A DNA stretch of 64,000 nucleotides from Pirellulales bacterium (lineage in GTDB: Bacteria; Planctomycetota; Planctomycetia; Pirellulales; Thermoguttaceae). The notes beneath the pieces are model-generated. The model worked only from the letters and a program-made list of their open reading frames with translations. It did no database searches and had not been told where the DNA came from. Every line of letters begins with the position of its first letter. The first letter of the stretch is position 1. Of this stretch, positions 1 to 64,000 are shown one piece after another. The stretch spans positions 95,684-159,683 of the forward strand of contig CAVQKP010000018.1 in the NCBI GenBank assembly GCA_963713065.1, written 5' to 3'. A program made the translations under genes and the position numbers.

Positions 1-177
1 GAAGGTTCGGCCGTCGATATTTTCCCCATTCCGAGTGAAACGGCTGACAATCAATCCGAAGAAATCCCCACTTTATACGAGAGGCTCAAACCGTTCATTG
101 GCAAGCTGGAAGGGTTGCCGCCCGACGCTTCAATAAATCACGACCACTATCTCTATGGCGTTCCAAAAAACACATGA
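1..177 (+). CDS. 3' fragment of an upstream partner gene (putative antitoxin) of the VapC-like PIN gene; runs off the window start
   Basis: Frame is open from base 1 and ends at TGA 175-177. This overlaps the ATG of the next gene by 4 nt (ATGA), the classic toxin-antitoxin overlap. No recognisable domain in the 58 visible codons. Confidence 0.3.
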   Translation, partial: EGSAVDIFPIPSETADNQSEEIPTLYERLKPFIGKLEGLPPDASINHDHYLYGVPKNT

Positions 178-596
178 CATCCGTTTTCGCCGATACTTCA
201 TTCTACATTTCTCTTTTCAGCCCCAACGATGCGTTACACCACGCAGCCGTGAAATTGAGCAATTCGTTGAAGCGAAAGATTGTCACGACGGAATTCATCC
301 TTCTTGAACTGGCAAATACCTATTCTCGCTGCAATGTTCGCCATCATTTCACGATGATCGTATCCGATCTTAAAAACGATTCTTCAGTTACGATCGTTCC
401 CGCCACTTCAAAGCTTTTTTTTCAAGGTCTCGATTTGTTCGCGGACAGAGCGGATAAAAATTGGTCTTTAACGGATTGTATTTCCTTCTCAATTATGCAG
501 GAACAGGGAATTTCCGAAACATTGACAACCGACCATCACTTCACGCAAGCCGGCTTTATTTCCTTGATGAACCAGCCGCCGCGGCATCCTCGGTAG
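174..596 (+). CDS. vapC: PIN-domain ribonuclease, VapC-like type II toxin
   Basis: 140-aa ORF. N-terminal 'FADTSFYISL' acidic strand, internal 'TEFILLELAN', and C-terminal 'LTDCISFSIMQEQGISETLTTDHHF' match the PIN D-E-D-D fold. GC is lower than the flanks. Confidence 0.7.
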   Translation: MTSVFADTSFYISLFSPNDALHHAAVKLSNSLKRKIVTTEFILLELANTYSRCNVRHHFTMIVSDLKNDSSVTIVPATSKLFFQGLDLFADRADKNWSLTDCISFSIMQEQGISETLTTDHHFTQAGFISLMNQPPRHPR

Positions 597-623
597 ATCA
601 ATTCCATCATCATTTCAACAGAA

Positions 624-2472
624 ATGCCAGTCGAGTATCGTTCCTTCGCCGGCAAAATCCGAGAGCTCCAACACACGCTAGCCGCTTTGGAGCGCGCGGC
701 GGCTTCGATCGGCGCACGGTCTTGTCCGGGCAGGAATGGTTCGAACTGCTGCGGAAAAAACTGCTTCCACAACTCGAAATGCCCCCGCTGTTGGTAGCTG
801 CCATCGTGGGCGGGACAAACATCGGCAAGTCGGTGATTTTCAATCAGCTTGCCGGCGAGAACGCCAGCGCCGCGACGCCGCTGGCCTCGGGCACGAAGCA
901 TCCGGTGTGCCTCGTTCCGGAAGGATTGGACGATCCGGTCCTGTTGGCGAAACTTTTCCAGCCGTTCGCGCTGCTGCCCTGGCATTCGGCGGACGATGCG
1001 CTCGAGGAATCCGGGGAGAACCGGCTCTTTTGGCGGCGCGGCAAGCGCATGCCGCCGCGGCTGTTGGCGCTCGACGCGCCCGACGTCGATTCCGACGCGC
1101 AGGTCAATTGGGCCCGCGCCAAGGCGGTGCGCCAAGCGGCCGACGTGCTGATGGCGATCCTCACCCAGCAAAAATACAACGACGCGGCGGTCAAGCAATT
1201 CTTCCGCGCGGCGGCGGAAGCCGACAAGCCGTTCATCGTGTTGTTCAACCAATGCGATCTCGAGGCGGACCGCGATTATTGGCCCCGCTGGCTGGCCACT
1301 TTTCGCGAGGAAACCGGCGCAGCGCCGGAGTTGGTCTATGTGGTTCCGCACGACCGCTGCGCGGCGGAGGAGCTTCGGCTGCCGATCTATAACGTCGGCA
1401 CGGACGGGAAAAGGAACTCGGCGCGGCGATCGATTTGCGCGACGAGCTGGCCGGGTTGCACTTCGATTCGATCAAAATCCGCACCTTCCGCGGCGCGCTC
1501 AAACTCGTGCTCGATCCCGCGCGCGGCGTGCCGGGATATTTGGAAAATATCCGCCGCGCCGCGGGCGAATTCGCCGCCGCGGCGGACGTCCTCTCGGCGC
1601 GGGAGATGGCCCGGGTCGATTGGCCCGCACTGCCCTCGGGCGTCCTGGTCGGCGAAATCCGCCGCTGGTGGGACGGCGCCAGGGAGCCTTGGCCGCGGCG
1701 AATTCACGGCTTCTATCGCGTGCTGGGGCGCGGCGTGACGTGGCCGTTCCGCACCGCGTGGACTTCCGCCACCGGCCCGGCGATCGATCCGCTTGCCGCT
1801 TTTCGAAAACAGGAACGGGCGGCGATCCTCGCGGCCGTGGGCAAATTGCTCGACGAACTCGGCCGGCTGGCGCAGGTCGGCAACGAGACGCTCCGCCCGC
1901 GCTTGCTGAAGCTTTTGAGCGGCCACGCCCGGGCCGATCTGCTGGCGCGTGTGGAAGCGGCCCACGACGAATTGCCCGCCGTCGATGAACACTATCGCGA
2001 ATATCTAACCGCCGAGTTGAACGCCTGGCGCGACGGCAATCCCCGTGCGATAAAACTCCTGCAATCGCTCGACCATCTCGCCGCGGCGGCGCGGCCGGCG
2101 ATCTCCATCGGCTTGTTCTTCACCGGTTTGCATTTCGCCGGCGATCTGGCGGGCCAGGCCGCCGTTCAGGCCGCGAGCCAGACGGCCGGGCACTTCGCCA
2201 CCGAAGCGGCCATCACCGGCGGCATCGCGGGCGGCGGCGAGGCGATCATCAGCACCACCAGCGAAGGCGTGAGCCAGGCCGCCGGCCGCATGTTCCTCAA
2301 GCTGCAATCGCGCTACGCCCAAGAGCGCGCCCGCTGGCTGGCCGACTGGCTCGAACAAGAACTTTTGGGCAGTCTGCTCGGCGAACTGCGCCAGGGAGCG
2401 GAAGTGCCGCAAAGCAAGGTGTTTCAAGCAGTCGAAGAAACGCTCGGCGAATTGAATCGTTTGCTGCAGTAG
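624..2472 (+). CDS. Large P-loop GTPase (dynamin/large-GTPase-like) with a long helical and Gly-rich C-terminal region; two apparent frameshifts
   Basis: G1 'GGTNIGKS', G3-like 'LDAPDVDS' and NKxD-like 'NQCD' motifs. Three frame pieces join up: 624-~730 (MPVEYRSFAGKIRELQHTLAALERAAAS...), 731-~1410 (GTPase core) and ~1393-2472 (helical domain with 'GLHFAGDLAG...ITGGIAGGGEAII'). The second junction sits at an A4 run at 1409-1412. The start is uncertain; TTG 722 is an alternative. Confidence 0.55.
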
Positions 2473-2519
2473 GTTATGCTTCAGCATAACAGCATCTTTG
2501 CTATGCTGAAGCATAACCT
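2471..2519 (+). terminator. 49-bp inverted repeat (17-bp near-perfect stems AGGTTATGCTTCAGCAT / ATGCTGAAGCATAACCT, 15-nt loop) directly abutting the stop codon of the GTPase gene; hairpin terminator or protein-binding palindrome
   Basis: Read directly from the sequence. AT-rich relative to its surroundings. No U-tract follows, so an intrinsic terminator is not certain. Confidence 0.45.
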
Positions 2520-2536
2520 ACATCTGCCGTGAGAAA

Positions 2537-3336
2537 ATGGACATCATCCGATCTCTCGACGATCCGCGCATCGCCGCTTACCGCAATTTGCCCGATCGGA
2601 CGTTGCGGGGGGAAGCATATTTCTTGCCGAGGGGCGGTTGCTTGCCCGGCGCTTGCTGGCGAGCCGCTACGACGTCGAATCGGTATTCGTAAGCACGGAC
2701 TGCTACGAGGAATTTCGCCGCTTGACGCCCGCCAATGTGCCGCTGTACGCGGCCGACGAACCGCTGCTGTTGAAAATCGTGGGTTTTCCTTTTCACCGCG
2801 GCGCGTTGGCCGTGGGACGTCGCGGCCTGCCGGCGACGCTCGACGCGCTGCTCGCTCCCGCCGAGGAGCTGCCGCGATTCCGTCTGGCCGTCTGTCCGGA
2901 AATCACCAAGCCGGAGAATATGGGCTTGATCTTCCGCAACGCGGCCGCTTTCGGTTTCAACGGCGTCCTGCTGGGCGAGCGGTGCTGCGATCCGTTCTCC
3001 CGCCGCGCGATGCGCGTTTCGATGGGGGCCGTGCTGCAAGTGCCATTCTGCAAAGCCGGAAATTTACTGGAATCGCTGCAAAACCTCAAACAGCGCCGCG
3101 GCTTCCTCCTTTATGCGGCCATTCTCGACGCCGGCGCCGAAAAGCTGCACGAAATCGCCTGGCCTTCGCGCTGCGGCATTCTCTTGGGCAACGAGATGGA
3201 CGGCCTCGACGCCGCCTCGCTCGCGCTTTGCGACCACCGCGTGACGATCCCCATTACCGATCAAGTCGATTCGCTCAACCTCGGCGTGGCCGCGGGGATT
3301 TTCATGTTCGCGATGCAACACGACAGTTTAAAATGA
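2537..3336 (+). CDS. TrmH/SpoU family RNA 2'-O-methyltransferase
   Basis: N-terminus 'MDIIRSLDDPRIAAYRNLPDRTLRGEAY' in one frame continues as 'FLAEGRLLARRLLASRYDVESVF...' in the next; the shift is at the TTT run near 2618-2622. SpoU motifs 'GNEMDGL', 'IPITDQVDSLNLGVAAGI'. Confidence 0.8.
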
Positions 3337-3419
3337 TTCTATGTGGAGATTAGTGGTTATTAAGGGGAACCGCAAAAACACTTATGTACTAAATCGGTTA
3401 AAAGGCGCATTTGCCGCAC

Positions 3420-3445
3420 GGCACACGGAGCGTGCCTCCGTTTTT
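3420..3445 (+). terminator. Candidate intrinsic terminator: GGCAC-acggagc-GTGCC hairpin followed by TCCGTTTTT
   Basis: 5-bp GC stem plus a T5 run, lying 84 nt after the trmH-like stop. The T-run overlaps the stop codon of the convergent GH2 gene. Confidence 0.4.
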
Positions 3446-6400
3446 ACGTTCCGGCGTTCCAAGCCTCAACGCTGAGACCGTCGGATTCATTGACCTCGAT
3501 GGCCGTGGTTTCGCCCGGATCGAGCCACAGATAGTTGCGATCGGCGAAAAACGTGTCGAGATGGCCTTTACGGAGGACGCGGACGCCCACGGCGGGCACG
3601 GAACCGCGATTGAAGATGTGAAGCTTGTTACCGGTTATACTCGATTCAAGTTTCGTGCGCGGCAATTGGAAAAGGCAATCCTTAACGGCCGAGAAGTTGA
3701 TTGCATAATCGTTTCGCACGACGAGAACGCCGTCATGGAGGACATCCGTCACGACCATCAAGGGCGAAGATTCGGTCTGCTCGGCAGTTAAGCTGAAATC
3801 ACCTAAACGCATGCCTTGTTTGACCGATCCGCGGCCGGGAAAACGTTTTTCTGCGATTTGCTTGAGCTCGGCATCGTAGGCGCGAACGCGGACTTCCCAA
3901 TTGGCCTCTTTTAAAGCATCGGCGTCGTCCAGCAGATACATCGGCAGAGTAAGCGGCTCACCTTGCACGTCAAGTTTATTGAACAGGGCCACCGCCAAGA
4001 GCGGCGTGAAACTTTTTTGGATCAAATAGTGTGAAATCTTCGGCGCGCCGTACCAGTCCACGGTGGACCACGAGGCGGCCGGGCAATTGTCGTTGAGTTT
4101 ATAGTACAACGCGCCCGTCGATTCGGGCCAGCGCGACCGGGCGCGCTCCAACATATGCCGCACACCAACGCTTTGCGCAAGCTGCGTGCCCGCGATGAAA
4201 CGCTCCATGGTATCGCTCGCGGTGAAATAACGCGACATGCGAGTGAGCCGGTCGAGGTCCCGCGACGTATTGAAAATCGGCGTGTGATAGGCGAAAGTCT
4301 TGTCGGCAGGCGGCGGCCAAAGCTTCTGTTCCTCGTCCGGCATGAATCGCAGCACCGATTCGTAGTCGGGATAGGAGGCGATGCCGGACTCGCCGAAGAA
4401 GATTGAATGAATAACGAACGAGCGGTCGAGCGGTGCGCCGCCCCAATAAACGTCGTAATTGTGCTCGCTGCCGCCGCAAGGCTCGCCTCGGTGGAAGTCG
4501 CGAGTGCCATCGAGTTCGATCGTCAGGCGACCCATCATATCGATGGCCGGGCCAAACGGATCGCCCGATTCGTTTCCGCCGGTATAGATTGCGAGAGAAG
4601 CGCGGCTCCGCAGCCGCAGAATATTCTCGCGAACGGTTTGTTCGAGTAAATTATATGGCTGCGTCTTGTGGGAATCCCAGGCGGTGGGCCATTCCTGCAT
4701 GACCATGATGCCCTTGTGATCGCAGAGATCGTAAAACTCTTCGGTTTCGACCATCCCCGCGCCCGAGCGCGGACCATCTGACAATGCTGACTGGCGGCGA
4801 GCGTCAACAGGCGATCGTAACGCTCGCGCGAGAAATCCATCATGGCGTCACAAGTACACCAGCCCGCTCCTTTGACGAACGTTGGGCGGCCGTTGATGAT
4901 GAATGTCCAATCGTAACAGGCTGGATCCACGCGGCCGTTGACCGGGGCCATGTGAATCGTGCGGATGCCGAAAGTCAGTTCTTCGACGTCCGGCGTTTTC
5001 CCGCCGTCGGGCGTGAACGCGAGTTGGAGCCGGTAGAGGTTCGGCTTGCCCAAATCGACCGGCCACCAAAGTTGCGGATTCGGAATGTCGAACTGCAAGT
5101 GCAATTCCTTGTTTGTTTCGGCGGACTGCACGGAGGATTCAAAATGATAAACCCTGCCGGAGAAATTGTCGGGCGCGATCGTGCCGACGAGTTTTCCCGA
5201 CCAACCGCCTTTTGGACCGGACAAGTTCACGACGAGATCCACCGTGCCCGTTTGCGCGTCGCGTGTGGCAACAAAGGGATTTTGCACGGCCACCGTCGGT
5301 TCGCCACGCAATTCGACCGATCGCCAGATGCCCAGCGGGGGAAATTTCGAGTAGTGCCAGCCGTAGCTGTTGTTGAAAACAACCGTTCTGGCCCACGGCA
5401 ACGCGGGATCGAGTTTCACAATATAGCGTGTTTTTCTCCCGCAACAGGCCTTCCACGGGCAACTCGATGCGTGTGAACATGCCTTCGTGCTTTCCCAGCT
5501 CCTTTCCGTTCAACCAGATGGTGCAGCGATTGCAGACGCCGTGGAAGACGAGAGTTTGAGCTCGCCCTTTCGGCGGACGAGCGAATGTTTTTCTATACCA
5601 ATAGGTTTTCGCGCTCCATTCTCTGGCGATTTCCTGGTTGCGGCCGAAATAAGGAAACGGAATCACGCCGGCTTGATAGAGCGCGGTGTGGACACTGCCC
5701 GGCACGGTGGCGCGAATGGCATCTGACCAATCGCCCGCAAGCCGTTTGTCGGCCTCGCCGCCTTCGAGCAGTTGCCAAGCGCCGTCGAGCGGGAAAACAG
5801 GCGTTTTGGGCGGAATATCGACCGGCAAATCTTGCAGCGAAACGCGCTCGGCCTTCGAATCCAGCGGCGCGGGACCGGACTGGTAGCTTCGGCGATCCAG
5901 TTCGCTGAGCGACAACCTTTCAATCTTGCTTATCGCATTGGCATTCGATGACGCATCGGCAAATGCATCGGCTCCTTCAACGAAATCAAAATTCCAAAGC
6001 CCGATGGTCTCGGGGTCCGCTTTGAAGGGCACCTCGGGAATGCCTTGAATTTTTCGAGCGACTTTGGAAATTCGCAATTCGTCGATGACGCCGTCACAGC
6101 CAAACAATGCCGTCGCGCCAACGCTGAGTTTGCCGGACTTGACCGTTCCCTTTGCATTTTTTTCGATAAGCGCGTTGACCACCTCGCGGCCATCGGCATA
6201 CAGCGCCACCTGGGCATCGTCCACGACCATCGCCACGTAGTGCCACTGTTTGTCGGCAATCGCAACTTTCGACTTGATGATCGAGGGTTTGACGCCGGGA
6301 ATATAGGCGCTGAGCGTGCCCGAACCGGCCTCGGTGTAGATTTCCCAATGGTCGAACGATTCCTTGGGTTCGTTGGCCACCAGGATATTGTACCGATCGT

Positions 6401-6638
6401 GACTGTTCAATTCACACCACAATTCGACCGTCAACGGAGAGGATTTATATGCCGGCAGCACGCGCGCCGTCTCGGCGCTGGAATTGACGAGAATGATCGC
6501 CGTGCCAAAACGCCCTTGCGAAACGTCATCGCGTGTTAGCCTTGGCAATCGGTCTCCAGCTTCCGCCGGATCATGGAAACTCAAGGCAACAAGACAGCAC
6601 GCAAATAGACACCTGAGAAACAGTACGGAGTTTTTCAA
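3444..6638 (-). CDS. GH2-family glycoside hydrolase (beta-mannosidase/beta-galactosidase-like) with N-terminal signal peptide and LamG-like domain; about 1065 aa with two frameshifts
   Basis: Minus-strand ORF pieces 5139-6791, 4535-5419 and 3444-4784 are collinear with GH2: sugar-binding 'VPGSVHTALYQAGVIPFPYFGRNQ', Ig-like middle, TIM barrel with 'YTGGNESG' acid/base motif. Signal peptide 'KNSVLFLRCLFACCLVALSF...AEA' from TTG at 6638; the start is uncertain. Confidence 0.7.
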
Positions 6639-6960
6639 AGTAGGGTTCCTTGCACATGAAGGGTTCGACAAACCGCGGTAACGACAACTATTCAAAACAG
6701 GTGGTCTGCATGAAGATGGCAGTGCAGGTCTATTGCCTTCTGCCGGAAAATCGACAATTGAATAACCGTTTTCGGTTTCGCGCCTGCACAACCATATTTG
6801 CGGTGAAAGTCATTTTAGTGGCGAAGATGGTCTATTGGCAAGGATTTTCAAGAGGTGGCCTGGCTAGCCCTAACAATATTTCGCCCCCCGGCACTACCTG
6901 GTGTCCCCCTGCCGGCTTGGCTTTTTATATGCATTTGCTTAAATAAGCCTAAAAAGATAA

Positions 6961-6990
6961 GGAACACTAATAACCACTGATATCCACTGA
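6961..6990 (+). repeat. Copy of short repeat family D (GGAACACTAATAACCACTGATATCCAC), ending at the ATG of the downstream ORF
   Basis: Related copies at 3343-3371 (reverse orientation), 48106-48136 and 48166-48184 (reverse); 19-20-mers with 1-2 mismatches. Confidence 0.45.
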
Positions 6991-7607
6991 TGATTTATGC
7001 TCATAGTATTCAGGATCGAGAATTTATGCTCAACTTTAATAGATGCCGAATGCTTTGGCTGCTTGCTGTCTTTTGTGGATGGTCTGCCATATCCGCCGAA
7101 GCGAAAACGCTCGATGTCGGCGAGGGAAAACCTTTTGATCGCATCGAAAAGGCCAACGCCGTTGCACAGTCCGGCGACGTGATTCTTGTTTACGCGTTGA
7201 AAAACGGACGAGCATACGAGAAAACCTCCGTTTTCGTGCGGCAGAAAAATCTCACGTTATGTGGCGCGCCCGGCAAGGGAAAAATGCGGGTCCTGATTTC
7301 CGGCGAGGGATTCGATTACAGCGGCCGCGGCAGCACGCCCCGGGCGATCTTTCAATTCAACCGCGGCGCCGACGGCTGCAAACTCGAAGGTTTCGAGCTA
7401 TTCGGCGCGCACAACGAGAGCCACAACGGCGCGGGCATGCGGATCAACCAGGCCAACGGCGACGCGAAACAAGGGTACCAGCAAATAGCAGCCGTCCGCG
7501 GCGGAGCGCAAATGCGGAACCTACAAATGCGGAGCCTAACCGGCCGGCAGAACTGGTTCGCCGGCGATCGACCAGTAAGGAAAAACGCGCGAACGCGAAA
7601 AAACTAA
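6990..7607 (+). CDS. Secreted protein with DUF1565/right-handed beta-helix-like N-terminus; possibly truncated or frameshifted at its 3' end
   Basis: Signal peptide 'MLWLLAVFCGWSAISAEA' (a start at 7027 is possible). 'AQSGDVILVYALKNGRAYEKTSVFVRQKNLTLCG' resembles the N-terminal module of pectin-lyase-fold proteins. The tail (QMRNLQMRSLTG) is low complexity with an 18-bp direct repeat. Confidence 0.45.
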   Translation: MIYAHSIQDREFMLNFNRCRMLWLLAVFCGWSAISAEAKTLDVGEGKPFDRIEKANAVAQSGDVILVYALKNGRAYEKTSVFVRQKNLTLCGAPGKGKMRVLISGEGFDYSGRGSTPRAIFQFNRGADGCKLEGFELFGAHNESHNGAGMRINQANGDAKQGYQQIAAVRGGAQMRNLQMRSLTGRQNWFAGDRPVRKNARTRKN

Positions 7608-7657
7608 CTCTTGGGGCATATGGATCTTAAGAAAATGCGGCTCGAAGAACCTAATAC

Positions 7658-8415
7658 TTACGCCAGCGCCTCCGCCTTCGCCATCACGTCGTCGGGGATG
7701 TTGAAATTGGAGGCCACCGTCTGCACATCGTCGTGGTCGTCGATGCGCTCCATGAGCTTGAGAATCTTGTGTGCAATCTCGGGATCGTCGATATTGACCA
7801 TGTTTTTCGCGATCCGCATGATCTGGTTCGCTTCGGGCGTGATGTTGTTGTCGGCCAGTGCCTTGGCAACCTGGCTATAGACGCTCGGGTCGCAGGTGAC
7901 TTCGAACTTGTCCCCCTCGGGCTTGACGTCGTCGGCGCCGGCTTCGAGGGCGATCTCCATAAGCCGGTCTTCATCGATCTTGTCGGCGGGAACGAGGAAC
8001 AGCCCTTTGTTCTCGAACATCCACGCCACGCAGCCGGCGCCGCCGAGTTTGCCGTTGGACATTTCGAAGACCTTGCGGATTTCGCCGGCGGTGCGGTTGC
8101 GGTTGTCGGTGAGCACTTCGGCGAGGATCGCCACGCCGCCCGCGCCGTAGCCTTCGTAAACGATTTCTTCGAGGTTGCCGCCGTCGAGTTCGCCGGTGCC
8201 GCGCTTGATCGCCCGCTGGATGTTGTCCTTGGGCATGCTGATGGCCTTGGCATCGTCGATGGCGTAGCGCAGGCGGAGATTTTGGTCCGGATCGCCCCCG
8301 CCCGCTTTGGCCGCGACGATGATCGCCTTGGCCAGCTTGCTCCACAGCTTGCCGCGCTTGGCATCGACCAGCGCCTTTTATGTTTGATTCCGGCCCAATG
8401 GGAATGGCCTGACAT
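7658..8415 (-). CDS. yebC: YebC/PmpR family DNA-binding transcriptional regulator
   Basis: 'MSGHSHWAGIKHKRRW' then a frameshift, then 'KLWSKLAKAIIVAAKAGGGDPDQNLRLRYAIDDAKAISMPKDNIQRAIKRGTGE...' to the stop at 7658. Restoring one base in the T4 run at 8376-8379 gives the canonical 'IKHKKALVDAKRGKLW'. Confidence 0.85.
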
Positions 8416-8450
8416 GATAAGTACTCCGTTTCGAAAGTATCGTATTTTGA

Positions 8451-8486
8451 GATGTTTTGGAATGTTTTGGAATGTTTTGGAATGTT
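8451..8486. repeat. Tandem decamer repeat (GGAATGTTTT) x3.5 in the yebC upstream region
   Basis: gatgttttgg aatgttttgg aatgttttgg aatgtt, read directly. Confidence 0.6.
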
Positions 8487-8550
8487 GCCGTTTGCACAAA
8501 AACTTTCTGCTTGTTCCACGCCGCGGCGCGGGAACGAGTCGATTCATTCG

Positions 8551-10757
8551 TCATTTCGGAATTTTCTTCTCCACCGCCTTGGCTTTCGCTTCATCTTTTT
8601 CCTTGCGGAACGATTCGGCCGCGCGGCGCCAGTTTTCGCGGGCATTCTCGATTTGGCCGAGCTTCTGATAAGTATCGCCAATATGGTCGAGCACGGTGCC
8701 GTCGGCGATTTTTTCGGCGGCTTTCCGCAATTCAACCGCGGCCTCGGCGTATTTCCGCTGCCGGAACAGCACCCAGCCCAGACTGTCGCAATAGGCGGCG
8801 TTCCCGGGCTCGGCCTCGACCGCCTTGCGGATCATCCGGCTTGCGCGGCCGAGATGCTCGTTCCGGTCGGCCCAAAGATAGCCCAGATCGTTGAGCGCGG
8901 CGCCGTCTTCGGGATATTCGTCGAGCACCAGGTTCAATTGCTCTTCCGCCTCGGGCATCCGGCCCAGCAGCACGCAGACGTTCGCAAACGCCAAACGAAC
9001 GTCTTTCAAGCCCTCGCGGAAGTCCTCCGAGGAGAAATCGTTTTCGCATTTTTGCAACAATTCCCGATACGCCGAGAATGCTTCCGCATAGCGTTTGCCG
9101 AACGTCAGCACCCAAGCGGGCCGGGCGAGGAAGGCAATCGAGCCGGGCTTGAGTTCGGCGGCTTTTTTCGCGGCGGCAAGCGCTTCGTCGATGCGATTTT
9201 CCAAGCCCAGCGCGCCGGCCAGATAGAAATGGAAGTTCGCGTTCTCCTCCGCGGACTGTTGATGATCGATCGCCCGCTGAAACACGGCGGCCGCATCCTT
9301 CGAACGCTGGGCCAGCAGCAGTTCCAGACCCCAGACCAGATAGACTTCGCCGCTCTGTTTGGGATCGGCTTTCAACGCACGGGTGAAGAGTACATCAGCC
9401 GCCGCCCACATTTTGGCGTCCGCGGCGAGTATCCCGAGCGCAAGATTTTCGCCCCGGGCGATCTTTTCCGGCGAAGCCGCGGCGCGCCTGTCGGCCGCTT
9501 CGACGAGCCGCCGCATCAGGTCGGCGTCGCGGGCGATGTCGGCTGCTTCCACTCCCAGCGATTCCAACATGCCCGCCTTGTCTTGCGCCTCGCCGAGCAG
9601 CGTGAGCAGCGCATCGCCGTTTTTCTTCTTCGCAAAAATTTCCGCCAGTCTGCGGTAGCCGGTATAGGTGGGCGATTTGGCAAGCAGGGCCGAGTACAAC
9701 GCGGCGGATTTGTCCGAGAAACCCGCATCGGCATATTTCGACGCCAAGAAATAACCGAGCGACAAATCCTCGTCTTTCGCGGCCCGGAGTTTTTCCAAAC
9801 GCGGAATTAATTCTCCCGTCTTGCCCAATATCCGCAAAACGTCCGCATAGAGTTCATAAGGCCCCATGCCGCGGCCGGAAAGTTTTTCGGCAAACGCGGT
9901 TTCCAAGGCCGCCAACGCCGCGGCCGGCTTGCCGCCTGCGGCGTCGATCCGCGCCAATTCATATTGCAACAGCGCCTTGTCGGGCGAATAGCCGTCCGCT
10001 TTTTCGAAGGCGGCTTTGGCCTCCTCCAACCGGCCGGCGCGGACGAAAGCATCGCCGAAGACCAGATAGAGGTCCGCCGGCTCCTCGAGAATCGCTTTCA
10101 CGGCTTTATCGTCGAGCCCGATTTTCTCCGGATTTTCCAACGCCTTGGCGACCGCGGCGAAACAATCGGCCGCGCGGTCGAACTTTTCGTCGAGATGATA
10201 GAGCCGGCCGAGTTCCAGGCGGAGAATCGCCTCGTCGGAATCATCGACCGCCGGATGGTCCGCCGCCGCGCGTTCGAACAAGCGCAGCGCCGAAGGCCAC
10301 TTTTCTTTTTGCACTTGCACCGCGCCCAACTGGCGCAGCAGCAGCGGATCGAGGGCGGCATCCATTTTAACCGCCAAAAGCGCGTAACGGACCGCTTCGC
10401 TTTCGCGGTCCAGCCGCATCGCGAGCGGGATGATCTCGCGGACGATTTCGGCCGATCCCGGATCCAAGCGCAGCGCACGCTGATAAGAACGCAGGGCGGG
10501 CGGGTATTCATCCCCCAGTTCCATGGCCCTGCCCGAAGCGAAAAGAATCAACGCCTCTTTTTTATCGCGCTGGTTTTCGTCGGCGGACTGCGAGGGAGCC
10601 AAAGGCGCGGGAGCGTCGTCCAGCACGAGCGGTCCCGGAGCCGCCGCGCCGACTTCGGCCGGGACGCAAGCCGGGGGCGCAACCCGATCACCGGCAAGCC
10701 GACGAGAAGCGCTGCGCAAAAAACGCCTCGCAGCAAAATCGCTGAGCGAAATAACAT
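8551..10757 (-). CDS. TPR-repeat protein (about 735 aa) with N-terminal signal peptide or membrane anchor
   Basis: Long minus ORF full of TPR-like helices. The hydrophobic N-terminus 'MLFRSAILLRGVFCAALLVGLPVIGL' (ATG 10757) lies in a neighbouring frame and joins the main frame if one C is restored in the C5 run at 10674-10678 (...LRPPACVPAEVGAAAPGP...). Confidence 0.7.
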
Positions 10758-10787
10758 TGAGAATAAAGCCTCGATTGGTGCAACTAA

Positions 10788-11771
10788 TTAGCGCGGTTTG
10801 CGTTTCGAAAGTCCTTCGGTGACCGATTTTTTTTTCGTGGCCGGCGTTTCGCGCGGCGACGTTTCACCGGCGACCGGTTTGACCGAGGCCTCGGGGGTGG
10901 ATTTGTGCCTGGATTTTTTGAAAGGTTCGGCCGGTTTTTCGCCAAGCGAAGCTTTTTTCCGCGGCGGGGTTTTTTCGCCTCCCTCGTGTTTTTTCCCCTC
11001 TTTTTTCACTGCCTTTTTTTGATCGCCGGAAGGAGACTTATCCGCTTCCGCGGCGGCCGGTTCCGCGGCTTTTTTCGCGCTCGGCTCCGCCCGCCGCTTC
11101 GGCAGCCGGCCGGCGACCTCGGGGTTGACCTCGAGCAAGATGTTTTTGACGGCGGCGGCGTAGGGATTGGCGATGAAATCGGCGGCGAACTGATGCAACA
11201 GCGAACCGAATTCCACGCCCTTCGATTTCGGAATCGCGCGTTCCAAGCCGGGAACTTCGCCTTTCGCGGCGTCTTTTTCGGAAACCAGATCGAGCAATTT
11301 CAGAATCTTCATCGTGCCTGCATCAATCGGAATGGCATGCCCGCCCAGCGATGCCTGGACCACGAATGCCACCGTGCTCCGCGTAGCGCCGTCGAGGCCA
11401 TCGAGCCACTTGATCGTCGGGCCGAGGTTTTTCTTCTTCGTATCCTCCAGATCGAAATTGAAGCGCGCCTCGAAAACCGCGTGCAGCACGCGCTTGATCC
11501 GGTTGGCCGCCGCGCGGGGGTCGGGCAGGCACGCCATCACTTCGGAAAGTTCCGAAATCGACGTCACGCGCACCTCGTTCCAGTCGAAAAACGTGTGCTT
11601 CAGCGCCGCAAAACCTTCTTCGGCCGCTTCGTAGCGGGCGTCTTCCAGACAACAGGCGAACAACAGGTGCTCCATCACCGTCCGGTCCGGATTCGTCGGC
11701 ACCGGCTTGTAGTGTTTTTTGAGGACCTTGTGCAACTTGCCGAATTGTGCGGTGCGGGTGGCTGTGGTCAT
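10788..11771 (-). CDS. HhH-GPD (endonuclease III-like) fold protein with a C-terminal Lys/Ala/Pro-rich histone H1-like tail
   Basis: 327 aa. The central region (…LLFACCLEDARYEAAEEGF…LPDPRAAANRIKRVLHAVF…IKWLDGLDGATRSTVAFVVQASLG…IDAGTMKIL) follows the EndoIII helix-hairpin-helix layout. The C-terminal 100 aa are KKA/PAE repeats. Confidence 0.5.
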   Translation of the reverse strand: MTTATRTAQFGKLHKVLKKHYKPVPTNPDRTVMEHLLFACCLEDARYEAAEEGFAALKHTFFDWNEVRVTSISELSEVMACLPDPRAAANRIKRVLHAVFEARFNFDLEDTKKKNLGPTIKWLDGLDGATRSTVAFVVQASLGGHAIPIDAGTMKILKLLDLVSEKDAAKGEVPGLERAIPKSKGVEFGSLLHQFAADFIANPYAAAVKNILLEVNPEVAGRLPKRRAEPSAKKAAEPAAAEADKSPSGDQKKAVKKEGKKHEGGEKTPPRKKASLGEKPAEPFKKSRHKSTPEASVKPVAGETSPRETPATKKKSVTEGLSKRKPR

Positions 11772-11853
11772 ATCGTTAAAATATCAAGGGATTGGAGATG
11801 AGGGATTGGAGACGGGAGTTTTCCAGTTCCCGATCCCTGATGCCTGGTTCTGT

Positions 11854-12243
11854 TCATTCCTCAATTTGCTCGCCTTCGTCCGGAGGTTCGCCCGTTTCCG
11901 CCGGCGGGAGCACTTCGCGGAGAATCTTCGCGATTTCTATCGAGTGTTTCACTCCTTGATCGAGAAGGAAGGTGATCTTGGGCGTATAGCGCAGTTCCAA
12001 CTCCCGCGCCAGTTTGGATTGCAGGAAACCCGCCGCGCTCTGCAAACCGCGAAGCGTCAAGTTCTGATGCGTATCGTCGCCCATCACCGAGACGTGAACC
12101 TTGGCGACGCGCAAATCGGAGGAGACCTCGACGAACGTGACCGTTACATCCCGCACGCGGGGATCCTTGATTTCCGCCAGGATCGCCATGCTCACCACCT
12201 GGCGGACGGCTTCGGCGACTTTTTGCACTCGGCGCTGGGACAT
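11854..12243 (-). CDS. rbfA: Ribosome-binding factor A
   Basis: 'MSQRRVQKVAEAVRQVVSMAILAEIKDPRVRDVTVTFVEVSSDLRVAKVHVSVMG...' is canonical RbfA. Gene order rbfA-infB-nusA is conserved. Confidence 0.85.
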   Translation of the reverse strand: MSQRRVQKVAEAVRQVVSMAILAEIKDPRVRDVTVTFVEVSSDLRVAKVHVSVMGDDTHQNLTLRGLQSAAGFLQSKLARELELRYTPKITFLLDQGVKHSIEIAKILREVLPPAETGEPPDEGEQIEE

Positions 12244-12328
12244 TTTTTTAGGATCAAGTGGGAAGGATGAAGGATGGAAGATGGAAGATGCGGCATTCAT
12301 CCTTCATCCTGCGAACTTCCTCCTTCTT

Positions 12329-15202
12329 TTAAAGCGTTCTGGCGACCTCTTCGATGCGGTAGGCTTCGAGAATATCGCCCTCTTTGACGTCGTTGAAGTT
12401 GGCGATTTTCAAGCCGCATTCGAAGCCTTCGCGGACCTCGCGGGCATCGTCCTTTTCGCGTTTCAGCGATTCCAGGCCGTATTCGCCGAGGATCCGGCTC
12501 TCGCGGATGATGCGGACGCGGGCGTCTCGGGCGACGGTGCCCGAAAGCACCCGGCAGCCCGCCACGGTGCCCGTCTTGCTGATGTGAAACGTCCGCAGCA
12601 CCAAGGCGCGGCCCGTATCGCGCTCCAAGCGTTCGGGCCGCAACATGCCTTCCAAGGCGGCTTTCAGATCGTCGGTGACCTGATAGATGATGTCGTAGCG
12701 CCGGACTTGCACGCCCAACTGCTCGGCCAGGGAGCGGGCCTTTTCGTCGGGCACCACGCTGAAGCCGATGATGATCGCGTCGGAAGCGTCGGCCAGGTGG
12801 ACGTCCGCCTCGGTAACGCCGCCCACGGTGGCTTGGAGGACCTTGATCTGCACTTCCGGATTGTCCAACTTGGTGAGTTCCTTGCGGATGGCCTCGATCG
12901 AGCCGCGGACGTCGGCGCGGAGAATGATGTTCAGCGTCTGCACTTCGTTTTCGCGGCCCAGGCGCTCGTACAGATTTTCCAGGGTGATGTGCTCCTTCGT
13001 GCCGGCCAGCGCGGCGGCGCGATTCGGCGAAGCGTTTTTCGGCCAATTCGCGGGCTTTGCTGATGTCGTCGAGCACGTAGAAGCGGTCGCCCGCGCCCGG
13101 CGCCACGTGCAAGCCGGTGACGTTCACGGGCATCGAAGGACCGGCCTCCCGGCGGCGCGCGAAGGGCGCCAAGGTGTCGTTCATCGCCTTGACGCGGCCG
13201 TAAGCCGCGCCGCAAACGATGACGTCGCCCACCCGCAGCGTGCCGTCGCGAACCAGCAATTTCGTGCTCACGCCGCGGTCCTCGTTGATTTCCGCCTCCA
13301 AACAGGTGCCCCGCGCGGCGCGGCGCGGATTCGCCTTGTATTCATGCAGTTCGGCAACCGTGAGCAGCGTCTCGATCAGTTCGTCGATGCCCAGACCGGT
13401 CATCGCGCTGCATTTGACGACTTCCGTCTCGCCGCTCCATTCGCTGGGCAACAACTCGTTGTCGGCCAATTGCTTGTAAACGCGCTCCGGATTGGCGCCG
13501 GGCAAATCCATCTTGTTGAGGGCCACGACGATCGGCACGCCGGCTGCGCGGGCGTGGCTGATGGCTTCTTCGGTTTGCGGCATGACGCCGTCCTCGGCGG
13601 CGACGACCAACACGGCGATGTCGGTGACGTTCGCGCCGCGGCGCGCATTTCGGTGAAGGCTTCATGGCCCGGCGTATCGACGAAAGTGATCGATCGGCCG
13701 TCCTTCTCGACGCAATACGCGCGAATGTGCTGGGTGATTCCTCCCTTTTCCTTGGAAGCCACGTCGATGCCGATGATCCGGTCCAACAGCGAAGTCTTGC
13801 CGTGGTCCACGTGGCCGAGGAAAGTGACGATCGGCGGACGCGCGTCCAGGGTCGAAGGGTCGTCGGACGCGTCCAACTCGGGCAAAAGCTGCTCTTCGAT
13901 GTCCGCTTGATGGTGGAATTTGGCGTTTACTCCCAGATCGGCGGCCAGCAGTTCGGCCATTTCGGCGTCGAGATTCGCGGCGATGTTGGTCATGGTTCCC
14001 ATCTCCAGCAATTTGGCGAGGATCGTGCGCGCGGGCACGCCGAGGGCCTCGGAAAAAGTCCGCACGGTGCAGGGCAACTGCACGGTCACGCTTTCCTTCC
14101 GCGGCGCGGCGGTATTGGCGCCCGTCCGCCTGATGCGCGTTTTTCTCCGCGTAATGACCGAAGCGGGGGAAGCGGCTTCCTCTTCCTCGCCGCCATGACG
14201 GCGTTTGACCGTGGCGGTTTTCTTCCGCTTGAGCTGCCGCTGCTCGCGTCCGCCCATGGCCACCAAACCGTCCTCTTCCTTTTCCGGGAGATCGTCCTTG
14301 GTGACTTTTTTTCGTTCCTTGCCGGCGGGGACCTCGCTGGACGGCGGAGCCAAATCCCGAGAAGGCCCGCCCTTCGTACCGCGACCGCTGGTGGCTCTGC
14401 GTTTTTCCTCGGCTTTTCGCAGATGCTCGGAAAGGGGTTTGCCGCCGGCCTTGCCCGCGCGAATCGCGTCTTTCGGCAGGCGGATGTCCGGTTTTTGCGG
14501 CGCCGGTTCCTTGGACTTCGCCTTCGAGGGCGTTTTGGAAGGGGGGGGCAACGGCGCCAGTTTGATTGACGGCCCGCGATCTCGATCGCGCCGCTCGCGA
14601 TCCCTGGGTTTTTTCTCTTCGCGGCGTTCCTCGCGCAGTTTTCCCAGTTCCGGAGGTCGTGAAGGACGCAACGGAGCTTCCGGCGGCCGCTGCAATTCCG
14701 GCAGCATGGTTTCAGCGGGTGAGGAGGATCCCGCTCTTTTCATTTCCGACGGCATCGCGGGTGACGGCTCCGCGGAGGCATTGCTCTCGGCGTGAGATTC
14801 TTCCCGTGACGGTTCTTGCTCCCCCGCAGGCGCCGTGAGCGGAGGCGTGAGTTCCGCGGTGGATTCCGGCTTCTCCGGCGTTCGCTTTTTGAGAAGGGGG
14901 GGTTTGTCGAGTTTAGAAGCAAGGACGGGGATTTTGCCGCCGCGGCTGCCCGCCGGAGCAATGTAATCTTCGCGCCTCAAGACGCCGGCCGCCGCGCTCT
15001 CGCCCCGCCCGGCATGGGCCGCCGGACCGCTTTTGCCACCCTTGCCCGCATTCATGAAAGATAGGACTTTAGCGTGTTCCTCGTCGCTGAGGCTAGCCAG
15101 CGCAGAGCCTTTCCCCGTGATTCCCGCCTTGGTGCAAATATCGACGAGGATCTTGTTGTCGATCTTCAGTTCTTTGGCTAACGCGTAAATGCGGATTGGC
15201 AA
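12329..15202 (-). CDS. infB: Translation initiation factor IF-2 (two frameshifts)
   Basis: TTG start with SD AGAGGGAG upstream. N-terminal '[27 protein letters not shown]', G-domain '[15 protein letters not shown]...DTPGHEAF', C-terminal '[23 protein letters not shown]...'. Pieces 13400-15202, 12297-13613 and 12329-12943 join after single-base corrections near 13640 and 13020. Confidence 0.9.
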
Positions 15203-15366
15203 CGGGATACTCCCTCTGGCACGGCTTCCGCCGATTTTGTGCGGACGTTCGTAGTTCCGGCTCCAACCGGAAAACGGGCGAAGCTCTGCCCAACGGCGGT
15301 GCTACGAGCCAGCAAACACTCCATGCGGCAACGCCGACCGGGACACTCCGGCGGTGTACCGCGGAA

Positions 15367-16797
15367 TTAAACATTCTTCTCTTCCCCTGCCGGCGGCTCT
15401 TCGGTCGCCGGTTGATCCGGTCCGGCTGTCGCTTCCGCCGGTTGATCCGGTCCGGCTGTCGCTTCCGCCGGTTGATCCGATTCGGCTGTCGCTTCCGCCG
15501 GTTGGTCCGATTCGGCTGTCGCTTCCGCCGGTTTGCCGTTCGACTTGTCGGCGCCGGCCAGATACTCCGGCGTGCCTTCATCGACGTTCTCGGCGGCGGC
15601 CAAACGATCGGCCTCGCGCTGTTTCCTGCGCTGCTCGGCGGCGGCGGCTTCGGCTTCCTCGGCCTTGGCTTCGGCCTGTTCGACGATCCGATCGACCACC
15701 TCTTGCGCGAGACTGCCCATTTCCATCAGGGCGTCGGGCTCGATCACCGACAGGTCATCATAACTCGAAAAGCCTTCGCCCACCAGCTTTTCGGCCAACT
15801 CGGGCTCGACGCCCTCGAGCGACGAGAAGCCCATCACGGCCTGCTCGATCTGCTCGTCCAACTCCTCGCGGGTCATGATCTCGATATCCCAGCCGCAAAG
15901 CTTGCTGGCCAGCCGCACATTCTGTCCCCGACGGCCGATGGCCAGCGACAATTGATCTTCCTGCACCAACACGATCGCGCGGCCCAACATCTGGCAGAGG
16001 ATCACTTCTTCGGTCGTGGCCGGCTGCAGGGCGTTGGGAATCAACACCTGCATGTCCTCGCTCCAACGAACGATGTCGATCCGTTCGCCGCCCAATTCAT
16101 CCACGATATTTTTGATGCGGTTTCCGCGCACGCCGACGCAGGCGCCGACGCAATCGACCCGCTGATCGGTGCTCGCGACGGCGACTTTCGTGCGATACCC
16201 CGGCTCGCGGGAGATGGCGCGGATTTCGATGACGCTCTCGGCGATTTCGGGAATCTCTTGCTCGAACAAACGTTGCACCAGGTGCGGCTTGGTGCGGCTT
16301 AAAATCACTCGCACGCGGCTGCCCTGCTTCTTGACTTCATAAACGGTTGCCCGCACGCGCTCGTTGGCATGGTGGGTTTCGCCGGGGATTTGCTCGCTTT
16401 TGGGTAAAATCGCCTCGACATTTCCCAAAGCCACGGTTGCCGCCCCCCCCTCATAACGCTGCACCACGCCCGTAATCAGTTGACCGATCTGTTCCACGTA
16501 TTCATTATACAACTGGTCGCGTTCGGCCTCACGGATCTTCTGGATCATCACCTGCTTGGCGGTCTGCGCACCAATGCGTTCGACCATCTCCGCGGGATCC
16601 ATCGGTTCGCCGTTCAACGAACCGCTGATCTTCCCGTCTTGGCGGTCGATCTTCACGGTAATCTCGGCTTGTTCTCCGTAGTGCTTCTTGGCGGCGGAAA
16701 TAATCGCCGCTTCGATCCCCTCGAAGACAATTTCCTTGTTGATATTTTTTTCGCGATGAATCGCATCCACGATGCGAAGGATTTCTTTGGAATCCAT
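15367..16797 (-). CDS. nusA: Transcription termination/antitermination factor NusA with a repetitive acidic C-terminal extension
   Basis: 476 aa: S1, KH and AR domains, then a C-terminal '[10 protein letters not shown]' x4 repeat region. Confidence 0.9.
15407..15526. repeat. 4 x 30-bp tandem direct repeat (GCCGGTTGATCCGGTCCGGCTGTCGCTTCC) inside the 3' end of nusA
   Basis: Read directly from the sequence; encodes the [20 protein letters not shown] repeats. Confidence 0.8.
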
Positions 16798-17220
16798 CGG
16801 TCCTCACTTTCCAGCAAACCTGGCATTTCGTCCTGGCATGTCCGTTGCCGAGGGACGTCCATTCTCTCTATCCACCTACACGCCAAGCACTTACGCTGTG
16901 ACAACAACACCCCGCTCCGCGGCTCGGCCAGCTTGCCGTGATGCCGCAAATTCTTATGACCGTGTAACTTAGCGGTTCGGTAATCCGGTAAGCATACCGA
17001 GAGAATTATGGGGTGTCAAGCCGGAGGGGTGGGCCGCCAACACCATTATCTCTATTTTACCCCATTCTTTCGCTGCCAAAAAACCACCAATTATTATGGT
17101 ACGGCACCACCTGCATCGAGCCGCCGAAGCAAATAATTGACCACGATGGTTTCAGCCGTTATCCTGAATCGTCCCTCTCAACATCCTCCCGGCAAGCCAT
17201 CCAGTGTAGGAGAACGGCTG

Positions 17221-20200
17221 ATGCGAAATTTAAAAAACAAACTAGGTTGGTGCTCATTCGCCCTTGGACTGGCAATCGCCGGCCTTGCTTTTGCCGGTAA
17301 TGAAGATTTGGAACGTACTTTCCAGACGCCGCCGGCTGCCGCCCGACCTTGGGTGTACTGGTGGTGGTTGAATAGCAACGTGACGCGCGAGGGGATTACA
17401 CGGGATTTGGAAGAGATGCATCGGCAGGGCATCCAGGGAGTATTGATTTTCAATGCCGGCGGCGGCGATACGCCCGCGGGACCAAAATTCCTCAGCCCCG
17501 AGTGGAACGCGCTTTTCGAATTCGCCTTAAGCGAATTGTCGCGGCTCGGCATGGAGGCCGGCGTGAACCTCTGCGACGGTTGGGATGCCGGCGGTCCCTG
17601 GATTCCCGCCGAGGCGGCGAACAAAAAGCTGACTTATTCGGAAACGCAAATCGACGCACCGGGGGCGGGCATGACCGAGCTGCCGCTTCCGCCCACGCTG
17701 GATAACTTCTATCACGACGTTGCCGTCTTGGCCATTCGTGAAAAAGGGACCAAGCCCGTGCAACCGGCGGAGATTCGTGCCTGTCCCACGGTGGGTGGCT
17801 ACTGCGACGAAAAGAATTGGCCGCCGGCCGACACCGCCGACGGCGATCCGAACACCGTATGGCGATCCGCCCACGCCCCAGCCCCCGCGCCACCGGCGTG
17901 GATCGATTTTATCTACAGCGAGCCGTTGGCCGCCTCGGCGATTTATTTAATCGGGGCCAAGGACGCCGGTCCGCAGCAATGCGCACTGCAAACGTCCGAC
18001 GACGGTGTGAATTTCACTACCCTGCCCGTCACCTGGACGATGGCCAAAGGCGAATCGAAGCGGGTCGAATTTCCCGAAGTCAAAGCGAAGGTGTTCCGTC
18101 TCGTCATTCAATCATCCCATGCACCGGACGTGCGGCTGGCGGAAATGCAAATCCTCCGCAAGGGCGACGAACCGGCCGTGCGGCCGGGCATCAAGTGGTG
18201 GCAATTCAAGTCGGGCAACCGCGGCTTTTGGGATTGGCCGAAAGCCGGCCCCGCCGTGATGGAAGAAGAATATCCGCAGGACGGCACGGCCGACTGCCAA
18301 AGCAAGGAAGTCGTCGATCTGACTTCCAAAATGGACAAGGACGGCAAGCTTTCTTGGCAAGTTCCCGAAGGACGCTGGACGATTTTACGGTTCGGCTACA
18401 CGCTCGTCGGGCAGCGCACGCGCTGTTCGTCGGGCGGATCGGCCAACGTGATCGGCTATGAAGCCGACATGCTCGATCCGTTGGGCATCGAGACCCATTT
18501 CAAGCACTGTGGCGAGCCGCTTTTGGCCGCGGCCGGCGAATATGCGGGCAAAACCCTGAAATATTTGCACATCGATAGTTATGAAGTCGGGGCGGATATT
18601 CAAGGCCAGCAACCGACGTGGTCGGCGAAGTTTTTAGAAGAGTTCCGCACGCGCCGCGGCTACGATCCCCTGCCCTACCTGCCGGCGATGGCCCGGCGGA
18701 TCGTCGATAACCGCGAGAAGACCGACCGCTTCTTGTGGGACATCCGCATGACGATCAGCGATTTGATGTGCGATTGCTTCTTCAAACGCTTTGCCGATCT
18801 TGCCCACGGGCACGGCGTGAGCATGCAATGCGAGACCGGCTACGGCACTTATCCGCATCCGCAGTTCGATGGCCTCCGCGCCGCCGGCCAGGGCGACGTC
18901 ACGATGGGCGAGTTCTGGTACGGGACCGATATCATGTCGCAGTTCTATCCGTTCTGCAACGTGATCCGCTCGGTCGCCTCGCCGGCGCATATTTATGGAA
19001 AGAAAATCATCCAGGCCGAGTCGTTCACCGCCTGGTCGCATTTCCTCGAATATCCCTCCGCGCTGAAACCGCTAGGTGACGAAGCTTTTTGCGACGGATT
19101 GAATCGGATCGTGTTCCATCAATGGACACATCAGCCGAACGACGACATGCCCGGCTATCAGTACGGCGCGGGCACGCACATCGACCGGCATCTCACCTGG
19201 TGGAACATGTCGCAGCCGTTTTTGACGTATCTCACCCGCTGCCAATATATCCTCCAAAGCGGCCGCTTCCACGCAGACGTGTGTTATCTCAACGCCGAAG
19301 GAAGCTCACACTATGTGCCCAGCAAAAAGTATCTCAAGCCGGCACTGCCGCCGGGATATAACTTCGATTGCATCAATGCGGATGTGTTGTTGAATCGAAT
19401 GACGCGTCAAGGATGGAATCAATTAGTCTTGCCTGACGGCATGGAATACATCCGCCTGATGCTACTGCCCGTAGGCAGACATCATGTCGCCCAAAGTGCT
19501 GAAGAAAATTAAACAACTTATCGAAGACGGGGGCAACAGTGCTAGGCGAAAAGCCGCTTCATACGCCGGGCTTAACCAACTGGCCCGAATTCGCGATAAG
19601 ACAGTTAAAAAATATCGCCGACACTATTTGTGGGATAAAAATCCGGAGCGAAGAGGCAACATGACGATTGTATGGTATTGGAAAAGGGGGATTGGTTTGG
19701 GGATGCATCCTGGTGAAGCATTGAAATTCGATCAACAGCGCCACAAGATTTCGAGACGCCAAACAACAACGAAGGTTTCGAGTTCATTCATCGTATTATC
19801 GAGGACAAGGATTTGTATTTCGTCACCAATCAAACTAATGAAACGAAACACGGGGATTTTCTCTTCCGCGTTACGGATAAACAGCCCGAATTATGGGATC
19901 CCGTGACGGGCGTTATCCGCGATTTGCCCGAATTCTCGCAAGCTGATGAGGATCGCGTGAAAGTTCCCATGACATTCGCTCCGCATCAGAGTTTTTTCGT
20001 AGTATTTCAAAAATCAGTTGATTCCTCCTCTCCGCGAAGTAAAGAAGGATCAAATTTTCCCGAAATCGAGAAATCCGCTGAAATCGCCGGTCCTTGGACG
20101 GTCGCGTTTGATCCAAAATGGGGTGGCCCGGAAAAAGTCATGTTTGAAAAGCTCGACGATTGGTCCAAGCGGCCTGAGGAGGGAATCAGGTATTACAGCG

Positions 20201-20542
20201 GGACGGCAATCTATAAAAAATCGTTCGATCTCGAAGAAGCGGCGATTGCCGATAAGGATAAAAAGCCGTTGTATCTCGATCTGGGCACGGTCAATTATCT
20301 CGCCCGCGTTCAACTGAACGGAAAGGATCTCGGCGTGGTTTGGACCGCGCCGTGGCGGGTCGATATTTCCGGCGCAGTGAAAGCGAAGGGGAACGAACTG
20401 GAGATCGAAGTGGCCAACACCTGGTTGAACCGGATGGTCGGCGACGCCAATTCGCCGGCGGAAAAACGGCTGGCGAAAACCAATATCCACTATCCGCCCA
20501 ACCAACCGCTCATGCCGTCCGGATTGCTCGGCCCGGTGACCA
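17221..20542 (+). CDS. Large secreted glycoside hydrolase, GH106-like (alpha-L-rhamnosidase family) with a discoidin-like insert; multiple frameshifts at 19.4-19.8 kb
   Basis: Signal peptide 'MRNLKNKLGWCSFALGLAIAGLAFA'. 'PWVYWWWLNSNVTREGITRDLEEM' and the overall layout resemble the GH106 family. The C-terminal part (19813-20540: 'YFVTNQTNETKHGDFLFRVTDKQPELWDP...LLGPVTM') continues the same protein after at least 3 indels. Family assignment is from memory, not a search. Confidence 0.55.
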
Positions 20543-21827
20543 TGCAGAAACAAAGCACGGAGACTGCCGCGCTGCACGTCGAGCTTCCCAAAGAGGTTCG
20601 CCCCCTGCCGGAACCTTTGCCGTCAGGCCAAACGAAGCCGGGCTTTGCGATTCGCGGCACGAAAGGCTGGAACTGGACCTCGGAGCAATATCTCGCCGAA
20701 ATTCCCGTCTTGGCCCGGTACAAGATGAACTTCCTGATGAACTGCTACACCTCGATGTTTTCTTCCGCGCGAATTTCCCCTTCGTGAACGAGTGGTGGAA
20801 GCCCTTGCCGGACGCAAAGCAGGAAGCCTACGCAAAGGTCATCCGCGCTTGCCGCGAGAACGGCATCGACTTCTGCTTCGCAGTCCACTCGCAACTCTCC
20901 TCGTCGCGGCCGCTCAAGCCCACGAGCGCGGAAGACATCGACCTCTATTATCAACACTATGCCTCGGCGCAAAGCCAGGGCGTGAGATGGTTCAGCATCT
21001 CGCTTGACGACGTGAGTTGGGGCGACAAAGGGCCGGCGGTCGGCGGCGCGGATCATGCCAAGCTGGTGAATACGATTTTCACCCGCCTGCGAGCGAAAGA
21101 CCCCGAGGCGCAGATGATCTTTTGTCCCGTCCCTTACTGGGGCGACGGCACGCAACCCGACCATCGGGCGTACCTCGAAGCGCTGGCGAAAGACCTTCAT
21201 CCCGACGTTTATGTCTTTTGGACCGGCGATTCGGTGGTCGCGCCGCACATCACGCGCAAGGCCGCTGAAAGTTATAAAAGCATCGTCAAGCACCGGCTGT
21301 TTCTATGGGATAATTATCCGGTGAACGATCACGCGGCGACAATGCATCTGGGGCCCGTCGTGGGCCGCGATCCGGACTTGTGCGAAGTCATCGACGGGTA
21401 CATGAGCAATCCGCTGTGTCCGCAGAATCAAATCAATCGTATCCCGATGTTGACCTGCGCGGATTATGCCTACAATCCGAAAGGCTATGATCCCGATCGG
21501 TCGATCGGCCAGGCGATCGCGCATCTGGCGGTGACCGACGCGCAGCGTAACGCTTTGCGGGATTTGGTCGAGGCCTATCCCGGTATGATCCGGCTGGGAA
21601 GCCAAAGCACGGCACTCAATCCGGTTCTCGAACGAATGCAGAAATTTCTCGCGGGCGGCGAAAACGACGCGGCCCGCGAGCACCTGCGCCGCATGGAAGA
21701 CCTCGCCGCCCGGTTCGACGCCGCGTTTCCCGGTCAATTCGCCGACGCCAAGAAGACGCTGCGAGGCAATCTCGAAGCGATGAAGTCGGAACTCAAGAAA
21801 TCGGAAGACGACAAAGCCCGGAAATAA
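20543..21827 (+). CDS. GH84-like beta-N-acetylglucosaminidase (NAGidase/hyaluronidase-like) catalytic domain protein; in-frame with the upstream GH106-like gene, so either a fusion or an unresolved boundary
   Basis: 'IRGTKGWNWTSEQYLAEIPVLARYKMNFLMNCYTSMF', 'FWTGDSVV', 'LWDNYPVNDH' match GH84 signature segments. One frameshift at the T4 run near 20755. Confidence 0.6.
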
Positions 21828-22023
21828 GTGCGACTTGATTCTGCGTGAGTGAGATTGGCCCCCCCATTACAAAATTCCCATCACTGCCGCGCGTTGGCAG
21901 CGTTCCTTCAGCAGACGATCATACGCTCGAGAATGTCTGCGGCGCGCACTTCGTTCCGCATTTCACTCTTCGGCTGACCGATATGGTTCCAATACAATTA
22001 AACGTTCCGGGAGGCGATGCTCG

Positions 22024-24805
22024 ATGCACATGAAAATGACCTTGGTCGTTGCGTTGGCGCTGCTCGCTTTGTCGCCCTTTCTCGCCGCCGAGGATGCAAA
22101 ATCCGCATGTTCCGTTGCCGTTCAAAGCGACACCGTGGTGCTTTGCTCGCCCTCGTTCGAATTCACGCTATCGACAAGCAACGGCCTGCGCGCGGTCTCG
22201 TGGAAAAACAACCTCACCGACCGCACCTTGAGCCTCGGCAACGGTCCGGAACTCGATTTCGATCTCGGCCTGCCCGGCCAGACGCTCGTCACGCCAAAAC
22301 TCACCGTCAAAACCAAACCGGGGAAATCGGCCGGCGACTGCCGCGAAGCCGTCTTCGAACTGGTTTCGGACAAACCCGCCGCCGCGGCGACCGTCGCTTA
22401 CCGCTGGAACGATCGCGAGCCGGTGCTGCACAAATTCGTGACCATCACCAACGCCGGCGATTCAACCTGGGACCGCCTGCTTGACGTGCGGCTGGGAGTG
22501 TATCGGACCGACGCGAATCGCGACGATCACGACCCGGACTTCCCCGTTTATCTCACGCAAGCACATCTGGGCGGGCCGATCGTCCTCTTCGAAGATCCAG
22601 TGGGCCGCAAACGCGGTTTTCCCGCATACGTCGAAGGACAATATTTCCTGAGCCTTGCGCATCCAGCCGGTTTCGCGCTGCGGGAGAAGAACACCATCAC
22701 GCTCAAACAATTGCCCGGCAAAAAGCTGGCCGCCGGCGCGCGTTTCGATTGCATGGAAGCCGTCTATGGCGTCGCCGGCGACGGCGGAGCCCGCGCGGCA
22801 TTCGTCAAACAGCTTCACGATCGCATGCGCCGCGTGCGGCGCGGGCACGACAAGCCCATCGCCATCTTCGAGCCGTTCGGCTCGAAAGCCGACGGCCAAT
22901 TCGACGAAACCGAAGCCTACCTGCTCGACAATCTTGCCAAGGTCGATCATGCACGGCAGGAAAACGGTCTGCAATGGGATTACTACTCTATCGACTTCTG
23001 GCACGATTCGGCCGCCGATCTCGCAGCGCCGAACGCCCGCAATTTTCCCCACGGATTCGCGAAAGTCATGCATGAAATCGCCCGGCAAGGCATGAAGCCG
23101 GGCCTCTGGATCGACAGCGGCCAATGCGGCAACTGGACGATTTGGGACAATCCCGCGCTGAAACACGCCCGAACCCGCACCGGCGGTCTCTGCCGTGCGA
23201 CGGAGCCGGTCAACCGTTTTTACCTTGAGGGATACACGCACCAAATCAAGGAAAACGGCGTCCGGCTGTTCAAGTTCGACAATTTGGAGGACCGCTGCGA
23301 TGAGCCCGGCCACGAACATTTGCCCGGCGACTACTCGACCGAGCCGATCATCAACGGCATCCTGCAGTTCTACCGCGATCTGGACAATGTCCGCCCCGAA
23401 ATCGTGATCATGCTCTACTGGCGCTACGAGTCGCCGTGGTGGCTCGAATATGCCGACACGCTTTTCGACAGCGGCACGAAGATCGAGGCGGCGAGTTTCG
23501 CGCCCTGGCCGACGTTCCGCGCCCGCGACAGCGTCACCCGCCGGCTGGACGACGCGCGTTGGATGATCAAGGACCTGCCGCCGATCGGCTGGGACTCGCT
23601 GGGCGTGTGGCTCTCCAACTGGCCGTGGAATAGCTGCGTAGGCAAAGAGGACTGGCAGACCGGCATGGCGATGGACCTTTGCCGGGGGCATCTGCTGGCT
23701 CAACTCTGGTCCGACGCGCCGGCGCTGACGCCGCCCGAACGCGCGCAGGCCGCCGAGTTCATCGCCCTGTTGAAAGCCCGGCCCGAGTGCTTCCGCAACT
23801 CGCGTTTCATCGTCGGCAGTCCTTGGAAGAACGAGCCCTACGGCTATTCGTGCTCCGACGGCCGCCGCGCATTCATCGCCCTCAACAACGGCGTCCTCCG
23901 CGACTCGCAGATCGCGTTGAAGCTCGGCCCGGAGTGGGGATTGCCCGGCGGAAAACGCTGGGACCTCTATCGGTGGTATCCCGAGCCGGCGCAGCTCACG
24001 GCGGACGAAGACGGCTATTCCTCGACCGCGGCCATTGGCGCTCCGCGCGATGGAGATCGTGCTCTTGGAAGCCGTTCCGCACGGCGAATCGCCGACGTTG
24101 AAGCGGAAATTCGACCGGCAACCGCTGCCCGCGAAGCTTGCGGAGCCGACGCGCGAACTGGCGCTCATTGAACCGAAGAAGTCGGCCGAAGAAAAAACGG
24201 CCGAGTGGAAAGTGCCGGAGTCGCCCGCATGCGTCGATCCCGAATTCCGCTTCGAGCATTTCGATCGCGGACACGATCTCGGCCGATTTCGTCTGGCAGT
24301 CGCTTCCTCGCCCACGCCAATCCACGCGGCTTCGCTTGCCACTCGCTTCCTCCGCCAAGGCGAACTACCGCCGACCAAGAGCGGCGGAGTTCTGGCGATT
24401 AGCGTCGAATTGAAGCAAGGCGCGCATTCGCTTTACATCCACCATCGCTCGGGCGAGTTGAAATTCGCCGGCAGTCTCGACGGGAAACCCGCCGCATTTC
24501 AGCCGGTGGTCGGCAACGGCTGGTATCCCGCCCCGTGGCAGACGTGGCGGCTTGAAGCGAGACCTTCCGACAAGCCTCAATCCTTCGAATTCCAACTCGA
24601 AAGCGATCTGCCGGCGGATGTGGAGTACAAGTTTTCCGCATTTCGTGCCGCAGTGATCATTCTGCTCACGGATTCAATTCGTCCCTCCACGAGGTCGCAA
24701 AAGCCGGCGGCGAACTGCCGCCGGCGGCCATTGTCCATTCGCCTCGTCCTCCGCATCCTCGACCGCTGGCATTTTCGGCAAAAAATAGACCGTTGTCGCG
24801 ATTAG
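22024..24805 (+). CDS. Secreted protein, putative glycoside hydrolase (family not assigned); frameshift near 24.05-24.17 kb, 3' end uncertain
   Basis: Signal peptide 'MKMTLVVALALLALSPFLAAEDA'. Long conserved-looking body (…GLWIDSGQCGNWTIWDNPALKH…VIMLYWRYESPWWLEYADT…). C-terminal piece 24035-24805. Confidence 0.5.
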
Positions 24806-24945
24806 CCATCGTGTGTTTATCGGATATTTCCCGAATTGCATAGACAACGCCCGCTCGATACGCTATTTCTTTAACGAGGCGACCGTCGGATGCCGCCGGA
24901 TGGTCGCCTAATCCAAACACCGCGAAGCAATCAGGAGGACCAGCG

Positions 24946-26957
24946 ATGGCAATTCGATCCGCTAGTTTCGTAACCCTTGTCTCGATCACCGCAGCCTTGG
25001 TCTGCCCGTCCGATCGGTTGTTGCCGACGTGCGCTGCCGAGGAAAATCCGTCGGCCGCGAGCGCGATGCCGCTCGTCTTGCCGGATCAGACAAATCCCGA
25101 AATCAAAAACGTCCAAAACCGGCTCTATCGGCTGGTCATGCATCAAGCGCTTTACGTATTGACTTTGGTGCATCCCTGGCAGGAAGACGCGCGCCTGAAG
25201 CTTACCACGCAAAGCAAGAGCGTGGAGCACTTCATTCGCCCCAACACGGGCGCAATCGCCACCTTCGCCTTTCTTTATCGCTTCGGTCCCTACGACGAGA
25301 AGTTCGTCGGCGTCAGCCGCGCAGAGCTGCTGAAAGATTACATTCTCCCGATGATGCGCTATATCGCCGCCACGCACGTCACGGGCACCCGCAACACCGG
25401 CGACGGCAAACGATGGGGCAACCAGTGGCAATCGGCCTATTGGGCGAGCATGCTCGGGCGTTCGGCGTGGTGGATTTGGGACGACTTGCCTGCCGACTTG
25501 CGCGGGGAAGTCCGCCGCATGGTCGCCTACGAAGCGCAACGTTTCATCGATAAAAAACCGCCCCATAAACTGGTGGGCGACACCAAGGCCGAAGAAAACG
25601 CCTGGAACAGCACGATCTTCGACGTCGCCGTTTTGCTGATGCCCGCCGATCCGCGGCGTCCCGTCTGGGAGAAGGAATTCCAACGCTGGGCGATGTCATC
25701 GTACCTCCGGCCCGCCGACGAGCATGCGTCGAAAATCGTCGATGGCCGCCCGGTATCGGAGCAATTCTCCGGCGCGAACCTGTACGACGATTTCACGCTC
25801 GAAAATCACCGCATCGTGCATCCCGATTACATGGGATGCTTCACGTTGACCTTGTCCTGCGCCATCGATTACGCCTTGACGGGCCGTCGCCCTCCGGAAG
25901 CGATCTTTTATAACGTTCCCGAAGTTTACGAGAATCTCAAGTGGTTCTTCCTTCCCGACGGCGGCTGCGTCTATCCCAACGGCGAAGATTGGGAGCTATT
26001 CAACAACGTCTTCGATTGGTCGGAAGCGCATATCCTGATGGCGGTCTTTGCCGGCGACGCCGACGGCTGGTCGCTCGCGGAAAAATGCCTTGCCACGGGC
26101 GAAAAAATGCAAGCCCGCGCTCCCCGCGGCTCGATCTACGAGAAAGTGGAGCTCGTTTACGGCGGTGCGCCGCAATTGACCGGCGAAATGATGGCCCGCG
26201 AATGGTTGGCATTGCAAACGGCCAGGCAGATCGTCAACCGCCCGCAACCGCCGCGGGGAGTCAAGCGGCTCGATATCGGCAAAATCATTCTGCACCGCAC
26301 AACAAAGGCGATCCACACGCTGAGTTGGGGGCCGGTCGTGATGGCGCAGTGCGTGCCCTGGCGGATGGATCGCGTGGTCTCGCCCGACCAGCGCGACGGC
26401 GTCGGCGAGATCCGCTTGAAAAATGAGCAGAAAATCCTGCCGGTCAAGCTGGTTTCGGCGGACGTCAAGGATGCGGCGGACGGATTCACCGCCGACTTGA
26501 TCCTCGACCATGGCGACGCCGTCCGCGCGGAATTGCATTTCCAATCCAACGCCGACGGCTCGTTCATCATCGGCGAAAAACTCACCGCGCTCCGCGAAAT
26601 GACGACTTCCGAAATCGGCACGGGACTGATCGGCATTTTGAACGATCCGCTGTGGGTTTATGAAACGCACCGCCGGAAAATCACCTTCGGCGGCGCAACC
26701 GCCGAAGTCCCCGCGCTCAGCGGAAAGACCGTGGAGACCGCGGCGCGCGGCGGATCGACGTCGATGGCGCGTTGGCGATCGAGAGCGCCGCGCCGCTTTC
26801 CGCCCGCTACCTGGGCGCGGCGAAAATCGACCGCGGCCGCGCCACCGACAAACTCTATCTCAACTACCTCGGCGGCGAGCGCGCCTGGAAAAGCGGGCAA
26901 GTCATCTCCACCTTCAAAGCCGCCATCACGCCGCAAGTCGAACCGTCAAAGGATTGA
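24946..26957 (+). CDS. Secreted hypothetical protein, Trp-rich, possibly an alpha/alpha-toroid polysaccharide-degrading enzyme; one frameshift near 26.75 kb
   Basis: Signal peptide 'MAIRSASFVTLVSITAALVC'. 'GNQWQSAYWASMLGRSAWWIWDDL'. The C-terminus continues in frame 26772-26957 (…AAKIDRGRATDKLYLNYLGGE…). Confidence 0.5.
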
Positions 26958-26987
26958 TTCACAACCGTCGTGAAAAACGAATTTCAC

Positions 26988-27090
26988 GCCGCCATGCGCG
27001 GTGCCATGCATGGTGCCATGCCCAAGCTTGTCATGGGCATGTAGGGACTTCCCGCAGGATCTCATGCCCACGACAAGCGTGGGCATGACA
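26988..27090. repeat. REP-like palindromic element cluster (family A). Contains 2x GGTGCCATGC, hairpin CATGCCCA-agcttgtca-TGGGCATG, and the 25-mer CATGCCCACGACAAGCGTGGGCATG
   Basis: The identical 25-mer plus 2x GCATGGCACC recurs at 35574-35618 in the opposite relative orientation. Confidence 0.6.
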
Positions 27091-27222
27091 CCCTCGAATC
27101 TCAATCTTCGATCTTATCCGCCCTTGACCGAATCCCTACTATTCCAGTAGCCTAATCCGATTCTTTTCGGCGACGGCGGAACTATGCGCCACGCCGCCTG
27201 GGGAAAACTGTAGGAGAACTGC

Positions 27223-28665
27223 ATGAAAGTTTGCGATAATCCGCTTCCGCTGCGCATCGGTTTGTTCGGCATCGGTTTGGAGGCCTATTGGGCGCAATTT
27301 CCCGGCTTGAAGGAGCGTCTCGAAGGCTATCTGAGCCGCGTCGCCGAAAAGCTGCATTTGCCGGGCGTGCGCGTCACGAACCTCGGGTTGATCGACACGC
27401 CCGAGATGGCCGCCGCGGCCGGGCACCGCTTCCGGCAATCCGACGTCGATCTCATCTTCCTGCATGTCACCACTTACGCCCTGTCGTCCACCGTGCTGCC
27501 GGTCGTCCGCCGCGCGAAAGTGCCGGTAATCCTGTTGAACCTTTCGCCCGATCCTGCCATCGACTACGCCGCGTTCAACAGACTGGGCGACCGCCGCGCG
27601 ATGACCGGCGAGTGGCTGGCGCATTGTGCGGCCTGTCCGGTGCCGGAAATAGCCAACGTATTCCGCCGCGCCGGCATCCCGTTCCATCAAGTCACGGGCA
27701 TGCTCGACGACGACCCGCCCTGTTGGAACGAAGTGACCGATTGGATCGACGCCGCCCGGGTCGCGCAGCTCATGGAGCGCAATCGCTTAGGCGTGATGGG
27801 CCACTACTACGGCGGAATGCTCGATATCTACAGCGACCTGACGCAACACGCGGCCACTTTCGGCGGGCATATCGAAATCGTCGAAGTCGATGAACTCAGC
27901 GCGCTCAGGGCCGAAGTTACCGCCGGCGAAATCCGCGACCGCGTTGCCAACTTCCGCGAAATCTTCGACGTTCAAGAGGATTGCTCTCCAGCAGAACTCG
28001 ACCGCGCCGCGCGAACTTCCGTCGCCCTGGACCGCCTGGTCGAACGACATAAACTCGGTTCGCTGGCCTATTACTACATGGGCACGGGCAATCCGGCCAA
28101 CGAAGACGCTATTAGCTCGATCATCCTCGGCAACAGCCTGCTTACCGCGCGCGGTGTGCCGGTGGCCGGCGAAATGGAGATCAAAAACGTGCAGGCGATG
28201 AAGATCATGGACGGCTTTCAGGCGGGCGGATCGTTCACCGAATACTACGCGTTGGACTACCAGGACGATGTGGTGCTGATGGGCCACGACGGCCCGGGCC
28301 ATATCGCCATCGCCGAGGGAAAGCCGCGCGTTCGCCCGCTGACGGTCTATCACGGCAAGGTCGGCCGCGGGCTGTCGGTGGAAATGTCGGTCCAGCACGG
28401 CCCCGTCACGCTGCTTTCCGTCGTGGAAACCGCTGCGGGGCGTTTGCAGTTTCTCGTCGCCGAAGGCGAATCGGCGCCGGGCCCGATTTTGGAGATCGGC
28501 AACACCAACAGCCGCTACCGCTTCGCCGGCGGCGCGCGGCGATTCGTGCAGGAATGGAACGCCCACGGCCCCGCCCACCACTGCGCCGTCGGCGTGGGCC
28601 GCCTGGCGGACAAAATCGCCAAACTCGGCAGCCTGCTGGCGATGGAAGTCAGCCGCGTGTGTTGA
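27223..28665 (+). CDS. L-arabinose/L-fucose isomerase family protein
   Basis: 480 aa, intact. 'RIGLFGIGLEAYWAQFPGL...', Mn-site-like 'MGHDGPGHIA', and the C-terminal beta-rich domain are typical of the AraA/FucI-like family. Confidence 0.7.
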   Translation: MKVCDNPLPLRIGLFGIGLEAYWAQFPGLKERLEGYLSRVAEKLHLPGVRVTNLGLIDTPEMAAAAGHRFRQSDVDLIFLHVTTYALSSTVLPVVRRAKVPVILLNLSPDPAIDYAAFNRLGDRRAMTGEWLAHCAACPVPEIANVFRRAGIPFHQVTGMLDDDPPCWNEVTDWIDAARVAQLMERNRLGVMGHYYGGMLDIYSDLTQHAATFGGHIEIVEVDELSALRAEVTAGEIRDRVANFREIFDVQEDCSPAELDRAARTSVALDRLVERHKLGSLAYYYMGTGNPANEDAISSIILGNSLLTARGVPVAGEMEIKNVQAMKIMDGFQAGGSFTEYYALDYQDDVVLMGHDGPGHIAIAEGKPRVRPLTVYHGKVGRGLSVEMSVQHGPVTLLSVVETAAGRLQFLVAEGESAPGPILEIGNTNSRYRFAGGARRFVQEWNAHGPAHHCAVGVGRLADKIAKLGSLLAMEVSRVC

Positions 28666-28679
28666 AGAAAAACCGTTTA

Positions 28680-28697
28680 GCCCGGACAGCTCCGGGC
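28680..28697. terminator. GCCCGGA-cagc-TCCGGGC hairpin between convergent genes
   Basis: 7-bp stem 15 nt after the isomerase stop. No clear U-tract. Confidence 0.3.
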
Positions 28698-28707
28698 CAA
28701 ACGATTG

Positions 28708-29925
28708 CTATTCTCCGCCTTCGCTGCGTTTCGTTTTCCCTTCGGGCGGCGGTTCGTGCTCGAAGGCCTTCCAGACCATCGGGCGGCGGAGATAGGGTGC
28801 GATGCGGAGCACCACTTCACCGTTGTGAAAGATGCGGACCGTGCCGTTGCTTTGGCTTACGGACACCGCGATGGCGTTCGTGGCGCGGCTGATGGCGGCC
28901 GCGGCCCAATGCCGGGCGCCGAGGCCTTTCGAGAGTGTTACGTCGGCCGCCGAGCAATCGAGATACCGGCAGGCCGCCTCGACGATGCCGTCGGACGAGA
29001 CGATGATCGCCCCGTCCATCTGCGCGATTTCCTTGATCCCTTCCCGCACGCGGGGGTCGTTCAAGTTCCGTTCCTTGCGGCTGTAGCCGCGGACGGGATC
29101 GAAACCGACGGGCCGGCTGCTGCCCAGCACTTTGCGCGAGTCGCCCACCACGAACAGCGTGCCCACCGGCTTGCCCTCGCGGCCTTCGCGACCGATCTCG
29201 ACCGCCAGATCGACCACGATCTTCAGCGTGTCCAGCGGCACCCGGGTTTCCAACTGCCGCAAGTCGCGGCCGGTGAGCCGGTTTAAGTGTTCGTCAAGAT
29301 TGATGACGCTCAGCGAGTCGATGCTGTCGGCGTCGAAACCGCTGTAGAGCGCGACGACGGCGGAGCCGGGGGCCAGCAGATCGTCGGCCACCGCTTCAAG
29401 CACCGATTGCGTCAGCCGCTCGTACATCGGGCTGTCGGGCATGTCGAGTTGCACGGAGGGAATGCCGCTTTCCTTCGCCCCCGAGAGCTGGTCCAAGGTG
29501 TCGGCGGCCACGATCAGTTTCGCCTTGCCGGCCATCGTCCGCAGCCGCGACCAATCGGCCGGGCCATCCAGAAGCAGCACAATTGCCTCCGCGCCGGCCG
29601 ACGAGGTCATCTGCACGGCCAGCGTGAATAGGTCTCGAAATTGTTCGGTAAAACGTAGTGCCTGCATGACTGGACCGACGGAGGTTTGTGCGGAGTCCTT
29701 ACTTAAGCGGAGATGTCTGGGCGGCAAACGGCCCTCGCGATGCATGGCTTGCCAACGTTTCTCGGTTATCGTCATGCCAAGCTCTCCACGCTCTTCAGGT
29801 TTGCTCTCCGGCCACGCCGCGATGCAATCCTCCTTGGCGCCGACCAACCGCAATGGGCCCGCCATTCCCCGATCTGTTCCTATATTAAGGAATATAGCAT
29901 TTTCTGGCAACGGCAATGCAGGCAT
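28708..29925 (-). CDS. Diadenylate cyclase (DAC/DisA_N domain) protein with an N-terminal uncharacterised domain
   Basis: 'GTLFVVGDSRKVL', 'MDGAIIVSSDGIVEAA' (DGA motif), 'GARHWAAAAISRATNAIAVSVSQSNGTVRIF' (RHR-type motif). Confidence 0.7.
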   Translation of the reverse strand: MPALPLPENAIFLNIGTDRGMAGPLRLVGAKEDCIAAWPESKPEERGELGMTITEKRWQAMHREGRLPPRHLRLSKDSAQTSVGPVMQALRFTEQFRDLFTLAVQMTSSAGAEAIVLLLDGPADWSRLRTMAGKAKLIVAADTLDQLSGAKESGIPSVQLDMPDSPMYERLTQSVLEAVADDLLAPGSAVVALYSGFDADSIDSLSVINLDEHLNRLTGRDLRQLETRVPLDTLKIVVDLAVEIGREGREGKPVGTLFVVGDSRKVLGSSRPVGFDPVRGYSRKERNLNDPRVREGIKEIAQMDGAIIVSSDGIVEAACRYLDCSAADVTLSKGLGARHWAAAAISRATNAIAVSVSQSNGTVRIFHNGEVVLRIAPYLRRPMVWKAFEHEPPPEGKTKRSEGGE

Positions 29926-29935
29926 GATAGAGAAA

Positions 29936-30050
29936 GAGTTCAGGGTTCGGGGAAGAGGGTTCGGGGTTCAGGGAAGAGAGGGTTCAGGGAGCAGGAAGCG
30001 GGATTTATTTCGTTTCAATCCTGAACCCTGAACCCTCTTCCCTGAAACCT
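29936..30050. repeat. 115-bp imperfect palindrome built from GGGTTCA/TGAACCC heptamer units. Lies 4 nt downstream of the stop of the HEAT lipoprotein gene and 10 nt upstream of the cyclase gene start; likely a terminator or regulatory hairpin
   Basis: Left arm ...GGGTTCGGGGTTCAGGGAAGAGAGGGTTCAGGGA..., right arm ...TCCTGAACCCTGAACCCTCTTCCCTGAAACC. The same heptamer occurs at 31247-31290. Confidence 0.5.
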
Positions 30051-30054
30051 TCAT

Positions 30055-30744
30055 TTAGAACATCTTCTTGATTTTTTCAGCAAGTGAGACGGGTTTTGCG
30101 GGTTGGGGGTTCTCTTCTTTGACGTATTTCTGCCAGCGATCGACATTGTTGCCAAGGTCTTTTCCGGTGATGGTTTCAAGCGACAAAACCGCCCGGCGTT
30201 GCATGGCCGGGTCCGATTCGGTGAGCGCGTCGCCCAGGGCGGCGATCGCCCGCTGGTCCTTGGTCTGGCCCAAACCGCGGGCGGCGGCCAGCCGCACATC
30301 CTGGTCGGGGTCGTTTTTCAAAATGCCGGCCAGCAGTTCGGCCGCTTCGGCGTCGGCCCGTTTGCCCCAGGCTTCGCAGGCGGTGATGCGGACATCCGTG
30401 TCGGTGTCCTGCAGAGCCGCCTTCAGCACCGGTTCGGCCGCGGGGATGGGGTACTCGCCCAGGGTTTGGATGATTTCGCTGCGTATCAGCGGATCGGTCT
30501 CGGTGCGGATGCTGACGGAAAGGTATTCGACCACCTGCCGCTTGAACTCCGGGGTACTCTCTTGAGCATCGAGCCGCAGCTTTTTGAGCTGCGCCATCTT
30601 CTCGGCAGGCGTGACGATGCCCGGCAACGTATCCGTGGTTTGCCCCTGAAAGGGGATCCAGCCAGGCATTATTTCACAGCCCGACAGGAACAGCATCACT
30701 GCCAAACCGCCGACTATCGTTTGAAATCGTCTGCCTTGAGCCAT
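30055..30744 (-). CDS. HEAT-repeat (PBS-lyase type) lipoprotein
   Basis: Lipobox 'FLSGC'. Repeated 'D.DVR..A..ALG' HEAT motifs. Confidence 0.7.
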   Translation of the reverse strand: MAQGRRFQTIVGGLAVMLFLSGCEIMPGWIPFQGQTTDTLPGIVTPAEKMAQLKKLRLDAQESTPEFKRQVVEYLSVSIRTETDPLIRSEIIQTLGEYPIPAAEPVLKAALQDTDTDVRITACEAWGKRADAEAAELLAGILKNDPDQDVRLAAARGLGQTKDQRAIAALGDALTESDPAMQRRAVLSLETITGKDLGNNVDRWQKYVKEENPQPAKPVSLAEKIKKMF

Positions 30745-31246
30745 ATTGATAACTGGCAGTTGCCGTTTTTTAAGTGAATTTCAAGGAGGATACGTAAGTC
30801 GATAAGTTCAATTTTCGAGGAGCTTGGACGAATACAAGGTATGGCGATTATTCATAGCCGGATGTTCGCAGCACCGGTTTAGCCGGCAAACGTTCCAGTC
30901 CCAATTCAGCCTGCCATGGCACCGACTTTAGCCCGAAGGCGGAACAAGGAATTCAGCCATTTTGATCCTCGATCGTCTATTAACCCAAACAGAGATAATC
31001 GAGGCGGGACTATACCATCGGCGTCCATTCCCGCCAAGATGAATCATTAGCAAAACTGCGATAAAATGGTAAAACTAGGTGTCAGGGGCAAGGAAATTTT
31101 CGGCAAGCTAGTGTCTCTTTGTCCTTGGCGGCGAAAAATGCCGCAATATTTGTCCATACTTCCATCACACAATGCCACCCGTTATGATGCTGATTGCATG
31201 GTACGCAGTGCATTCCCTTTTGGATCATGACTAAACTTATCCTCAT

Positions 31247-31290
31247 CTGAACCCTGAACCCTACAACCTGAATCCTGAACCCTAAACCCT
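31247..31290. repeat. TGAACCC heptamer repeats in the 5' leader of the SPFH gene
   Basis: ctgaaccctgaaccctacaacctgaatcctgaaccctaaaccct, about 20 nt before ATG 31310. Confidence 0.5.
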
Positions 31291-31309
31291 TTTCCCAACG
31301 AGGCCAATC

Positions 31310-32692
31310 ATGGGCATCCGCATTGAAGTCCTCCAATATTTCGATCAGTCGAACACCTCGCTTGTGGCCAGAATTCCCCCGGAAGGTTCGGCCGACATCA
31401 AAATCGGCGCACAACTCATCGTCCAGGAGAATCAGGAGGCCGTTTTTTTCTACAACGGCCAGGCGCAGGACACTTTCGAGGCGGGGCGTCATACGCTGGT
31501 GACCGCCAATGTGCCGATCCTTACTCGGTTACTGACGATTCCTTGGGAGAAGTCGCCGTTTCAGGGCCAGGTTTATTTCGTCGGGAAGCAGACGTTTCTC
31601 GACCAGAAGTGGGGAACCCGCGAGCCGATCACGTTCCGCGATCCCGATTTCGGCATGGTGCGGCTGCGGGGGTTCGGCAAATACTCTTTTCGCGTGGCCG
31701 ATGCGAAACTGCTGGTCAACACCCTGGTCGGCACGCAGGGCATCTACACGACCGACTCGGCGACGAACTATTTCCGCGATCTCGTCGTTTCCCGATTGAC
31801 CGACGTGCTGGGCGGGATGAAGAGCGGCGTGCTCGATCTGCCCGGCAAGTACGATCAGGTTGCGCAGGAGACGAAGACCAAGGTCGGCAACGAGTTCGCC
31901 CAATATGGCCTCGAACTGATGGACTTTTTCGTCAATGCAATCTCTCCGCCCGAGGAAGTCCAGAAGGCGATCGACGCCCGGAGTTCGATGGGGGCCGTCG
32001 GCGATTTGAACGCCTATATGAAGTTCCAGGCCGCCAACAGCATGGCCAAGCTCGCCGAGCAGGGCGGCATGGCCGGCGGCGGGATGGGCGCGGGCGCAAT
32101 GGGCATGGGCATGGGCGCGGGTTTCGGCATGATGATGCCCGGCATGATCCAGCAGGCGATGGCCGCTGGGCAGACGGCGACGGTCGCACCGCAAGCTCCG
32201 CCCGCTGCCGCCGGCGTTGCCGGAGCCGCCGCGAGCGCCAAGGTTGCGGGCATGCCCGATTTCTCGCAGCTTGCCCCCGCCGCTCCCGCCGATCCGAAGG
32301 CGATCGTCCGCTCGGTGGCCGCTTCGGCCGGCTACAAGCTCGAAGAGTCGGGCGAGACGATGAAGATCACCGTGCCCATCGGCACGCTGCGGAAGCAGAT
32401 GGTCAACGTCGATTTCGGCCAGAAAGACGCTTCGGGCGCGGCGGTGGTGAATTACTGGTCGATCTGCGGACCTTTTCTGGAGAAGAACGCCGCTTTGCTG
32501 CTGCAATACAACACCACGACGGTCCACGGCGCGTTCGCGGTGAAAAACATCGGCACGACGCCGATGGTCGTCCTGCAAACCAACCAACTTGCCGATAGCC
32601 TCACGCCGCTCGACGTCAGCCGCACGCTCTCGGCCATCGCCTGGCAGGCGGATCAGGTCGAATCGCAGTTGACGGGGGGGGATGAGAATTGA
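31310..32692 (+). CDS. SPFH/Band-7 domain protein (COG4260-like) with a Gly/Met/Ala-rich linker and a C-terminal beta domain
   Basis: N-terminal '[51 protein letters not shown]'. Central low complexity '[28 protein letters not shown]'. Confidence 0.7.
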
Positions 32693-32791
32693 CAAATAAC
32701 CAAATTGTTCCCAGGATCTGCTTGGGAACGCCCTGTTCAGGAGACTCATTTCGCCGCACTGCGAAAAAAGTTTGAAAAGAGAGTAAATGAC

Positions 32792-34060
32792 ATGGACAAA
32801 CTAATACTCGAAAACGTCCGCTGTTTCAAAGGCCGCCATGAAATCCCGCTCGCCCCGCTGACGCTGTTAATTGGCGAAAACAGCACGGGTAAATCAACCT
32901 TATTGTCGGCGATTAGATTGGCTTGGGATATTCGACTTGGAAATCCTTTTCCTGATTTTAACGAAGTACCCTTCGACTGGGGGGCATTCGAACAGGTTTC
33001 TCATCTGGAAGGGAAAAATGGTGATAAACAAAAACAATTTAATATTGGTTTCGAAGAACGAATCGTTGCGCCGTCCGGATCGCAGTGTAATTTTGATATC
33101 GAAGCGATATTTAGACCTCATGGTTCGCAACCTGTAATAGATGAATGGCGGATTTTATACGATTCCATACAAATCCAAGCGTGCATTATCGATCAAAATA
33201 AATTCAATATTCGATTGGAAAAAAACGGCCAACGAGATGAAACTATTTATAATGAAGGATCTATAGGAACTGGATTCTTGGCCTTGGCTACCATTGCAAC
33301 TTTTCTGAGGAAATCAAAGATTTTAACTAAGGAAGAGAGCACGAGTTTTGGGGATATGATTCATCAAAACTGGTTGAGAAGGCTCAATAATCGGCCAAAT
33401 GCCGTCGCACCGATTCGCACAAAACCTAAAAGAACCTACGATAGGTTAAGAGAAACACCAAGTCCCGAAGGCGACCATATTCCCATGGTTTTGGCAAGGA
33501 TTCGATCTTCGGAACCGGAATCTTGGGAAACTCTTACTGAAGAATTGACCTTTTTTGGAAAGTCCAGCGGTTTGTTTTCCGGAGTCGAAATAAAACTGCT
33601 AGGCTCTGAAAGCGATCCTTTTCAAGTACAAATTCTGATCGAAAACGTCAAAGTCAATCTCATTGATGTAGGCTATGGGATTAGTCAAATTCTCCCAATC
33701 ATTGTCGATAGTGTTCTTGCCGAAGAAGGCCAAACTCTTCTCATGCAACAACCTGAAGTCCACCTTCATCCCAAAGCACAAGCAGCGCTAGGAAGTTTCT
33801 TTGGTGCCTTGGTTAGTTATAAAAAGCAAATGATTATAGAGACCCATAGCGACTATCTGATCGACCGCATCCGAGCAGATGTTCGGGATGGCAAAAATAA
33901 TCTTGAACCCAAGGACGTCATTCTGCTTTACTTTGAGCGAAAAGGTGCAGCAGTGCAAATTCATCCTATCGAATTGGATTCGGCGGGAAATTTGATCAAT
34001 GTTCCGTCAGGTTATCGGCAATTCTTTCTCGAAGAAACAGAGCGAATTTTGGGGGGGTAG
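32792..34060 (+). CDS. AAA_21/ABC-type ATPase (AAA_15/AAA_21 core with a DUF3696-like C-terminus), defence-system-type ATPase; sits on a low-GC island
   Basis: Walker A 'LLIGENSTGKSTLLSAI', Walker B/D-loop 'LLMQQPEVHLHP', H-loop 'IETHSDYLIDRIRA'. GC is clearly lower than the flanks (about 40-45% by eye). Confidence 0.8.
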   Translation: MDKLILENVRCFKGRHEIPLAPLTLLIGENSTGKSTLLSAIRLAWDIRLGNPFPDFNEVPFDWGAFEQVSHLEGKNGDKQKQFNIGFEERIVAPSGSQCNFDIEAIFRPHGSQPVIDEWRILYDSIQIQACIIDQNKFNIRLEKNGQRDETIYNEGSIGTGFLALATIATFLRKSKILTKEESTSFGDMIHQNWLRRLNNRPNAVAPIRTKPKRTYDRLRETPSPEGDHIPMVLARIRSSEPESWETLTEELTFFGKSSGLFSGVEIKLLGSESDPFQVQILIENVKVNLIDVGYGISQILPIIVDSVLAEEGQTLLMQQPEVHLHPKAQAALGSFFGALVSYKKQMIIETHSDYLIDRIRADVRDGKNNLEPKDVILLYFERKGAAVQIHPIELDSAGNLINVPSGYRQFFLEETERILGG

Positions 34061-34064
34061 AATT

Positions 34065-34517
34065 TTGTGCATTATCATCGATGCCAATGTAGCTTCTAAA
34101 GTATTTGCCGTCCCCTGTCTTGCTGATTACGTTCCTTTGTGGAGATGGATCGAAAAATAGGATGGCAAGATTGTCTATGGCGGCCGACTCGCGAGTGAGC
34201 TACATAAAGTTCATCAGGCAAGAATTCGGTTACTGGCACTTAATCAGGCTGGGAAAGCCTTGCTGTTGAAAAAAGAAGACGTCAATAAGGAAGAGACACA
34301 TGTGCGAAAAACACTTTCATGCAAATCGAATGATTACCATATTATTGCACTTGCTCGGATAAGCGGAGCGAGGATTCTATGCACAGTTGATCAACACTTG
34401 ATTATAGACTTTAAAAACACCAACATCATTGCGCAACCCCAAGGGCAAATATATAAAAATGCCAATCATGAGCATGTATTAGCTCATTGCCAAGGATGCA
34501 TAGGTAGGCCAAGATAA
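34065..34517 (+). pseudogene. Small PIN-like nuclease ORF (about 150 codons) interrupted by an in-frame TAG at 34158-34160; downstream partner of the ATPase
   Basis: TTG 34065 lies 4 nt after the ATPase stop. 'CIIIDANVASKVF' (beta1 with Asp) ... TAG ... 'RLASELHKV' ... 'SNDYHIIALARISGARILCTVDQHLI' (VapC-like C-terminal acidic motifs). Only frame 0 is open across the whole span, so the stop is not a simple indel artifact. Confidence 0.4.
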
Positions 34518-34553
34518 TCTAATCTTTCTATAGGCGTTAGTTCCCATAACAAG

Positions 34554-36182
34554 GTGGATTCCCGCACGCTCTCCCTGCTTCTGAACACTCTTTATCTCGC
34601 TGCAGCGACCTGTGTCGTTAGCGTGCCGTTGGGAATTCTATTGGCGGGCCTGCTTTGGCGGACCGATTATCCGGGGCGGAATTTTTGGCGGGCGGTTCTG
34701 GCGGGGATGCTTTTCGTGCCGCTGTTCCTGCAAACGGCGGCCTGGCAGGCGGGATTCGGTTTGCAGGGGTGGTTTACTTTGACATTCCAATCGCCGGCAC
34801 TGGTGGACGGCTGGCGGGGGGCGATTTGGATTCACAGCATGGCCGCTCTGCCGTGGGTGGTTTTGATTGTGGGGCTGGGGCTGCGGCGGAGCGAACCGGA
34901 GTTGGAAGAAGCGGCCTTGTTGGATGCCTCGCCGGGAAAAGTTTTTTTCCACGTGACGCTGAAAAACGCGCTGCCGGCCATCGGCGCGGCCGTGCTCTGG
35001 GTGGCGGTCACCACCGCGGGCGAAATGACCGTCACCGATTTCTTCGGCATCCGCACCTATGCCGAAGAACTCTACACCCAAATCGCCATCGGCCAGGAGC
35101 CGGGCGTGCCGCCCCCTTCGGTCCTCCTGGGCGTCGCCCTGACGGTCGTGCTGATACTCGGCGGCGTGAAATTGCTGAGCCTTTTCATCCCCCGCGAACG
35201 ATCGCTTACCATTTCGCCAAGCCTGACATTTCCGCTGGGCCGCTGGCGCTGGCCGGTTGTTTTCATAACCGGTTTGTTTTTACTGCTTATGCTCGGCGTG
35301 CCGCTGGGCAGCTTGATCTACAAGGCCGGCGTCGAAGTCGGCAAAACCGCAACCGGCTATGAGCGCAGTTTTTCGATCGGCAAGTGTTTGACGATGATTG
35401 TTCGCGCGCCGGAGGATTTTTCCAGAGAATTCGAATGGTCGCTCTCGATCGGCGCCGTTTCGGCAACGACCGCGGTGGTCCTGGGAACTTTACTGGCATG
35501 GTGGAGCCGAACTTCATCCGGCGCCCGGCCCAAGGTTGACGCGGACGGGAGAAAAACTTCGAACACACCGCAACATGCCCACGACAAGCGTGGGCATGGC
35601 ACCCGGCATGGCACCGGGAAGTATTTTTTCAATTTTCAATATGCAATTTGCAACCGCCAATTTGCGATCCTCCTTGTCATCGCCGTCCTTTTTTCCCTGC
35701 CCGGCCCGGTACTGAGCCTGATCGTCATCCACCTGCTCAACCGGCCCGAAGCACCGCCGCTCTGCTGGCTTTACGATCATACGATTCTCGCGCCGGCGTT
35801 AGTGTCGATCTTCAAAGGCCTTCCGGCCACGACGCTGGTGATGTGGTACGCCATGCAATCGATTCCGCGCGAGATATTGGAAAGCGCAACGGTCGATGGG
35901 GCCGGATCGTGGGCGCTGCTATTTCGCATCGCCTTGCCCATGCGCTGGCCGGCGGCCGTCGCGGCGTGGCTGATCGCCCTGGCTCTTTCGCTGGGCGATC
36001 TGGCGGCCAGCATTCTCGTCGTGCCGCCGGGCGTGAGCACCCTCTCGATCTCGATTTTCAGCCTCTTGCACTACGGCGTGGAAGATCGCGTGGCCGGCGT
36101 CTGTCTGGCGCTGCTGATGATCTTCGCCGGCCTGGCGTGGGCCACGCTTCTGGTCGCTCGCCGCATGGTAAAATCGCGATAA
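34554..36182 (+). CDS. ABC transporter permease, two-domain fused type (FbpB/ThiP-like)
   Basis: 542 aa, 2x six-TM permease halves with 'EAA'-type loops. The cytoplasmic linker carries an in-frame REP-like insertion (QHAHDKRGHGTRHGTGK). Confidence 0.8.
   Translation: MDSRTLSLLLNTLYLAAATCVVSVPLGILLAGLLWRTDYPGRNFWRAVLAGMLFVPLFLQTAAWQAGFGLQGWFTLTFQSPALVDGWRGAIWIHSMAALPWVVLIVGLGLRRSEPELEEAALLDASPGKVFFHVTLKNALPAIGAAVLWVAVTTAGEMTVTDFFGIRTYAEELYTQIAIGQEPGVPPPSVLLGVALTVVLILGGVKLLSLFIPRERSLTISPSLTFPLGRWRWPVVFITGLFLLLMLGVPLGSLIYKAGVEVGKTATGYERSFSIGKCLTMIVRAPEDFSREFEWSLSIGAVSATTAVVLGTLLAWWSRTSSGARPKVDADGRKTSNTPQHAHDKRGHGTRHGTGKYFFNFQYAICNRQFAILLVIAVLFSLPGPVLSLIVIHLLNRPEAPPLCWLYDHTILAPALVSIFKGLPATTLVMWYAMQSIPREILESATVDGAGSWALLFRIALPMRWPAAVAAWLIALALSLGDLAASILVVPPGVSTLSISIFSLLHYGVEDRVAGVCLALLMIFAGLAWATLLVARRMVKSR
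35574..35618. repeat. REP-like element copy (family A): CATGCCCACGACAAGCGTGGGCATG + 2x GCATGGCACC, inserted in-frame (15 codons) in the permease inter-domain linker
   Basis: The 25-mer is identical to 27063-27087. 35574 is codon-aligned with the permease frame. Confidence 0.6.
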
Positions 36183-36272
36183 ACGGCAGAGATGGAAAAA
36201 AGATGCCGCCGTCGATGTTTTCTGTTATAGTGGAGAGTAGCAAATAAACGAGGATTACAGAAACCAATAAAA

Positions 36273-37415
36273 ATGAATAGATACCGTGGTGCTCGATTCC
36301 TGTTGTTGATCTTGTTTTCTCTCGTCGCCCAAGTTTCGGCGATGGATCACGTCACCTTTCGCCACGACGGAAAAGAGCGGCAGGTGAGCGGCAGGCTGGT
36401 GGTCACGGCGGAGGACGGGGGGCTTCTGCTGCTGGGGCGCGACGGCGCGCTTTGGGCCATCCCGCCGGACGAGCAGGTCAAGCATACGAGCGATGACGGT
36501 CCTTTCAAGCCCTTCACTCGCGAGGAGTTGGCGAAAATACTGCTTGCCGAACTGCCGCCCGGTTTCGAAGTTTTGAACACCGCGCATTACATGATTTTGT
36601 ATGACACCTCGAAACCCTACGCGAGTTGGTGCGGTTCGCTTTTCGAGCGGCTATACATGGCATTCACCAATTATTGGAGCCGGAAGGGTTTTGCGCTCGA
36701 GGCGCCGGAATTTCCGCTGGTGGCGATCGTGTTCGCCGACCGCGGCCGCGTATTTGAAATTTTGCAAGCCCGATTTGGGCGACGCCGGCGGCTCGATCGT
36801 GGGCTATTTCAACTTGATGTCGAATCGGATGACGATGTACGACCTGTCGGGCTTGGAAATGGGCGGCGGTCGCGGGGGCGCGGCACGATGGCGCAGATCA
36901 ACCAGATTCTCTCGCAGCCGCGGTCGCAGCAAACCGTGGCGACGATCGTCCACGAGGCGACGCATCAAATCGCCTTCAATTGCGGATTGCACACGCGGCT
37001 TTCCGATTGCCCTTCGTGGTTCAGCGAGGGGATCGCGCTGTTTTTCGAAACGCCCGACTTGCGGAGCCAGAAAGGGTGGAGCGGCATAGGGGGCATCAAC
37101 TATCCGCGGCTGGAGAGATTTCAAAAACTGCTTCCCACCCGCGCGGCCGATTCGCTGGAAACACTGATCGCGACCGACAAGCGCTTCCACGACACGAAAC
37201 AAGGGCTCGACGCCTACGCCGAAGCCTGGGCGCTGACCTACTTCCTCATCCGCCAAAAGCCCAAGGAATATGTCGCCTACTTGAGACTGCTTTCGCAAAA
37301 GAAGCCGCTCTTGACGGAAACGCCGGAAAAAAGAAAGGCGGAGTTCGAGGATGTTTTCGGCAACCTGCAGAAATTGGACGAAGAATTTTTAAGATACATG
37401 GGACGGGTGAAATAA
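36273..37415 (+). CDS. DUF1570-like secreted protein with HExxH zinc-metallopeptidase motif (two frameshifts)
   Basis: Signal peptide 'MNRYRGARFLLLILFSLVAQVSA'. 'TIVHEATHQIAFN'. The middle piece 36601-37089 (…DLGDAGGSIVGYFNLMSNRMTMYDLSG…) bridges the frames. Confidence 0.6.
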   Translation: MNRYRGARFLLLILFSLVAQVSAMDHVTFRHDGKERQVSGRLVVTAEDGGLLLLGRDGALWAIPPDEQVKHTSDDGPFKPFTREELAKILLAELPPGFEVLNTAHYMILYDTSKPYASWCGSLFERLYMAFTNYWSRKGFALEAPEFPLVAIVFADRGRVFEILQARFGRRRRLDRGLFQLDVESDDDVRPVGLGNGRRSRGRGTMAQINQILSQPRSQQTVATIVHEATHQIAFNCGLHTRLSDCPSWFSEGIALFFETPDLRSQKGWSGIGGINYPRLERFQKLLPTRAADSLETLIATDKRFHDTKQGLDAYAEAWALTYFLIRQKPKEYVAYLRLLSQKKPLLTETPEKRKAEFEDVFGNLQKLDEEFLRYMGRVK

Positions 37416-37421
37416 ATGCTT

Positions 37422-38991
37422 CTATCCCGCCGCCAGGTGCCGTTCGACCTGGCGGATGGCTTCATCGACTTCCCACGTGCGTTCGGCGAGGTGCAGCGGC
37501 TGGCCGGAGGACATCCAGCGATCGACGCGTTTTTGGGCCGAAACTACGGTGCTGTGGCTGCGGCGGCCGAAGAAGTGGCCGATCTCGCTCAAGGCCGCCC
37601 GAGTGTGCTTGCGGGCGAGCCACATGGCCAGCATTCGCGGATGGCTTACGCGCGTCGATTTGTCGTCGGCCTGCAAACTTGCCGGATCGAGGCCGAAAAC
37701 GTCGCAGACCGCCTTTTCGATGTCGCCCAGCCGCACGACGCGGCTGCTGTGGTGGATCATCTCGGCCAGCGCCTCTTCGGCCAACGTCCGCGTGATCGGC
37801 CGCCGCAAGCGCCTCGCTCGTCGCCCGCAAACGGCAAAGCGCGCCGGAAAGCTCCCGGGCGTGGTTCGTGAGTTTTGCGGCGACGTATTCCCGGGCGTCC
37901 TGCGGGATTTGCAGCTTCATCCGCCGCGCCAGTTGCCCGACGATTCCCAGCCGCGTGGCGTAGTCGGGCGGATCGATGCGGCAGACCATGCCGCTGGCCA
38001 GCCGCGTCGTCAATTCCGGCCCCAATTCGGCCAGTTCGACCGGCGAACGGTCGGCGGCGAACACCAGTTGCCGATGTTCGCGCATCAGCGTGTCGATCGT
38101 GTGCAGCAGTTCGACCTGCGTCGCCCGTTTGCCGACCATGAATTGCAGATCGTCGAGAACCAGCAGGCCCACGCCGCGGTACTTGCGGCGGAAACTCGGC
38201 AGGCCGCTGCCGCGCAGCGCCTCGAGAAAATGGCTGGTGAACTGTTCGGCCGAGAGATAGACCGCGGTCACGTTGCGGGAGCGCTTTCGGAATGCCGACC
38301 AGATGCCTTCGAGGAGGTGCGTTTTGCCCACGCTGGTCGAGCCGTGGATCAGCAGCGGCGTGATCTGGCCCGGCTGCCGGATGACCATCTCGGCCGAGGT
38401 CAACGCCAGCTTGTTCGACGGCCCCGCCACGAAAGAATCCAGCGAGGAGAACTTTCGGCCGCCGGCGGCGTTGGAATTCGCACAGTCGCCCGGCTGGGCC
38501 GCCTCGTCCGCGGAAACCGCCGCTATCCGCAACGCCGTCCGTTCCGCCGCGAGGGCGGGCTGCGGGGCGCTGCCGGCTTGATGCAAGGCGGTCTCGGGCA
38601 TGGAATATTTATCTCGAGGGTGAGAAACTATTTCTTGCTCGCTGCGAATGTTTTCTCGTCGCGGCGGATCTATATGGTGGCTGGAGCAATCGGTCGCCAA
38701 GTGCGGAGAATTATTTTCCGTGCGAGCCGTGCGGGCTTTGCCGCCGACGATGTGGAAATCGATGGCCGGGCAGCAGCCCAAAACGTCTTCGCACGCCTCG
38801 GCGATCTGGCGGCGGAAATTTCCTCGAATCCAATCCAGGAAACATTGATTGGGCACGCCGATTCGCAGGGCCTTGCCGTCGAACGACAAATGCGTACTCG
38901 TGCCGAACCACAAATCGTATCGTTTTTTCTCGACCTTGCCGGCCAGCGCATCTTGCAAAGCCGACACGATCTCCCTATCGTCCTTGGTCAC
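37422..38991 (-). CDS. dnaA: Chromosomal replication initiator DnaA (one frameshift near 37.81 kb)
   Basis: GTG start. 'MTKDDREIVSALQDAL...'. AAA+ 'LLIHGSTSVGKTHLL', 'VLDDLQF'. Domain IV 'VFGLDPASLQADDKSTRVSHPRMLAMWLARKHT' lies in the adjacent frame 37422-37808. Confidence 0.9.
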
Positions 38992-39541
38992 TTCTTCCTA
39001 CCCTGTCCTTCGGCGCACACGTTGACCCCGGCACGCTCAATGATTTTTGCTCGCTCACGCAAACTGGAGTGGATTTTCGGAGATTATTGCGCGTCTTCCC
39101 GCGGCGAATGCCGCGAGGCGTTCCATCTTGTCACTCACACGCGAATAACAAGATTTTAACGTTGCTAGCAGCGATGTCAAAGCCTCCCGGCAAGGCCGCC
39201 GCCGGAATTTTCCCGGCGATTTTTTTTCGTGGCGGAATCGCGGGGAAATGCGGAAAATTCCGAGCGAAATATTTTCTTTCCGCTTGGCTGCCGGCAGCCG
39301 CTTCCCACGTGCAAAACCTGTTCAAACGGCTCGTGCCAAACCGCTTTCCTCCACTTCAGTTCAATCTCGAAAGGCTTTGCCTGCAACGGTTTGGCGAAAC
39401 GCTCGCGGAAATAATGGGAAGCCGAGCGCACCGGCAGGGCGTTTTTTGCAGGGTGGAGATGTGCGGATAGCAAGGGGATTCCGAATACAGCGATCGGGCG
39501 TTTTTTTTATTTCGCACTTGATAGCACTCCATCCCCCGCCC
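38992..39541. promoter_or_regulatory. dnaA upstream non-coding region (550 bp): candidate replication origin/dnaA promoter with an inverted pair CGGAATTTTCC (39203-39213) / GGAAAATTCCG (39252-39262) and an AT-rich stretch near 39499
   Basis: Position relative to dnaA, with no ORF of note. No canonical TTATCCACA box found; the closest is AGTGGATTT at 39068. Confidence 0.3.
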
Positions 39542-40489
39542 TCACCCCCGCCGATAATACACTCTTCGACGATCCCAGGCGCGAAACCCCACTGCCGAGT
39601 ACATGGCAATTGCCGGACGATTCGCGGCATCGACGGCCAGCACCAGCCGCGCGCGGCCGAGAACACGGGTTTGCCACTGGGCAAAACGGGCGATCTCTAT
39701 TCCCCACCCCCGGCCGCGCGTCTCCGGCGACACCCCCATATAAACCAGTTCCACGTTGTCATACTCGGGATGATCGGCCAAGAACAAGCAACCTGCGTCT
39801 TGCCCATTGTGCTGGACGATCGACCACAACTCCGGATGAAATATACTGCTGGATTGATAGCCCTCCAATACCGCCTCGATATCTCGTACATCGTTAAGCT
39901 TTGGGCAATCCAGCGAATGTTGGTAGGTTGCATCGATAAGATTTTTCAACCGTTCCCGCAGGCGTGAATCGTAAGGGAGAAAGCTCAATGCAGAAGGAGG
40001 TTGACTTGGGGGAAATTCTTCCGGAAGGCAGGCCAGATAAAGCAGATCGGTCAGGTAGTCGTATCCGCCTCGCACAAGCAGATTCTCCTCCGTCTCGGAA
40101 ATTTGCTCGAAAAGCATTTGAGACAACTCGATCTGTTGCTCATGGAGCCAAGCGTTGCTGGCCCGCATGAGTTGGACCGCTGTTTCCGATGTTTCGCCGG
40201 GAATCAGGCGGGGGAGCCATGCTTGGGCTGTTTTTCCGGGCAGAAGATGCGCGAAAATCGCTCCCACAAGTTGATTTTGCCGATATGCCCCGAGCAATCC
40301 AGCCGAACAGTTCCCGCCGGACAGGGGGGTGAATAAAATGCTTTCAATCTGCTCGTCGCGAGCCTTGGGAGTGAGAAAACTGAAAATCAGAGTGAGAGCC
40401 GCTGGTTTATCTTCCGCCGGCACGGGTGTAATGATCGGCGATGGTGATCGATCTTCCATCATATTCGATAAGATAGCTGAAATCTTCAA
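39542..40489 (-). CDS. GNAT-family N-acetyltransferase
   Basis: C-terminal 'VELVYMGVSPETRGRGWGIEIARFA...LVLAVDAANRPAIAMYSAVGF' is the acetyl-CoA-binding motif A/B. Confidence 0.6.
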   Translation of the reverse strand: MKISAILSNMMEDRSPSPIITPVPAEDKPAALTLIFSFLTPKARDEQIESILFTPLSGGNCSAGLLGAYRQNQLVGAIFAHLLPGKTAQAWLPRLIPGETSETAVQLMRASNAWLHEQQIELSQMLFEQISETEENLLVRGGYDYLTDLLYLACLPEEFPPSQPPSALSFLPYDSRLRERLKNLIDATYQHSLDCPKLNDVRDIEAVLEGYQSSSIFHPELWSIVQHNGQDAGCLFLADHPEYDNVELVYMGVSPETRGRGWGIEIARFAQWQTRVLGRARLVLAVDAANRPAIAMYSAVGFRAWDRRRVYYRRG

Positions 40490-40599
40490 ATTGCGTTAGA
40501 CGTCTCTGGGACGGAGAGGGTATAATTCGGGGAGGATTGCATTGCCTTCCTTTCTGCGCGTGATGATTTGCGTTCGACAAATCGATCAAGGATTCTATC

Positions 40600-41565
40600 A
40601 TGAACAGGCGATACCTCACGAGCCGTTGGTGGATAAGTTTTTTTCTCCTCTTCTCCTTTTCCTCCGCGAGCACCGCTTGGTCGCAGACGCCTTTGGAGCG
40701 ATTGGAGAATCAGATACGGCAGCGCGTCGGACAGCAACCGACGCCTCCTCCGCCGCAGCCGGGAATTTCTGCCCCGAACTCCGCCATTCCAGAAACCGAA
40801 CCGGCTTCGCCAGCGGAAAACAGGGAACCGGGTTACCTCGGTCTGTTGGCTGATGACAGTCATGACCGCGGCCGGGGTGTGCGCGTGCTCGAGGTCCGTG
40901 CCGATGGGCCGGCCGCGAAGGGGGGTTTGAAGAAACAAGATCTTATCACCTCCGTGGCGGGCGTGCGCACGCGGCAGATGTCGGAAATGTCGGACGTGTT
41001 GAATCTTTATGCTGCCGGCGAGGTAGTCGAGTTTGAGGTCCTCCGCGACAACAAACCGCTTCCGGTGAAAGTTACGCTCGGACGGCGTCCGCCGCAAAAT
41101 GTTCCCGCCGAACCGAGCACCGAGGCGATTCCCCCTCCGCCGGGCGAAGCGATTTCCAACGAATCGACGCAGGCGCCATCAAAAGACGCATCCCCGCCGG
41201 AGGGAGCGAAAAAATCATCGTTTTTGGAACCATTCAAACTGAAATCGACAAATCCCGGCGAACAGAAGCCGGCCGAATCGGGCGAAATCGCGCCGCCCGC
41301 TCTTCTCCCTCCTCGCAACACTGCTCCAGACGAACGCCCCAACCTCGAACAACTCCAAAAACGCGTCGAGGAACTCGAACGCCGTGTGGCGGAGTTGGAA
41401 AAGGCGCTTGCGGATGTGAAAAGGGAAACAAAGATTGAAGCAAGGAAAATTCAGGCATCTTTCCGACTTCGTCAATCGTTGTTTTCCGCGATCTTGATTG
41501 CCAGCAAATCCAATTGGCTTTTCAAGTCGGTGAGCAGAAGTTGGGCATTTGCGCCGCCGGCATAA
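40600..41565 (+). CDS. Secreted PDZ-domain protein with Pro-rich linker and C-terminal coiled coil
   Basis: Signal peptide 'MNRRYLTSRWWISFFLLFSFSSASTAWS'. PDZ 'GVRVLEVRADGPAAKGGLKKQDLITSVAGVRTRQMSEMSDVLNLYAAGEVVEFEVLRD'. Coiled coil 'LEQLQKRVEELERRVAELEKALADVKRE'. The 3' end is uncertain. Confidence 0.55.
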   Translation: MNRRYLTSRWWISFFLLFSFSSASTAWSQTPLERLENQIRQRVGQQPTPPPPQPGISAPNSAIPETEPASPAENREPGYLGLLADDSHDRGRGVRVLEVRADGPAAKGGLKKQDLITSVAGVRTRQMSEMSDVLNLYAAGEVVEFEVLRDNKPLPVKVTLGRRPPQNVPAEPSTEAIPPPPGEAISNESTQAPSKDASPPEGAKKSSFLEPFKLKSTNPGEQKPAESGEIAPPALLPPRNTAPDERPNLEQLQKRVEELERRVAELEKALADVKRETKIEARKIQASFRLRQSLFSAILIASKSNWLFKSVSRSWAFAPPA

Positions 41566-42308
41566 TGAGCGTAAAAGCGCTGGACGAAGGACTTTGCGCC
41601 GTGCCCAGAAGCGCGGCGGCGGTTTTCAGATCGTGGAGTTCTTCATCGACTTCATCGAGTTTGGCTGCGGCGGTGCGGTTTTCGCGCCCCACGCGATCGA
41701 GTTGCATGACCAAGCCGACCAGCAAGACGACTTGGCCGCCGACGATGAATGGCAGGCCGAAATTCCAAAAATCCGGGCGGTCGTTGAGGACCGAACAGCC
41801 CAGCGAAATGCCCCCGCCCAGCAAGGCCGCCACGCCCAGCAGTATCGCCGTCCACGTGAGGAAGACAAGCACGGCGGAATCCCGCGGCGGAGCGGACTGC
41901 ATTTTTTTGGACCCGGCGGCGAAATTCGCAGGTCCTCTTTTCGGATCCGTGCCGGACTTGGCGCGAACCGGTTTGAGGCGATGCCTTTCGGCGATTTTAC
42001 GATGGGCCGAATCGATGCGGGTGTGCTTGTCGCCCGATTCCGCGGCCGACCGAGAATGTTTTTTATTGATGCGAAGCTCGCGTTCGATGTGCCGAAGTCG
42101 CTCGTCGGTCTCCCAATCGTCGGCGTCGGCGGCGGAATAAGTAGTCGTGTCGGAAAGCGAATCTTCGAAGGAAGCGCGTAGGAGCGGATTTTCGCTTGAT
42201 GGGGATGATCTCCAGATCCAAGCCGCATCGCGGACAGCAACTCTTCCCTTCATTCGAGGGCGCCAGCACGGGAACGTCTTGTTGGCATCGTCGGCACCAC
42301 ATGAGCAT
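41522..42308 (-). CDS. Membrane protein with N-terminal zinc ribbon (CxxC...CxxC), two TM helices and C-terminal coiled coil; one frameshift
   Basis: 'MLMWCRRCQQDVPVLAPSNEGKSCCPRCGLDL' (frame 42063-42374) joins 'TAILLGVAALLGGGISLG...LPFIVGGQVVLLVGLVMQL' (frame 41522-42253). Confidence 0.45.
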
Positions 42309-42501
42309 CAATTCTCTACGCGAAAAGGTCGGTCGCCGGAAACACTTGCAAGAAAAAGGCAGCGACAGTTCCAATCTTCACGATATAGAATCGGCAAAGG
42401 GTGTGTTAATCTATAGCGATTTCGTAAGTTCTAAGGATTGTCGCGCGATAAAATGGGATATTTATGGTGAATGCATAATTGCCTTGGCCGCAGCGCGAAA
42501 G

Positions 42502-42551
42502 GGGACAGTCCCATTTTTGTGGCCTCCTGCCCCAAAAATCGGGACAGTCCC
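42502..42551. repeat. Inverted repeat GGGACAGTCCCATTTTTG ... CAAAAATCGGGACAGTCCC (18-bp arms, 13-bp spacer) in the intergenic region upstream of the zinc-ribbon membrane protein gene
   Basis: Read directly. Each arm core GGGAC-N-GTCCC is itself a small palindrome. Confidence 0.4.
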
Positions 42552-42747
42552 CAGATTTACTTCTTTTTCTTCTTCGATTTCTTCTTCTGTCCTTTTTGCA
42601 TTCCCCAGTGCACTTTTTTCCGCGACAGTAGGGGCAACTCATGGTAGTGCTCCAATATTTTGATAGGGGTGATCAAACAAGGAAACTGTGTTCCAGCAGG
42701 TAACAATGCCTGAAGTAAAAGCATAAACTGTGATTCATTCCCCTGCA

Positions 42748-43875
42748 CTACCGAAAATTGGCGTCATTTCCGCGCAACTTTTCGAGAGCTTCGATGCCTC
42801 TCTCAATGACGCTGTCCGCGGCGGCGTAGGAGAGGCGGAAATGGGTGTCCCGGCGGCTGAAAACGTTGCCGGGAATGATGAGCAGTTGATGCTCTTCGAT
42901 CGCTTTGTGGACAAACTCGGCGCCGGTTCCCCAAGGCGTTTTGGGGAAGGCGTAAAAGGCGCCGCGGGGGGCGACGAGTTCATAATCGCCGGCCAAACCG
43001 GCCACCAGCAGATCGCGCTTACGGCGATAGGCTGCGATATGTTCCGAGACATCCACCTTAAGCGCCGCCGCTCCCGCCCATTGGAACGGATGCGGTGCGC
43101 ATACGAAACTATACTGCTGCAGCTTGATCATCTCGCGGATGATTTCGCCCGGCCCGTGGGCGAAACCCAATCGCCAGCCGGGCATGCCGTGGCTCTTGCT
43201 GAAGCCGTCGATCACCAGCGTTTGCGGATTGAACTTCGCCGGCGAGACGAATTCGCCGTCGTAGCAGAACGCGCGGTAGATTTCATCGCTCAAAAGCACG
43301 ACGTTTCGCTCATCCGCCAGTTCGGCCAGGCCGCGAACCGTGGCCTCATCGGCTACCGCGCCGGTGGGATTGGCTGGGCTGTTGAACAGAATCAGCTTCG
43401 TCCGCGGCGTGATCGCCGCCGCCACGCGGTCGAGATCGATTTGGAAATCGGGATACGTATCGACCGGCACGACCGTCCCGCCGACGACCTTCACCAGCGC
43501 GTCGTACATCACGAAGTACGGATCGAAAATGATGACTTCATCGCCGGGATTCAGGAGCACCAGGAGCGCGAGCATCAATCCGCCGCTCGTGCCGGAGGTG
43601 ATGAACAGCTCGCGGTCGCCGTGCCCGAATTGCTTTTGCACGGCGGCCTGCAGCTGATCGCGAAGCACGGGCATGCCCTGGGTGAGGGCGTAGCCATTCT
43701 TGCGGCTTTCGATGGCGTCGATGGCCGCCCGGCGGACTTCTTGCGGCACGTCGAAATCGGGCTGGCCGATGGAGAGGTTGATCGGATCGGCGAGTTTCGC
43801 CCCCAAGTCGAAGACTTTGCGAATGCCCGAGGCGTCGAAGAGATGGGTGCGGTCGGCAAGCCAGGGATGTGACAT
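42748..43875 (-). CDS. Pyridoxal-phosphate-dependent aminotransferase, class I/II (aspartate aminotransferase-like)
   Basis: 'MSHPWLADRTHLFDASGIRKVF', 'LFNSPANPTG', 'SFSKSHGMPGWRLG' (PLP lysine motif), 'IIPGNVF'. Confidence 0.85.
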   Translation of the reverse strand: MSHPWLADRTHLFDASGIRKVFDLGAKLADPINLSIGQPDFDVPQEVRRAAIDAIESRKNGYALTQGMPVLRDQLQAAVQKQFGHGDRELFITSGTSGGLMLALLVLLNPGDEVIIFDPYFVMYDALVKVVGGTVVPVDTYPDFQIDLDRVAAAITPRTKLILFNSPANPTGAVADEATVRGLAELADERNVVLLSDEIYRAFCYDGEFVSPAKFNPQTLVIDGFSKSHGMPGWRLGFAHGPGEIIREMIKLQQYSFVCAPHPFQWAGAAALKVDVSEHIAAYRRKRDLLVAGLAGDYELVAPRGAFYAFPKTPWGTGAEFVHKAIEEHQLLIIPGNVFSRRDTHFRLSYAAADSVIERGIEALEKLRGNDANFR

Positions 43876-43937
43876 GGTTGGTTTTTGGTCTTGGGTCTTT
43901 GGGTTTATCGGCCCAACGGGCCAACAATTCTCCTCGT

Positions 43938-44963
43938 TCATTTCGCGTAAGCGAACGCTTCCGAGCACGGGCGATCATCGCGACTTAAAACTTGGAGAAT
44001 CTGGATTACGGCGGCGAGGGCATCGGGCTGAGCCTGGAAGCAACGATTATTATATCGTCTTCCTTGCTCGTCGAAAAACGTGCAACATTCTCCGTCGTTC
44101 GCTACGCGCATGCCGAAATGGGCCTTGTCGGCGGCAATCTGCGCGGGTAATTCGTGAGCGAGGACGCGGCAGGGAATGATCCGGCAGGCGGTCGGCTGCA
44201 TTAGATTTTCGAGATCGGCGATCCAGGGGCGGCTGGTGGAATCGACGACGAAGCGCAGCGGCCGCAAGCCGTGGAATTGGCCGGCCAGGGCGGCCAAATA
44301 GGGCGTTTCGGCTTGCAACCGATGCAGGGATCCGAACTTTCGGGCCGGCCGGTCGAAGCCGCCGTGCAATATTTCTTCCAAGGGTTGAAGAGCAGTTTTT
44401 CCCGACATTCGCAGCGAGCCGATGCCCCAGAACTTCAGGCAGATTGCCTGCGAACTTTGGTCGGTGCTGCCCAGCAGAATTCCGCCGTCGAGTTCGAAAT
44501 GCTGCACGGCAAATTGCATCGCCGCGGAAGTCGCCGGGCCGATATCGAAAACTTCGCAGGCCGCGTATCGCAATCCTTCGCACGCGGCGGCGACATATTC
44601 CGGCATGATCGCCCGGCCGTCGTGCGCGATGGCGATGCGGCAAGCGTTTGGCGTCTCATCCGAACGTTGCAGCCACAATCCAAACGCCGCCGCAACTTGC
44701 CGAACCGTGGCCGGCGGAAGTTCGTTCGGCGAATTTCCCATGAATCCCTGTTCATCAAATCCCGCGGGATCCCGCCCATCGTTCCAAACTTTGTGCAACC
44801 GCTCAACCATCTTTGCGGAAAGTGTGCGGGTATCGTCGCGATGCTTGCAATATCGGCACGCCGGATAGAACACGGCCAAACGGGCCAAATGCACCGATTG
44901 GGAAATCGGATGCTCCTGGCCGGGGCAGAGGTAATCGAATTGCGGAGACGATGAATTGTTCAC
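43938..44963 (-). CDS. Phosphohexomutase (PGM/PMM) fold protein, apparently degenerate (no TASHNP)
   Basis: 'RIAIAHDGRAIMPEYVAAACEGLRYAACEVFDIGPATSAAMQFAV...GGILLGSTDQSS' parallels domain I of PMM/PGM. 'GMRVANDGECCTFFDEQG' parallels the domain III DGDGDR loop. Confidence 0.45.
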   Translation of the reverse strand: MNNSSSPQFDYLCPGQEHPISQSVHLARLAVFYPACRYCKHRDDTRTLSAKMVERLHKVWNDGRDPAGFDEQGFMGNSPNELPPATVRQVAAAFGLWLQRSDETPNACRIAIAHDGRAIMPEYVAAACEGLRYAACEVFDIGPATSAAMQFAVQHFELDGGILLGSTDQSSQAICLKFWGIGSLRMSGKTALQPLEEILHGGFDRPARKFGSLHRLQAETPYLAALAGQFHGLRPLRFVVDSTSRPWIADLENLMQPTACRIIPCRVLAHELPAQIAADKAHFGMRVANDGECCTFFDEQGRRYNNRCFQAQPDALAAVIQILQVLSRDDRPCSEAFAYAK

Positions 44964-45217
44964 GGCATTTTATGACCATCCATGCACGGTAGATTAGCAA
45001 AAATCTTGGCAACTGGCAAGCAATCGGATTTATTGAATGCCGGATTGCGGCGATGCACTGCGTGCGGGCGTCAACTCCTCGTCGCCGTTGGCTCCGGGCG
45101 AAACATCCGTATTTCCGAGAAATTAGCGCCCTGCTCTTGCGTCAATATCCCGCCAGCGTTATGGTAGTGCTAGCGGCGGTTTTTGACTTTTTCGAGAGCG
45201 CGAACGCAACTCCCATC

Positions 45218-47999
45218 ATGCCCATATCTTGGAACGAAATCCGCCAGAACGCCATTCATTTTGCCCGCGAGTGGTCCGGCACGCGCAGCGAAAGCGCGGA
45301 AAAACAAACCTTTTGGAACCAGTTCTTCGAAGTGTTCGGCAGCCGGCGGCGAACTGTCGCGAATTTTGAAGAGCAAGTACGGAATCTTCATGGAAACTAC
45401 GATCATATTGATCTTTTCTGGCCCGGAATGTTGTTGGTCGAGCACAAAAGTTTTGGCAAAGATTTGGGTGAAGCAGAATTACAGGCGTCCCGTTATATTG
45501 GCAATCTTATTAGTGCTGGGAGAGATAAGGAATCACCCCGCTATATAATTGTTTCAGATTTTGCACGGATTGAACTCATAGATCTTGAACCGGAAGACCC
45601 AAATAAGAAACAGATCAAAGGCGGTTATAAGATTGAATTTCCGCTGTCGGAATTTCATAAATATATCCATGAATTTGCTTTTATTCCGGGCTATAAACAA
45701 CACCGGTTCGAAGATCAGGACCCGATCAATCTTGAAGCCGTCCGCATTATGGACGATCTTCACGACTCGCTTGCCAATGGCGGTTATAAAGGGCATGAAT
45801 TAGAGCGTTTTTTAGTGCGAGTGCTGTTCTGCCTTTTTGCCGAAGATACAGGCATCTTCGAACGAGAAGCATTTCATCTTTATTTGGAAAACTGCACGAA
45901 GCTAGACGGCTCCGATCTTGGAATTCACTTGGCTCGATTGTTTGAAGTCCTCAATACTCCAGAGGAAAAACGCCAGAAAAATCTGAATGAGACGTTGGCG
46001 GCATTTCCTTATGTAAATGGTGATCTTTTCTCCGAACAATTGGGCTTCGCCGATTTCAACCGAGATATGAGGAATAATTTGCTTGCATGCACTCGTTTTG
46101 ACTGGTCGAGTATTTCGCCCGCCATTTTCGGCTCGCTGTTTCAAGGCATCATGGAATCGCGCGAGCGTCGGCAGATCGGCGCGCATTACACGAGCGAACG
46201 GGACATCTTGAAGGTGATTCGCTCGCTGTTTCTCGACGACCTCCGGGCGGAGTTCGAGAAGATCAAGACGAACAAGAACCAACTCAAGCAGTTCCATCAA
46301 AAGCTGGCGGGCCTAAAATTCCTCGACCCGGCCTGCGGCTGCGGAAATTTCTTGGTGATCGCCTACCGGGAACTGCGCTTGTTGGAAATCGAAGTCCTTA
46401 CCGCGTTGCATTCCGGGCAGAAGCAGTTGGATATCCGCAATCTGTCGCTGGTCGATGTGGACGCCTTTTATGGCATCGAGATCAGCGAGTGGCCCGCACG
46501 GATCGCGGAAGTGGCGATGTGGCTGATGGACCACCAGATGAACGTCAAGCTTTCGGAAACGTTCGGGCAGTATTTCGTCCGCCTGCCGCTGAAGAAATCG
46601 CCCACCATCGTGCTCGGCAATGCGCTGCGGCTCGATTGGAAGAAATTCTGCCGCCGGAAAATTGCAGTTACGTATTAGGGAATCCGCCGTTCGTGGGTAA
46701 ACATCTTCTTACTCAAGAACAAAGTGCGGATATGGACTATGTTTGGCGTAAAACGAATGGAGCCGGATTTCTCGATTATGTAACAGGATGGTATAGAAAA
46801 GCAGCTATATATATCTTAGGAACCAATATAATTGTTGGCTTCGTTTCAACAAATTCCATTACTCAAGGTGAACAAGTTGGAATCCTGTGGGTTGAATTAT
46901 TTCATAAACAAGGAATTAAAATTCATTTTGCACATAGGACATTTTCTTGGGATAGTGAAGCCAGAGGAAAAGCTCATGTTCATGTTGTGATTATCGGATT
47001 TGCCAATTTTGACCCTGAAAATAAACGTCTTTACGATTATGAATCAGATGGCGAAAAGTCACTGTAACTAGGCCAAGAAACATAAGTCCTTATTTAATCG
47101 AAGGCTCCGATATCGCTTTACCAATTCGTCGAAATGCTCTATGCAATGTTCCAGCTATTATCAATGGAAATAAACCAGCAGATGGTGGATTTCTCATTAT
47201 TGAAGATGAAGATAAACAAGGATTTCTTAAAGAAAACCCAGGCATTAAACCATATATCCGACAATTCCTTTGTGCTGAGGAATATTTAAATGGAAAAAAT
47301 AGATGGGTTTTATGGCTAGAAAATGTACCGCCAAAAATCATTCGCGAGAATCCTGGTGTACGGCAAAGAATTGAAGAAGTTCGGAAATTTCGATTGAAGA
47401 GCAAGAAAGAATCGACACGGAGAAGAGCCGAACGGCCTACTTTGTTTGATCAACTTCGCCAGCCAAAAAGCGAATATATGTTAATACCACGTCATTCTTC
47501 GGAAACTCGACGTTATATACCATTTGGATATTTCAGTCCCGAAATAATTATTGGTGATTCCTGCACAGCAATCCCTCATGCATCACTTTATCATTTTGGC
47601 ATTTTATCATCCACGATGCATATGGCATGGGTTCGACAAATTTGCGGTCGATTGAAATCGGATTACCGATATTCCAACAAACTCGTTTACAACAACTATC
47701 CCTGGCCGGAATCGCCGACGAAGAAGCAGAAAACGGCGGTCGAGCAGGCGGCACAAGGGGTGTTGGATGCGCGGGAAGAGTTCTTGTCGCAAGGGGCAAC
47801 GTTGGCCGATCTTTACGATCCGGTTGCGATGCCGCCGAAATTGGTCAAGGCCCATGCCGCGTTGGATCGGGCGGTGGACCGCTGCTACCGCGCGCAGCCC
47901 TTCACCAGCGAGCGGCAGCGCGTCGAGTTTCTCTTCGCCCTCTACGAAAAACTCACCACGCCCTTAATCGCCGAAGCAGGAAAGAAACGGAAAAAGTAG
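45218..47999 (+). CDS. MmeI-family single-chain Type IIL restriction-modification enzyme (N-terminal PD-ExK endonuclease + gamma-class N6-adenine MTase + target recognition domain); two frameshifts
   Basis: 'MPISWNEIRQNAIHFAREW', nuclease 'DLFWPGMLLVEHKSFGKDL', 'GAHYTSE', 'FLDPACGCGNFL', 'GNPPFVG', 'SITQGEQV', C-terminal 'YRYSNKLVYNNYPWP...LADLYDPVAMPPKLVKAH'. Pieces 45053-46678, 46489-47067 and 47090-47999. Confidence 0.8.
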
Positions 48000-48027
48000 G
48001 AACAATTCGCCGGGCCGGTTTTGCAGA

Positions 48028-48059
48028 ATGCCCTCACCCCGGCCCCTCTCCCAAAGGGA
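48028..48059. repeat. Repeat family C copy (ATGCCCTCACCCCGGCCCCTCTCCCAAAGGG) just downstream of the MmeI-like gene
   Basis: Near-identical at 49238-49276. A diverged copy at 55656-55700 lies inside a CDS. Confidence 0.5.
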
Positions 48060-48105
48060 AAGAAGAGTTTTATAGGGCCAAACCATGCGTCACCATATTA
48101 TTTAA

Positions 48106-48184
48106 GGAACACTAATCTCCACTAACACCCACTCACAAATCTTTATTGTGCCTATTAGCGGCTGTCAGTGGTTATTAGCGTTCC
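48106..48184. repeat. Imperfect inverted repeat of family D (GGAACACTAATCTCCACTA ... CAGTGGTTATTAGCGTTCC), about 40-bp spacer; MITE-like or regulatory palindrome between convergent genes
   Basis: The right arm's reverse complement GGAACGCTAATAACCACTG matches 6961-6979 with 1 mismatch. Confidence 0.45.
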
Positions 48185-48220
48185 TTCTGTTTTCGAATCC
48201 GACGAACTTTCGAAGTCGCA

Positions 48221-48799
48221 CTAACCAATTGCTTCTTTCCGCGCTCTTTCGAGCAGATCATCCACGTGAAGCTCCACGGCCCATTTTTTCAAATAGTCCC
48301 CGTCGAGATTTTCGCCTTGGACCTTCATCACCCCAAGAACATCGCTCCATTGGCGCTCGGAGATTTCATCGCCGAGGCGATACCATTCGAGCTTGCTGAG
48401 GATCGTATCTTCCGCGGAAGCGACATAAAATATTTTCGAAGAATCCTCAAGGATCTTTCGGGAGTTTTTCCGTTCGAAAGCCAGACGGCTGTAGGCTGAC
48501 GCCTTCGAAGCGAAAACATCCACCTTGAACATCGTTGCGAGGTGAATCAGATTGAAACATGCCCTTCTTCGAATGGCGTCCGTAATCGTATTTACGTTGA
48601 GATAATACGCTTTGCCCAACATCTCCGCCAAAGGAGCTGCATGCTCGAACCTGAGATCGGCAACCAAATCAGCATCCGCGGTGCTTCGAATCACGCCATG
48701 AGCGGAGCTTGCCACGGAACCGCCAATATAATAGGGAATTCCAAGTTTTTCGAAAACCTCGACAACAGGAACAACAGCCTGGATCATGTCAAGAATCAT
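48221..48799 (-). CDS. Nucleotidyltransferase-fold (Pol-beta superfamily, MNT-like) protein, 192 aa
   Basis: 'YIGGSVASSAHGVIRSTADADLVADL' is the hG[GS]...D.D minimal NTase motif. Its start overlaps the stop of the upstream small ORF (ATGA). Confidence 0.55.
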   Translation of the reverse strand: MILDMIQAVVPVVEVFEKLGIPYYIGGSVASSAHGVIRSTADADLVADLRFEHAAPLAEMLGKAYYLNVNTITDAIRRRACFNLIHLATMFKVDVFASKASAYSRLAFERKNSRKILEDSSKIFYVASAEDTILSKLEWYRLGDEISERQWSDVLGVMKVQGENLDGDYLKKWAVELHVDDLLERARKEAIG

Positions 48800-49044
48800 G
48801 CGTGCCCTTTTATTAAGTAAACGCGTACATCATCCGCTAAATGTTTGCCGTAAGTGATTTCAACCCAGCGGAGGCCGACCTCTTCAACGCTCATGCCCGG
48901 ATTCGCGTCAGCAATGCCTTGACGGGAAAACGCGATGAGCGTCGCAGTCAGTGATCGCATCAAGGAAATGCGTTTGGCAACGCTCGCTTGGCGTATAAGC
49001 TCCAATTGCACTTTTTCAGCATCAGGATGAGTATCGGTAAGCAT
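48796..49044 (-). CDS. Small protein (82 aa) translationally coupled to the NTase gene; putative cognate partner or antitoxin-like
   Basis: ATG 49044 with AAGGA 9 nt upstream. 4-nt overlap with the NTase start. No recognisable domain. Confidence 0.4.
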   Translation of the reverse strand: MLTDTHPDAEKVQLELIRQASVAKRISLMRSLTATLIAFSRQGIADANPGMSVEEVGLRWVEITYGKHLADDVRVYLIKGHA

Positions 49045-49115
49045 GGGAATATCCTTATAATCAATCGGGCGGCATATTCTTATTATTGCAAACGGCTGCC
49101 ATATCAACAAGACAA

Positions 49116-49139
49116 GCCCCCGCCGTTTTCGGCGGGGGC
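49116..49139 (-). terminator. Perfect 10-bp GC hairpin GCCCCCGCCG-tttt-CGGCGGGGGC followed (minus strand) by a U-rich tract; likely terminator of the lipoprotein operon
   Basis: Read directly. Lies about 145 nt downstream of the stop of the 49284-50636 gene on the minus strand. Confidence 0.5.
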
Positions 49140-49177
49140 CTAGAGGATTAATTTGATTTCAAGTTAATTGGTGATGC

Positions 49178-49276
49178 TGCGACGCCGGAGCAAAAGCGAA
49201 ATTGTGTTCCCATGCCGGAGCATGGGAACAAATAGAAATGCCCTCACCCCTAGCCCCTCTCCCAAAGGGCGAGGGG
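49178..49276. repeat. Composite repeat: family B (TGCGACGCCGGAGCAAAAGCGAAATTGTGTTCCCATGCCGGAGCATGGGAACA, 49178-49230) followed by family C (49238-49276)
   Basis: The family B paralog is at 56815-56865, about 85% identical. Both contain GTTCCCAYG-ccggagc-RTGGGAAC hairpins. Confidence 0.55.
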
Positions 49277-49283
49277 AAAATAT

Positions 49284-50636
49284 TTACCGCACGCGGCAGC
49301 AGAAGCGGATTACGCCGCCTTGGCCGGCTTCGAGCGGATCTTTCAGCTCGCAGCGGATGACCGAGGAATCGCCTTCGTTGGGCTGGGTGCTGAAGGCGGC
49401 TTCGCGGCTGCACTGGGCGCTGCCGGGGACGTATTCCAACCGCGTGCTGAGGCTGTCGAGGATCGTCACGTTGCCGATCGTTTCGCTGCCCAGATTGTCG
49501 AACCGCAAGGTGAACCAGACTTCCTCGCCGGGATTGGCGAACGCCGTCGAGGCGACCTTGATGAGCCGCAGCGCCGGCTTGCCTTCGAATTTCACGTTAT
49601 AGACCGATTCCAACTTTTCGTCCTGCACGGCCGTCATCGGTCCTTGCAAGTTGATGATCGCCTGCACCATTTGCGTTTCATTCCACGAGACGGCCGCCTG
49701 GGCGCTTTTGGCCAGCCGCAGCGACTCGGCGCCTTCGAACTTGCCCGTGCGTATGACGGCGACGTTCTCGTAGGGCTTGTAGTCGTTTTGGAAGCTCCGC
49801 GGGCCGACGGCCGTGGAAATCGCGCCGTCGCCTTGCCTGGTCACGAAGGCCTGCGTCGGCCGGGCGCCGATTTCGTCGCCAAGTTGGATGTTCTTCGTCG
49901 TCGAGCCGACCAGTTGCGTGTGCGCCGGCTTGGACAGGGCGACGTCCTCCGTCACGCCGCGAGCCGCCACTTTCTGCTCGTTGGCCATGAGTCCGACCAC
50001 CTGTCGAACCGCGCCGAAACGGGGGCTGTAGATATAGACTTCATTGCTGGGCTCGACGATGCGGCGGCCGTCGAGCGTGTCGTAATGCGCGACGGCGTCT
50101 TCCATCTCGACTCCGTAAACCTGCCATTCACGTCCCACGCCGGCCGGCATGTGCCGATCGCCGCCGTCGCGGAGATATTCATCCCGCGGCCACGGCTGGC
50201 GAATGGCGTCGGGCGACCACGGCGGATAGGCCGCATAGGGCAGCGGCGTGCCCTGCTCCATGCACGGCGCACCCAGCGGCGGGCAATCGTCGCGCGGAAT
50301 GGGCGGCATCGGGCCTTCATAAGCGGTCTGCGCGATATCCGAACTCGCCTCGGCCTCGCCAGCCTCCGCTTGGTCGCCGCGATCGGCTTGTCCGACCGAG
50401 TTTCCCGTGCTACCGGACGAGCCGGCAGCGGCGTCTAATGCCGGTTGCTCGTCGAGCGATCGGTCGGCGACGACAATGTAAGCTTGTTCGCCATCGTTGC
50501 CCAGTTTCATGCCGGCGGTTCTGCCCGACGGCCCGCGGCAAGAGCAGAGGATCGTCATCCCCAGGGCGATGCCGAGGAGCGTTGCGGGAATGCGGCGGGC
50601 GAACATCTTCGCGATCATGGGATGAGGGACTTTCAT
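49284..50636 (-). CDS. Lipoprotein with C-terminal DUF11-like beta-sandwich domain
   Basis: 'MKVPHPMIAKMFARRIPATLLGIALGMTILCSC' (lipobox-like LCSC). C-terminal 'EEVWFTLRFDNLGSETIGNVTILDSLSTRLEYVPGS' is DUF11-like. Its ATG overlaps the upstream gene's stop (ATGA). Confidence 0.55.
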   Translation of the reverse strand: MKVPHPMIAKMFARRIPATLLGIALGMTILCSCRGPSGRTAGMKLGNDGEQAYIVVADRSLDEQPALDAAAGSSGSTGNSVGQADRGDQAEAGEAEASSDIAQTAYEGPMPPIPRDDCPPLGAPCMEQGTPLPYAAYPPWSPDAIRQPWPRDEYLRDGGDRHMPAGVGREWQVYGVEMEDAVAHYDTLDGRRIVEPSNEVYIYSPRFGAVRQVVGLMANEQKVAARGVTEDVALSKPAHTQLVGSTTKNIQLGDEIGARPTQAFVTRQGDGAISTAVGPRSFQNDYKPYENVAVIRTGKFEGAESLRLAKSAQAAVSWNETQMVQAIINLQGPMTAVQDEKLESVYNVKFEGKPALRLIKVASTAFANPGEEVWFTLRFDNLGSETIGNVTILDSLSTRLEYVPGSAQCSREAAFSTQPNEGDSSVIRCELKDPLEAGQGGVIRFCCRVR

Positions 50637-51590
50637 CGTCGCGGTCCCTCCTTGGCCGATTGGTCGAACATGGCGGGGATGATTTCCGAATTCGGCGGCG
50701 GGGGGAGAATTTTCACCGCGGGCTTGGCGGGGGCTTTCGACTCGAACTTGAATAACGCGCGGATTTCCGGTTTGGGATCGGTTTTCGCGCGGGGCTTGAC
50801 GGCTTTCTTCGCGGCCGGCGCGGCGGCCGTTTTTGCCGCGGATTTTGCCGTTGATTTCGCGGCTTGGACGGGATGCGGCTTTTCGACCGGCGGCAGGATT
50901 GGGATAATCGACGAACGGCGGACAGCCGAAGAAAAATTGCGGATCGGGACCGGCGCCGGAGTCCGGCAAACGGCCGCCCAACCGCAGAATCGCCACCGGC
51001 CGGCCCAAGGAATCGGCGACGGCCAGCGGATCTTGACCCGGCGCGGCTTCGAACCAGTTCTGGTGGTTGGGATCCTCGCGAACCGGCAAGGCGTCGCGGG
51101 GATCTTCGAGATAAATCACGCGGGTGACGAACTTTCCCGCGAGGGCCAGTTTGAGATCAGCGTCGGATAGTTCGACGGGGATCGAAAAACGATTTTCCTG
51201 TCCCAGCGGCGTGAACAGGCGGTCGATGACTTCGATGGTGGGAAAAACTTCCCGCCCTTCGGCCAGCGGAATGCCGCTCACTTGGAGCCGATAAACGCCG
51301 CCGATCAGCAGTCCGGCCTTGCGCAGTCCTTTCCGCGGTTCCTCGAATTGGCCATCGACGGCAAGGGCGATCATCGCCCCGTCGGGCGCTTTGATTTCGA
51401 CGGGCTGGTAATAGCCCGCCAATGGTCCGCCCCGCTGGAGTTGCCGGCTTCCAATCGCTCCCGGGGGCATCGCCCCTTGGTGATAATAGTGGACGCCGGG
51501 TGCTTGAGCCAAGCCGAAGGAGCTTGGGATCAGCAGCCACGCCGCCACGATCGCCAATTTGCCGGCAACTCGTCGCATTGTCATCCTCAT
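50633..51590 (-). CDS. Secreted protein or lipoprotein, paralog of 51713-52906, with a Lys/Ala/Pro-rich C-terminal tail (one frameshift)
   Basis: Signal peptide 'MRMTMRRVAGKLAIVAAWLLIPSSFGLAQA'. Shared core 'YRLQVSGIPLAEGREVFPTIEV...FVTRVIYLEDP...AILRLGG' with the paralog. The tail '...AAKKAVKPRAKTDPKPEIRALFKFESKAPAKPAVKILPPPP...' reads in the +1 frame and ends at a TGA overlapping the next ATG. Confidence 0.5.
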
Positions 51591-51712
51591 TTCAGACGGC
51601 CGAGCGGGGCCGTGGACCATGATCGCGCGTAGATGGAAGGGTTGACGAGGATCGAACAGCACGCAGGGCGGGACTTTGCTTCGCTTGTCCCACCCTGCTT
51701 TTTTACAATTTT

Positions 51713-52906
51713 TTACTCGGCTTCTTCGGCCGCGTAGGAAGAATTATCGGTCGGGTAATTATCGGCCTGGTAATTGTCCGTCGGGCAGTTGTCGGTCGGG
51801 CAGTTGTCGGTCGGGCACTTTTCGCCGTTTCTCTCATGCCGATTGCCCAAGGGTTGACGGTATTTGCCCGGTTCCACGCGGTCCTTCTCGACGATCCGCA
51901 CGTGATGCACGGGCTTGGGATAGCTTATGCCCGGCTTTTCTTTCACGTCGATTCGCACTCGCGGCGTCGGTTCGGGAACTTTGACCTTGGTGTGATTCAC
52001 GATCACGTGTTTTTTCAAGCCGGCCGGCGATCCGAACGGAATATGCGGCGGGCCGGCCAATCCGATCGGCGTGCCGGAGATCGGCATGCCGTATTGCGGC
52101 GCGTTCACTCCCGAAATCGGGGCACCCATCGGCATCGTCGAGGAACTGCCATGCACGGCCATCGGCAGCGGACCGCCGCTCATGCCTTGCGGAGGGCAGG
52201 GTTCGCCGGTTTCCGGATCTTGGTAGCCTGCCCGTTGAATGTTGCCGTCCTGGGCCACGGAGGGCGAGGGGACGAGCAAGTCTTTGTTGCCCAGGCGGAC
52301 GATCGCCATGATCGCGCCGCGGCGGTCGGCCTCGACGATCGGATCGACGCCCGGATCCAACCGCGTGCTGACCAGTGTTTCCACGCCGGCGACGGCCAGT
52401 TCCTGGAACTGCGGGTCGGGCAGGTAGAGCACCTTGGTCACGAAGTTGCCGGTCAACACCTGGTCGAAATCTTCGGGGGTGAATTGCACCGGAATGGCAT
52501 TGTGCGCCAGGAAGGCTTCGGTCCGCGGCAGCGCGGGGGCGACTTCCAAGGTCGGATACAAATCGACGCCCGGCCGACCTGCTATGTTCGTAATCTTCAA
52601 GCGATAAATGGCCCCTTGCGGGAAGTTATAGCGGCCCGGGCAGATGAGCTGTTCCGAATCGAAGGCGCCCGGCGCGGAGACGTCCCAATTGACGGTCATG
52701 CCCTCAGGCCCCACGAAGGCGATTTGCGATGCTTCTTGAGTCATGCCTCCGCCCGGGTTGTACTGCATGACGCCTGGTCCGGGTCCATCGACGCCCGGTC
52801 CGGGGTGCATCAGCATTTGGGCGGGCGGCAAGTTTTGTTGGCAAGGGCCTCGGCAGCCCGCCATCGCAATCGCAAGCACTAACAATGACAATCCAGTAAT
52901 CCTCAT
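51713..52906 (-). CDS. Lipoprotein (lipobox MAGC), paralog of the preceding gene, with C-terminal CPTDN pentapeptide tandem repeats
   Basis: 'MRITGLSLLVLAIAMAGC'. Conserved core 'YRLKITNIAGRPGVDLYPTLEV...FVTKVLYLPDP...AIVRLGN'. 5 x 15-bp tandem repeats at 51744-51818. Confidence 0.6.
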   Translation of the reverse strand: MRITGLSLLVLAIAMAGCRGPCQQNLPPAQMLMHPGPGVDGPGPGVMQYNPGGGMTQEASQIAFVGPEGMTVNWDVSAPGAFDSEQLICPGRYNFPQGAIYRLKITNIAGRPGVDLYPTLEVAPALPRTEAFLAHNAIPVQFTPEDFDQVLTGNFVTKVLYLPDPQFQELAVAGVETLVSTRLDPGVDPIVEADRRGAIMAIVRLGNKDLLVPSPSVAQDGNIQRAGYQDPETGEPCPPQGMSGGPLPMAVHGSSSTMPMGAPISGVNAPQYGMPISGTPIGLAGPPHIPFGSPAGLKKHVIVNHTKVKVPEPTPRVRIDVKEKPGISYPKPVHHVRIVEKDRVEPGKYRQPLGNRHERNGEKCPTDNCPTDNCPTDNYQADNYPTDNSSYAAEEAE

Positions 52907-53291
52907 GTGTCCCCCTCCTTGTGCCTCATGCCTGGACCGGGATAACGCCCCGGAAAGGCCTTGAGCGTGAGACGAAAACGTTTTTGAAAAGTTTTGTTAT
53001 GGGCTGAAATTTGCGCGAAAGCGTTTTCGGAGTGATTAAGGATTGAGAATACATTGGCCAATCCCCAATTCCAAATCCCCAATCTCTCCTTCCACTTTCC
53101 GCGCAGAACGCCTGTCTAAAGAAGTATGGTCGGTCTGATACAAAAGGAATCTTTGGAAAATCCGTCAAGACCGTTAGATTGGGAGTATTGAAAACAAATT
53201 GCCTAGCTTGTTATAGCGTCTCCCAGAATATCCATTTACCCTATTCTCTTGAATGGTTGCCTGATACGTCGTAACAGGTTGGAAACCTGTC

Positions 53292-54181
53292 CTACATCTG
53301 CGGCACGGCGGTAGGGCAGCCGGGCGGGCGGAAGGCGGGATTGCCGATATCGACGGGCGGAGAATTCGGAATGACGGGCATGGTGAAAGTCGCGGCGGGG
53401 TTGGCCGGCGGGACGTTGAGCTCGACGTTGCCCAAATCGAGCTGCATCGAGAATTGCGCGGCGGGACAATTCACCTTCACGGTGCGGGGGAACCAGAGGA
53501 GCGACCGCGGGTCCTGGCGGTAGCCGCCGGCTTCGCTGCTGACCAATAAGCTGCTCTGGGAGTTGTAGATTTCCTGGCCCAGCACCCAGCCTTGCGCGGC
53601 GTCGAGGATCGTGCGTTTTATGATCCGGCCCTCCGGCGTTTCCTTGATCGTGCGGACTTCCAAGCGCCCGCCCGGCAGGAGAAAAGGCCCTTGATGCGGC
53701 AGCGCAGGATCAAACGTGCTCACGCCCAGCGCATCGATAAGCCATTCCGGCTGAATCGGCACCATCTGCCGGGCCGGGCTGGCGGCGAATCGATCGTGCC
53801 GGCAGTAATAGACCGCCTTCGGCTCGCTGCGGTTGATCCAGAACCAGAACAGCGCGTCGTTGCTGCCGAGGTCGAGTTCCGGTCCGGTCAGCGGGTGTTT
53901 CGCGTACAGGCGGAAACTCAAGGGGCGTTGATAAGCGACAATCGCGTGCAAGGAAGGTACGCCCGGCGAAGATAGCGTGGCCTGGTTTGCCGAAAACGAT
54001 TGGATCTGCCCGTTGTTGCGGTTGACCACCTCGATGACTTGTTCCAAAGTAGGATTCTGCGGCAGCACGGGCTGGATGCCGGCGGCTGGGACGTCCGCAG
54101 CCAACTCGGACAGTTCGCTCCGCTCAAGGCGAATAGGCCCGATACGATCAATAACATCAGCCGAGAGCGGTGGGAGTTCAT
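53292..54181 (-). CDS. Secreted hypothetical protein (one frameshift near 54.1 kb)
   Basis: Signal peptide 'MNSHRSRLMLLIVSGLFALSGA' (frame 53918-54181) joins 'AADVPAAGIQPVLPQNPTLEQVIEVVNRNNGQIQSF...FWFWINRSEPKAVYY...' (frame 53292-54104). A hairpin ACAGGTT-ggaa-AACCTGT lies right after the stop. Confidence 0.5.
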
Positions 54182-54292
54182 ATTGGATTCGAAGGATGAA
54201 GCAGGAAGGATGAAGTATGAATTTCCTATTCTACGCGTGTGGCAAGATGCCGGTTCTCGTTTCGTCGATCGGTATTCTTCCTTGATGCCGAT

Positions 54293-54766
54293 TCACTGCA
54301 GCAGCGCCGCCAACTCGGCTTGGATTTGTTCGACGCGTTCCTGTGCCGGCATGACCGCGGGGACAGTGTAGGCGGCGTCGCGGCGGGGGCAATAGACGGT
54401 GAGCACTTCCCGGCCTTCCGCGTCGCGCACCTCCTCCTCCAATCTAAAGACGCGGCGGCGAACGAGTAGCAGCGTGAGCACGTAACGCATGTCCTGCTTG
54501 TCGGGCGCAGCGGCCAGTTCGTCAAAGAAATTCAGCATCACGTCGTTCGGCGCCCAATGTTTGCGGCGCGAGGTTTTGCCGGGCACTTGCGATTTCCACC
54601 AGCCGACGGCATTTTCCGGCGGCCCTTGCCAAACCTCCGCCGCGTAGTCGAGGCGTTTCAAATCGTCCCCCTCGGCAACCACCGCCGAGTAATACCACTC
54701 CCCCGGCGCAAACTCCCGGCCGGTGGTTGAACAATGTCGCGTGAAGTTTTGGATTTCATAATCCAT
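54293..54766 (-). CDS. Hypothetical cytoplasmic protein (157 aa)
   Basis: 'MDYEIQNFTRHCSTTGREFAPGEWYYSAVVAEGDD...'. No recognisable family. Protein-like composition and no in-frame stops in GC-rich DNA. Confidence 0.4.
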   Translation of the reverse strand: MDYEIQNFTRHCSTTGREFAPGEWYYSAVVAEGDDLKRLDYAAEVWQGPPENAVGWWKSQVPGKTSRRKHWAPNDVMLNFFDELAAAPDKQDMRYVLTLLLVRRRVFRLEEEVRDAEGREVLTVYCPRRDAAYTVPAVMPAQERVEQIQAELAALLQ

Positions 54767-54923
54767 AGCGACGAAAGATACTCGAAACGAGTGCTGCAAA
54801 CAATGCAGAAAAATCGGGACAGAGCGGCAATTGAGTAGTAAGGTTGACAAGAAAGATGATAGCTATATCTATTTATCCCACAATGCCCAAGATGCCCAAA
54901 TATGAGATTTTTCCTTGCTGATG

Positions 54924-56611
54924 CTATTGCCCTGTAGCTCGAACATCAAGAATTCGCCCGGTGGGGCGGCTGCGGTCGAGAGGGACTGCTTGGGGAGAGT
55001 CGTAGATCGCGTGGTTGCCGGCTTCATCGACAACTTCGAGGCGGAGATAGACCAGCGGGGGAATCGAACTGTCGAGCGACCAAATGTAACGGCCGGTGTT
55101 TTCCAGGTTCGAGGCGAAAGGCGTAAATTGGCCGCCGGGTTGGGCACTATAGGAGAGCGTGACCGGCTTTTCGGCGAGCATCTTGTCGGAGACTTCCCAA
55201 CCGATAACCAGCTTGTCCTCGTTTTCGCCGCTGCCGAATTCGGCCGAGGTGATTTTTGCCGCGGGCCGAGTCAGGTCGATGCCGATCCAGACCGACGGTT
55301 TGTCGCCGCTTTTGGGAGGAGGATCGCCCAGGCCGGCGCCGCTGGTGACAACGATCCGGAAACCGTACATTCCTTCCTCCTCGACGCGCACCGACATTGG
55401 GCTGCGGTTATCGCTATCGATGCCGTAACTCCGCCAGGTGCGGCCGCCGTCCCGAGTGCCGAACAACTCGACCTTGCTCACGCCCGACGGGCCGACGGAT
55501 TGCAGGTCATAATCCAACTCGAAACTCCGGGAGTTGACCATCTGCGGTTTTTCATTGGGAGGAAGGTAGGCCAGGAAGGGATTGTTCAGCAATGCGGAAG
55601 CCACGTCCGACGAATACTTGCTGCCGATTTTCGGATTCGCGCCGGCCGAGACGGCCCTCACCCCCGGTCCCTCTCCCTTCGAGAAAGGGGAGTCCTGTTT
55701 CGCCGCATCTTTCGCAAAATCGGCTGATGTGCTTCCAGTGGGGCCGAGTTTGACTTGGGCATGGGCGATGCCCTTGTTGCCGGCCTTGTCGCTCGCTTCG
55801 GCGCGGATGACGACCTCCCGCGCGCCTGCGCCGGCCGCCAGGTGGCCTCGCCGGATTGCGTGGTTTCGGTGTTCGTGAGATCCTTGTCGCTCACGGCGAC
55901 CGGTTGCCACGCCCCAAAGTCCGACGTGCGATATTGCAGCGAGAGCGAATCCGGCTTCAGATGCGGATCGAAGATTTGCCATTGTGCGGTGACCTGCCCG
56001 CCAGGCCCGGACTCGGCCGATAGCAGCACGCTGGGCGGTTTCGTGTCGATGATTACGATCACCGCCGGGCTGGAAACGGTCGGCGGCTGAAACTTGCCGG
56101 CCCGATCGAGCGTGCGCGTGGCGAACCAGTATTCGCCGTCGTTGGCCGCACGGAAGGGAATCCGCGGCTGATTGGCGTTCACCCGGCTGTAGAAGTTCCA
56201 GTTCGCACCGCGATCGTGCGAAACGAACATCTGCACTTCGACAATCGAGCTGCTGTTCCGCGGGTTATTTTGCGGTGACGCCTCGCTGCGGACGGGAAGG
56301 GAAAAATATGTTTGCCGCGTGAGCATCCCCTTCGGCAGGGCAGGGACCGAGCCGGCGCCGGAATCCGTTGCCTGGTTTTGCGCGGGCGGAAGATTGTTCG
56401 CCGGCGGTTGAGAATCGCGGATTACCGGTCTGAGATTGACCGCCGCAGGAGCGTTCTCGGTGGCGGCCCGGTCGGTCGCCTCCTCGGCGGCCGGTTTCCA
56501 AGCCGGCTGGACGATCGTCTCGGGCGTATTAACGGTGTTTTGCGGCGCGTTCAGTTCGAGCTGCCCGCTCGACATCATCATCAGCCACGAAGCAACAACC
56601 GCCGGCCACAT
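54924..56611 (-). CDS. Secreted protein with two tandem Ig-like/beta-sandwich repeat modules (one frameshift near 55.7-55.9 kb); carries a family-C repeat in-frame
   Basis: Signal 'MWPAVVASWLMMMSSGQL'. Two homologous modules (…DRGANWNFYSRVNANQ…DTKPP… and …TRDGGRTWRSYGIDSD…DLTRP…). 'FSKGEGPGVRA' is encoded by the repeat at 55656-55700. Confidence 0.5.
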
Positions 56612-56814
56612 GGCAAAGCTTCTCCAATTTGCGCAATCGATACTCTCTTGTGTAAAATGCCGTATTCATCGTATCGGCGCGTCGGGGATTTGACTTGAGA
56701 GAGCGAATGCGTTTAACGAAGGAACAGATAAAAGTGATAAGCGATGAAGCTGACCGTTCCGCTGATCTTGCATGCTAACCGGTAGTTCGATTTTTCGCAT
56801 CGGTTGGCGATTCT

Positions 56815-56865
56815 CCGACGCCGGAGCGTCGGGGGATTGTGTTCCCACGCCGGAGCGGGGGAACA
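56815..56865. repeat. Repeat family B copy (TCCGACGCCGGAGCGTCGGGGGATTGTGTTCCCACGCCGGAGCGGGGGAACA) between two minus-strand genes
   Basis: Paralog of 49178-49230. Contains a perfect CGACGC-cgga-GCGTCG hairpin. Confidence 0.5.
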
Positions 56866-56870
56866 TGAGG

Positions 56871-57788
56871 TTATTCCATAACGTCGAAATCTCCTTCGGG
56901 CGTGGTTTGCTCACCGCCGTCGATGGTGGTCATGGCTTTGAGGTTGTCGGCGTCGGTGCCTTTAGGGAGGCTGCGTACGCTGCCGTCGCAGAAGATGGCG
57001 TTCACCGCGGAAGGATGATCGGAACTGATTTCGGCGCCGCTGTTGTCGCAAAGGTCGAAGCTCATGGTTTCGGCATCGAGATCGCGCGGTTCGAGCCAGT
57101 TGATGTTGCCGCCGACGTTTTCCACGACCATGATGGTGCCGGCGAGATTGTCGGATATTTCGGCTTTGGTTCGACCCATGGGGCCGGTGCTGATCGCGTG
57201 GGGACCGACGAGCATTGCATAGTTCGTGATGTTCGTCGCGCTGTTCGAGGCGCCCGGGCAGCGATAGACGGCGGGCATCCGATTGGCCAGCATGATGTTG
57301 TGCGGGCTGTCCCAGGGTTCGTGCATGTTGTATTGATCGTAAAGCGCTTGTTCGCCCAGGTAAGGCAGCAGCAACACCCGCCAACTGTGCATCGGCTTGC
57401 CGTTTTTGTCGGCCACAAACGCGGGCGGATAATGGCCGTTTTTGTCGTAGTAGGCTTGGATTGCGAAACTGATTTGCCGCATGTTGTTGCTGCAATTCGC
57501 CCTCCGCGCCGCCGCGCGGCCTGCCTGGACGGCGGGAAGCAGGAGGCTGGTGAGCATGCCGCCGCAAAAAAGGATCACCGGGATGGAGATCGCCAAAATG
57601 ATGAGGATGGTGGAGGCCGTGCTCCGTGGTTTTTTTGGTGGAAACTGGTCGTATTGCAATGGCGCCATGCCCAGCGGCGGGACAGTGATCGTCTGTCCGC
57701 AGCGGGCGCAAGGCCCACTCTGGCCGGCGTATTGTTCCGCCACATTGGTGGCATTTCCGCAATGAGGGCAGATGAAATGAATGGCCAT
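56871..57788 (-). CDS. DUF1559 (H-X9-DG) domain protein with N-terminal zinc ribbon and TM segment (Planctomycetes-type prepilin-like family)
   Basis: 'FICPHCGNATNV...CARCGQ' zinc ribbon. TM 'ILIILAISIPVILFCGGML'. 'MRQISFAIQAYYDKNGHYPPAF'. H-X9-DG 'HPSAVNAIFCDGSVRSL'. Confidence 0.7.
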   Translation of the reverse strand: MAIHFICPHCGNATNVAEQYAGQSGPCARCGQTITVPPLGMAPLQYDQFPPKKPRSTASTILIILAISIPVILFCGGMLTSLLLPAVQAGRAAARRANCSNNMRQISFAIQAYYDKNGHYPPAFVADKNGKPMHSWRVLLLPYLGEQALYDQYNMHEPWDSPHNIMLANRMPAVYRCPGASNSATNITNYAMLVGPHAISTGPMGRTKAEISDNLAGTIMVVENVGGNINWLEPRDLDAETMSFDLCDNSGAEISSDHPSAVNAIFCDGSVRSLPKGTDADNLKAMTTIDGGEQTTPEGDFDVME

Positions 57789-58250
57789 GGTGATCCCCGA
57801 AAATGTAGAAAGACGATTTTATTAAAAATATCATATTTCGCACCGGCAATGCAACTTAAATGTTAGACCGCAAGTCGCCAATGGTTTGTGCATGCCCTAT
57901 AGAGGGGTAGTGGACGAATTATCTATATTTAACAATATGGGAAACACGCTTTCACGAACTTTTTTTGATTTCCCTTCGATCTTTTGGGGAACACAGGAAG
58001 ATATTTTGGCGTCTAAAGCATAAATCCATGGTATGTCGCTAGTTAGCACTCCTACAATGCTCTTGATTACGCCTTCGCACAGTCCCACGCGAGGGTGTTT
58101 AAATACAGTTTTAGAACATAAAATCAAAGTGTCCAAAGCCGATATTATTCTAAGAGTGGGGTATTTATCGCAGTTTCATTTCGTTTTTGTTCTTCCTGGA
58201 CTTAGCGGTATAAAATATGCATAATAGATAGATAATACCAAGTAAGGAAG

Positions 58251-58547
58251 ATGGATAGACTGCAAAGGGGGGCCATTATGAGTTGGGAACGTTTTTGGTC
58301 CTTGAAGCCGGAAAGCTTGATTTTGTGGTTGGCGGTCTTGGCGGCGATGATCGCCATTGCAGCCTACCTGGTGCTGAAATTCCGCGCCAAAACGCTACAA
58401 CACGAACCTCGAGCCAGTGAAATGCTCTCAAAATTCCGGGAATTGCATTCCCGGGGTGAGCTAACCGACGAAGAATTCCGAACAATAAAAACGACGCTCA
58501 CGGTGCAACTTCAGAAGGAGTTAAATGACAACGGCAAAACGGGTTAG
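58251..58547 (+). CDS. Small membrane protein with C-terminal SHOCT-like motif
   Basis: TM 'LILWLAVLAAMIAIAAYLVL', then 'RGELTDEEFRTIKTTL'. A start at 58278 is an alternative. Confidence 0.45.
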   Translation: MDRLQRGAIMSWERFWSLKPESLILWLAVLAAMIAIAAYLVLKFRAKTLQHEPRASEMLSKFRELHSRGELTDEEFRTIKTTLTVQLQKELNDNGKTG

Positions 58548-58823
58548 GATAATACTTCCGCCCACGCCAAGTGCGTCGAATCGTGAAAGTTTAACAGCCT
58601 GTAGGGATGCGGGCTTGGGGCGAGGATAAACCACGGCCCCTTCGCATACGTAGATATTGCAGCCCCGGTGAGAACTCGAAGAAACTTGGGGGAGACACAA
58701 CGGCCGATGACCTGCCAAATCACACCCGGAGAATTCGAGTTACACCGCCATTAACCGATCACCTTTCGCCGCATTGCAATTCAAACTGGATTTCTCCACC
58801 GGCGGAAACGGGAAGGAAGGAAA

Positions 58824-60108
58824 ATGCCTACAGGACGTGACTTTACCACGGGACGCCGCAACGGCGGGCCGACCAAGAAAAATGCCTTCTGTTCTTTCTG
58901 TCGAAAGAGCTACCGCGACGTCGGCCCGCTGGTCGAGGGGCCGGGCGACGTGTATATCTGCGGCGAGTGCATCGACCTCTGCCAGTCGATCCTCGATCAG
59001 GAACGCCGCCGCCGCGGGACGAGCAAGCAACTGTTCACCAAGGTTCCCACTCCCCGCCAGCTCGTGCAATCGCTCGACCAGTATGTCGTCGGCCAGGACT
59101 ACGCCAAGAAAGTGCTCTCCGTGGCGGTGCATAGCCATTACAAGCGGCTGATGCACGGCGCGAACTCGCCGGAAATCGAAATCGACAAATCGAACATTCT
59201 CTTGATCGGCCCGACGGGATCGGGCAAGACGCTGTTGGCGCAAACGCTCGCCCGGGTGCTCGACGTGCCCTTTGCCATCGGCGACGCCACCACGCTGACC
59301 GAAGCCGGCTACGTGGGCGAGGACGTGGAAAACCTGCTCCTCAAGTTGCTGCACGCCGCCGATTTCGACGTCGAGGCGGCGCAGCGCGGCGTGCTGTACA
59401 TCGACGAGATCGACAAGATCGGCAAGACCAGCCAGAACGTCTCGATCACCCGCGATGTTTCCGGCGAGGGCGTGCAGCAGGCGCTGTTGAAGATGCTCGA
59501 AGGGACGATCGCCAACGTGCCGCCCCAGGGCGGGCGGAAGCATCCCGAGCAGCAATACATCCAGATGGACACCTCGAACATTCTTTTCATCTGCGGCGGG
59601 ACGTTCGTGGGCCTCGACGACATTATCGGCAAGCGGATGGGAAAACGCACCATCGGCTTCACGCAAGAGGGCGTGCATCGCGATCAGTTGGAGTTGGGCG
59701 ATCTCTTGCAGCAGGTCACCAGCGACGACCTCCTCGAGTTCGGCATGATCCCCGAGTTCGTCGGCCGGCTGCCGGTCGTTTCCACGCTCCGCCCGCTGGA
59801 TATTGGAAGCGATGGTCCGCGTGCTGACCGAGCCGAAGAACGCGATGGTCAAGCAGTTCCAGGCGCTGTTCGGCATGGAAAACGCCGAACTGGCCTTCAC
59901 CGACGCGGCCCTGCGGGCGGTCGCCGAGAAGGCGATGCAGAAGGACACCGGCGCCCGTGCGCTGCGGTCGATCATCGAAGACGTGATGCTGGACATCATG
60001 TTCGACCTGCCCGACCAGCCCGCCGGCACGCAATACCTCATCACCGAGGAAAACGTCCGCGACAATCAGCCGGTGATCCCGCGGCGCGCGGAAGCGAAAT
60101 CGGCGTAA
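58824..60108 (+). CDS. clpX: ATP-dependent Clp protease ATP-binding subunit ClpX (one frameshift near 59.80 kb)
   Basis: Zinc-binding '[31 protein letters not shown]'. Walker A '[12 protein letters not shown]'. 'YIDEIDKI'. C-terminal '[19 protein letters not shown]'. An extra G at about 59805 separates the pieces 58824-~59800 and 59803-60108. No clpP upstream. Confidence 0.9.
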
Positions 60109-60385
60109 CTTTTTTCCCCTCGCGGGCACCGCCCGAAGGTTGGTTGGGAGAGGGGCCGGGGCGAGCGATTTCTTGCCATTCACCAATTGCCGCTCGGCTT
60201 CCTCCCCGTGCCGACGAACTTTCCCTTCGTCAAACTTGATGACCTCCCCGAACTCATGCACTTCACGCCACGGTTTGTTTCGCCCTTAAAATTTCCACTG
60301 CACGGAATCTTCCTCTTCATCCTTCTCAATCAAGAGAAAATGCAAGTTGTTCCCTTTATTCCTCTGAATTATCTATCGCTCAACC

Positions 60386-62765
60386 TACGTTCTCAATTGC
60401 GGCAAGTTCTCCATGATCCACGTGTTCACGAAGTCCCAGGGCGTGGCGCCGTTATAGACGGCGAAGCTGGCGTTTTCCAGTTGTGCTTGCCGTGGCACGA
60501 TACGCCGGATCACGGGGTCGGGGCCGCCGGTTCGCACTCCAAGAATAATCATTGACAAAAGTCGCCCCTGTGCCGGTAACTAGTCCCACGAACCAGCCTT
60601 GCGAACTCGACACGTTGCCCATTGCGAAACAATCAGTATGATCGCGGCGCCATTCGACCAATCCCGCGAATCCCGATGCCATAGCCCCACCCTGAAACGC
60701 TCCCGTCGCAGACAGTCATCGACGATGTTCGTGCAGCCGTTGGGGCTCTGGTCGATGCTGCCCACCAATCCGCCGGCATAACAGCGGCCCTCGACTGTGC
60801 CAGTGGCATAGCAATCGATGATTGCCGTATCATAGTAATCGGCAATGCTGAAGCCTGCGACATCCGCCGATGCATCCACCATAAAGCCCGCCGTCATCGG
60901 CGATGCCTGTGACGTCCACAGATGCATGGCAGCGGAGGATCGTTCCCCGATTGCCACCCACCAAACCTCCAACATATCCCCAGTTGTTCGGATTACCGTC
61001 ATAGCCGATGGTGTGCCCTGTAATCGAGCCGGTCACATAGCAATCGGAAATTGTGCTGGCAATATTCTGTCCTACTAGTCCACCAACAAGCCATTCGCCA
61101 TCTATCGAGACGGATTCCAGCCCGAGGCGCGCGATGAGGGCGTTGTTGGATATCCCCCCGAAAAGCCCACGGGTAGTCAAATTGCGCCGGTCTATAGTCA
61201 AGTGGCTAACGACATGCCGTCCACCATCGAAAGATCCCCGAAACCAAACAATAGGCAGAAAGCCCTCTCCGTCGTTCCATGAGGCCGTCTCCGTGGCATC
61301 GAGATCATTGACCAACAGATAGCTGTTCGTGGAGTAGGCCGGAATGTTCTGCAATTCCGCAAGAGTCGTAATAATCGTCCAGCCGGGGATCTCCAAATGC
61401 CCGCTCGTAAGTGTGGTTCCGCCGGTATAGTTGAGATCGCCGCTTAAAGTTAGTGTGGCGTCGGGATCGTTTTCGATTTCCACTTTGCCCATTCCGGAAA
61501 TATCATTGCCGAAAATCTGATCGACCGCCGCGGCGAATTTCAGCGTCGCGTTGTCGATGATTTCTCCCAGGAGTGAGCCGTTCGCCGCGCCGTCGCCGAG
61601 TTGCAGCGTGCCTTCGTCTATGATCGTGTCGCCCGTGTATTCCTCTTCATTCGCGAGTATCAGCGTTCCTTCGCCGTTCTTCGTCAGTGCCCCTTCAGCC
61701 ACCGCCGCATCGACCAATTTGCAGGCGAAAGTCGCCGCGGCGCCGCTGCCGTCAACTTCGACGGTCGTCCCGTCCGTGCCGACGGAAAGCGTATCGTCCT
61801 CCGTCTCGCCGACGAGCGAGTAACCGCTTTGCGTAAAGGTGATCGACCGCCCGGAACCGGCCCGTTCGGATCGGCATAATCCTGGATATAAACCGCCCCC
61901 GGCGTATCGCCGCAGTCTCCGAATACCGCGTCCGCCCCGTTCACCCATGCATGAAGCGGCCCCGTCGGGCTGCCCAAGTGCCAAAAAAGTATCCGCCTCA
62001 TTCGCATCCCACACCGGCGTCCCTTCGATTGCCGCAGGATCCCAATACAAGCAGGTATCGATAATGACGTTGCTGTTGGCCGAAAGCGAATGAGTCTGGC
62101 CGGGCGTAGCTAAATTCGGATCGATATCGATATCGAACCCGTCCCGAATCGTGCCGCCGTTAAGCAGCAAGGAGTCCGTTCCGGCATAGTCCAGATCGGC
62201 GGCGTTGTCATTCCACGCGACGATGTAAGCGAAGGTCAGCATATTGGTTCCGCTTCCGCTTGTATATGCGGCATAGCGATTGTTAATGCCCGTTGCCAAT
62301 CGCAATTGCGGCGTACCCGTGACGGCCACCGGGGCGCTGAAATACAGATCGATGTAAAGCGTATCGCCCACGGAGTAGGAAATGCTTGTCTCCGCGCTGG
62401 CATCGGATGCCCAAACGGGATCCGGACCGCCGATTTGGAGTGTATCAACATGAAGACTCGTGACATTCAAGACCGCGTTGCCTGTAGTGATTTCACTGTA
62501 CAAGCTTAAATTGCCCGCGTTCACCGTGCCCGCGGAGACCCACATCTCCGTGCAAGTCATCGTGAGATTGGGCAGCCACACCGTTCCCGCGCCCGCCTTT
62601 TTCATTTTCGTGCGCATTTACTGTTCCCGAATCGAGCAGAATCAGATTCGATGCGATGGTGCCGTTGTTGAGATTGTAGGCGAAACTCGCCTTGAGCGTG
62701 CCGTTTTGGATCGTACCGTCGTTGAGCGTTACGGTATTGAGCATATCCGTCGCGAATCCACCCAA
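60386..62765 (-). CDS. Large secreted adhesin-like protein with GLUG motifs and autotransporter-type beta-strand (PATR) repeats; at least 4 frameshifts; 5' region adjoins an IS element
   Basis: Pieces 62493-62765, 60830-62617, 60580-61002, 60452-60682 and 60386-60552 on the minus strand. 'GEGTLILANEEEYTGDTIIDEGTLQLGDG' (PATR). Repeated 'GGLVG...CY.TG.V.G' (GLUG). Ends '...PWDFVNTWIMENLPQLRT'. Confidence 0.45.
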
Positions 62766-62930
62766 ACTGCACTTTCTGAAAAAACGGCAGATCGGACGGT
62801 TTATCGATTAAATTGATCTTGCAATGAAAAGGCTCTTCCATCACATTGTGTTTACCAAGACCCAAGTGATAGGAGAGCCAAGGATGGCGAATTCGATATG
62901 TTATTGGCAATGTCCGGAAGATTGGGACCA

Positions 62931-63999
62931 GTGAAGCCAGTGGCCGGCGGCGGGATTGCACGCCCGCAACCGTTGGCGGCTGCCGGTCCTGCTGATGGGT
63001 ATTCTCTTTGCCCACGGGCGACGGACCGTGACTTCCTGGCTCCGCGCCGCCGGAGTCAGCGACGACTTCCGAAACTATTTTTACTTTCTGGCGGCCCTTG
63101 GACGCAAGACCAAATGCGTCGCCACGCCACTTTTGGTTCTGCTGCTGAGGACTTTGCCGTTGCCCGACCGGTTGCTGGCGGTCATCGACGACACCCCCAC
63201 CAAGCGTTACGGGCCGAAAGTCGAAGGGGCAGGCATTCATCACAGCCCAACGCCGGGAACGGCCGACCAGAAATACTCTACGGACATATCTGGGTGACCT
63301 CTCGTTGGCCGTGCGGCATCCGTGCTTCGGCGCATTGGCATGCCGCTTTGGGCCATGCTCTATGTCCGCCAGAAAACGATGGCCAAGATTCCGAAGTGGC
63401 GCGGTTGGACGTTCGCCACCAAGCTCGTGCTGGCTGCCCGGCTGGTAGAATGGATCGCGCCGATCGTGGAAAAAGCCGGGAAAACGCTGTGGATCGTGGT
63501 CGATGGCGGCTACGTCAAGGCCCCCTTCTTGCGCCGCGCTTGGCCCCGGGGCGACGGTCATCGGACGGCTGGGCAAAGACGCGGCACTGCGCGACCTGCC
63601 GCCGAAGTCGAGAGGAGGAAAGCGGCGTGGTCGCGGACGTCCGCGCGGAATACCGCAAGAACCGCATCCGCCTTGCCAAGCGGGCCGCCCATCGCGAAGG
63701 TTGGGAAACAGCCCAATGCGCCGCCTATGGAAAAACGACCGCCGGACTCTACCAAGACCTTCCTGGCGACTTACCGGCCCGTGGGCGAAGTGATCGTGTG
63801 GTGATCGATCTGGAAGAAGAGGATTGGTATCCGGTCGTCTCGCCCGACCCGAACGCCACAGCCATGAAGATGACGATGACAAACTATTTCTCGCCGACCG
63901 TGAGACGATCGAACAGGACTTCCACAACATCAAGGAAGATGTTGGGGCACGGGCCAGCAGCAAGTGCGGAACATTTGGACCAACGTCGCCGTTTATCAC
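62931..63999 (+). mobile_element. IS element (IS4/IS701-like), left end somewhere 62770-62935, continues beyond the window
   Basis: Defined by the transposase ORFs. Inverted repeat termini not identifiable because the right end is off-window. Confidence 0.4.
62956..63999 (+). CDS. DDE transposase, IS4/IS701-like (partial at 3' end, at least 2 frameshifts)
   Basis: 'LLAVIDDTPTKRYGPKVEGAGIHHSPTPG', 'GKTLWIVVDGGYVKAPFLRRA', '...KRRGRGRPRKY...' across frames 62956-63297, 63322-63804 and onward. Confidence 0.55.
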
Positions 64000-64000
64000 T

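Follow-up and report, generated by a model that had tools for sequence, protein, structure and literature searches.

A probable REP/REPIN-RAYT repeat family of Planctomycetota with one doublet behind a stop codon and a presumed second one in frame inside an ABC permease gene

The closest described relatives of the repeat reported here are the REP/REPIN-RAYT systems, such as the REP/BIME elements of E. coli with TnpA-REP, the REPINs of Pseudomonas and the GTAG-tagged REPs (Di Nocera et al. 2013, PMC3733652). Like these, the planctomycete family has as its unit a short hairpin that carries a conserved unpaired foot on one of its ends; doublets are mostly head-to-head with the feet pointing outward, sites are found after stop codons, one Y1/HUH-class transposase gene lies between inverted copies (a layout called REPtron), the stem co-varies with the transposase and there is no target-site duplication. 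Di Nocera et al. described such 'HH dimers' as the prevalent REP form, found REPs within ORFs in several species, both as single units and as dimers, and listed two REP families, GTAG-20 and GTAG-21, as well as many tyrosine transposases for Rhodopirellula baltica (PMC3733652). Examples of REPs, REPINs, REPtrons and intragenic REPs thus exist already, also from a planctomycete. However, the foot of the present family is GGGTGCC, which is neither GT[AG]G nor GYAG, GYRG, GTRG, GTMG or GTGG, and the family differs from GTAG-20 and GTAG-21 in the peptides that it encodes (PMC3733652). Furthermore, many REP families are species- or genus-specific, whereas the planctomycete 30-mer is common to many species of several families.

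Two other known systems are comparable in part. As with in-frame REPs and the Rickettsia palindromic elements (RPEs), a functional protein here tolerates a palindrome as additional residues, placed where its surface or a linker is permissive; in contrast to those cases the host is the loop of a membrane permease, and the same loop holds other repeat families in other orthologs. RPEs are longer, about 100–150 bp, and to our knowledge no RAYT has been assigned to them. The transposase of the family resembles the TnpA enzymes of IS200/IS605 (Y1 HUH) in its HUH (HVH) and tyrosine motifs and in a weak match to Pfam Y1_Tnp, and a mechanism on single-stranded hairpins would be expected. Unlike TnpA, it passes a RAYT equivalog model and not an IS model, short REPs instead of IS ends lie on both sides of its gene, and the repeats far outnumber the gene.

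We analyzed a stretch of 64,000 nt, referred to as the window in the following. The exact 25-mer CATGCCCACGACAAGCGTGGGCATG, which an earlier sequence-only reading had reported at two sites, is present at both (27063–27087 and 35574–35598); shuffling the window 100 times with dinucleotides preserved gave no match. The minus strand holds a third copy, with 2 mismatches, at 27017–27041. The repeat unit comprises ~32 nt, A-CATGCCCACG-RCRAG-CGTGGGCATG-GCACCC, and folds into a hairpin with a 10-bp stem and a 5-nt loop (CATGCCCACG/ACAAG/CGTGGGCATG), replacing the 9-bp stem and 7-nt loop proposed before. The hairpin is followed by an unpaired GGCACCC tail, which on the other strand reads as the foot 5′-GGGTGCC with a GTGC core. 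For the intragenic unit a folding energy of −28.2 kcal/mol (z = −3.4) was calculated. Read directly from the sequence, the 30-mer has no stop in any of its six frames. Exact copies of the decamer GCATGGCACC are found on the minus strand at 27000–27009 and 27012–27021 and on the plus strand at 35594–35603 and 35606–35615. Two decamers had been thought to flank each 25-mer: there are indeed two exact decamers per locus, but the intergenic pair belongs to the left, minus-strand arm, and the intergenic exact 25-mer is followed by one decamer, GCATGACACC, with 1 mismatch. The longest inverted repeat of the whole window (44 nt, 91%) is formed by the two loci, 26999–27042 versus 35573–35616. Three REP units are visible in the window, in which no further hairpins with a GGGTGCC-type foot were found. 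A search of the whole window against Rfam 15 yielded nothing at gathering score; the sub-threshold matches were hairpin-shaped miRNA models only.

The intergenic locus follows an ORF of 675 aa without Pfam match (24946–26973, plus strand, TGA stop at 26971–26973), with 26 nt between the stop and the repeat locus. From left to right it shows two reiterations of the 12-nt tail of the left arm, both read directly from the minus strand, of which the first is degenerate (GCCGCCATGCGC, 26988–26999; GGTGCCATGCAT, 27000–27011), then the left arm itself, a REP unit on the minus strand with 28/30 identity to the family consensus (CATGCCCATGACAAGCTTGGGCATGGCACC, 27012–27041), a spacer of 21 nt (TAGGGACTTCCCGCAGGATCT, 27042–27062) and the right arm on the plus strand (27063–27093), which consists of the exact 25-mer and the tail GACACCC with 1 foot mismatch. 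Folding of the whole doublet gave −62.3 kcal/mol (z = −5.8). The end of the doublet is 130 nt away from the start of a co-directional gene for a protein with a sugar-isomerase-like C-terminal domain (27223–28665, plus strand).

In order to determine the distribution of the repeat, a census was carried out with the pattern CATGCCCA-N9-TGGGCATGRCACC in one genome per bacterial or archaeal species, resulting in at least 112 stretches. The pattern was matched at least 143 times: 140 matches lie in 112 stretches (~40 genomes) and 3 are the units of the window. The pattern fixes 21 of the 30 bases and leaves the 9 central ones free, so that the search itself accounts for part of the conservation seen in stem and foot. 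Among the matches listed, 117 of 143 copies nevertheless have CGRCRAGCG at these central positions; C directly follows the 30-mer in 134 of 154 copies, and A directly precedes it in 101 of 153. Outside the unit the flanks are unrelated from site to site. The 30-mer is found at more than 140 sites in ~40 other genomes and in unrelated contexts. At least 40 Planctomycetota genomes carry it, and just one of the listed stretches lies outside this phylum; the others belong to Pirellulales, Thermoguttaceae, Planctomycetaceae, Gemmataceae and the complete Kolteria novifilia Pan216 genome, and several genomes contain 7–14 loci each among the matches listed. The lone match outside Planctomycetota (L107, CAZQRQ010000054.1) is found in a Rikenellaceae-labelled MAG next to a type-B-like REP partner and is probably a mis-binned contig. 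A phage-borne element was also considered and rejected, as only 3 matches were obtained in a viral collection of 2.9 million contigs.

Regarding the architecture of the sites, 33 of the 35 close pairs (<200 nt) among the matches listed have the orientation '-+' with the feet outward, 2 are tandem and none is '+-'. Spacers within doublets measure 11–26 nt with modes at 18, 20 and 23 nt, and many apparent singletons turned out to be heterodimers with a second REP type, GGTGCCATGGCCACGCTTGCGTGGCCATG. We found no target-site duplication at the 33 doublets, where direct-repeat lengths equal those of a shuffled control; this fits HUH single-strand transposition. Two larger arrangements were observed besides. 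Seven stretches (L025, L033, L046, L082, L088, L099 and L100) contain a MITE-like composite of ~150 nt, in which a type-B/type-A REP heterodimer is located inside 27-nt terminal inverted repeats (TAGAGCGCATCTCACTTGAGTGTAGCG ... CGCTACACTTATCTGAGAAGTGCTCTAG); its flanks are unrelated across genomes. In another stretch (L073) the 3′ part of a SurA/PpiC-like gene is present as a 595-bp tandem duplication whose junctions carry identical REP units (3065–3094 and 3660–3689), and this duplication may be REP-mediated.

A transposase gene between inverted copies was found in a Pirellulales MAG (L114). Two inverted units 620 bp apart enclose one ORF (2615–3205), with a minus-strand REP 22 nt upstream and a plus-strand REP 8 nt downstream. 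The encoded protein scores 89.9 bits with the NCBIfam model NF047646, 'REP-associated tyrosine transposase' (cut-off 80), and 19.8 bits with Pfam Y1_Tnp, which is below the cut-off of 23; the transposase motifs HVH (PEHVHIV) and Y-x-H-x-NP (YVHANP) are visible in the alignment. A tblastn search over the fetched DNA revealed a second such gene between repeats (L034), whose right REP bears a compensatory C>T / G>A change in the stem. No RAYT gene was detected by tblastn in the 64-kb window. A metagenome scan seeded with the L114 and L034 proteins gave 20 loci, the flanks of which were inspected. With 71% identity of the transposase the same REP is present on both sides (L115); at 63–70% a REP variant with a loop 2 nt shorter is found (L116–L120), at 52–54% the stem is CACGGCTGC...GCAGCCGTG (L123–L126), and at 41% (L132, L133) there is yet another stem. 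Despite the change of the stem, a foot of the GGGTGCC/GGCACCC type is kept at all these transposase loci. The same REPtron layout exists in the cultured Pirellulimonas nuda and, with a type-B stem, in Blastopirellula sediminis. In total, RAYT genes between inverted REPs were seen with this REP in L114, L034 and L115 and with variants in L116–L120, L123–L126, L139 and L140, in related genomes only. At E ≤ 1e-15 the transposase clade has 4,487 members, the majority of them named just 'transposase'. In the fetched DNA, perfect hairpins of ≥8 bp directly precede GCACC at 8% of the sites compared to ≤0.2% for permuted feet, an enrichment that is in part circular because the loci were picked for type A; more than 40 of these hairpins have stems other than type A.

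With at least 40 genomes, tail-out doublets and REP-associated tyrosine transposase genes flanked by the repeat, the original assignment to a REP-like mobile palindromic family, of which the repeated hairpin would be a genuine member, is supported. The family seems to be undescribed: it is absent from the catalogue in PMC3733652 and from the papers found by sequence search. A full-text literature search for the sequence strings of the repeat retrieved no paper, and literature on RAYT or REPIN in combination with Planctomycetes was limited to general REP papers. We consider it very probable that we are dealing with a Planctomycetota-specific REP/REPIN-RAYT family, of which one doublet lies after a stop codon and a further copy, read as a second doublet, in frame inside an ABC permease.

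Other explanations were weighed against this one. The hairpin could be a conserved cis-acting signal, e.g. an mRNA 3′-end stabiliser, a terminator or a protein-binding site, which is held by selection and is not mobile; the permease copy would then be coincidental or a functional RNA structure. REPs of E. coli have been co-opted for such cis-acting roles. A signal of this kind would agree with an identical 30-mer and a conserved loop across several planctomycete families, with a strongly stable structure and with an intergenic copy 26 nt past a stop codon between co-directional genes, and co-option of REPs is on record (PMC3733652). However, no terminator-like site was called on the plus strand at 26999–27093, where the tail is followed by CTCGAATCTCAAT and not by a T-run, and there is no match to an Rfam family. 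The copies inside genes occur in all reading frames and in unrelated contexts, the element is present in the permease studied here and absent at the syntenic ortholog, and the repeat is tightly linked to RAYT genes, its stem co-varying with the transposase. As an explanation for the family a cis-acting signal is thus improbable. A regulatory role at single loci is compatible with the REP-RAYT explanation and does not replace it; for example, it is plausible that the intergenic doublet acts as a 3′-end stabiliser of the upstream transcript.

We regard it as less probable still that a DDE transposase moves the element as a MITE via terminal inverted repeats, in which case it would not be a RAYT substrate. 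Doublets are inverted repeats by nature, and the ~150-nt composite with its 27-nt terminal inverted repeats around a REP heterodimer in other genomes would match this description. In contrast, the 33 doublets are devoid of target-site duplications, single units with an asymmetric foot are common and the repeat flanks Y1/HUH transposase genes at five independent loci, all of which argue against a MITE.

The intragenic copy resides in a gene for a two-domain ABC permease of the iron(III) type (542 aa, BPD_transp_1 twice; 34554–36182, plus strand), in whose frame the peptide HAHDKRGHGTRHGTG is read. The ORF is open and both halves are conserved, in agreement with the initial proposal of an element in frame inside a two-domain permease. 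The intact REP unit (35574–35604, plus strand) matches the consensus at 30/30 positions, carries C as its 31st base and encodes HAHDKRGHGT. It is followed by a reiteration of the tail, G plus GCATGGCACC (35605–35615, plus strand), and 35593–35604 together with 35605–35615 represent 1.9 copies of a 12-nt period. Among the matches listed, the tail is duplicated in 3 of 154 family copies, and 2 of these 3 are located in this window; this rarity suggests that both loci derive from one local subfamily. Upstream of the intact copy, at a distance of 24 nt (35550–35573) that falls inside the spacer range of the family (11–26 nt), there is a probable decayed left arm on the minus strand, GGCGCCCGGCCCAAGGTTGACGCGGACGGG (35520–35549). 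It shares 20/30 positions with the reverse-complement consensus (shuffle p about 1e-4), in a score-20 class of 115 positions, which at 23 offsets per 30-mer amounts to about five distinct 30-mers on the two strands of the window, the left arm included. A comparison of intragenic arm plus spacer with intergenic arm plus spacer gave p = 0.0026; the two spacers alone showed no significant similarity (p = 0.59).

On this basis we lean towards the view that a complete doublet was inserted and that its left arm has decayed. Alternatively, a single unit could have landed beside an older, unrelated loop sequence. Ten changes in one arm and none in the other would be odd for simple neutral decay, the left-arm call rests on 20/30 identity, and the spacer has no significant match to the intergenic spacer; these points speak against the decayed arm.

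The permease has 636 homologues. The closest of them (P0002, 510 aa) is about 80% identical in the alignment, and its gene lies on a syntenic JGI contig, where the genes are arranged as DacZ, HEAT, Band_7, permease, DUF1570. A DUF1570 gene next to the permease and the names given to the homologues point to Pirellulales-like Planctomycetota as the origin of the window. When the DNA of the syntenic ortholog (L001) was aligned, a clean gap of exactly 96 nt appeared at the insert site. The insert block (35520–35615) thus amounts to 32 codons, in frame and stop-free; the insert had previously been described as codon-aligned, which is correct, and as 45 bp or 15 codons, which is too short for the block that the closest ortholog lacks. 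The 32 residues are basic and disordered. In the 20-sequence alignment the loop measures about 8 residues in distant orthologs (ARRGGxxR) and up to 48 elsewhere, and the insert peptide was found in none of the 19 aligned orthologs. The ortholog alignment that had been proposed as a check therefore identifies a lineage-specific block, absent from P0002 and from all 19 orthologs, and an in-frame lineage-specific insertion that is tolerated as a peptide is supported. No function is implied for the peptide, and the biology of the permease is probably unaffected by it.

There is only a very slight chance that faulty assembly or binning produced the intragenic copy, for instance by collapsing repeats or joining them into a chimera in a metagenome-assembled genome. 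Short repeats can mislead assemblers, and the identical protein is on record from a single NCBI/ENA contig of 228,923 bp, but the block is exactly 96 nt long, in frame and stop-free, both of its flanks are collinear with orthologs, and equivalent in-frame copies are present in independent assemblies including long-read-sized contigs. That the linker peptide is ancestral to the permease and its DNA was copied to the intergenic region is refuted by ortholog alignment, 96-nt gap and family census and can practically be dismissed: the right arm is a perfect consensus copy, as such an origin would allow, but the peptide is absent in 19/19 aligned orthologs, the loop is hypervariable in length and content with no conserved linker residues, the gap in the closest ortholog is clean, and the 25-mer is not unique, its 30-mer occupying more than 140 sites in ~40 other genomes, mostly outside this gene.

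We located the insert in the protein with an AlphaFold2 model computed from the 20-sequence alignment (mean pLDDT 71). The output provides secondary structure and confidence and is silent on the membrane side, and simple hydropathy alone is insufficient for the topology. The insert covers residues 323–354. Residues 323–366 are predicted as coil with pLDDT <50 between a helix at 290–321 and helices at 361–381, so in the model the insert site is a disordered loop after the second helix of the second half. This does not agree with the linker between the two transmembrane halves, to which the insert had been assigned: the loop between the halves is at about residues 210–228 according to hydropathy and AlphaFold2, and the insert is inside the second half. 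The loop is presumably cytoplasmic, judging from the positive-inside rule (the short loop of insert-free orthologs is basic) and from the usual MalG-type topology.

The same region of the gene and its surroundings contain further repeats. Directly after the insert, inside the permease ORF, there is a 7-nt tandem (TTTGCAA)n with about 4 copies (35626–35653), which reads FNFQYAICNRQFAI in the window and is kept as FNLQFAICNLQFAI in many orthologs. In another ortholog (P0007, L135 3990–4035) this loop of the permease holds a palindrome of a different kind, GTTCCCAGACGGAGCCTGGGAAC; the generic pattern GTTCCC...GGGAAC has 6 matches in the window. In a third ortholog (P0004) the loop peptide GEGPGVRA equals a reading of a second palindromic repeat family of the window, GCCCTCACCCC...CCCTCTCCC (48029–48066, 49240–49277, 55654–55691 and 60144–60173), a match at the protein level alone. 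The contig of P0004 (JGI 3300075153) contains a gene for a 151-aa Y1_Tnp protein ~1.8 kb downstream of the permease. The slot between Band_7 and permease is variable: it is occupied by an AAA_15/AAA_21/DUF3696 ATPase in the window (32705–34060) versus an HGSNAT_cat gene in L001 (4731–5861), and the gene in this slot is possibly a defence gene. Elsewhere in the window, short repeats of the type CCCTGAACCCT are inverted on both sides of the HEAT-repeat gene (29933–30050 and 31243–31304), an AT-richer repeat, TAAGGAACACTAAT..CCACTGAT, has direct and inverted copies 41 kb apart (6952–6998 and 48103–48193), and a 30-nt tandem repeat with 5–6 copies, CGCCGGTTGATCCGGTCCGGCTGTCGCTTC, is probably coding (15376–15555).

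The permease is not the only gene with a copy in frame. We listed the open frames that span copies and scanned ten of them against Pfam. In a polyketide synthase (L052) the element at residue 1386 lies in one frame with KR (1076–1295) and adh_short (1747–1862), and in a GlpD-like oxidoreductase (L036) the element at 424 is in one frame with DAO (18–334) and DAO_C (446–503). A dynamin-like protein (L080) is read through the whole doublet, with a weak partial Dynamin_N match upstream only. Two orthologous TPR membrane proteins (L078 and L021) contain copies near the N-terminus and have Pfam matches downstream only. Four long frames over copies (L031, L068, L056 and L061) found no match in Pfam; as they are probably spurious and due to GC-rich DNA, they were not counted as intragenic insertions. 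Copies inside genes occur in all reading frames.

For the REP/REPIN-RAYT family we propose the following course of events. By analogy to TnpA-REP of E. coli and the IS200/IS605 enzymes, a single-copy HUH/Y1 tyrosine transposase (RAYT) would recognise the hairpin and its foot on single-stranded DNA, and it may cleave and rejoin the DNA in a way that copies or moves doublets. One doublet would have settled 26 nt past a stop codon between co-directional genes, the usual position of REPs. Another doublet, of 96 nt, would have entered the coding sequence of the ABC permease, where it could survive because its length is a multiple of three, none of the six frames has a stop and the loop tolerates changes in length. 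Its left arm would have decayed later, the right arm still being a perfect copy. In general, an insertion into a gene would be retained only where it keeps the reading frame, brings no stop and falls into a loop that tolerates it. Mobility is indicated indirectly, by the site that is empty in the syntenic ortholog and by the unrelated flanks at each copy.

The analysis describes an apparently undescribed REP family with a non-canonical foot that is tied to its transposase clade. Cultured strains in which foot recognition by the RAYT could be tested are available with Kolteria novifilia Pan216, Pirellulimonas nuda and Blastopirellula sediminis. Annotators are given a reason to treat planctomycete peptides such as HAHDKRGHGT, MPTxSVGMAP, GAMPTLxVGM and CPRQAWAWH as repeat-derived. 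As a more speculative idea, which we rate as possible though not as the likelier outcome, the repeats may belong to an ancient REPIN-RAYT lineage that is passed on vertically, has GGGTGCC as a foot of its own and is present throughout Pirellulales, Thermoguttaceae, Planctomycetaceae and relatives. This lineage would be a recurrent source of disordered inserts in loops and interdomain linkers, as in the permease, the polyketide synthase, GlpD, the dynamin-like protein and the TPR membrane proteins, and loops like that of the permease would be sinks in which unrelated repeat families gather independently. If this is true, planctomycetes would be a natural system for the remodelling of proteins by mobile palindromes.

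Follow-up and report, generated by a model that had tools for sequence, protein, structure and literature searches.

HEC-03 (Hma-embedded candidate 3) of Pseudomonas cichorii (WP_025259138 and WP_025259137) consists of a DUF3696 ATPase followed by a VapC-like PIN protein of ~157 amino acids; it protects E. coli against phage only when both genes are present, it is toxic upon induction, and its inserts 1 and 2 have been proposed to set specificity (Payne et al., bioRxiv 10.1101/2024.01.29.577857). Menshen (NsnABC; Millman et al. 2022, as cited in PMC12065111) encodes NsnC, in which an inactive PIN-like N-terminal adaptor domain is fused to a C-terminal nuclease or toxin domain. The domains of NsnC are extensively shuffled, its major PIN-like families all lack catalytic residues, and in AlphaFold 3 models the PIN-like domain is clamped by two DUF3696 tails of NsnB, an ATPase whose Walker-B position reads EN (PMC12065111). 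An ATPase also controls a bound nuclease in Septu and PARIS (PMC12065111).

Here we analyse a two-gene locus of a Pirellulales bacterium, lying within a stretch of 64,000 nucleotides (hereafter the window). On balance, we favour reading it as a horizontally acquired, self-contained cassette of an ABC ATPase and a nuclease effector, the effector being either recently inactivated or interrupted by a base-call error.

A low-GC two-gene island

The module at 32792–34517 has a GC content of 42.4% and a GC3 of 0.39, against GC3 values of 0.70–0.80 in the nearby SPFH, permease, DUF1570, DnaA and DacZ genes (features are listed in Table 1). Counted over 300 nt at a time, GC was 0.38–0.45 across 32800–34600 and about 0.56–0.73 in the flanks. 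The module lies about −3.4 sd from the sliding-window mean (0.579; sd 0.045) and has the fourth lowest GC among 1246 equal-length sliding windows, the lower-ranked ones all overlapping the module itself. Because of this contrast in GC and GC3 with the neighbouring genes, the first of which, upstream of the ATPase gene, encodes an SPFH/Band_7 protein, we conclude that the cassette was acquired horizontally. Elsewhere, the module is at least 5 GC points lower than its flanks in 53 of 70 other genomes (mean −8.4).

No integrase was found at the island and no tRNA gene in the window, and no Rfam family reached threshold anywhere in the window. The sole candidate for island-bracketing repeats was a 12-nt match lying within the genes on either side and compatible with chance, and promoter-like and terminator-like sites at the island showed no excess over shuffled expectation. 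The window holds one other low-GC defence gene, an MmeI-like gene with two frameshifts beside short A-runs.

Table 1. Coordinates of the island, its two genes and their conserved elements (positions in the window).
Feature	Positions	Strand	Remarks
Low-GC island	32693–34553	.	Exactly fills the gap from the SPFH stop (32692) to the ABC permease start (34554)
Gene 1, intact 422-aa ABC ATPase, DUF3696-tailed (NsnB/HEC-03 ATPase) clade	32792–34060	+	Stop codon TAG
Walker A/P-loop GENSTGKST, residues 28–36	32873–32899	+	Motif conservation in paired ATPases
Hypervariable ATPase insert, residues 71–200	33002–33391	+	Column entropy
Walker-B region TLLMQQPEVHLHP, residues 315–327	33734–33772	+	QQ replaces canonical Asp-Glu
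H-loop motif ETHSD, residues 350–354	33839–33853	+	E350 and H352 invariant in 73/73
DUF3696-like C-terminal tail, residues 366–422	33887–34057	+	Putative PIN docking site
Gene 2, stand-alone VapC-like PIN nuclease gene	34065–34517	+	150 sense codons, one internal stop
D6 codon, first PIN acidic residue	34080–34082	+	Upstream of the stop; D in 181/185 members
In-frame TAG, codon 32, within the run GAAAAATAGG	34158–34160	+	After D6, before E45/D90/D109
E45 codon, second PIN acidic residue	34197–34199	+	E in 184/185; aligned with HEC-03 PIN family E52
D90 codon, motif SNDxH(I/V)IALAR	34332–34334	+	D in 185/185; aligned with HEC-03 PIN family D110 (invariant)
D109 codon	34389–34391	+	D in 184/185; aligned with HEC-03 PIN family D129
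D115 codon, fifth invariant acidic residue	34407–34409	+	D in 185/185

The ATPase

Gene 1 displays a Walker A, a signature-like motif, an H-loop and the ABC fold (OLD-ABC/AAA_15 branch), and its product contains the motifs GENSTGKST, LLMQQPEVHLHP and ETHSDYLIDRIRAD. Walker A residues G28, N30, S31, G33 and K34 are invariant in all 73 paired ATPases compared. The canonical Walker-B Asp and catalytic Glu (hhhhDE) are absent and Q319, Q320, P321 and E322 are found instead, again without exception (73/73). Since an invariant Gln-Gln thus replaces the Walker-B Asp-Glu, the protein may act as a switch that binds ATP but hydrolyses it slowly or not at all. Residues 71–200 are far more variable (column entropy 2.9–3.4 bits) than the rest of the protein (about 1.4–1.7 bits); modelled as a beta-sheet followed by helices, this insert is a candidate trigger-sensing surface. 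The C-terminal tail is conserved (1.74 bits) and was matched by the Pfam DUF3696 model over residues 372–407 (E 8e-4) at 20.0 bits, below the cut-off of 22; many close homologues carry a PF12476 annotation.

The best defence models (PADLOC) for gene 1 were Menshen NsnB (7e-49), PDC-M55A and the HEC-03 ATPase, and the AriA, GajA and AbiLi models matched as well. The first-pass annotation, made from the sequence alone, had placed the protein in the ATPase class of Septu, PARIS, Gabija and AbiL, which is right only at the level of the superfamily; the closest models are the three named first, and the gene 1 ATPase is a cousin of NsnB. All NCBIfam matches were far below their cut-offs and covered the P-loop only.

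The PIN partner

Gene 2 starts with a TTG at 34065, 4 nt past the ATPase stop, which aligns with Met1 of its homologues (MCxIIDANVA), and ends with a TAA at 34515–34517. Its product has the alpha/beta/alpha fold of PIN proteins, and the four acidic positions of the active site (D-E-D-D: D6, E45, D90 and D109) are kept across the family, whose members are predicted to be metal-dependent ribonucleases with an intact acidic active site. All of the top 150 family representatives are single-domain proteins of 139–193 amino acids. The window PIN scored 14.8 bits with Pfam PIN (cut-off 23.6) and 14.3 bits with PIN_3 (cut-off 27), and 18 of 33 relatives matched Pfam PIN at E ≤ 0.01 (best 2.3e-7). At threshold, the PIN family escapes every model of PADLOC, NCBIfam and Pfam.

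These data bear out most of what the first-pass annotation had read from the locus, i.e. a low-GC island of horizontal origin, a 422-aa ATPase with GENSTGKST, a gene of ~150 codons starting with TTG 4 nt behind it, the VapC/PIN-like nature of that gene (both fold and acidic residues were found) and the in-frame TAG, which is real in the sequence and cannot be explained by an indel. It had also called the module uncharacterised. This is true of the PIN family, for which PADLOC, NCBIfam and Pfam contain no model that matches at threshold, but not of the gene layout, which is known from HEC-03.

A conserved and widespread operon

The PIN family is encoded in at least 483 species genomes from many phyla, mostly of uncultured environmental lineages, and comprises about 2000 clusters at 50% identity. 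The search for the same pair in related genomes, which had been proposed at the outset, showed 78 of 80 sampled, independent PIN loci to be directly preceded by an ATPase gene of the same orientation, far more than chance would give, with intergenic gaps mostly of −4 to +16 nt. ATPase and PIN were the only recurrent families around these loci (the next neighbour family occurred in 6 of the 80), and distances between ATPases co-vary with those between PIN proteins (Mantel r = 0.75, p ≤ 0.001). The two proteins co-evolve, and no third partner is conserved. Two loci carry tandem, diverged copies of the pair. We hold the identity of both genes and their conserved pairing with high confidence. The initial view of a rare pairing of unusual architecture is not supported, as the operon is conserved and HEC-03 has the same layout of ABC ATPase and PIN (bioRxiv 10.1101/2024.01.29.577857).

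The PIN family was absent from IMG/VR viral contigs and PLSDB plasmids, plasmids and phages carrying just distant (~26–35% identity) DUF3696 ATPases. The 133 nearest-neighbour ORFs in other genomes belong mostly to housekeeping families, with few PADLOC matches, and so lend little defence-island support.

The in-frame stop and competing explanations

As written, gene 2 cannot yield an active nuclease, since the nonsense codon at position 32 follows D6 and precedes E45, D90 and D109. Among 185 relatives the residue here is mostly G (65), K (35), R (31) or P (12); the closest ones have K, which makes AAG to TAG the simplest change. Scans of metagenome contigs for the exact pattern around the TAG gave no match, and a protein-based scan for copies of the locus retrieved merely one relative at 47% identity; with no independent copies of the locus, the ancestral codon is deduced from the family only. 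Apart from the TAG the ORF is flawless, with every invariant residue kept and a rank of 11 out of 185 against the family HMM, so that the inactivation must be very recent, or else the stop is a base-call error. A reassigned TAG codon was rejected, as neighbouring genes use TAG as a genuine stop (the ATPase, DacZ and MmeI fragments all terminate with it).

We regard the stop as probably genuine. That it stems from faulty assembly or base-calling, or is partially read through, the cassette being functional in the organism, is conceivable but rather unlikely: the top-decile family score of an otherwise perfect gene speaks for it, as does the position of the stop in the A-run GAAAAATAGG, one base away from AAG, and the two frameshifts by short A-runs in the MmeI-like gene could indicate error-prone AT-rich homopolymers. 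Homopolymer sequencing errors are usually indels, however, whereas the lesion of gene 2 is a substitution, and readthrough is at odds with the use of TAG as a real stop by the neighbours and with a window that contains no suppressor tRNA. Genuine decay is also known in the family: one of the 80 other loci, and just that one, has a premature stop in its PIN gene, and ATPases are broken or lost in four. Loss of the effector would moreover be a plausible selected outcome, because HEC-03 is toxic when induced.

An anti-phage role of the pair is likely by analogy with characterised systems. A housekeeping ABC, SMC or RecF-type ATPase beside an unrelated small ORF was rejected and can be considered virtually out of the question, given the 78/80 pairing, a synteny that ends at the pair, the foreign composition, sub-threshold NCBIfam matches limited to the P-loop and a gene 1 protein with no coiled coil. 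A degraded Menshen, stripped of NsnA and of the effector domain at the C-terminus of NsnC, would account for NsnB being the best PADLOC match of gene 1, and for the PIN itself, since the N-terminal part of NsnC is PIN-like and docks on the DUF3696 tails of NsnB (PMC12065111). This too was rejected as very improbable: a ParB-DUF262 gene was found neither in the window nor recurrently among the 80 related loci, the PADLOC NsnC models did not match the gene 2 family, this family is always stand-alone and keeps its catalytic residues, unlike NsnC, and a two-gene state conserved over at least 483 genomes indicates a system in its own right and not a remnant. More weight, albeit at a low probability, is given to the pair being primarily a selfish, toxin–antitoxin-like addiction module, with the PIN protein as toxin, the ATPase as its neutraliser and no dedicated anti-phage role. 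Such a role would leave an identical genomic signature. In its favour, the toxin fold is VapC-like with an active site intact in the family, the compact, low-GC cassette moves from one housekeeping neighbourhood to another, unrelated one, few defence genes adjoin it, and several paralogous copies occur per genome, like VapBC. Yet the ATPase partner, with its ~420 amino acids and hypervariable insert, is unlike the small DNA-binding antitoxin VapB, and the regulator-first order, the tight coupling and the ATPase clade match the validated defence systems HEC-03 and Menshen. Selfish and defensive roles are, besides, not mutually exclusive.

A tentative mechanism and its implications

For the anti-phage reading, we tentatively suggest a sequester-and-release mechanism, in which both the binding of PIN by the ATPase and the trigger are proposed by analogy. 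The conserved C-terminal tails of ATPase oligomers would grip the PIN protein, which would stay inactive while bound. A phage-derived trigger would be sensed by the hypervariable insert at residues 71–200, and a nucleotide-dependent conformational change would then activate or release the PIN RNase, which might cut cellular or phage RNA and so halt the infection, as abortive-infection systems do. More speculative, and in our opinion doubtful, is the idea that the pair represents a minimal, possibly ancestral form of Menshen/HEC-03, with a naturally hydrolysis-deficient QQ ATPase. The inactive PIN of NsnC would then be a fossil effector that serves only as a docking adaptor, the toxin domains of NsnC would have been fused later, and the ParB-type sensor NsnA would have been added.

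The family could offer a simple two-protein model for the hold and release of a PIN effector by DUF3696 tails, which in Menshen has so far only been predicted, and the opposition of an active stand-alone PIN to the inactive NsnC adaptor provides a testable evolutionary link from HEC-03-type systems to Menshen. With its inclusion, the known set of nuclease systems under ABC-ATPase control would grow. As for the host, one or perhaps two defence loci acquired horizontally are present in its genome and seem to be decaying.

Comparison with known systems

The fold of the effector recalls VapBC, but a VapB-like antitoxin is lacking, its place upstream being taken by a 422-aa ABC ATPase, and the family motifs SNDxH(I/V)IALAR, DFKN and a C-terminal H..C are foreign to the Pfam PIN models. 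Septu (PtuAB), PARIS (AriAB), Gabija (GajAB) and AbiL likewise combine an ATPase of the OLD-ABC/AAA_15–AAA_21 type with a nuclease effector; their effectors are HNH, Toprim/DUF4435 or fused Toprim proteins, whereas that of the window is a PIN, and sequence similarity extends no further than the ATPase motifs (PtuA, 1.9e-5; OLD, 5.6e-11).

Menshen is closer. NsnB is the nearest PADLOC model to gene 1 (7.3e-49, residues 1–408), and the two share the AAA_15 ABC core with a DUF3696-type tail; in both, Arg stands where the Q-loop normally has Gln, the signature is GxG and Walker B deviates from the canonical form. In both systems a PIN-fold protein is encoded immediately downstream of the ATPase. 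The window locus differs in that no NsnA gene (ParB-DUF262 + ParBDB) precedes gene 1, in that its PIN family is stand-alone with catalytic residues while the NsnC PIN is inactive and fused, and in the co-evolution of PIN and ATPase where NsnC has its domains shuffled.

The nearest characterised analogue of the cassette is HEC-03, which also pairs a DUF3696-type ABC ATPase of about 420–460 amino acids with a tightly coupled, same-strand PIN protein of about 150–157 amino acids. The ATPases are homologous (BLASTP to WP_025259138, E 1e-21, 29% identity over 170 amino acids; PADLOC HEC-03B, an ATPase model of 458 positions, 3.6e-29 over residues 160–408) and have DVG(F/Y)GxSQ, xQPExHLHP and E(S/T)HS(D/E) in common, but they resemble each other in the C-terminal half only, with unrelated inserts, and the Walker-B region reads EQPE in HEC-03 and QQPE in the window. 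The PADLOC PIN model HEC-03A, which recovered HEC-03's own PIN at 9.4e-86, matched neither the window PIN nor any of 33 family members, nor an intact homologue run alongside this control. Aligned as profiles (hhalign), the two PIN families gave a probability of 69% (E 4.6e-5, 114 columns) with their acidic residues paired; judged on these comparisons, the window family is distinct from, and just remotely related to, that of HEC-03. HEC-03 is experimentally validated, whereas the window family is known from sequence alone. PADLOC does not call the cassette, as it lacks a model of the PIN protein. This untracked PIN family is what is new here, within a defence layout of ABC ATPase and PIN already known from HEC-03.

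A low-GC ATPase-PIN gene pair and its borders

In 300-nt windows, GC content was 0.38-0.45 over ~32800-34600, against ~0.56-0.73 on both sides. The ATPase gene (gene 1; 42.6% GC, GC3 0.390) and the PIN gene (gene 2; 41.9% GC, GC3 0.391) contrast with the SPFH, ABC permease, DUF1570, DnaA and DacZ genes used for comparison (GC3 0.70-0.80), and the 1726-nt module lies ~3.4 sd under the window mean, effectively the lowest-GC stretch of that length in the 64 kb. The low GC content and foreign origin proposed in the first-pass annotation are thus borne out, the latter by the GC/GC3 contrast with the flanks, and ORF reading confirmed the coordinates, length and motifs of gene 1 and the in-frame TAG of gene 2.

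Coordinates of the gene pair, the in-frame stop codon and the MmeI-like locus
Feature	Position	Strand	Remarks
Gene 1, ABC ATPase	32792-34060	+	422 aa; contains GENSTGKST, LLMQQPEVHLHP and ETHSDYLIDRIRAD
Gene 2, PIN	34065-34517	+	TTG start 4 nt past the ATPase stop
In-frame TAG, codon 32 of gene 2	34158-34160	+	sole in-frame stop inside the ORF
MmeI piece 1	45053-46678		MmeI_N, helicase spacer, Mtase 1-128
MmeI piece 2	46489-47067		Mtase 134-259
MmeI piece 3	47043-47999		open frame; TRD and C-terminal domain

The SPFH, ATPase, PIN and permease genes all lie on the + strand, and 36 nt (34518-34553) separate the PIN stop from the GTG start of the permease. Past the SPFH stop, the gap 32693-32791 contains a short hairpin (TTCCCAGGATCTGCTTGGGAA); no terminator-like site was detected on the + strand around the island (32693-32791 and 34518-34553), and transcription of the permease gene may now rely on read-through from the inserted cassette. 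A 12-nt exact direct repeat, CCGCACGCTCTC, occurs on either side of the island, within the SPFH gene 3' end (32620-32631) and just within the permease gene 5' end (34562-34573). With ~0.2 such matches expected by chance in the region it is probably fortuitous; it could be a recombination scar. The permease ORF (34554-36182) has a lower-GC, insert-like, His/Lys/Gly-rich segment at ~35500-35700 (residues ~320-375), between its two BPD_transp_1 halves. The gene for a DUF1570 protein, a domain first described in Rhodopirellula, adjoins dnaA (36273-37415 and 37462-38991), a neighbourhood that would suggest a Planctomycetota host and a locus near the replication origin.

The ATPase and PIN families

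Gene 1 matched the Pfam families AAA_15 (5.9e-24), AAA_21 (1.6e-16) and AAA_23, with DUF3696 just under threshold (residues 372-407; 20.0 bits versus 22); NCBIfam gave sub-threshold P-loop matches only. The first-pass annotation had assigned it to the ATPase class of Septu, PARIS, Gabija and AbiL. The shared superfamily stood, but the closest PADLOC model was the Menshen ATPase NsnB (7.3e-49, full length), followed by PDC-M55A (7.3e-36), 'HEC-03B' (3.6e-29) and AriA, with many GajA, HEC-01A and AbiLi models below.

Across 73 paired family members, Walker A residues G28, N30, S31, G33 and K34 were invariant, as were R209, Q319-Q320-P321-E322, H326, E350 and H352, and a G-Y-G signature-like motif was constant except for one member with Y295 replaced by F. 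The window ATPase has every invariant residue. This family carries Gln-Gln in place of the canonical Walker-B Asp-Glu. Since Walker-B Glu-to-Gln mutants of ABC ATPases bind ATP but hydrolyse it poorly, these ATPases may work as binding switches. Column entropy was low in the C-terminal tail (1.74 bits) and high in the hypervariable residues 71-200 (2.9-3.4 bits), which suggests that the tail is a constant module to which the effector docks and that residues 71-200 form a variable surface for sensing.

Intact homologues of gene 2 (~150 aa) share up to 59% identity with it, and its TTG aligns at their Met1 position (MCxIIDANVA). Invariant positions of this alignment include D6, E45, S88, D90, H92, D109 and D115. 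The acidic residues were retained in nearly all of 185 diverse members (D6 in 181, E45 in 184, D90 in 185, D109 in 184 and D115 in 185), a family-wide pattern typical of an active PIN nuclease. Searched exhaustively with a profile, the protein clusters at 50% identity yielded 2060 representatives at E <= 1e-3, of which 1696 reached E <= 1e-10; every one of the best 150 was a single-domain protein of 139-193 aa.

Conservation and mobility of the pair

Scanning one genome per species, we detected the PIN family in at least 483 genomes, all of them MAGs among the matches listed, from Planctomycetota, Acidobacteriota, Chloroflexota, Alpha-, Gamma- and Deltaproteobacteria, Spirochaetia, Verrucomicrobiota, Latescibacterota, Rhodothermales and Acidimicrobiia. 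The ATPase gene lay directly upstream on the same strand in 78 of 80 retrieved loci, mostly with gaps of -4 to +16 nt; the exceptions were a contig end (L052) and a truncated copy (L043). When neighbouring ORFs of the 80 loci were clustered, only the ATPase and PIN families recurred (the next family appeared in six loci), and hence neither an NsnA-like protein nor any other third component was found. Pairwise distances of the two proteins tracked each other closely (Mantel r = 0.75, p <= 0.001, n = 73): the genes have co-evolved, inherited and transferred as one.

In 53 of 70 loci the GC content of the module was at least 5 points lower than that of the flanks (mean -8.4), so the cassette looks like a foreign island in most hosts, beyond the window genome too. 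Next to it, other genomes mostly had housekeeping genes of unrelated kinds and few PADLOC matches, and searches of viral contigs (IMG/VR) and plasmids (PLSDB) detected no member of the PIN family; the cassette therefore behaves like a lone insert, not like a component of defence islands. The same was reported for HEC and PDC systems by Payne et al. (bioRxiv 10.1101/2024.01.29.577857). Tandem arrays occurred in a Rhodothermales MAG (L080, OZ241874.1, 2098-8987; three consecutive pairs, 57-69% identity) and an Acidimicrobiia MAG (L049, 4638-8318; two pairs, ~35% identity), suggesting paralogue diversification of specificity.

The stop codon in gene 2

The TAG separates catalytic D6 from E45, D90 and D109, and the next in-frame canonical start is TTG 34260; as written, therefore, the sequence can give no active nuclease, and the first-pass reading of a foreign defence-type ATPase and PIN nuclease with a broken effector was right. 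TAG serves this genome as a regular stop codon, ending the ATPase gene itself, DacZ and the MmeI fragments; no tRNA genes were found in the 64-kb window. Codon 32 is a variable-loop position (G 65, K 35, R 31, P 12 among 185 relatives), and because the closest relatives carry K, AAG to TAG is the simplest change. With K restored, gene 2 scored 217 bits against the family HMM (rank 11 of 185; median 190), and apart from the TAG its ORF shows no decay. Among the 80 loci a premature PIN stop occurred once, and ATPases were broken or lost in four or five. Given an otherwise undecayed ORF and the rarity of such stops, the TAG thus marks either an inactivation that happened very recently or an error in base calling. 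Recent inactivation would be plausible if the effector is toxic, as HEC-03, the phage-defence pair of Payne et al., is upon induction (bioRxiv 10.1101/2024.01.29.577857).

Trust in the TAG also depends on a second, milder low-GC stretch (45053-47999; 0.45-0.50), where an MmeI-family type IIL restriction-modification enzyme is encoded in three pieces, with frameshifts near 46658-46675 and 47043-47066, each by short A-runs. This locus is either a second acquired defence gene in decay or carries assembly errors at AT-rich homopolymers. The TAG itself is embedded in GAAAAATAGG, and together these features could mean either that foreign genes are genuinely decaying or that the sequence is prone to errors. 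Metagenome contigs, scanned by pattern and by protein, yielded no independent copy of the ATPase-PIN locus. Adjoining the MmeI-like gene, an overlapping pair of small genes (192 and 104 aa; 48221-49110, - strand) had no Pfam match for either product; its layout resembles a toxin-antitoxin or nucleotidyltransferase-type pair.

Proposed mechanism

The ATPases of Septu and PARIS control a bound nuclease via conformational change or release, and in AlphaFold 3 models of Menshen two DUF3696 tails of an NsnB dimer grip NsnC by its PIN-like domain (PMC12065111). By analogy, the PIN RNase would be sequestered by an ATPase oligomer, which would sense a phage cue through its variable insert, a role that Payne et al. 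propose for ABC inserts (bioRxiv 10.1101/2024.01.29.577857), and activate or release the PIN in a nucleotide-dependent manner; RNA cleavage would then halt infection. The data establish the gene identities, conservation and co-evolution of the pair; how the ATPase would bind the PIN, what would trigger it, which RNA would be cut and what part the nucleotide would play are our inference.

Comparison with known systems

The first-pass annotation had considered the ATPase-PIN pairing an unusual architecture, but HEC-03 is a direct precedent. This two-gene system of Pseudomonas cichorii, both genes of which are needed for phage defence in E. coli, comprises a 'DUF3696 domain-containing protein' (WP_025259138, 322707-324092) and, with a short overlap, a ~157-aa hypothetical protein of VapC-like PIN fold (WP_025259137, 324079-324552) (bioRxiv 10.1101/2024.01.29.577857). 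The ATPases share 29% identity over 170 aa (E 1e-21) and the motifs DVG(F/Y)GxSQ, xQPExHLHP and E(S/T)HS(D/E), whereas the HEC-03 Walker-B site is Glu-Gln. The PINs are remote relatives only: their family profiles aligned over 114 columns (E 4.6e-5, probability 69%), pairing D6, E45, D90 and D109 with HEC-03 D5, E52, D110 and D129. The PADLOC HEC-03A model, which matched its own protein at 9.4e-86, matched neither 33 members of our PIN family nor the window copy, and PADLOC would therefore not call such a system. Because its PIN falls outside the HEC-03 PIN family, the cassette was rejected as a member of HEC-03. PADLOC-DB v2.0.0 (PDLC04147/PDLC04148) labels the PIN 'HEC-03A' (159 positions) and the ATPase 'HEC-03B' (458 positions), opposite to the preprint, where the ATPase is HEC-03A.

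NsnB is closer to the window ATPase than is the HEC-03 ATPase; its Walker-B site is Glu-Asn. Menshen is defined by three genes, including the ParB-DUF262 protein NsnA and NsnC, a fusion of an N-terminal PIN-like domain devoid of catalytic residues with a C-terminal toxin (PMC12065111). NsnA has no counterpart in the window locus or recurrently among the 80 loci, and the window PIN family, in contrast to NsnC, is single-domain and keeps its catalytic residues. With Septu, PARIS, Gabija and AbiL the cassette has the ATPase superfamily alone in common. Distant DUF3696 ATPases (~26% identity) on plasmids of Aeromonas veronii (NZ_AP022291.1) and Bacillus pacificus (CP093425.1) are followed by overlapping hypothetical genes (177 and 352 aa, respectively) and adjoin AbiE/AbiG systems (AbiEii/AbiGii); these overlapping genes suggest that a DUF3696 ATPase with a variable downstream effector is a general theme.

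The cassette is thus a diverged branch, so far untracked, of the HEC-03/Menshen-NsnB group of ABC-ATPase-controlled effectors. On a more speculative reading, this large PIN-ATPase family would be the minimal form ancestral to the inactive-PIN adaptor of Menshen. The ATPase-PIN layout was already known from HEC-03; new is a branch with its own PIN family, untracked by PADLOC.

What the first reader, a model, noticed from the sequence alone, without database searches (positions are those of the whole stretch)
49178..49276. Repeat families B and C at gene ends; a third family-C copy is embedded in-frame in a secreted protein
Family B is about 52 bp and contains the hairpins CGACGC-cgga-GCGTCG and GTTCCCAYG-ccggagc-RTGGGAAC. 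It occurs at 49178-49230 and 56815-56865, each just downstream of a minus-strand gene's stop (49284, 56871).

Family C (ATGCCCTCACCCC[GT][AG]GCCCCTCTCCCAAAGGG...) occurs at 48028-48059 (after the MmeI-like gene) and at 49238-49276 (fused to the B copy). A diverged copy at 55656-55700 sits in-frame inside the Ig-repeat protein, where it encodes 'FSKGEGPGVRA'.

These are compact, hairpin-forming, gene-end-associated units of the REP/BIME type, and they have not been catalogued for this lineage as far as I can tell from the sequence alone.
Basis: seen in the sequence. Interest (0 to 1): 0.55.

Follow-up and report, generated by a model that had tools for sequence, protein, structure and literature searches.

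The report
REP-type hairpins and BoxC triplex repeats
The two repeat families are real but belong to known kinds: family B is a REP-type hairpin repeat whose own tyrosine transposase (RAYT) gene sits between two B copies in other genomes, and family C is the BoxC/PIT "intrastrand triplex" repeat long known from E. coli.

Summary
Family B has two clear copies (49178-49232, 56815-56867) and a third degenerate one I found (32701-32769). Family C has one intact copy (49238-49277) and two decayed ones (48028-48066, and 55654-55700 inside a gene). None is expected by chance.

Family B is a two-hairpin module: HP1 GAxGC-loop-GCx'TC, about 10 nt of spacer, then HP2 GTTCCCAxGC-loop-GCx'TGGGAAC. The HP2 pattern recurs in at least 119 loci from at least 8 phyla, often as inverted dimers. 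In 6 of 6 loci examined, a 176-178 aa REP-associated tyrosine transposase (RAYT) gene lies exactly between a B(-) and a B(+) module. These RAYTs have HuH NHLH, WQ and YIHxNP motifs, fitting subclass 2.6 / group 5. B is therefore a REP/REPIN family with a cognate RAYT. The window copies are solitary relics just after stop codons, and one is absent at the orthologous site of a related Pirellulales genome.

Family C matches the BoxC/PIT/TMECO G/C-rich intrastrand-triplex motif almost block for block. The in-gene copy is an old in-frame insertion in a variable linker, shared by several orthologues.

Both are new members of known kinds. Interest is moderate to low. The cross-phylum near-identity and the coupled covariation between the two B hairpins are the only unusual points.

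The parts
56815..56867 (+). Family B copy 2, the best preserved. HP1 is CCGACGC-CGGA-GCGTCGG (56815-56832), the spacer is GGGATTGT, HP2 is GTTCCCACGC-CGGA-GCGGGGGAAC (56841-56864), and the tail is ATG. It lies 6 nt from the stop (56871-56873) of the minus-strand DUF1559 gene.
   Evidence: (60.3 bits, E 3.9e-14). The module is absent at the orthologous site in L120.
49178..49232 (+). Family B copy 1. HP1 is decayed (CGACGCCGGAGCAAAAGCG). HP2 is intact: GTTCCCATGC-CGGA-GCATGGGAAC (49206-49229).
   Evidence: 48.8 bits, E 3.9e-11.
32701..32769 (-). Family B copy 3, degenerate. HP2 is GTTCCCAGGATCTGCTTGGGAAC (32707-32729). It lies 14 nt after the stop (32690-32692) of the + strand SPFH gene 31310-32692.
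   Evidence: (18.1 bits, E 0.004).
49238..49277 (-). Family C intact copy, a BoxC/PIT/TMECO-type intrastrand-triplex motif. On the minus strand it reads CCCCTCGCCC-TTT-GGGAGAGGGG-CTA-GGGGTGAGGG. It lies between the stop at 49284 and B copy 1.
   Evidence: compared with Table 1 of PMC4666352.
48028..48066 (+). Family C decayed copy. It has a 1-nt deletion and its third block has degenerated to GGGAAAGAAG. It lies 28 nt after the stop of the broken MmeI-like gene.
   Evidence: (fold z only -0.9).
55654..55700 (-). Family C decayed copy inside the coding sequence of the Ig-like secreted protein, in a variable linker. It encodes DSPFSKGEGPGVRAV.
   Evidence: Orthologues P0001, P0003, P0004, P0005 and P0008 keep related peptides. 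P0007 and P0009 lack it.
49113..49142 (-). Intrinsic-terminator-like hairpin (13-bp stem followed by a T-rich tail) downstream of the C+B composite. If it is used, C and B lie inside the 3' UTR of gene 49284-51662.
49284..51662 (-). DUF11-like secreted protein gene. Its stop codon precedes the C+B composite.
56871..57788 (-). DUF1559 (SBP_bac_10) gene. Its stop codon precedes B copy 2.
   Evidence: The orthologous arrangement is seen in L120.
54924..56611 (-). Gene for the Ig-like secreted protein that carries the in-frame C copy. It is frameshifted in the window near 55835-55850.

Best explanation
Family B is a REP-type (repetitive extragenic palindrome) family belonging to a REP-RAYT system.

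Anatomy and origin. The unit is a bipartite ssDNA hairpin module (HP1, about 10 nt of spacer, then HP2). In many genomes it occurs as inverted dimers, B(-)B(+), with the HP2 hairpins outermost. In 6 of 6 loci examined the same arrangement encloses the gene for a small HUH/Y1 REP-associated tyrosine transposase of the subclass 2.6 / group 5 type.

Inferred mechanism, by analogy with E. coli TnpA-REP and IS200/IS605. The RAYT binds the folded hairpins on single-stranded DNA, cuts at their foot, and so copies or moves the dimers. Dimers then decay into solitary modules.

The window copies. The three window copies are such solitary relics, and no RAYT gene is in the window. They persist where insertions are tolerated, directly after stop codons. 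There they are co-transcribed as stable 3' stem-loops. These may secondarily protect the mRNA 3' end, or, when only 6 nt from the stop, interfere with termination of translation.

Family C is the BoxC/PIT/TMECO G/C-rich motif. It has three 10-nt blocks (C-rich, G-rich, G-rich) that can fold back into a hairpin or an intrastrand purine-motif triplex on single-stranded DNA. Published work links it to local instability and has found no promoter or terminator activity. One intact and two decayed copies are present. One of them is an ancient in-frame insertion tolerated in a protein linker.

What is shown and what is inferred. Shown: sequence identity, structure and covariation, the RAYT association in other genomes, presence/absence at one orthologous site, and the match to the BoxC pattern. 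Inferred: the mobilisation chemistry, any RNA-level effect, and the presence of a RAYT in the source genome.
For: Family B:
- The HP2 pattern is found in at least 119 loci of at least 8 phyla, including isolates of Methylobacter and Pseudomonas.
- Both helices are supported by covariation: 93% of cells paired against 83% in shuffles, and 112 double changes against 40.
- The variable base pair of HP1 and that of HP2 are the same in 55 of 55 cleanly scored copies (Fisher p = 2e-14).
- 60 of 128 seeds have an inverted partner 50-100 nt upstream. Almost none have one downstream.
- A conserved 176-178 aa ORF lies between B(-) and B(+) in L007, L074 and L089, which come from three phyla.
- That ORF matches NCBIfam NF047646 'REP-associated tyrosine transposase' with E 2e-22 to 3.5e-22. 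One sequence matches Pfam Y1_Tnp.
- A profile of the clade hits only PDB 4ER8, TnpArep.
- The motifs NHLH at position 60, WQ at 118, Y[IL]HxNP at 139 and SS at 159 fit subclass 2.6 in Table 1 of PMC6006769.
- Independent test: three loci chosen by protein alone (P0123, P0131, P0202) all show B(-)-gene-B(+).
- A B-type REP is listed for the D. alkenivorans RAYT in PMC6006769 Table S1.
- The orthologous intergenic region in L120 lacks B but keeps the adjacent 75-nt conserved block.
- Gene-end bias: 59 of 113 seeds have a convergent ORF stop within 100 nt of the HP2 end. For singletons the split is 31 against 16 (p = 0.04).

Family C:
- The 49241-49275 copy matches the TMECO pattern. It is almost identical in its blocks and first loop to the E. 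coli 'A mm' type.
- An idealised copy finds the motif in 4975 of 5426 E. coli genomes.
- It also occurs in loci of Planctomycetota, a cyanobacterium, Gammaproteobacteria and Thermodesulfobacteriota.
- Orthologues share the encoded peptide.
Against: - No RAYT gene is in the 64-kb window. The source genome could not be retrieved. So the link between these particular copies and a resident RAYT is an inference.
- B lacks the GT[AG]G tetranucleotide of classical REPs.
- The NCBIfam scores (78.8 and 79.6 bits) fall just under the curated cut-off of 80.
- Only singlets, not dimers, occur in the window.
- No transposition event was observed. The single presence/absence case could equally be a deletion.
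Counts and orientation statistics therefore come from a biased sample.
- ORF-based gene calls in the related loci are crude.
- For C, published work found no triplex formation in vivo and no defined function.
Confidence: 0.8

Rival explanations
1. B hairpins are primarily functional RNA elements, either 3'-UTR stabilisers or factor-dependent terminators. On this view they are kept by selection at gene ends, and their spread by a transposase is incidental.
For: - All three window copies lie 6-55 nt after a stop codon in the same orientation relative to the gene.
- In the wider sample the HP2 end faces a stop codon about twice as often as the opposite arrangement.
- The predicted RNA hairpins are very stable.
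- In mRNA sense the pattern-selected loop is UCCG, a UNCG-type tetraloop.
Against: - Nearly half of the copies are inverted dimers that present both orientations.
- Copies flanking RAYT genes have GAA, AAA or GGAA loops, so the UNCG loop is not general.
- No U tract follows the hairpins, and a separate terminator-like hairpin follows the 49178 composite.
- The element is absent from the orthologous 3' UTR in L120.
- HP1 of copy 1 has decayed.
- The gene-end bias is also what purifying selection against insertions in promoters would produce.
Confidence: 0.25
2. B modules are terminal inverted repeats of a conventional MITE, mobilised by a DDE transposase. On this view the small ORF between them is unrelated cargo.
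For: The (-)(+) dimers with conserved outer ends CTCGTTCCC...GGGAACGAG look like terminal inverted repeats. Some enclose 70-100 nt of unrelated sequence.
Against: - The only gene repeatedly enclosed is the RAYT, in 6 of 6 loci.
- No DDE transposase family recurs near the copies.
- Each 'terminal repeat' is itself a pair of hairpins with compensatory changes, as expected for ssDNA recognition.
- No target-site duplication is evident.
Confidence: 0.04
3. The GGA-containing loops of the two hairpins, about 29 nt apart, form a dual CsrA/RsmA binding site or decoy.
For: In the + orientation, HP1 and HP2 loops are mostly NGGA. From my own knowledge, the spacing is within the range a CsrA dimer can bridge.
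Against: - The predominant transcribed orientation carries the complementary UCC loops.
- Many copies have AGA, AAA or GAA loops without GGA.
- No evidence of separate transcription was obtained.
Confidence: 0.02
4. The similarities are chance or compositional artefacts of a G+C-rich genome.
For: The units are short. Two of the three C copies and one of the three B copies are degenerate.
Against: - Zero matches in 100 shuffles for every pattern tested.
- Model scores for the two good B copies have E values of 1e-11 to 1e-14.
- Hundreds of near-identical copies occur elsewhere.
Confidence: 0.01

Closest known systems
REP/REPIN-RAYT systems (REPtrons) of Enterobacteria and Pseudomonas: E. coli TnpA-REP (PDB 4ER8), and the REPINs of Bertels & Rainey
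   Same: - Short, hairpin-forming, mostly extragenic repeats.
- Frequent inverted dimers.
- A single small HUH/Y1 transposase gene bracketed by its cognate repeats.
- Repeats concentrated near gene 3' ends, and decay into singlets.
   Different: - B lacks the 5' GT[AG]G tag.
- The unit is bipartite: two hairpins whose variable base pair co-varies.
- The RAYT belongs to the subclass 2.6 / group 5 type, not group 2 or 3.
- The same HP2 sequence recurs almost base for base in at least 8 phyla. Classical REP families are genus-specific.
'Atypical secondary structures' flanking TnpAY1 subclass 2.6 genes, and the REP listed for Desulfatibacillum alkenivorans ACL04004.1 (Quentin et al. 2018, PMC6006769, Table S1)
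   Same: - The D. alkenivorans entry, GTATGCATTCCCACGCAAAGCATGGGAACGAG, is a B-type HP2 with its GAG tail.
- The RAYTs found here share the length and motifs of subclass 2.6.
- That subclass is described as lacking GT[AG]G.
   Different: - That paper reports subclass 2.6 mostly in Bacteroidetes.
- It lists the D. alkenivorans protein as unassigned.
- It does not describe the two-hairpin module, its dimers or its cross-phylum spread.
- I could not compare ACL04004.1 directly with the RAYTs found here.
BoxC / PIT elements / TMECO intrastrand-triplex motif (Hoyne/Maher 2000; Holder et al. 2015, PMC4666352)
   Same: - The same three-block architecture, and nearly the same sequence: window CCCCTCGCCC-TTT-GGGAGAGGGG-CTA-GGGGTGAGGG against E. 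coli CCCTCGCCCC-TTT-GGGGAGAGGG-TTA-GGGTGAGGGG.
- Both carry the same G mismatch in the C-rich block.
- Intergenic location, with inverted pairs in some genomes.
   Different: - The blocks are 10 nt rather than 9 nt, so the published regular expression needs its second loop relaxed.
- The host is a Planctomycete; the TMECO census was proteobacterial.
- Two of the three window copies are decayed, and one is inside a gene.
Rickettsia palindromic elements (RPEs) and the intragenic REP units noted by Di Nocera et al. 2013 (PMC3733652)
   Same: A small palindromic repeat inserted in frame in a protein-coding gene and tolerated as extra peptide.
   Different: The inserted element here is a BoxC-type motif, not an RPE or a tagged REP. 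There is only one case, in a low-complexity linker, and it is old enough to be shared and partly eroded among orthologues.

Membership tests
REP/REPIN-RAYT system | A short hairpin-forming unit repeated at many, mostly extragenic, sites | tested here: met
   - There are 3 copies in the window, all intergenic.
- 128 instances occur in 119 loci. Only 13 of these lie in a frame open for at least 80 codons on both sides.
- Folding z scores are -4 to -5, and covariation supports both helices.
REP/REPIN-RAYT system | The cognate RAYT gene is flanked by the same repeats | tested here: met
   6 of 6 RAYT loci in other genomes show B(-)-gene-B(+): L007, L074, L089, L126, L127 and L128. This could not be tested in the source genome, because no RAYT is in the window and the genome was not retrievable.
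REP/REPIN-RAYT system | The associated protein is an HUH/Y1 (IS200-like) nuclease of the RAYT type | tested here: met
   - NF047646 match with E 2e-22 to 3.5e-22, at 78.8 and 79.6 bits, just under the cut-off of 80.
- PF01797 match at 23.2 bits, above the cut-off of 23, for one sequence.
- A profile hits only 4ER8 TnpArep, E 2.3e-5.
- HuH and Y motifs are present.
- Many homologues are named RayT by their sources.
REP/REPIN-RAYT system | A conserved GT[AG]G tetranucleotide at the 5' foot of the hairpin (classical REPs) | tested here: not met
   The foot of HP2 is TGC, TGT or TGG, and on the other strand CTC, CTG or ATC. According to PMC6006769, subclass 2.6 and class 3 REPs also lack this tag. 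The missing tag therefore excludes only the classical GTAG super-family.
REP/REPIN-RAYT system | Inverted dimers (REPINs) as the presumed mobile unit | tested here: met
   60 of 128 seeds have an inverted partner, typically 50-100 nt away, always arranged (-)(+). This is not met inside the window, where all copies are singlets.
REP/REPIN-RAYT system | High copy number in the host genome | not testable with these tools
   Only 64 kb of the source genome is available, with 3 copies. Related Planctomycete loci hold 2-12 copies per 14-21 kb near the RAYT gene.
REP/REPIN-RAYT system | Evidence of mobility (insertion or excision polymorphism) | tested here: inconclusive
   B copy 2 is absent at the orthologous DUF1559/Ig-like intergenic site of L120, while the neighbouring 75-nt block is conserved. 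This is one case, and gain cannot be told from loss.
TnpAY1 subclass 2.6 (Quentin 2018) = RAYT group 5 (Bertels 2017) | About 179 aa; HuH NH[LIV]H; WQ; Y motif YIH[QN]NP; HuH-Y distance about 82 aa; SS motif after Y; atypical flanking hairpins without GT[AG]G | tested here: met
   - Length is 176-178 aa.
- NHLH is at position 60 and WQ at 118.
- The Y motif is YIHDNP, YLHMNP or YIHQNP at 139, so two of the three deviate by one residue from the published pattern.
- The HuH-Y distance is 79 aa, and SS is at 159 (compared with Table 1 as read).
- No phylogenetic placement was made.
GTAG- or CGTC-tagged REP super-families (Di Nocera 2013) | An unpaired GTAG or CGTC tag at one end; for CGTC, an 8-9 bp stem that starts with A/T pairs and a CCA tail | tested here: not met
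   B has no such tag, a 10-12 bp G/C-rich stem, and a GAG, CAG, GAT or AAG tail.
BIME (E. coli bacterial interspersed mosaic element) | Alternating-orientation REPs of two types joined by defined linker motifs, with IHF and gyrase sites | tested here: inconclusive
   In the pattern-selected dimers, the partner most often carries a TGGA loop where the seed carries CGGA. Arrays of alternating copies exist in L022. No defined linker motifs or protein sites were tested. The window has only a B+C juxtaposition.
BoxC / PIT / TMECO intrastrand-triplex motif | Sequence pattern CCCTCNCCC-N3-6-GGGNGAGGG-N3-GGGNGAGGG | tested here: met
   49241-49275(-) matches when the second gap is allowed to be 3-5 nt. 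Read in a 10-nt block register, the loops are TTT and CTA, both 3 nt. The copies at 48028 and 55654 do not match, because their third block has decayed.
BoxC / PIT / TMECO intrastrand-triplex motif | The third block can form purine-motif triads (G*G:C, A*A:T, T*A:T) antiparallel to the purine strand of the hairpin | tested here: met
   By inspection of the 49238-49277 sequence, GGGGTGAGGG read antiparallel against GGGAGAGGGG gives only G*G, A*A and T*A triads. One G.A mismatch lies in the Watson-Crick arm, as in the E. coli 'A mm' type.
BoxC / PIT / TMECO intrastrand-triplex motif | Actual triplex formation by the single strand | not testable with these tools
   This needs CD or NMR on the oligonucleotide. 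It has been published for the E. coli sequence only (PMC4666352).
Intrinsic (Rho-independent) terminator | A G+C-rich hairpin followed directly by a U tract | tested here: not met
   No T run follows B or C on the transcribed strand. A separate terminator-like site lies at 49142-49113.
Rfam RNA families | A match to any curated covariance model | tested here: not met
   There is no hit at gathering threshold in the window. Relaxed searches gave only chance-level hits.

The most novel reading that the evidence does not exclude
The B module and its small RAYT form one REPtron lineage that has moved horizontally among at least 8 bacterial phyla while keeping HP2 almost base-for-base identical. 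Its transposase reads a bipartite signal: two hairpins whose apical base pair must match. The evidence is that the variable pair is the same in HP1 and HP2 in 55 of 55 copies, even when different subtypes share a genome. If true, this would be a recognition mode not described for RAYTs. It would also be a counter-example to the view that REPIN-RAYT systems are strictly vertically inherited.
Probability: 0.35. Interest if true: 0.55.

Novelty: new member of a known kind. Interest (0 to 1): 0.35.

Why it matters
For annotation, the short ORF-like stretches and the 'extra' peptide in the Ig-like protein are explained as repeat insertions. The intergenic hairpins should be masked or labelled as REP and BoxC elements rather than read as regulatory RNAs.

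For biology, the work ties a concrete and easily searched DNA module to the poorly characterised RAYT subclass 2.6 / group 5, and shows that module in Planctomycetota, Desulfobacterota, Methylococcales and other groups. This gives a defined substrate for biochemical work on that enzyme class. It also gives a marker for studying how REP-RAYT systems spread. The coupling between the two hairpins is a directly testable clue to how the enzyme recognises its DNA.

The BoxC result extends a motif best known from E. coli and cyanobacteria to a Planctomycete, and gives a natural example of its survival inside a coding region.

Tried and rejected
- **Rfam.** I searched at gathering threshold and at relaxed thresholds. 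Nothing relevant was found. There are no tRNA or tmRNA genes in the window.
- **Literature search by sequence strings.** This returned only primer coincidences.
- **GTAG/CGTC REP catalogue (PMC3733652).** B does not fit either super-family.
- **Intrinsic terminator.** Rejected because there is no U tract. A separate terminator-like hairpin exists at 49113-49142.
- **CsrA decoy and UNCG-tetraloop ideas.** Both are weakened because RAYT-flanking copies carry GAA, AAA or GGAA loops, and because the transcribed strand mostly carries the complement.
- **attC sites and CRISPR repeats.** I considered these from memory. I rejected them because the core sites do not match and no arrays exist.
- **Phage or plasmid vector.** Only 3 hits were found in 2.9 million viral contigs, and 2 weak plasmid hits.
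- **Neighbour-gene enrichment.** The largest shared clusters were generic: sensor kinases, ABC ATPases, DUF1559 and RraA. Restricting to ORFs within 400 nt of a hairpin exposed the RAYT cluster.
- **Retrieving the source genome.** This failed. The window proteins are not on record or carry no accession.
- **DNA for the closest orthologue contigs (P0001, P0004, P0005).** Not available.
- **Single-sequence search of the RAYT against the PDB.** This found nothing. A profile was needed.
- **Greedy ORF calling in the related loci.** It overcalled 'inside ORF' cases. I replaced it with stop-codon-anchored distances.
Full report
**1. The observation**

Reading the sequence and running pattern searches confirm both families.

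Family B. The core GTGTTCCCAYGCCGGAGCRKGGGAAC occurs exactly twice, at 49204-49229 and 56839-56864, both on the + strand. None is expected in 100 dinucleotide-preserving shuffles.

Family C. The core CCCTCACCC-N(1-8)-CCCTCTCCC occurs three times, at 48031, 49241 and 55655, again with none expected.

Position relative to genes. Both B copies follow minus-strand stop codons. The DUF1559 gene 56871-57788 ends 6 nt from hairpin 2. The DUF11-like gene 49284-51662 is followed first by C and then by B. Predicted folding of the B regions is far better than for shuffled sequence, with z = -4.0 to -4.9.

- The first hairpin of B is intact only in the 56815 copy.
- The C copies at 48028 and 55654 are eroded and no longer fold significantly.
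- The protein that carries the in-frame C copy is frameshifted in this window. It appears as ORF 55658-56611 plus ORF 54924-55982, whereas homologues are 540-590 aa.

**2. Family B outside the window**

The hosts include:
- many families of Planctomycetota;
- Desulfobacterota;
- Methylococcales and other Gammaproteobacteria, including isolates of Methylobacter and Pseudomonas;
- Betaproteobacteria, Bacteriovoracaceae, Verrucomicrobiota, Bacteroidota, Ignavibacteria, Anaerolineae and a cyanobacterium.

Aligning the flanks shows a common module:
- HP1: a 5-8 bp stem around GAxGC-loop-GCx'TC.
- A spacer of 8-13 nt, most often 10.
- HP2: GTTCCCAxGC-loop-GCx'TGGGAAC.
- A short tail: GAG, CAG, GAT or AAG.

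Compensatory changes support both helices. 93% of cells are paired against 83% in shuffles, and 112 cells show double changes against 40. Sliding the register collapses pairing to 25-44%.

The variable pair x/x' is the same in HP1 and HP2 in every cleanly scored copy: 37 A-type, 17 C-type and 1 G-type (Fisher p = 2e-14). A-type and C-type copies occur together in one Methylobacter genome (L042 and L044).

A covariance model built from 77 copies recovers both window copies with E values of 1e-11 to 1e-14. It also finds a third, degenerate copy at 32701-32769(-). That copy lies 14 nt after the stop of the SPFH gene, in the same gene-relative orientation.

**3. What B is**

The model finds about 90 further copies in the fetched loci. 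Most are inverted partners next to a seed.
- 60 of 128 seeds have such a partner, typically 50-100 nt upstream. Almost none have one downstream.
- The dimer is therefore always (-)(+), with the HP1 hairpins inside and the HP2 hairpins at the outer ends.

Clustering all ORFs of the loci gave only generic families. Restricting to ORFs within 400 nt of a hairpin exposed one small family present in three loci from three phyla. In each of those loci the gene lies exactly between a B(-) and a B(+) module.

Evidence that these proteins are REP-associated tyrosine transposases (RAYTs):
- They are 176-178 aa and 48-55% identical to one another.
- Two were scanned against NCBIfam. Both match NF047646 'REP-associated tyrosine transposase' with E 2e-22 to 3.5e-22, though the scores sit just under the curated cut-off.
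- One passes Pfam Y1_Tnp.
- A profile of the clade hits a single PDB entry, E. coli TnpArep 4ER8.
- Their length and their NHLH, WQ, Y[IL]HxNP and SS motifs fit TnpAY1 subclass 2.6 of Quentin et al. 2018, which equals RAYT group 5 of Bertels et al. 2017. That paper describes the subclass as flanked by 'atypical secondary structures' without GT[AG]G, with further copies elsewhere in the genome.
- Its Table S1 lists GTATGCATTCCCACGCAAAGCATGGGAACGAG, a B-type HP2, as the REP of a Desulfatibacillum alkenivorans RAYT.

As an independent test I chose three homologues by protein alone. The clade has at least 1339 members, many named RayT by their sources. I fetched the three loci, and all three show B(-) immediately upstream and B(+) immediately downstream of the gene. 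More B copies are scattered in the flanks. That makes 6 of 6 loci.

B is therefore a REP/REPIN-type family with a cognate RAYT.

**4. The window copies in that light**

No RAYT is encoded in the window. All three copies are singlets, and one has a decayed HP1.

The orthologous DUF1559/Ig-like intergenic region of a related Pirellulales genome (L120; the protein is 71% identical in BLAST) has 24 nt where the window has 195 nt including B. The adjacent 75-nt block upstream of the Ig-like gene is conserved. This is a presence/absence polymorphism, though its direction is unknown.

Across the sample, 59 of 113 seeds have the stop of a convergent ORF of at least 150 codons within 100 nt of the HP2 end. 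For singletons the split is 31 against 16 for the opposite arrangement (p = 0.04).

This fits two readings that do not exclude each other:
- insertions survive only where they do no harm;
- the co-transcribed stem-loop is useful at the mRNA 3' end.

I favour the first as the primary cause, for four reasons. Dimers present both strands. The loops are not conserved: CGGA in the sample by construction, but GAA, AAA or GGAA next to RAYT genes. No U tract follows the hairpins. A separate terminator-like hairpin (49142-49113) follows the C+B composite.

**5. Family C**

A search of E. coli genomes with the 49236-49280 sequence, idealised by one base in the hairpin, found the motif in 4975 of 5426 genomes. 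One locus showed an inverted pair.

The literature identifies this as BoxC, also called PIT elements or TMECO. It is a G/C-rich motif of three blocks that forms a very stable intrastrand triplex in vitro. It occurs thousands of times in proteobacterial genomes. It is associated with local genomic instability. In earlier tests cited by Holder et al. 2015 it showed no promoter or terminator activity (PMC4666352).

The intact window copy reads CCCCTCGCCC-TTT-GGGAGAGGGG-CTA-GGGGTGAGGG on the minus strand. The common E. coli type reads CCCTCGCCCC-TTT-GGGGAGAGGG-TTA-GGGTGAGGGG. Both carry the same mismatch in the C-rich arm. Related copies occur in fetched loci from Planctomycetota, a cyanobacterium, Gammaproteobacteria and Thermodesulfobacteriota.

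The intragenic copy lies in a variable linker between the repeated domains of the Ig-like protein:
- Orthologues at 61-72% alignment identity keep recognisable versions, for example P0001 'DSPLPLGD...GEGPGARA' and P0004 'SPLLSGEGPGVKA'.
- P0007 and P0009 lack it.
- More distant homologues have unrelated linkers.

It is therefore an old in-frame insertion now drifting as coding sequence, comparable to RPEs in Rickettsia.

C orientation relative to transcription is not consistent. Two copies present the G-rich strand in the mRNA and one presents the C-rich strand.

**6. Verdict**

Both families are real, and both belong to known kinds. The REP interpretation is right for B and now rests on the defining REP-RAYT association. 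C is BoxC rather than REP/BIME. 'Uncatalogued' is true only in the narrow sense that neither family is in Rfam and that I found no description of either for Planctomycetes.

Two features go beyond the ordinary. One is the near-identity of HP2 across phyla. The other is the strict coupling of the apical pair between the two hairpins. Together they suggest a horizontally spreading REPtron with bipartite recognition. This is unproven.

Limits of this work:
- the source genome was not available;
- the genome scan was truncated, and its pattern fixed the HP2 loop;
- gene calls in the related loci are approximate;
- no experiment bears on mobility or on RNA-level effects.

Noticed in passing
window 27018-27040, 27064-27086, 35575-35597: A third hairpin repeat family, ATGCCCAxG-loop-CxTGGGCAT. 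The copies at 27064 and 35575 are identical 23-mers. It has the same CCCAxG...CxTGGG core as HP2 of family B. The two copies at 27018-27086 follow the stop of gene 24946-26973 and together fold at -52.8 kcal/mol. It is probably another REP-like family.
   Followed up: partly
window 48103-48186, and 6958-6998: A long imperfect hairpin, TAAGGAACACTAATCTCCACTAAC...GTGGTTATTAGCGTTCCTT (-30 kcal/mol), lies just after the decayed C copy. One arm recurs at 6958-6988 at 84% identity (D10, 20, 100).
   Followed up: partly
window 30010-30050 and 31243-31304; also L015 and L083: Runs of TGAACCC/CTGAACCCT-like short repeats. The same motif lies directly beside B hairpins in two Planctomycetota loci (D5, 18).
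   Followed up: no
window 45053-47999: The MmeI-like type IIL restriction-modification gene is split into three ORFs: 45053-46678, 46489-47067 and 47394-47999. All MmeI domains are present across the pieces. It is either a pseudogene or affected by sequencing errors.
   Followed up: partly
window about 55835-55850: A frameshift in a GGCGGCCGGCG run splits the Ig-like secreted protein gene. Intact orthologues are 540-590 aa. The upstream frame happens to terminate inside the C copy, at 55658-55660.
   Followed up: partly
window 56612-56690, compared with L120 9925-10000: An approximately 75-nt block directly upstream of the Ig-like gene start (CCGATACGATGAATACGGCATT...GGAGAAGCTTTGCC-ATG) is conserved with a genome whose protein is only 71% identical. 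It is likely a promoter or 5'-leader element.
   Followed up: no
window 49113-49142 (minus strand): A strong terminator-like hairpin, GGCCCCCGCCG-AAAA-CGGCGGGGGC, followed by a T-rich tail. It lies between the C+B composite and the next gene.
   Followed up: no
window 15376-15555: A tandem array of about five 30-nt units, CGCCGGTTGATCCGGTCCGGCTGTCGCTTC (D1). It is unrelated to families B and C.
   Followed up: no
L036 2666-2800, L048 1745-1830, L064, L001, L026: Tandem duplications of only the 3' half of HP2, (GCCGGAGCTTGGGAACCAG)n, directly after a full hairpin. This looks like slippage or abortive copying at the hairpin.
   Followed up: no
L022 7170-7620: An array of approximately 210-bp units in a Desulfobacterales genome. 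Each unit is B(-), about 70 nt, then B(+).
   Followed up: no
window 49238-49277 with 49178-49232; L068 5459-5636; L121 21452-21622: BoxC-type and B-type elements lie within 7-66 nt of each other in three unrelated genomes. This suggests shared permissive sites, or insertion of one element next to the other.
   Followed up: partly
window 48221-49110 (minus strand): Two small overlapping ORFs (192 aa and 104 aa) lie between the C and B regions. They have a toxin-antitoxin-like layout but no Pfam match.
   Followed up: no
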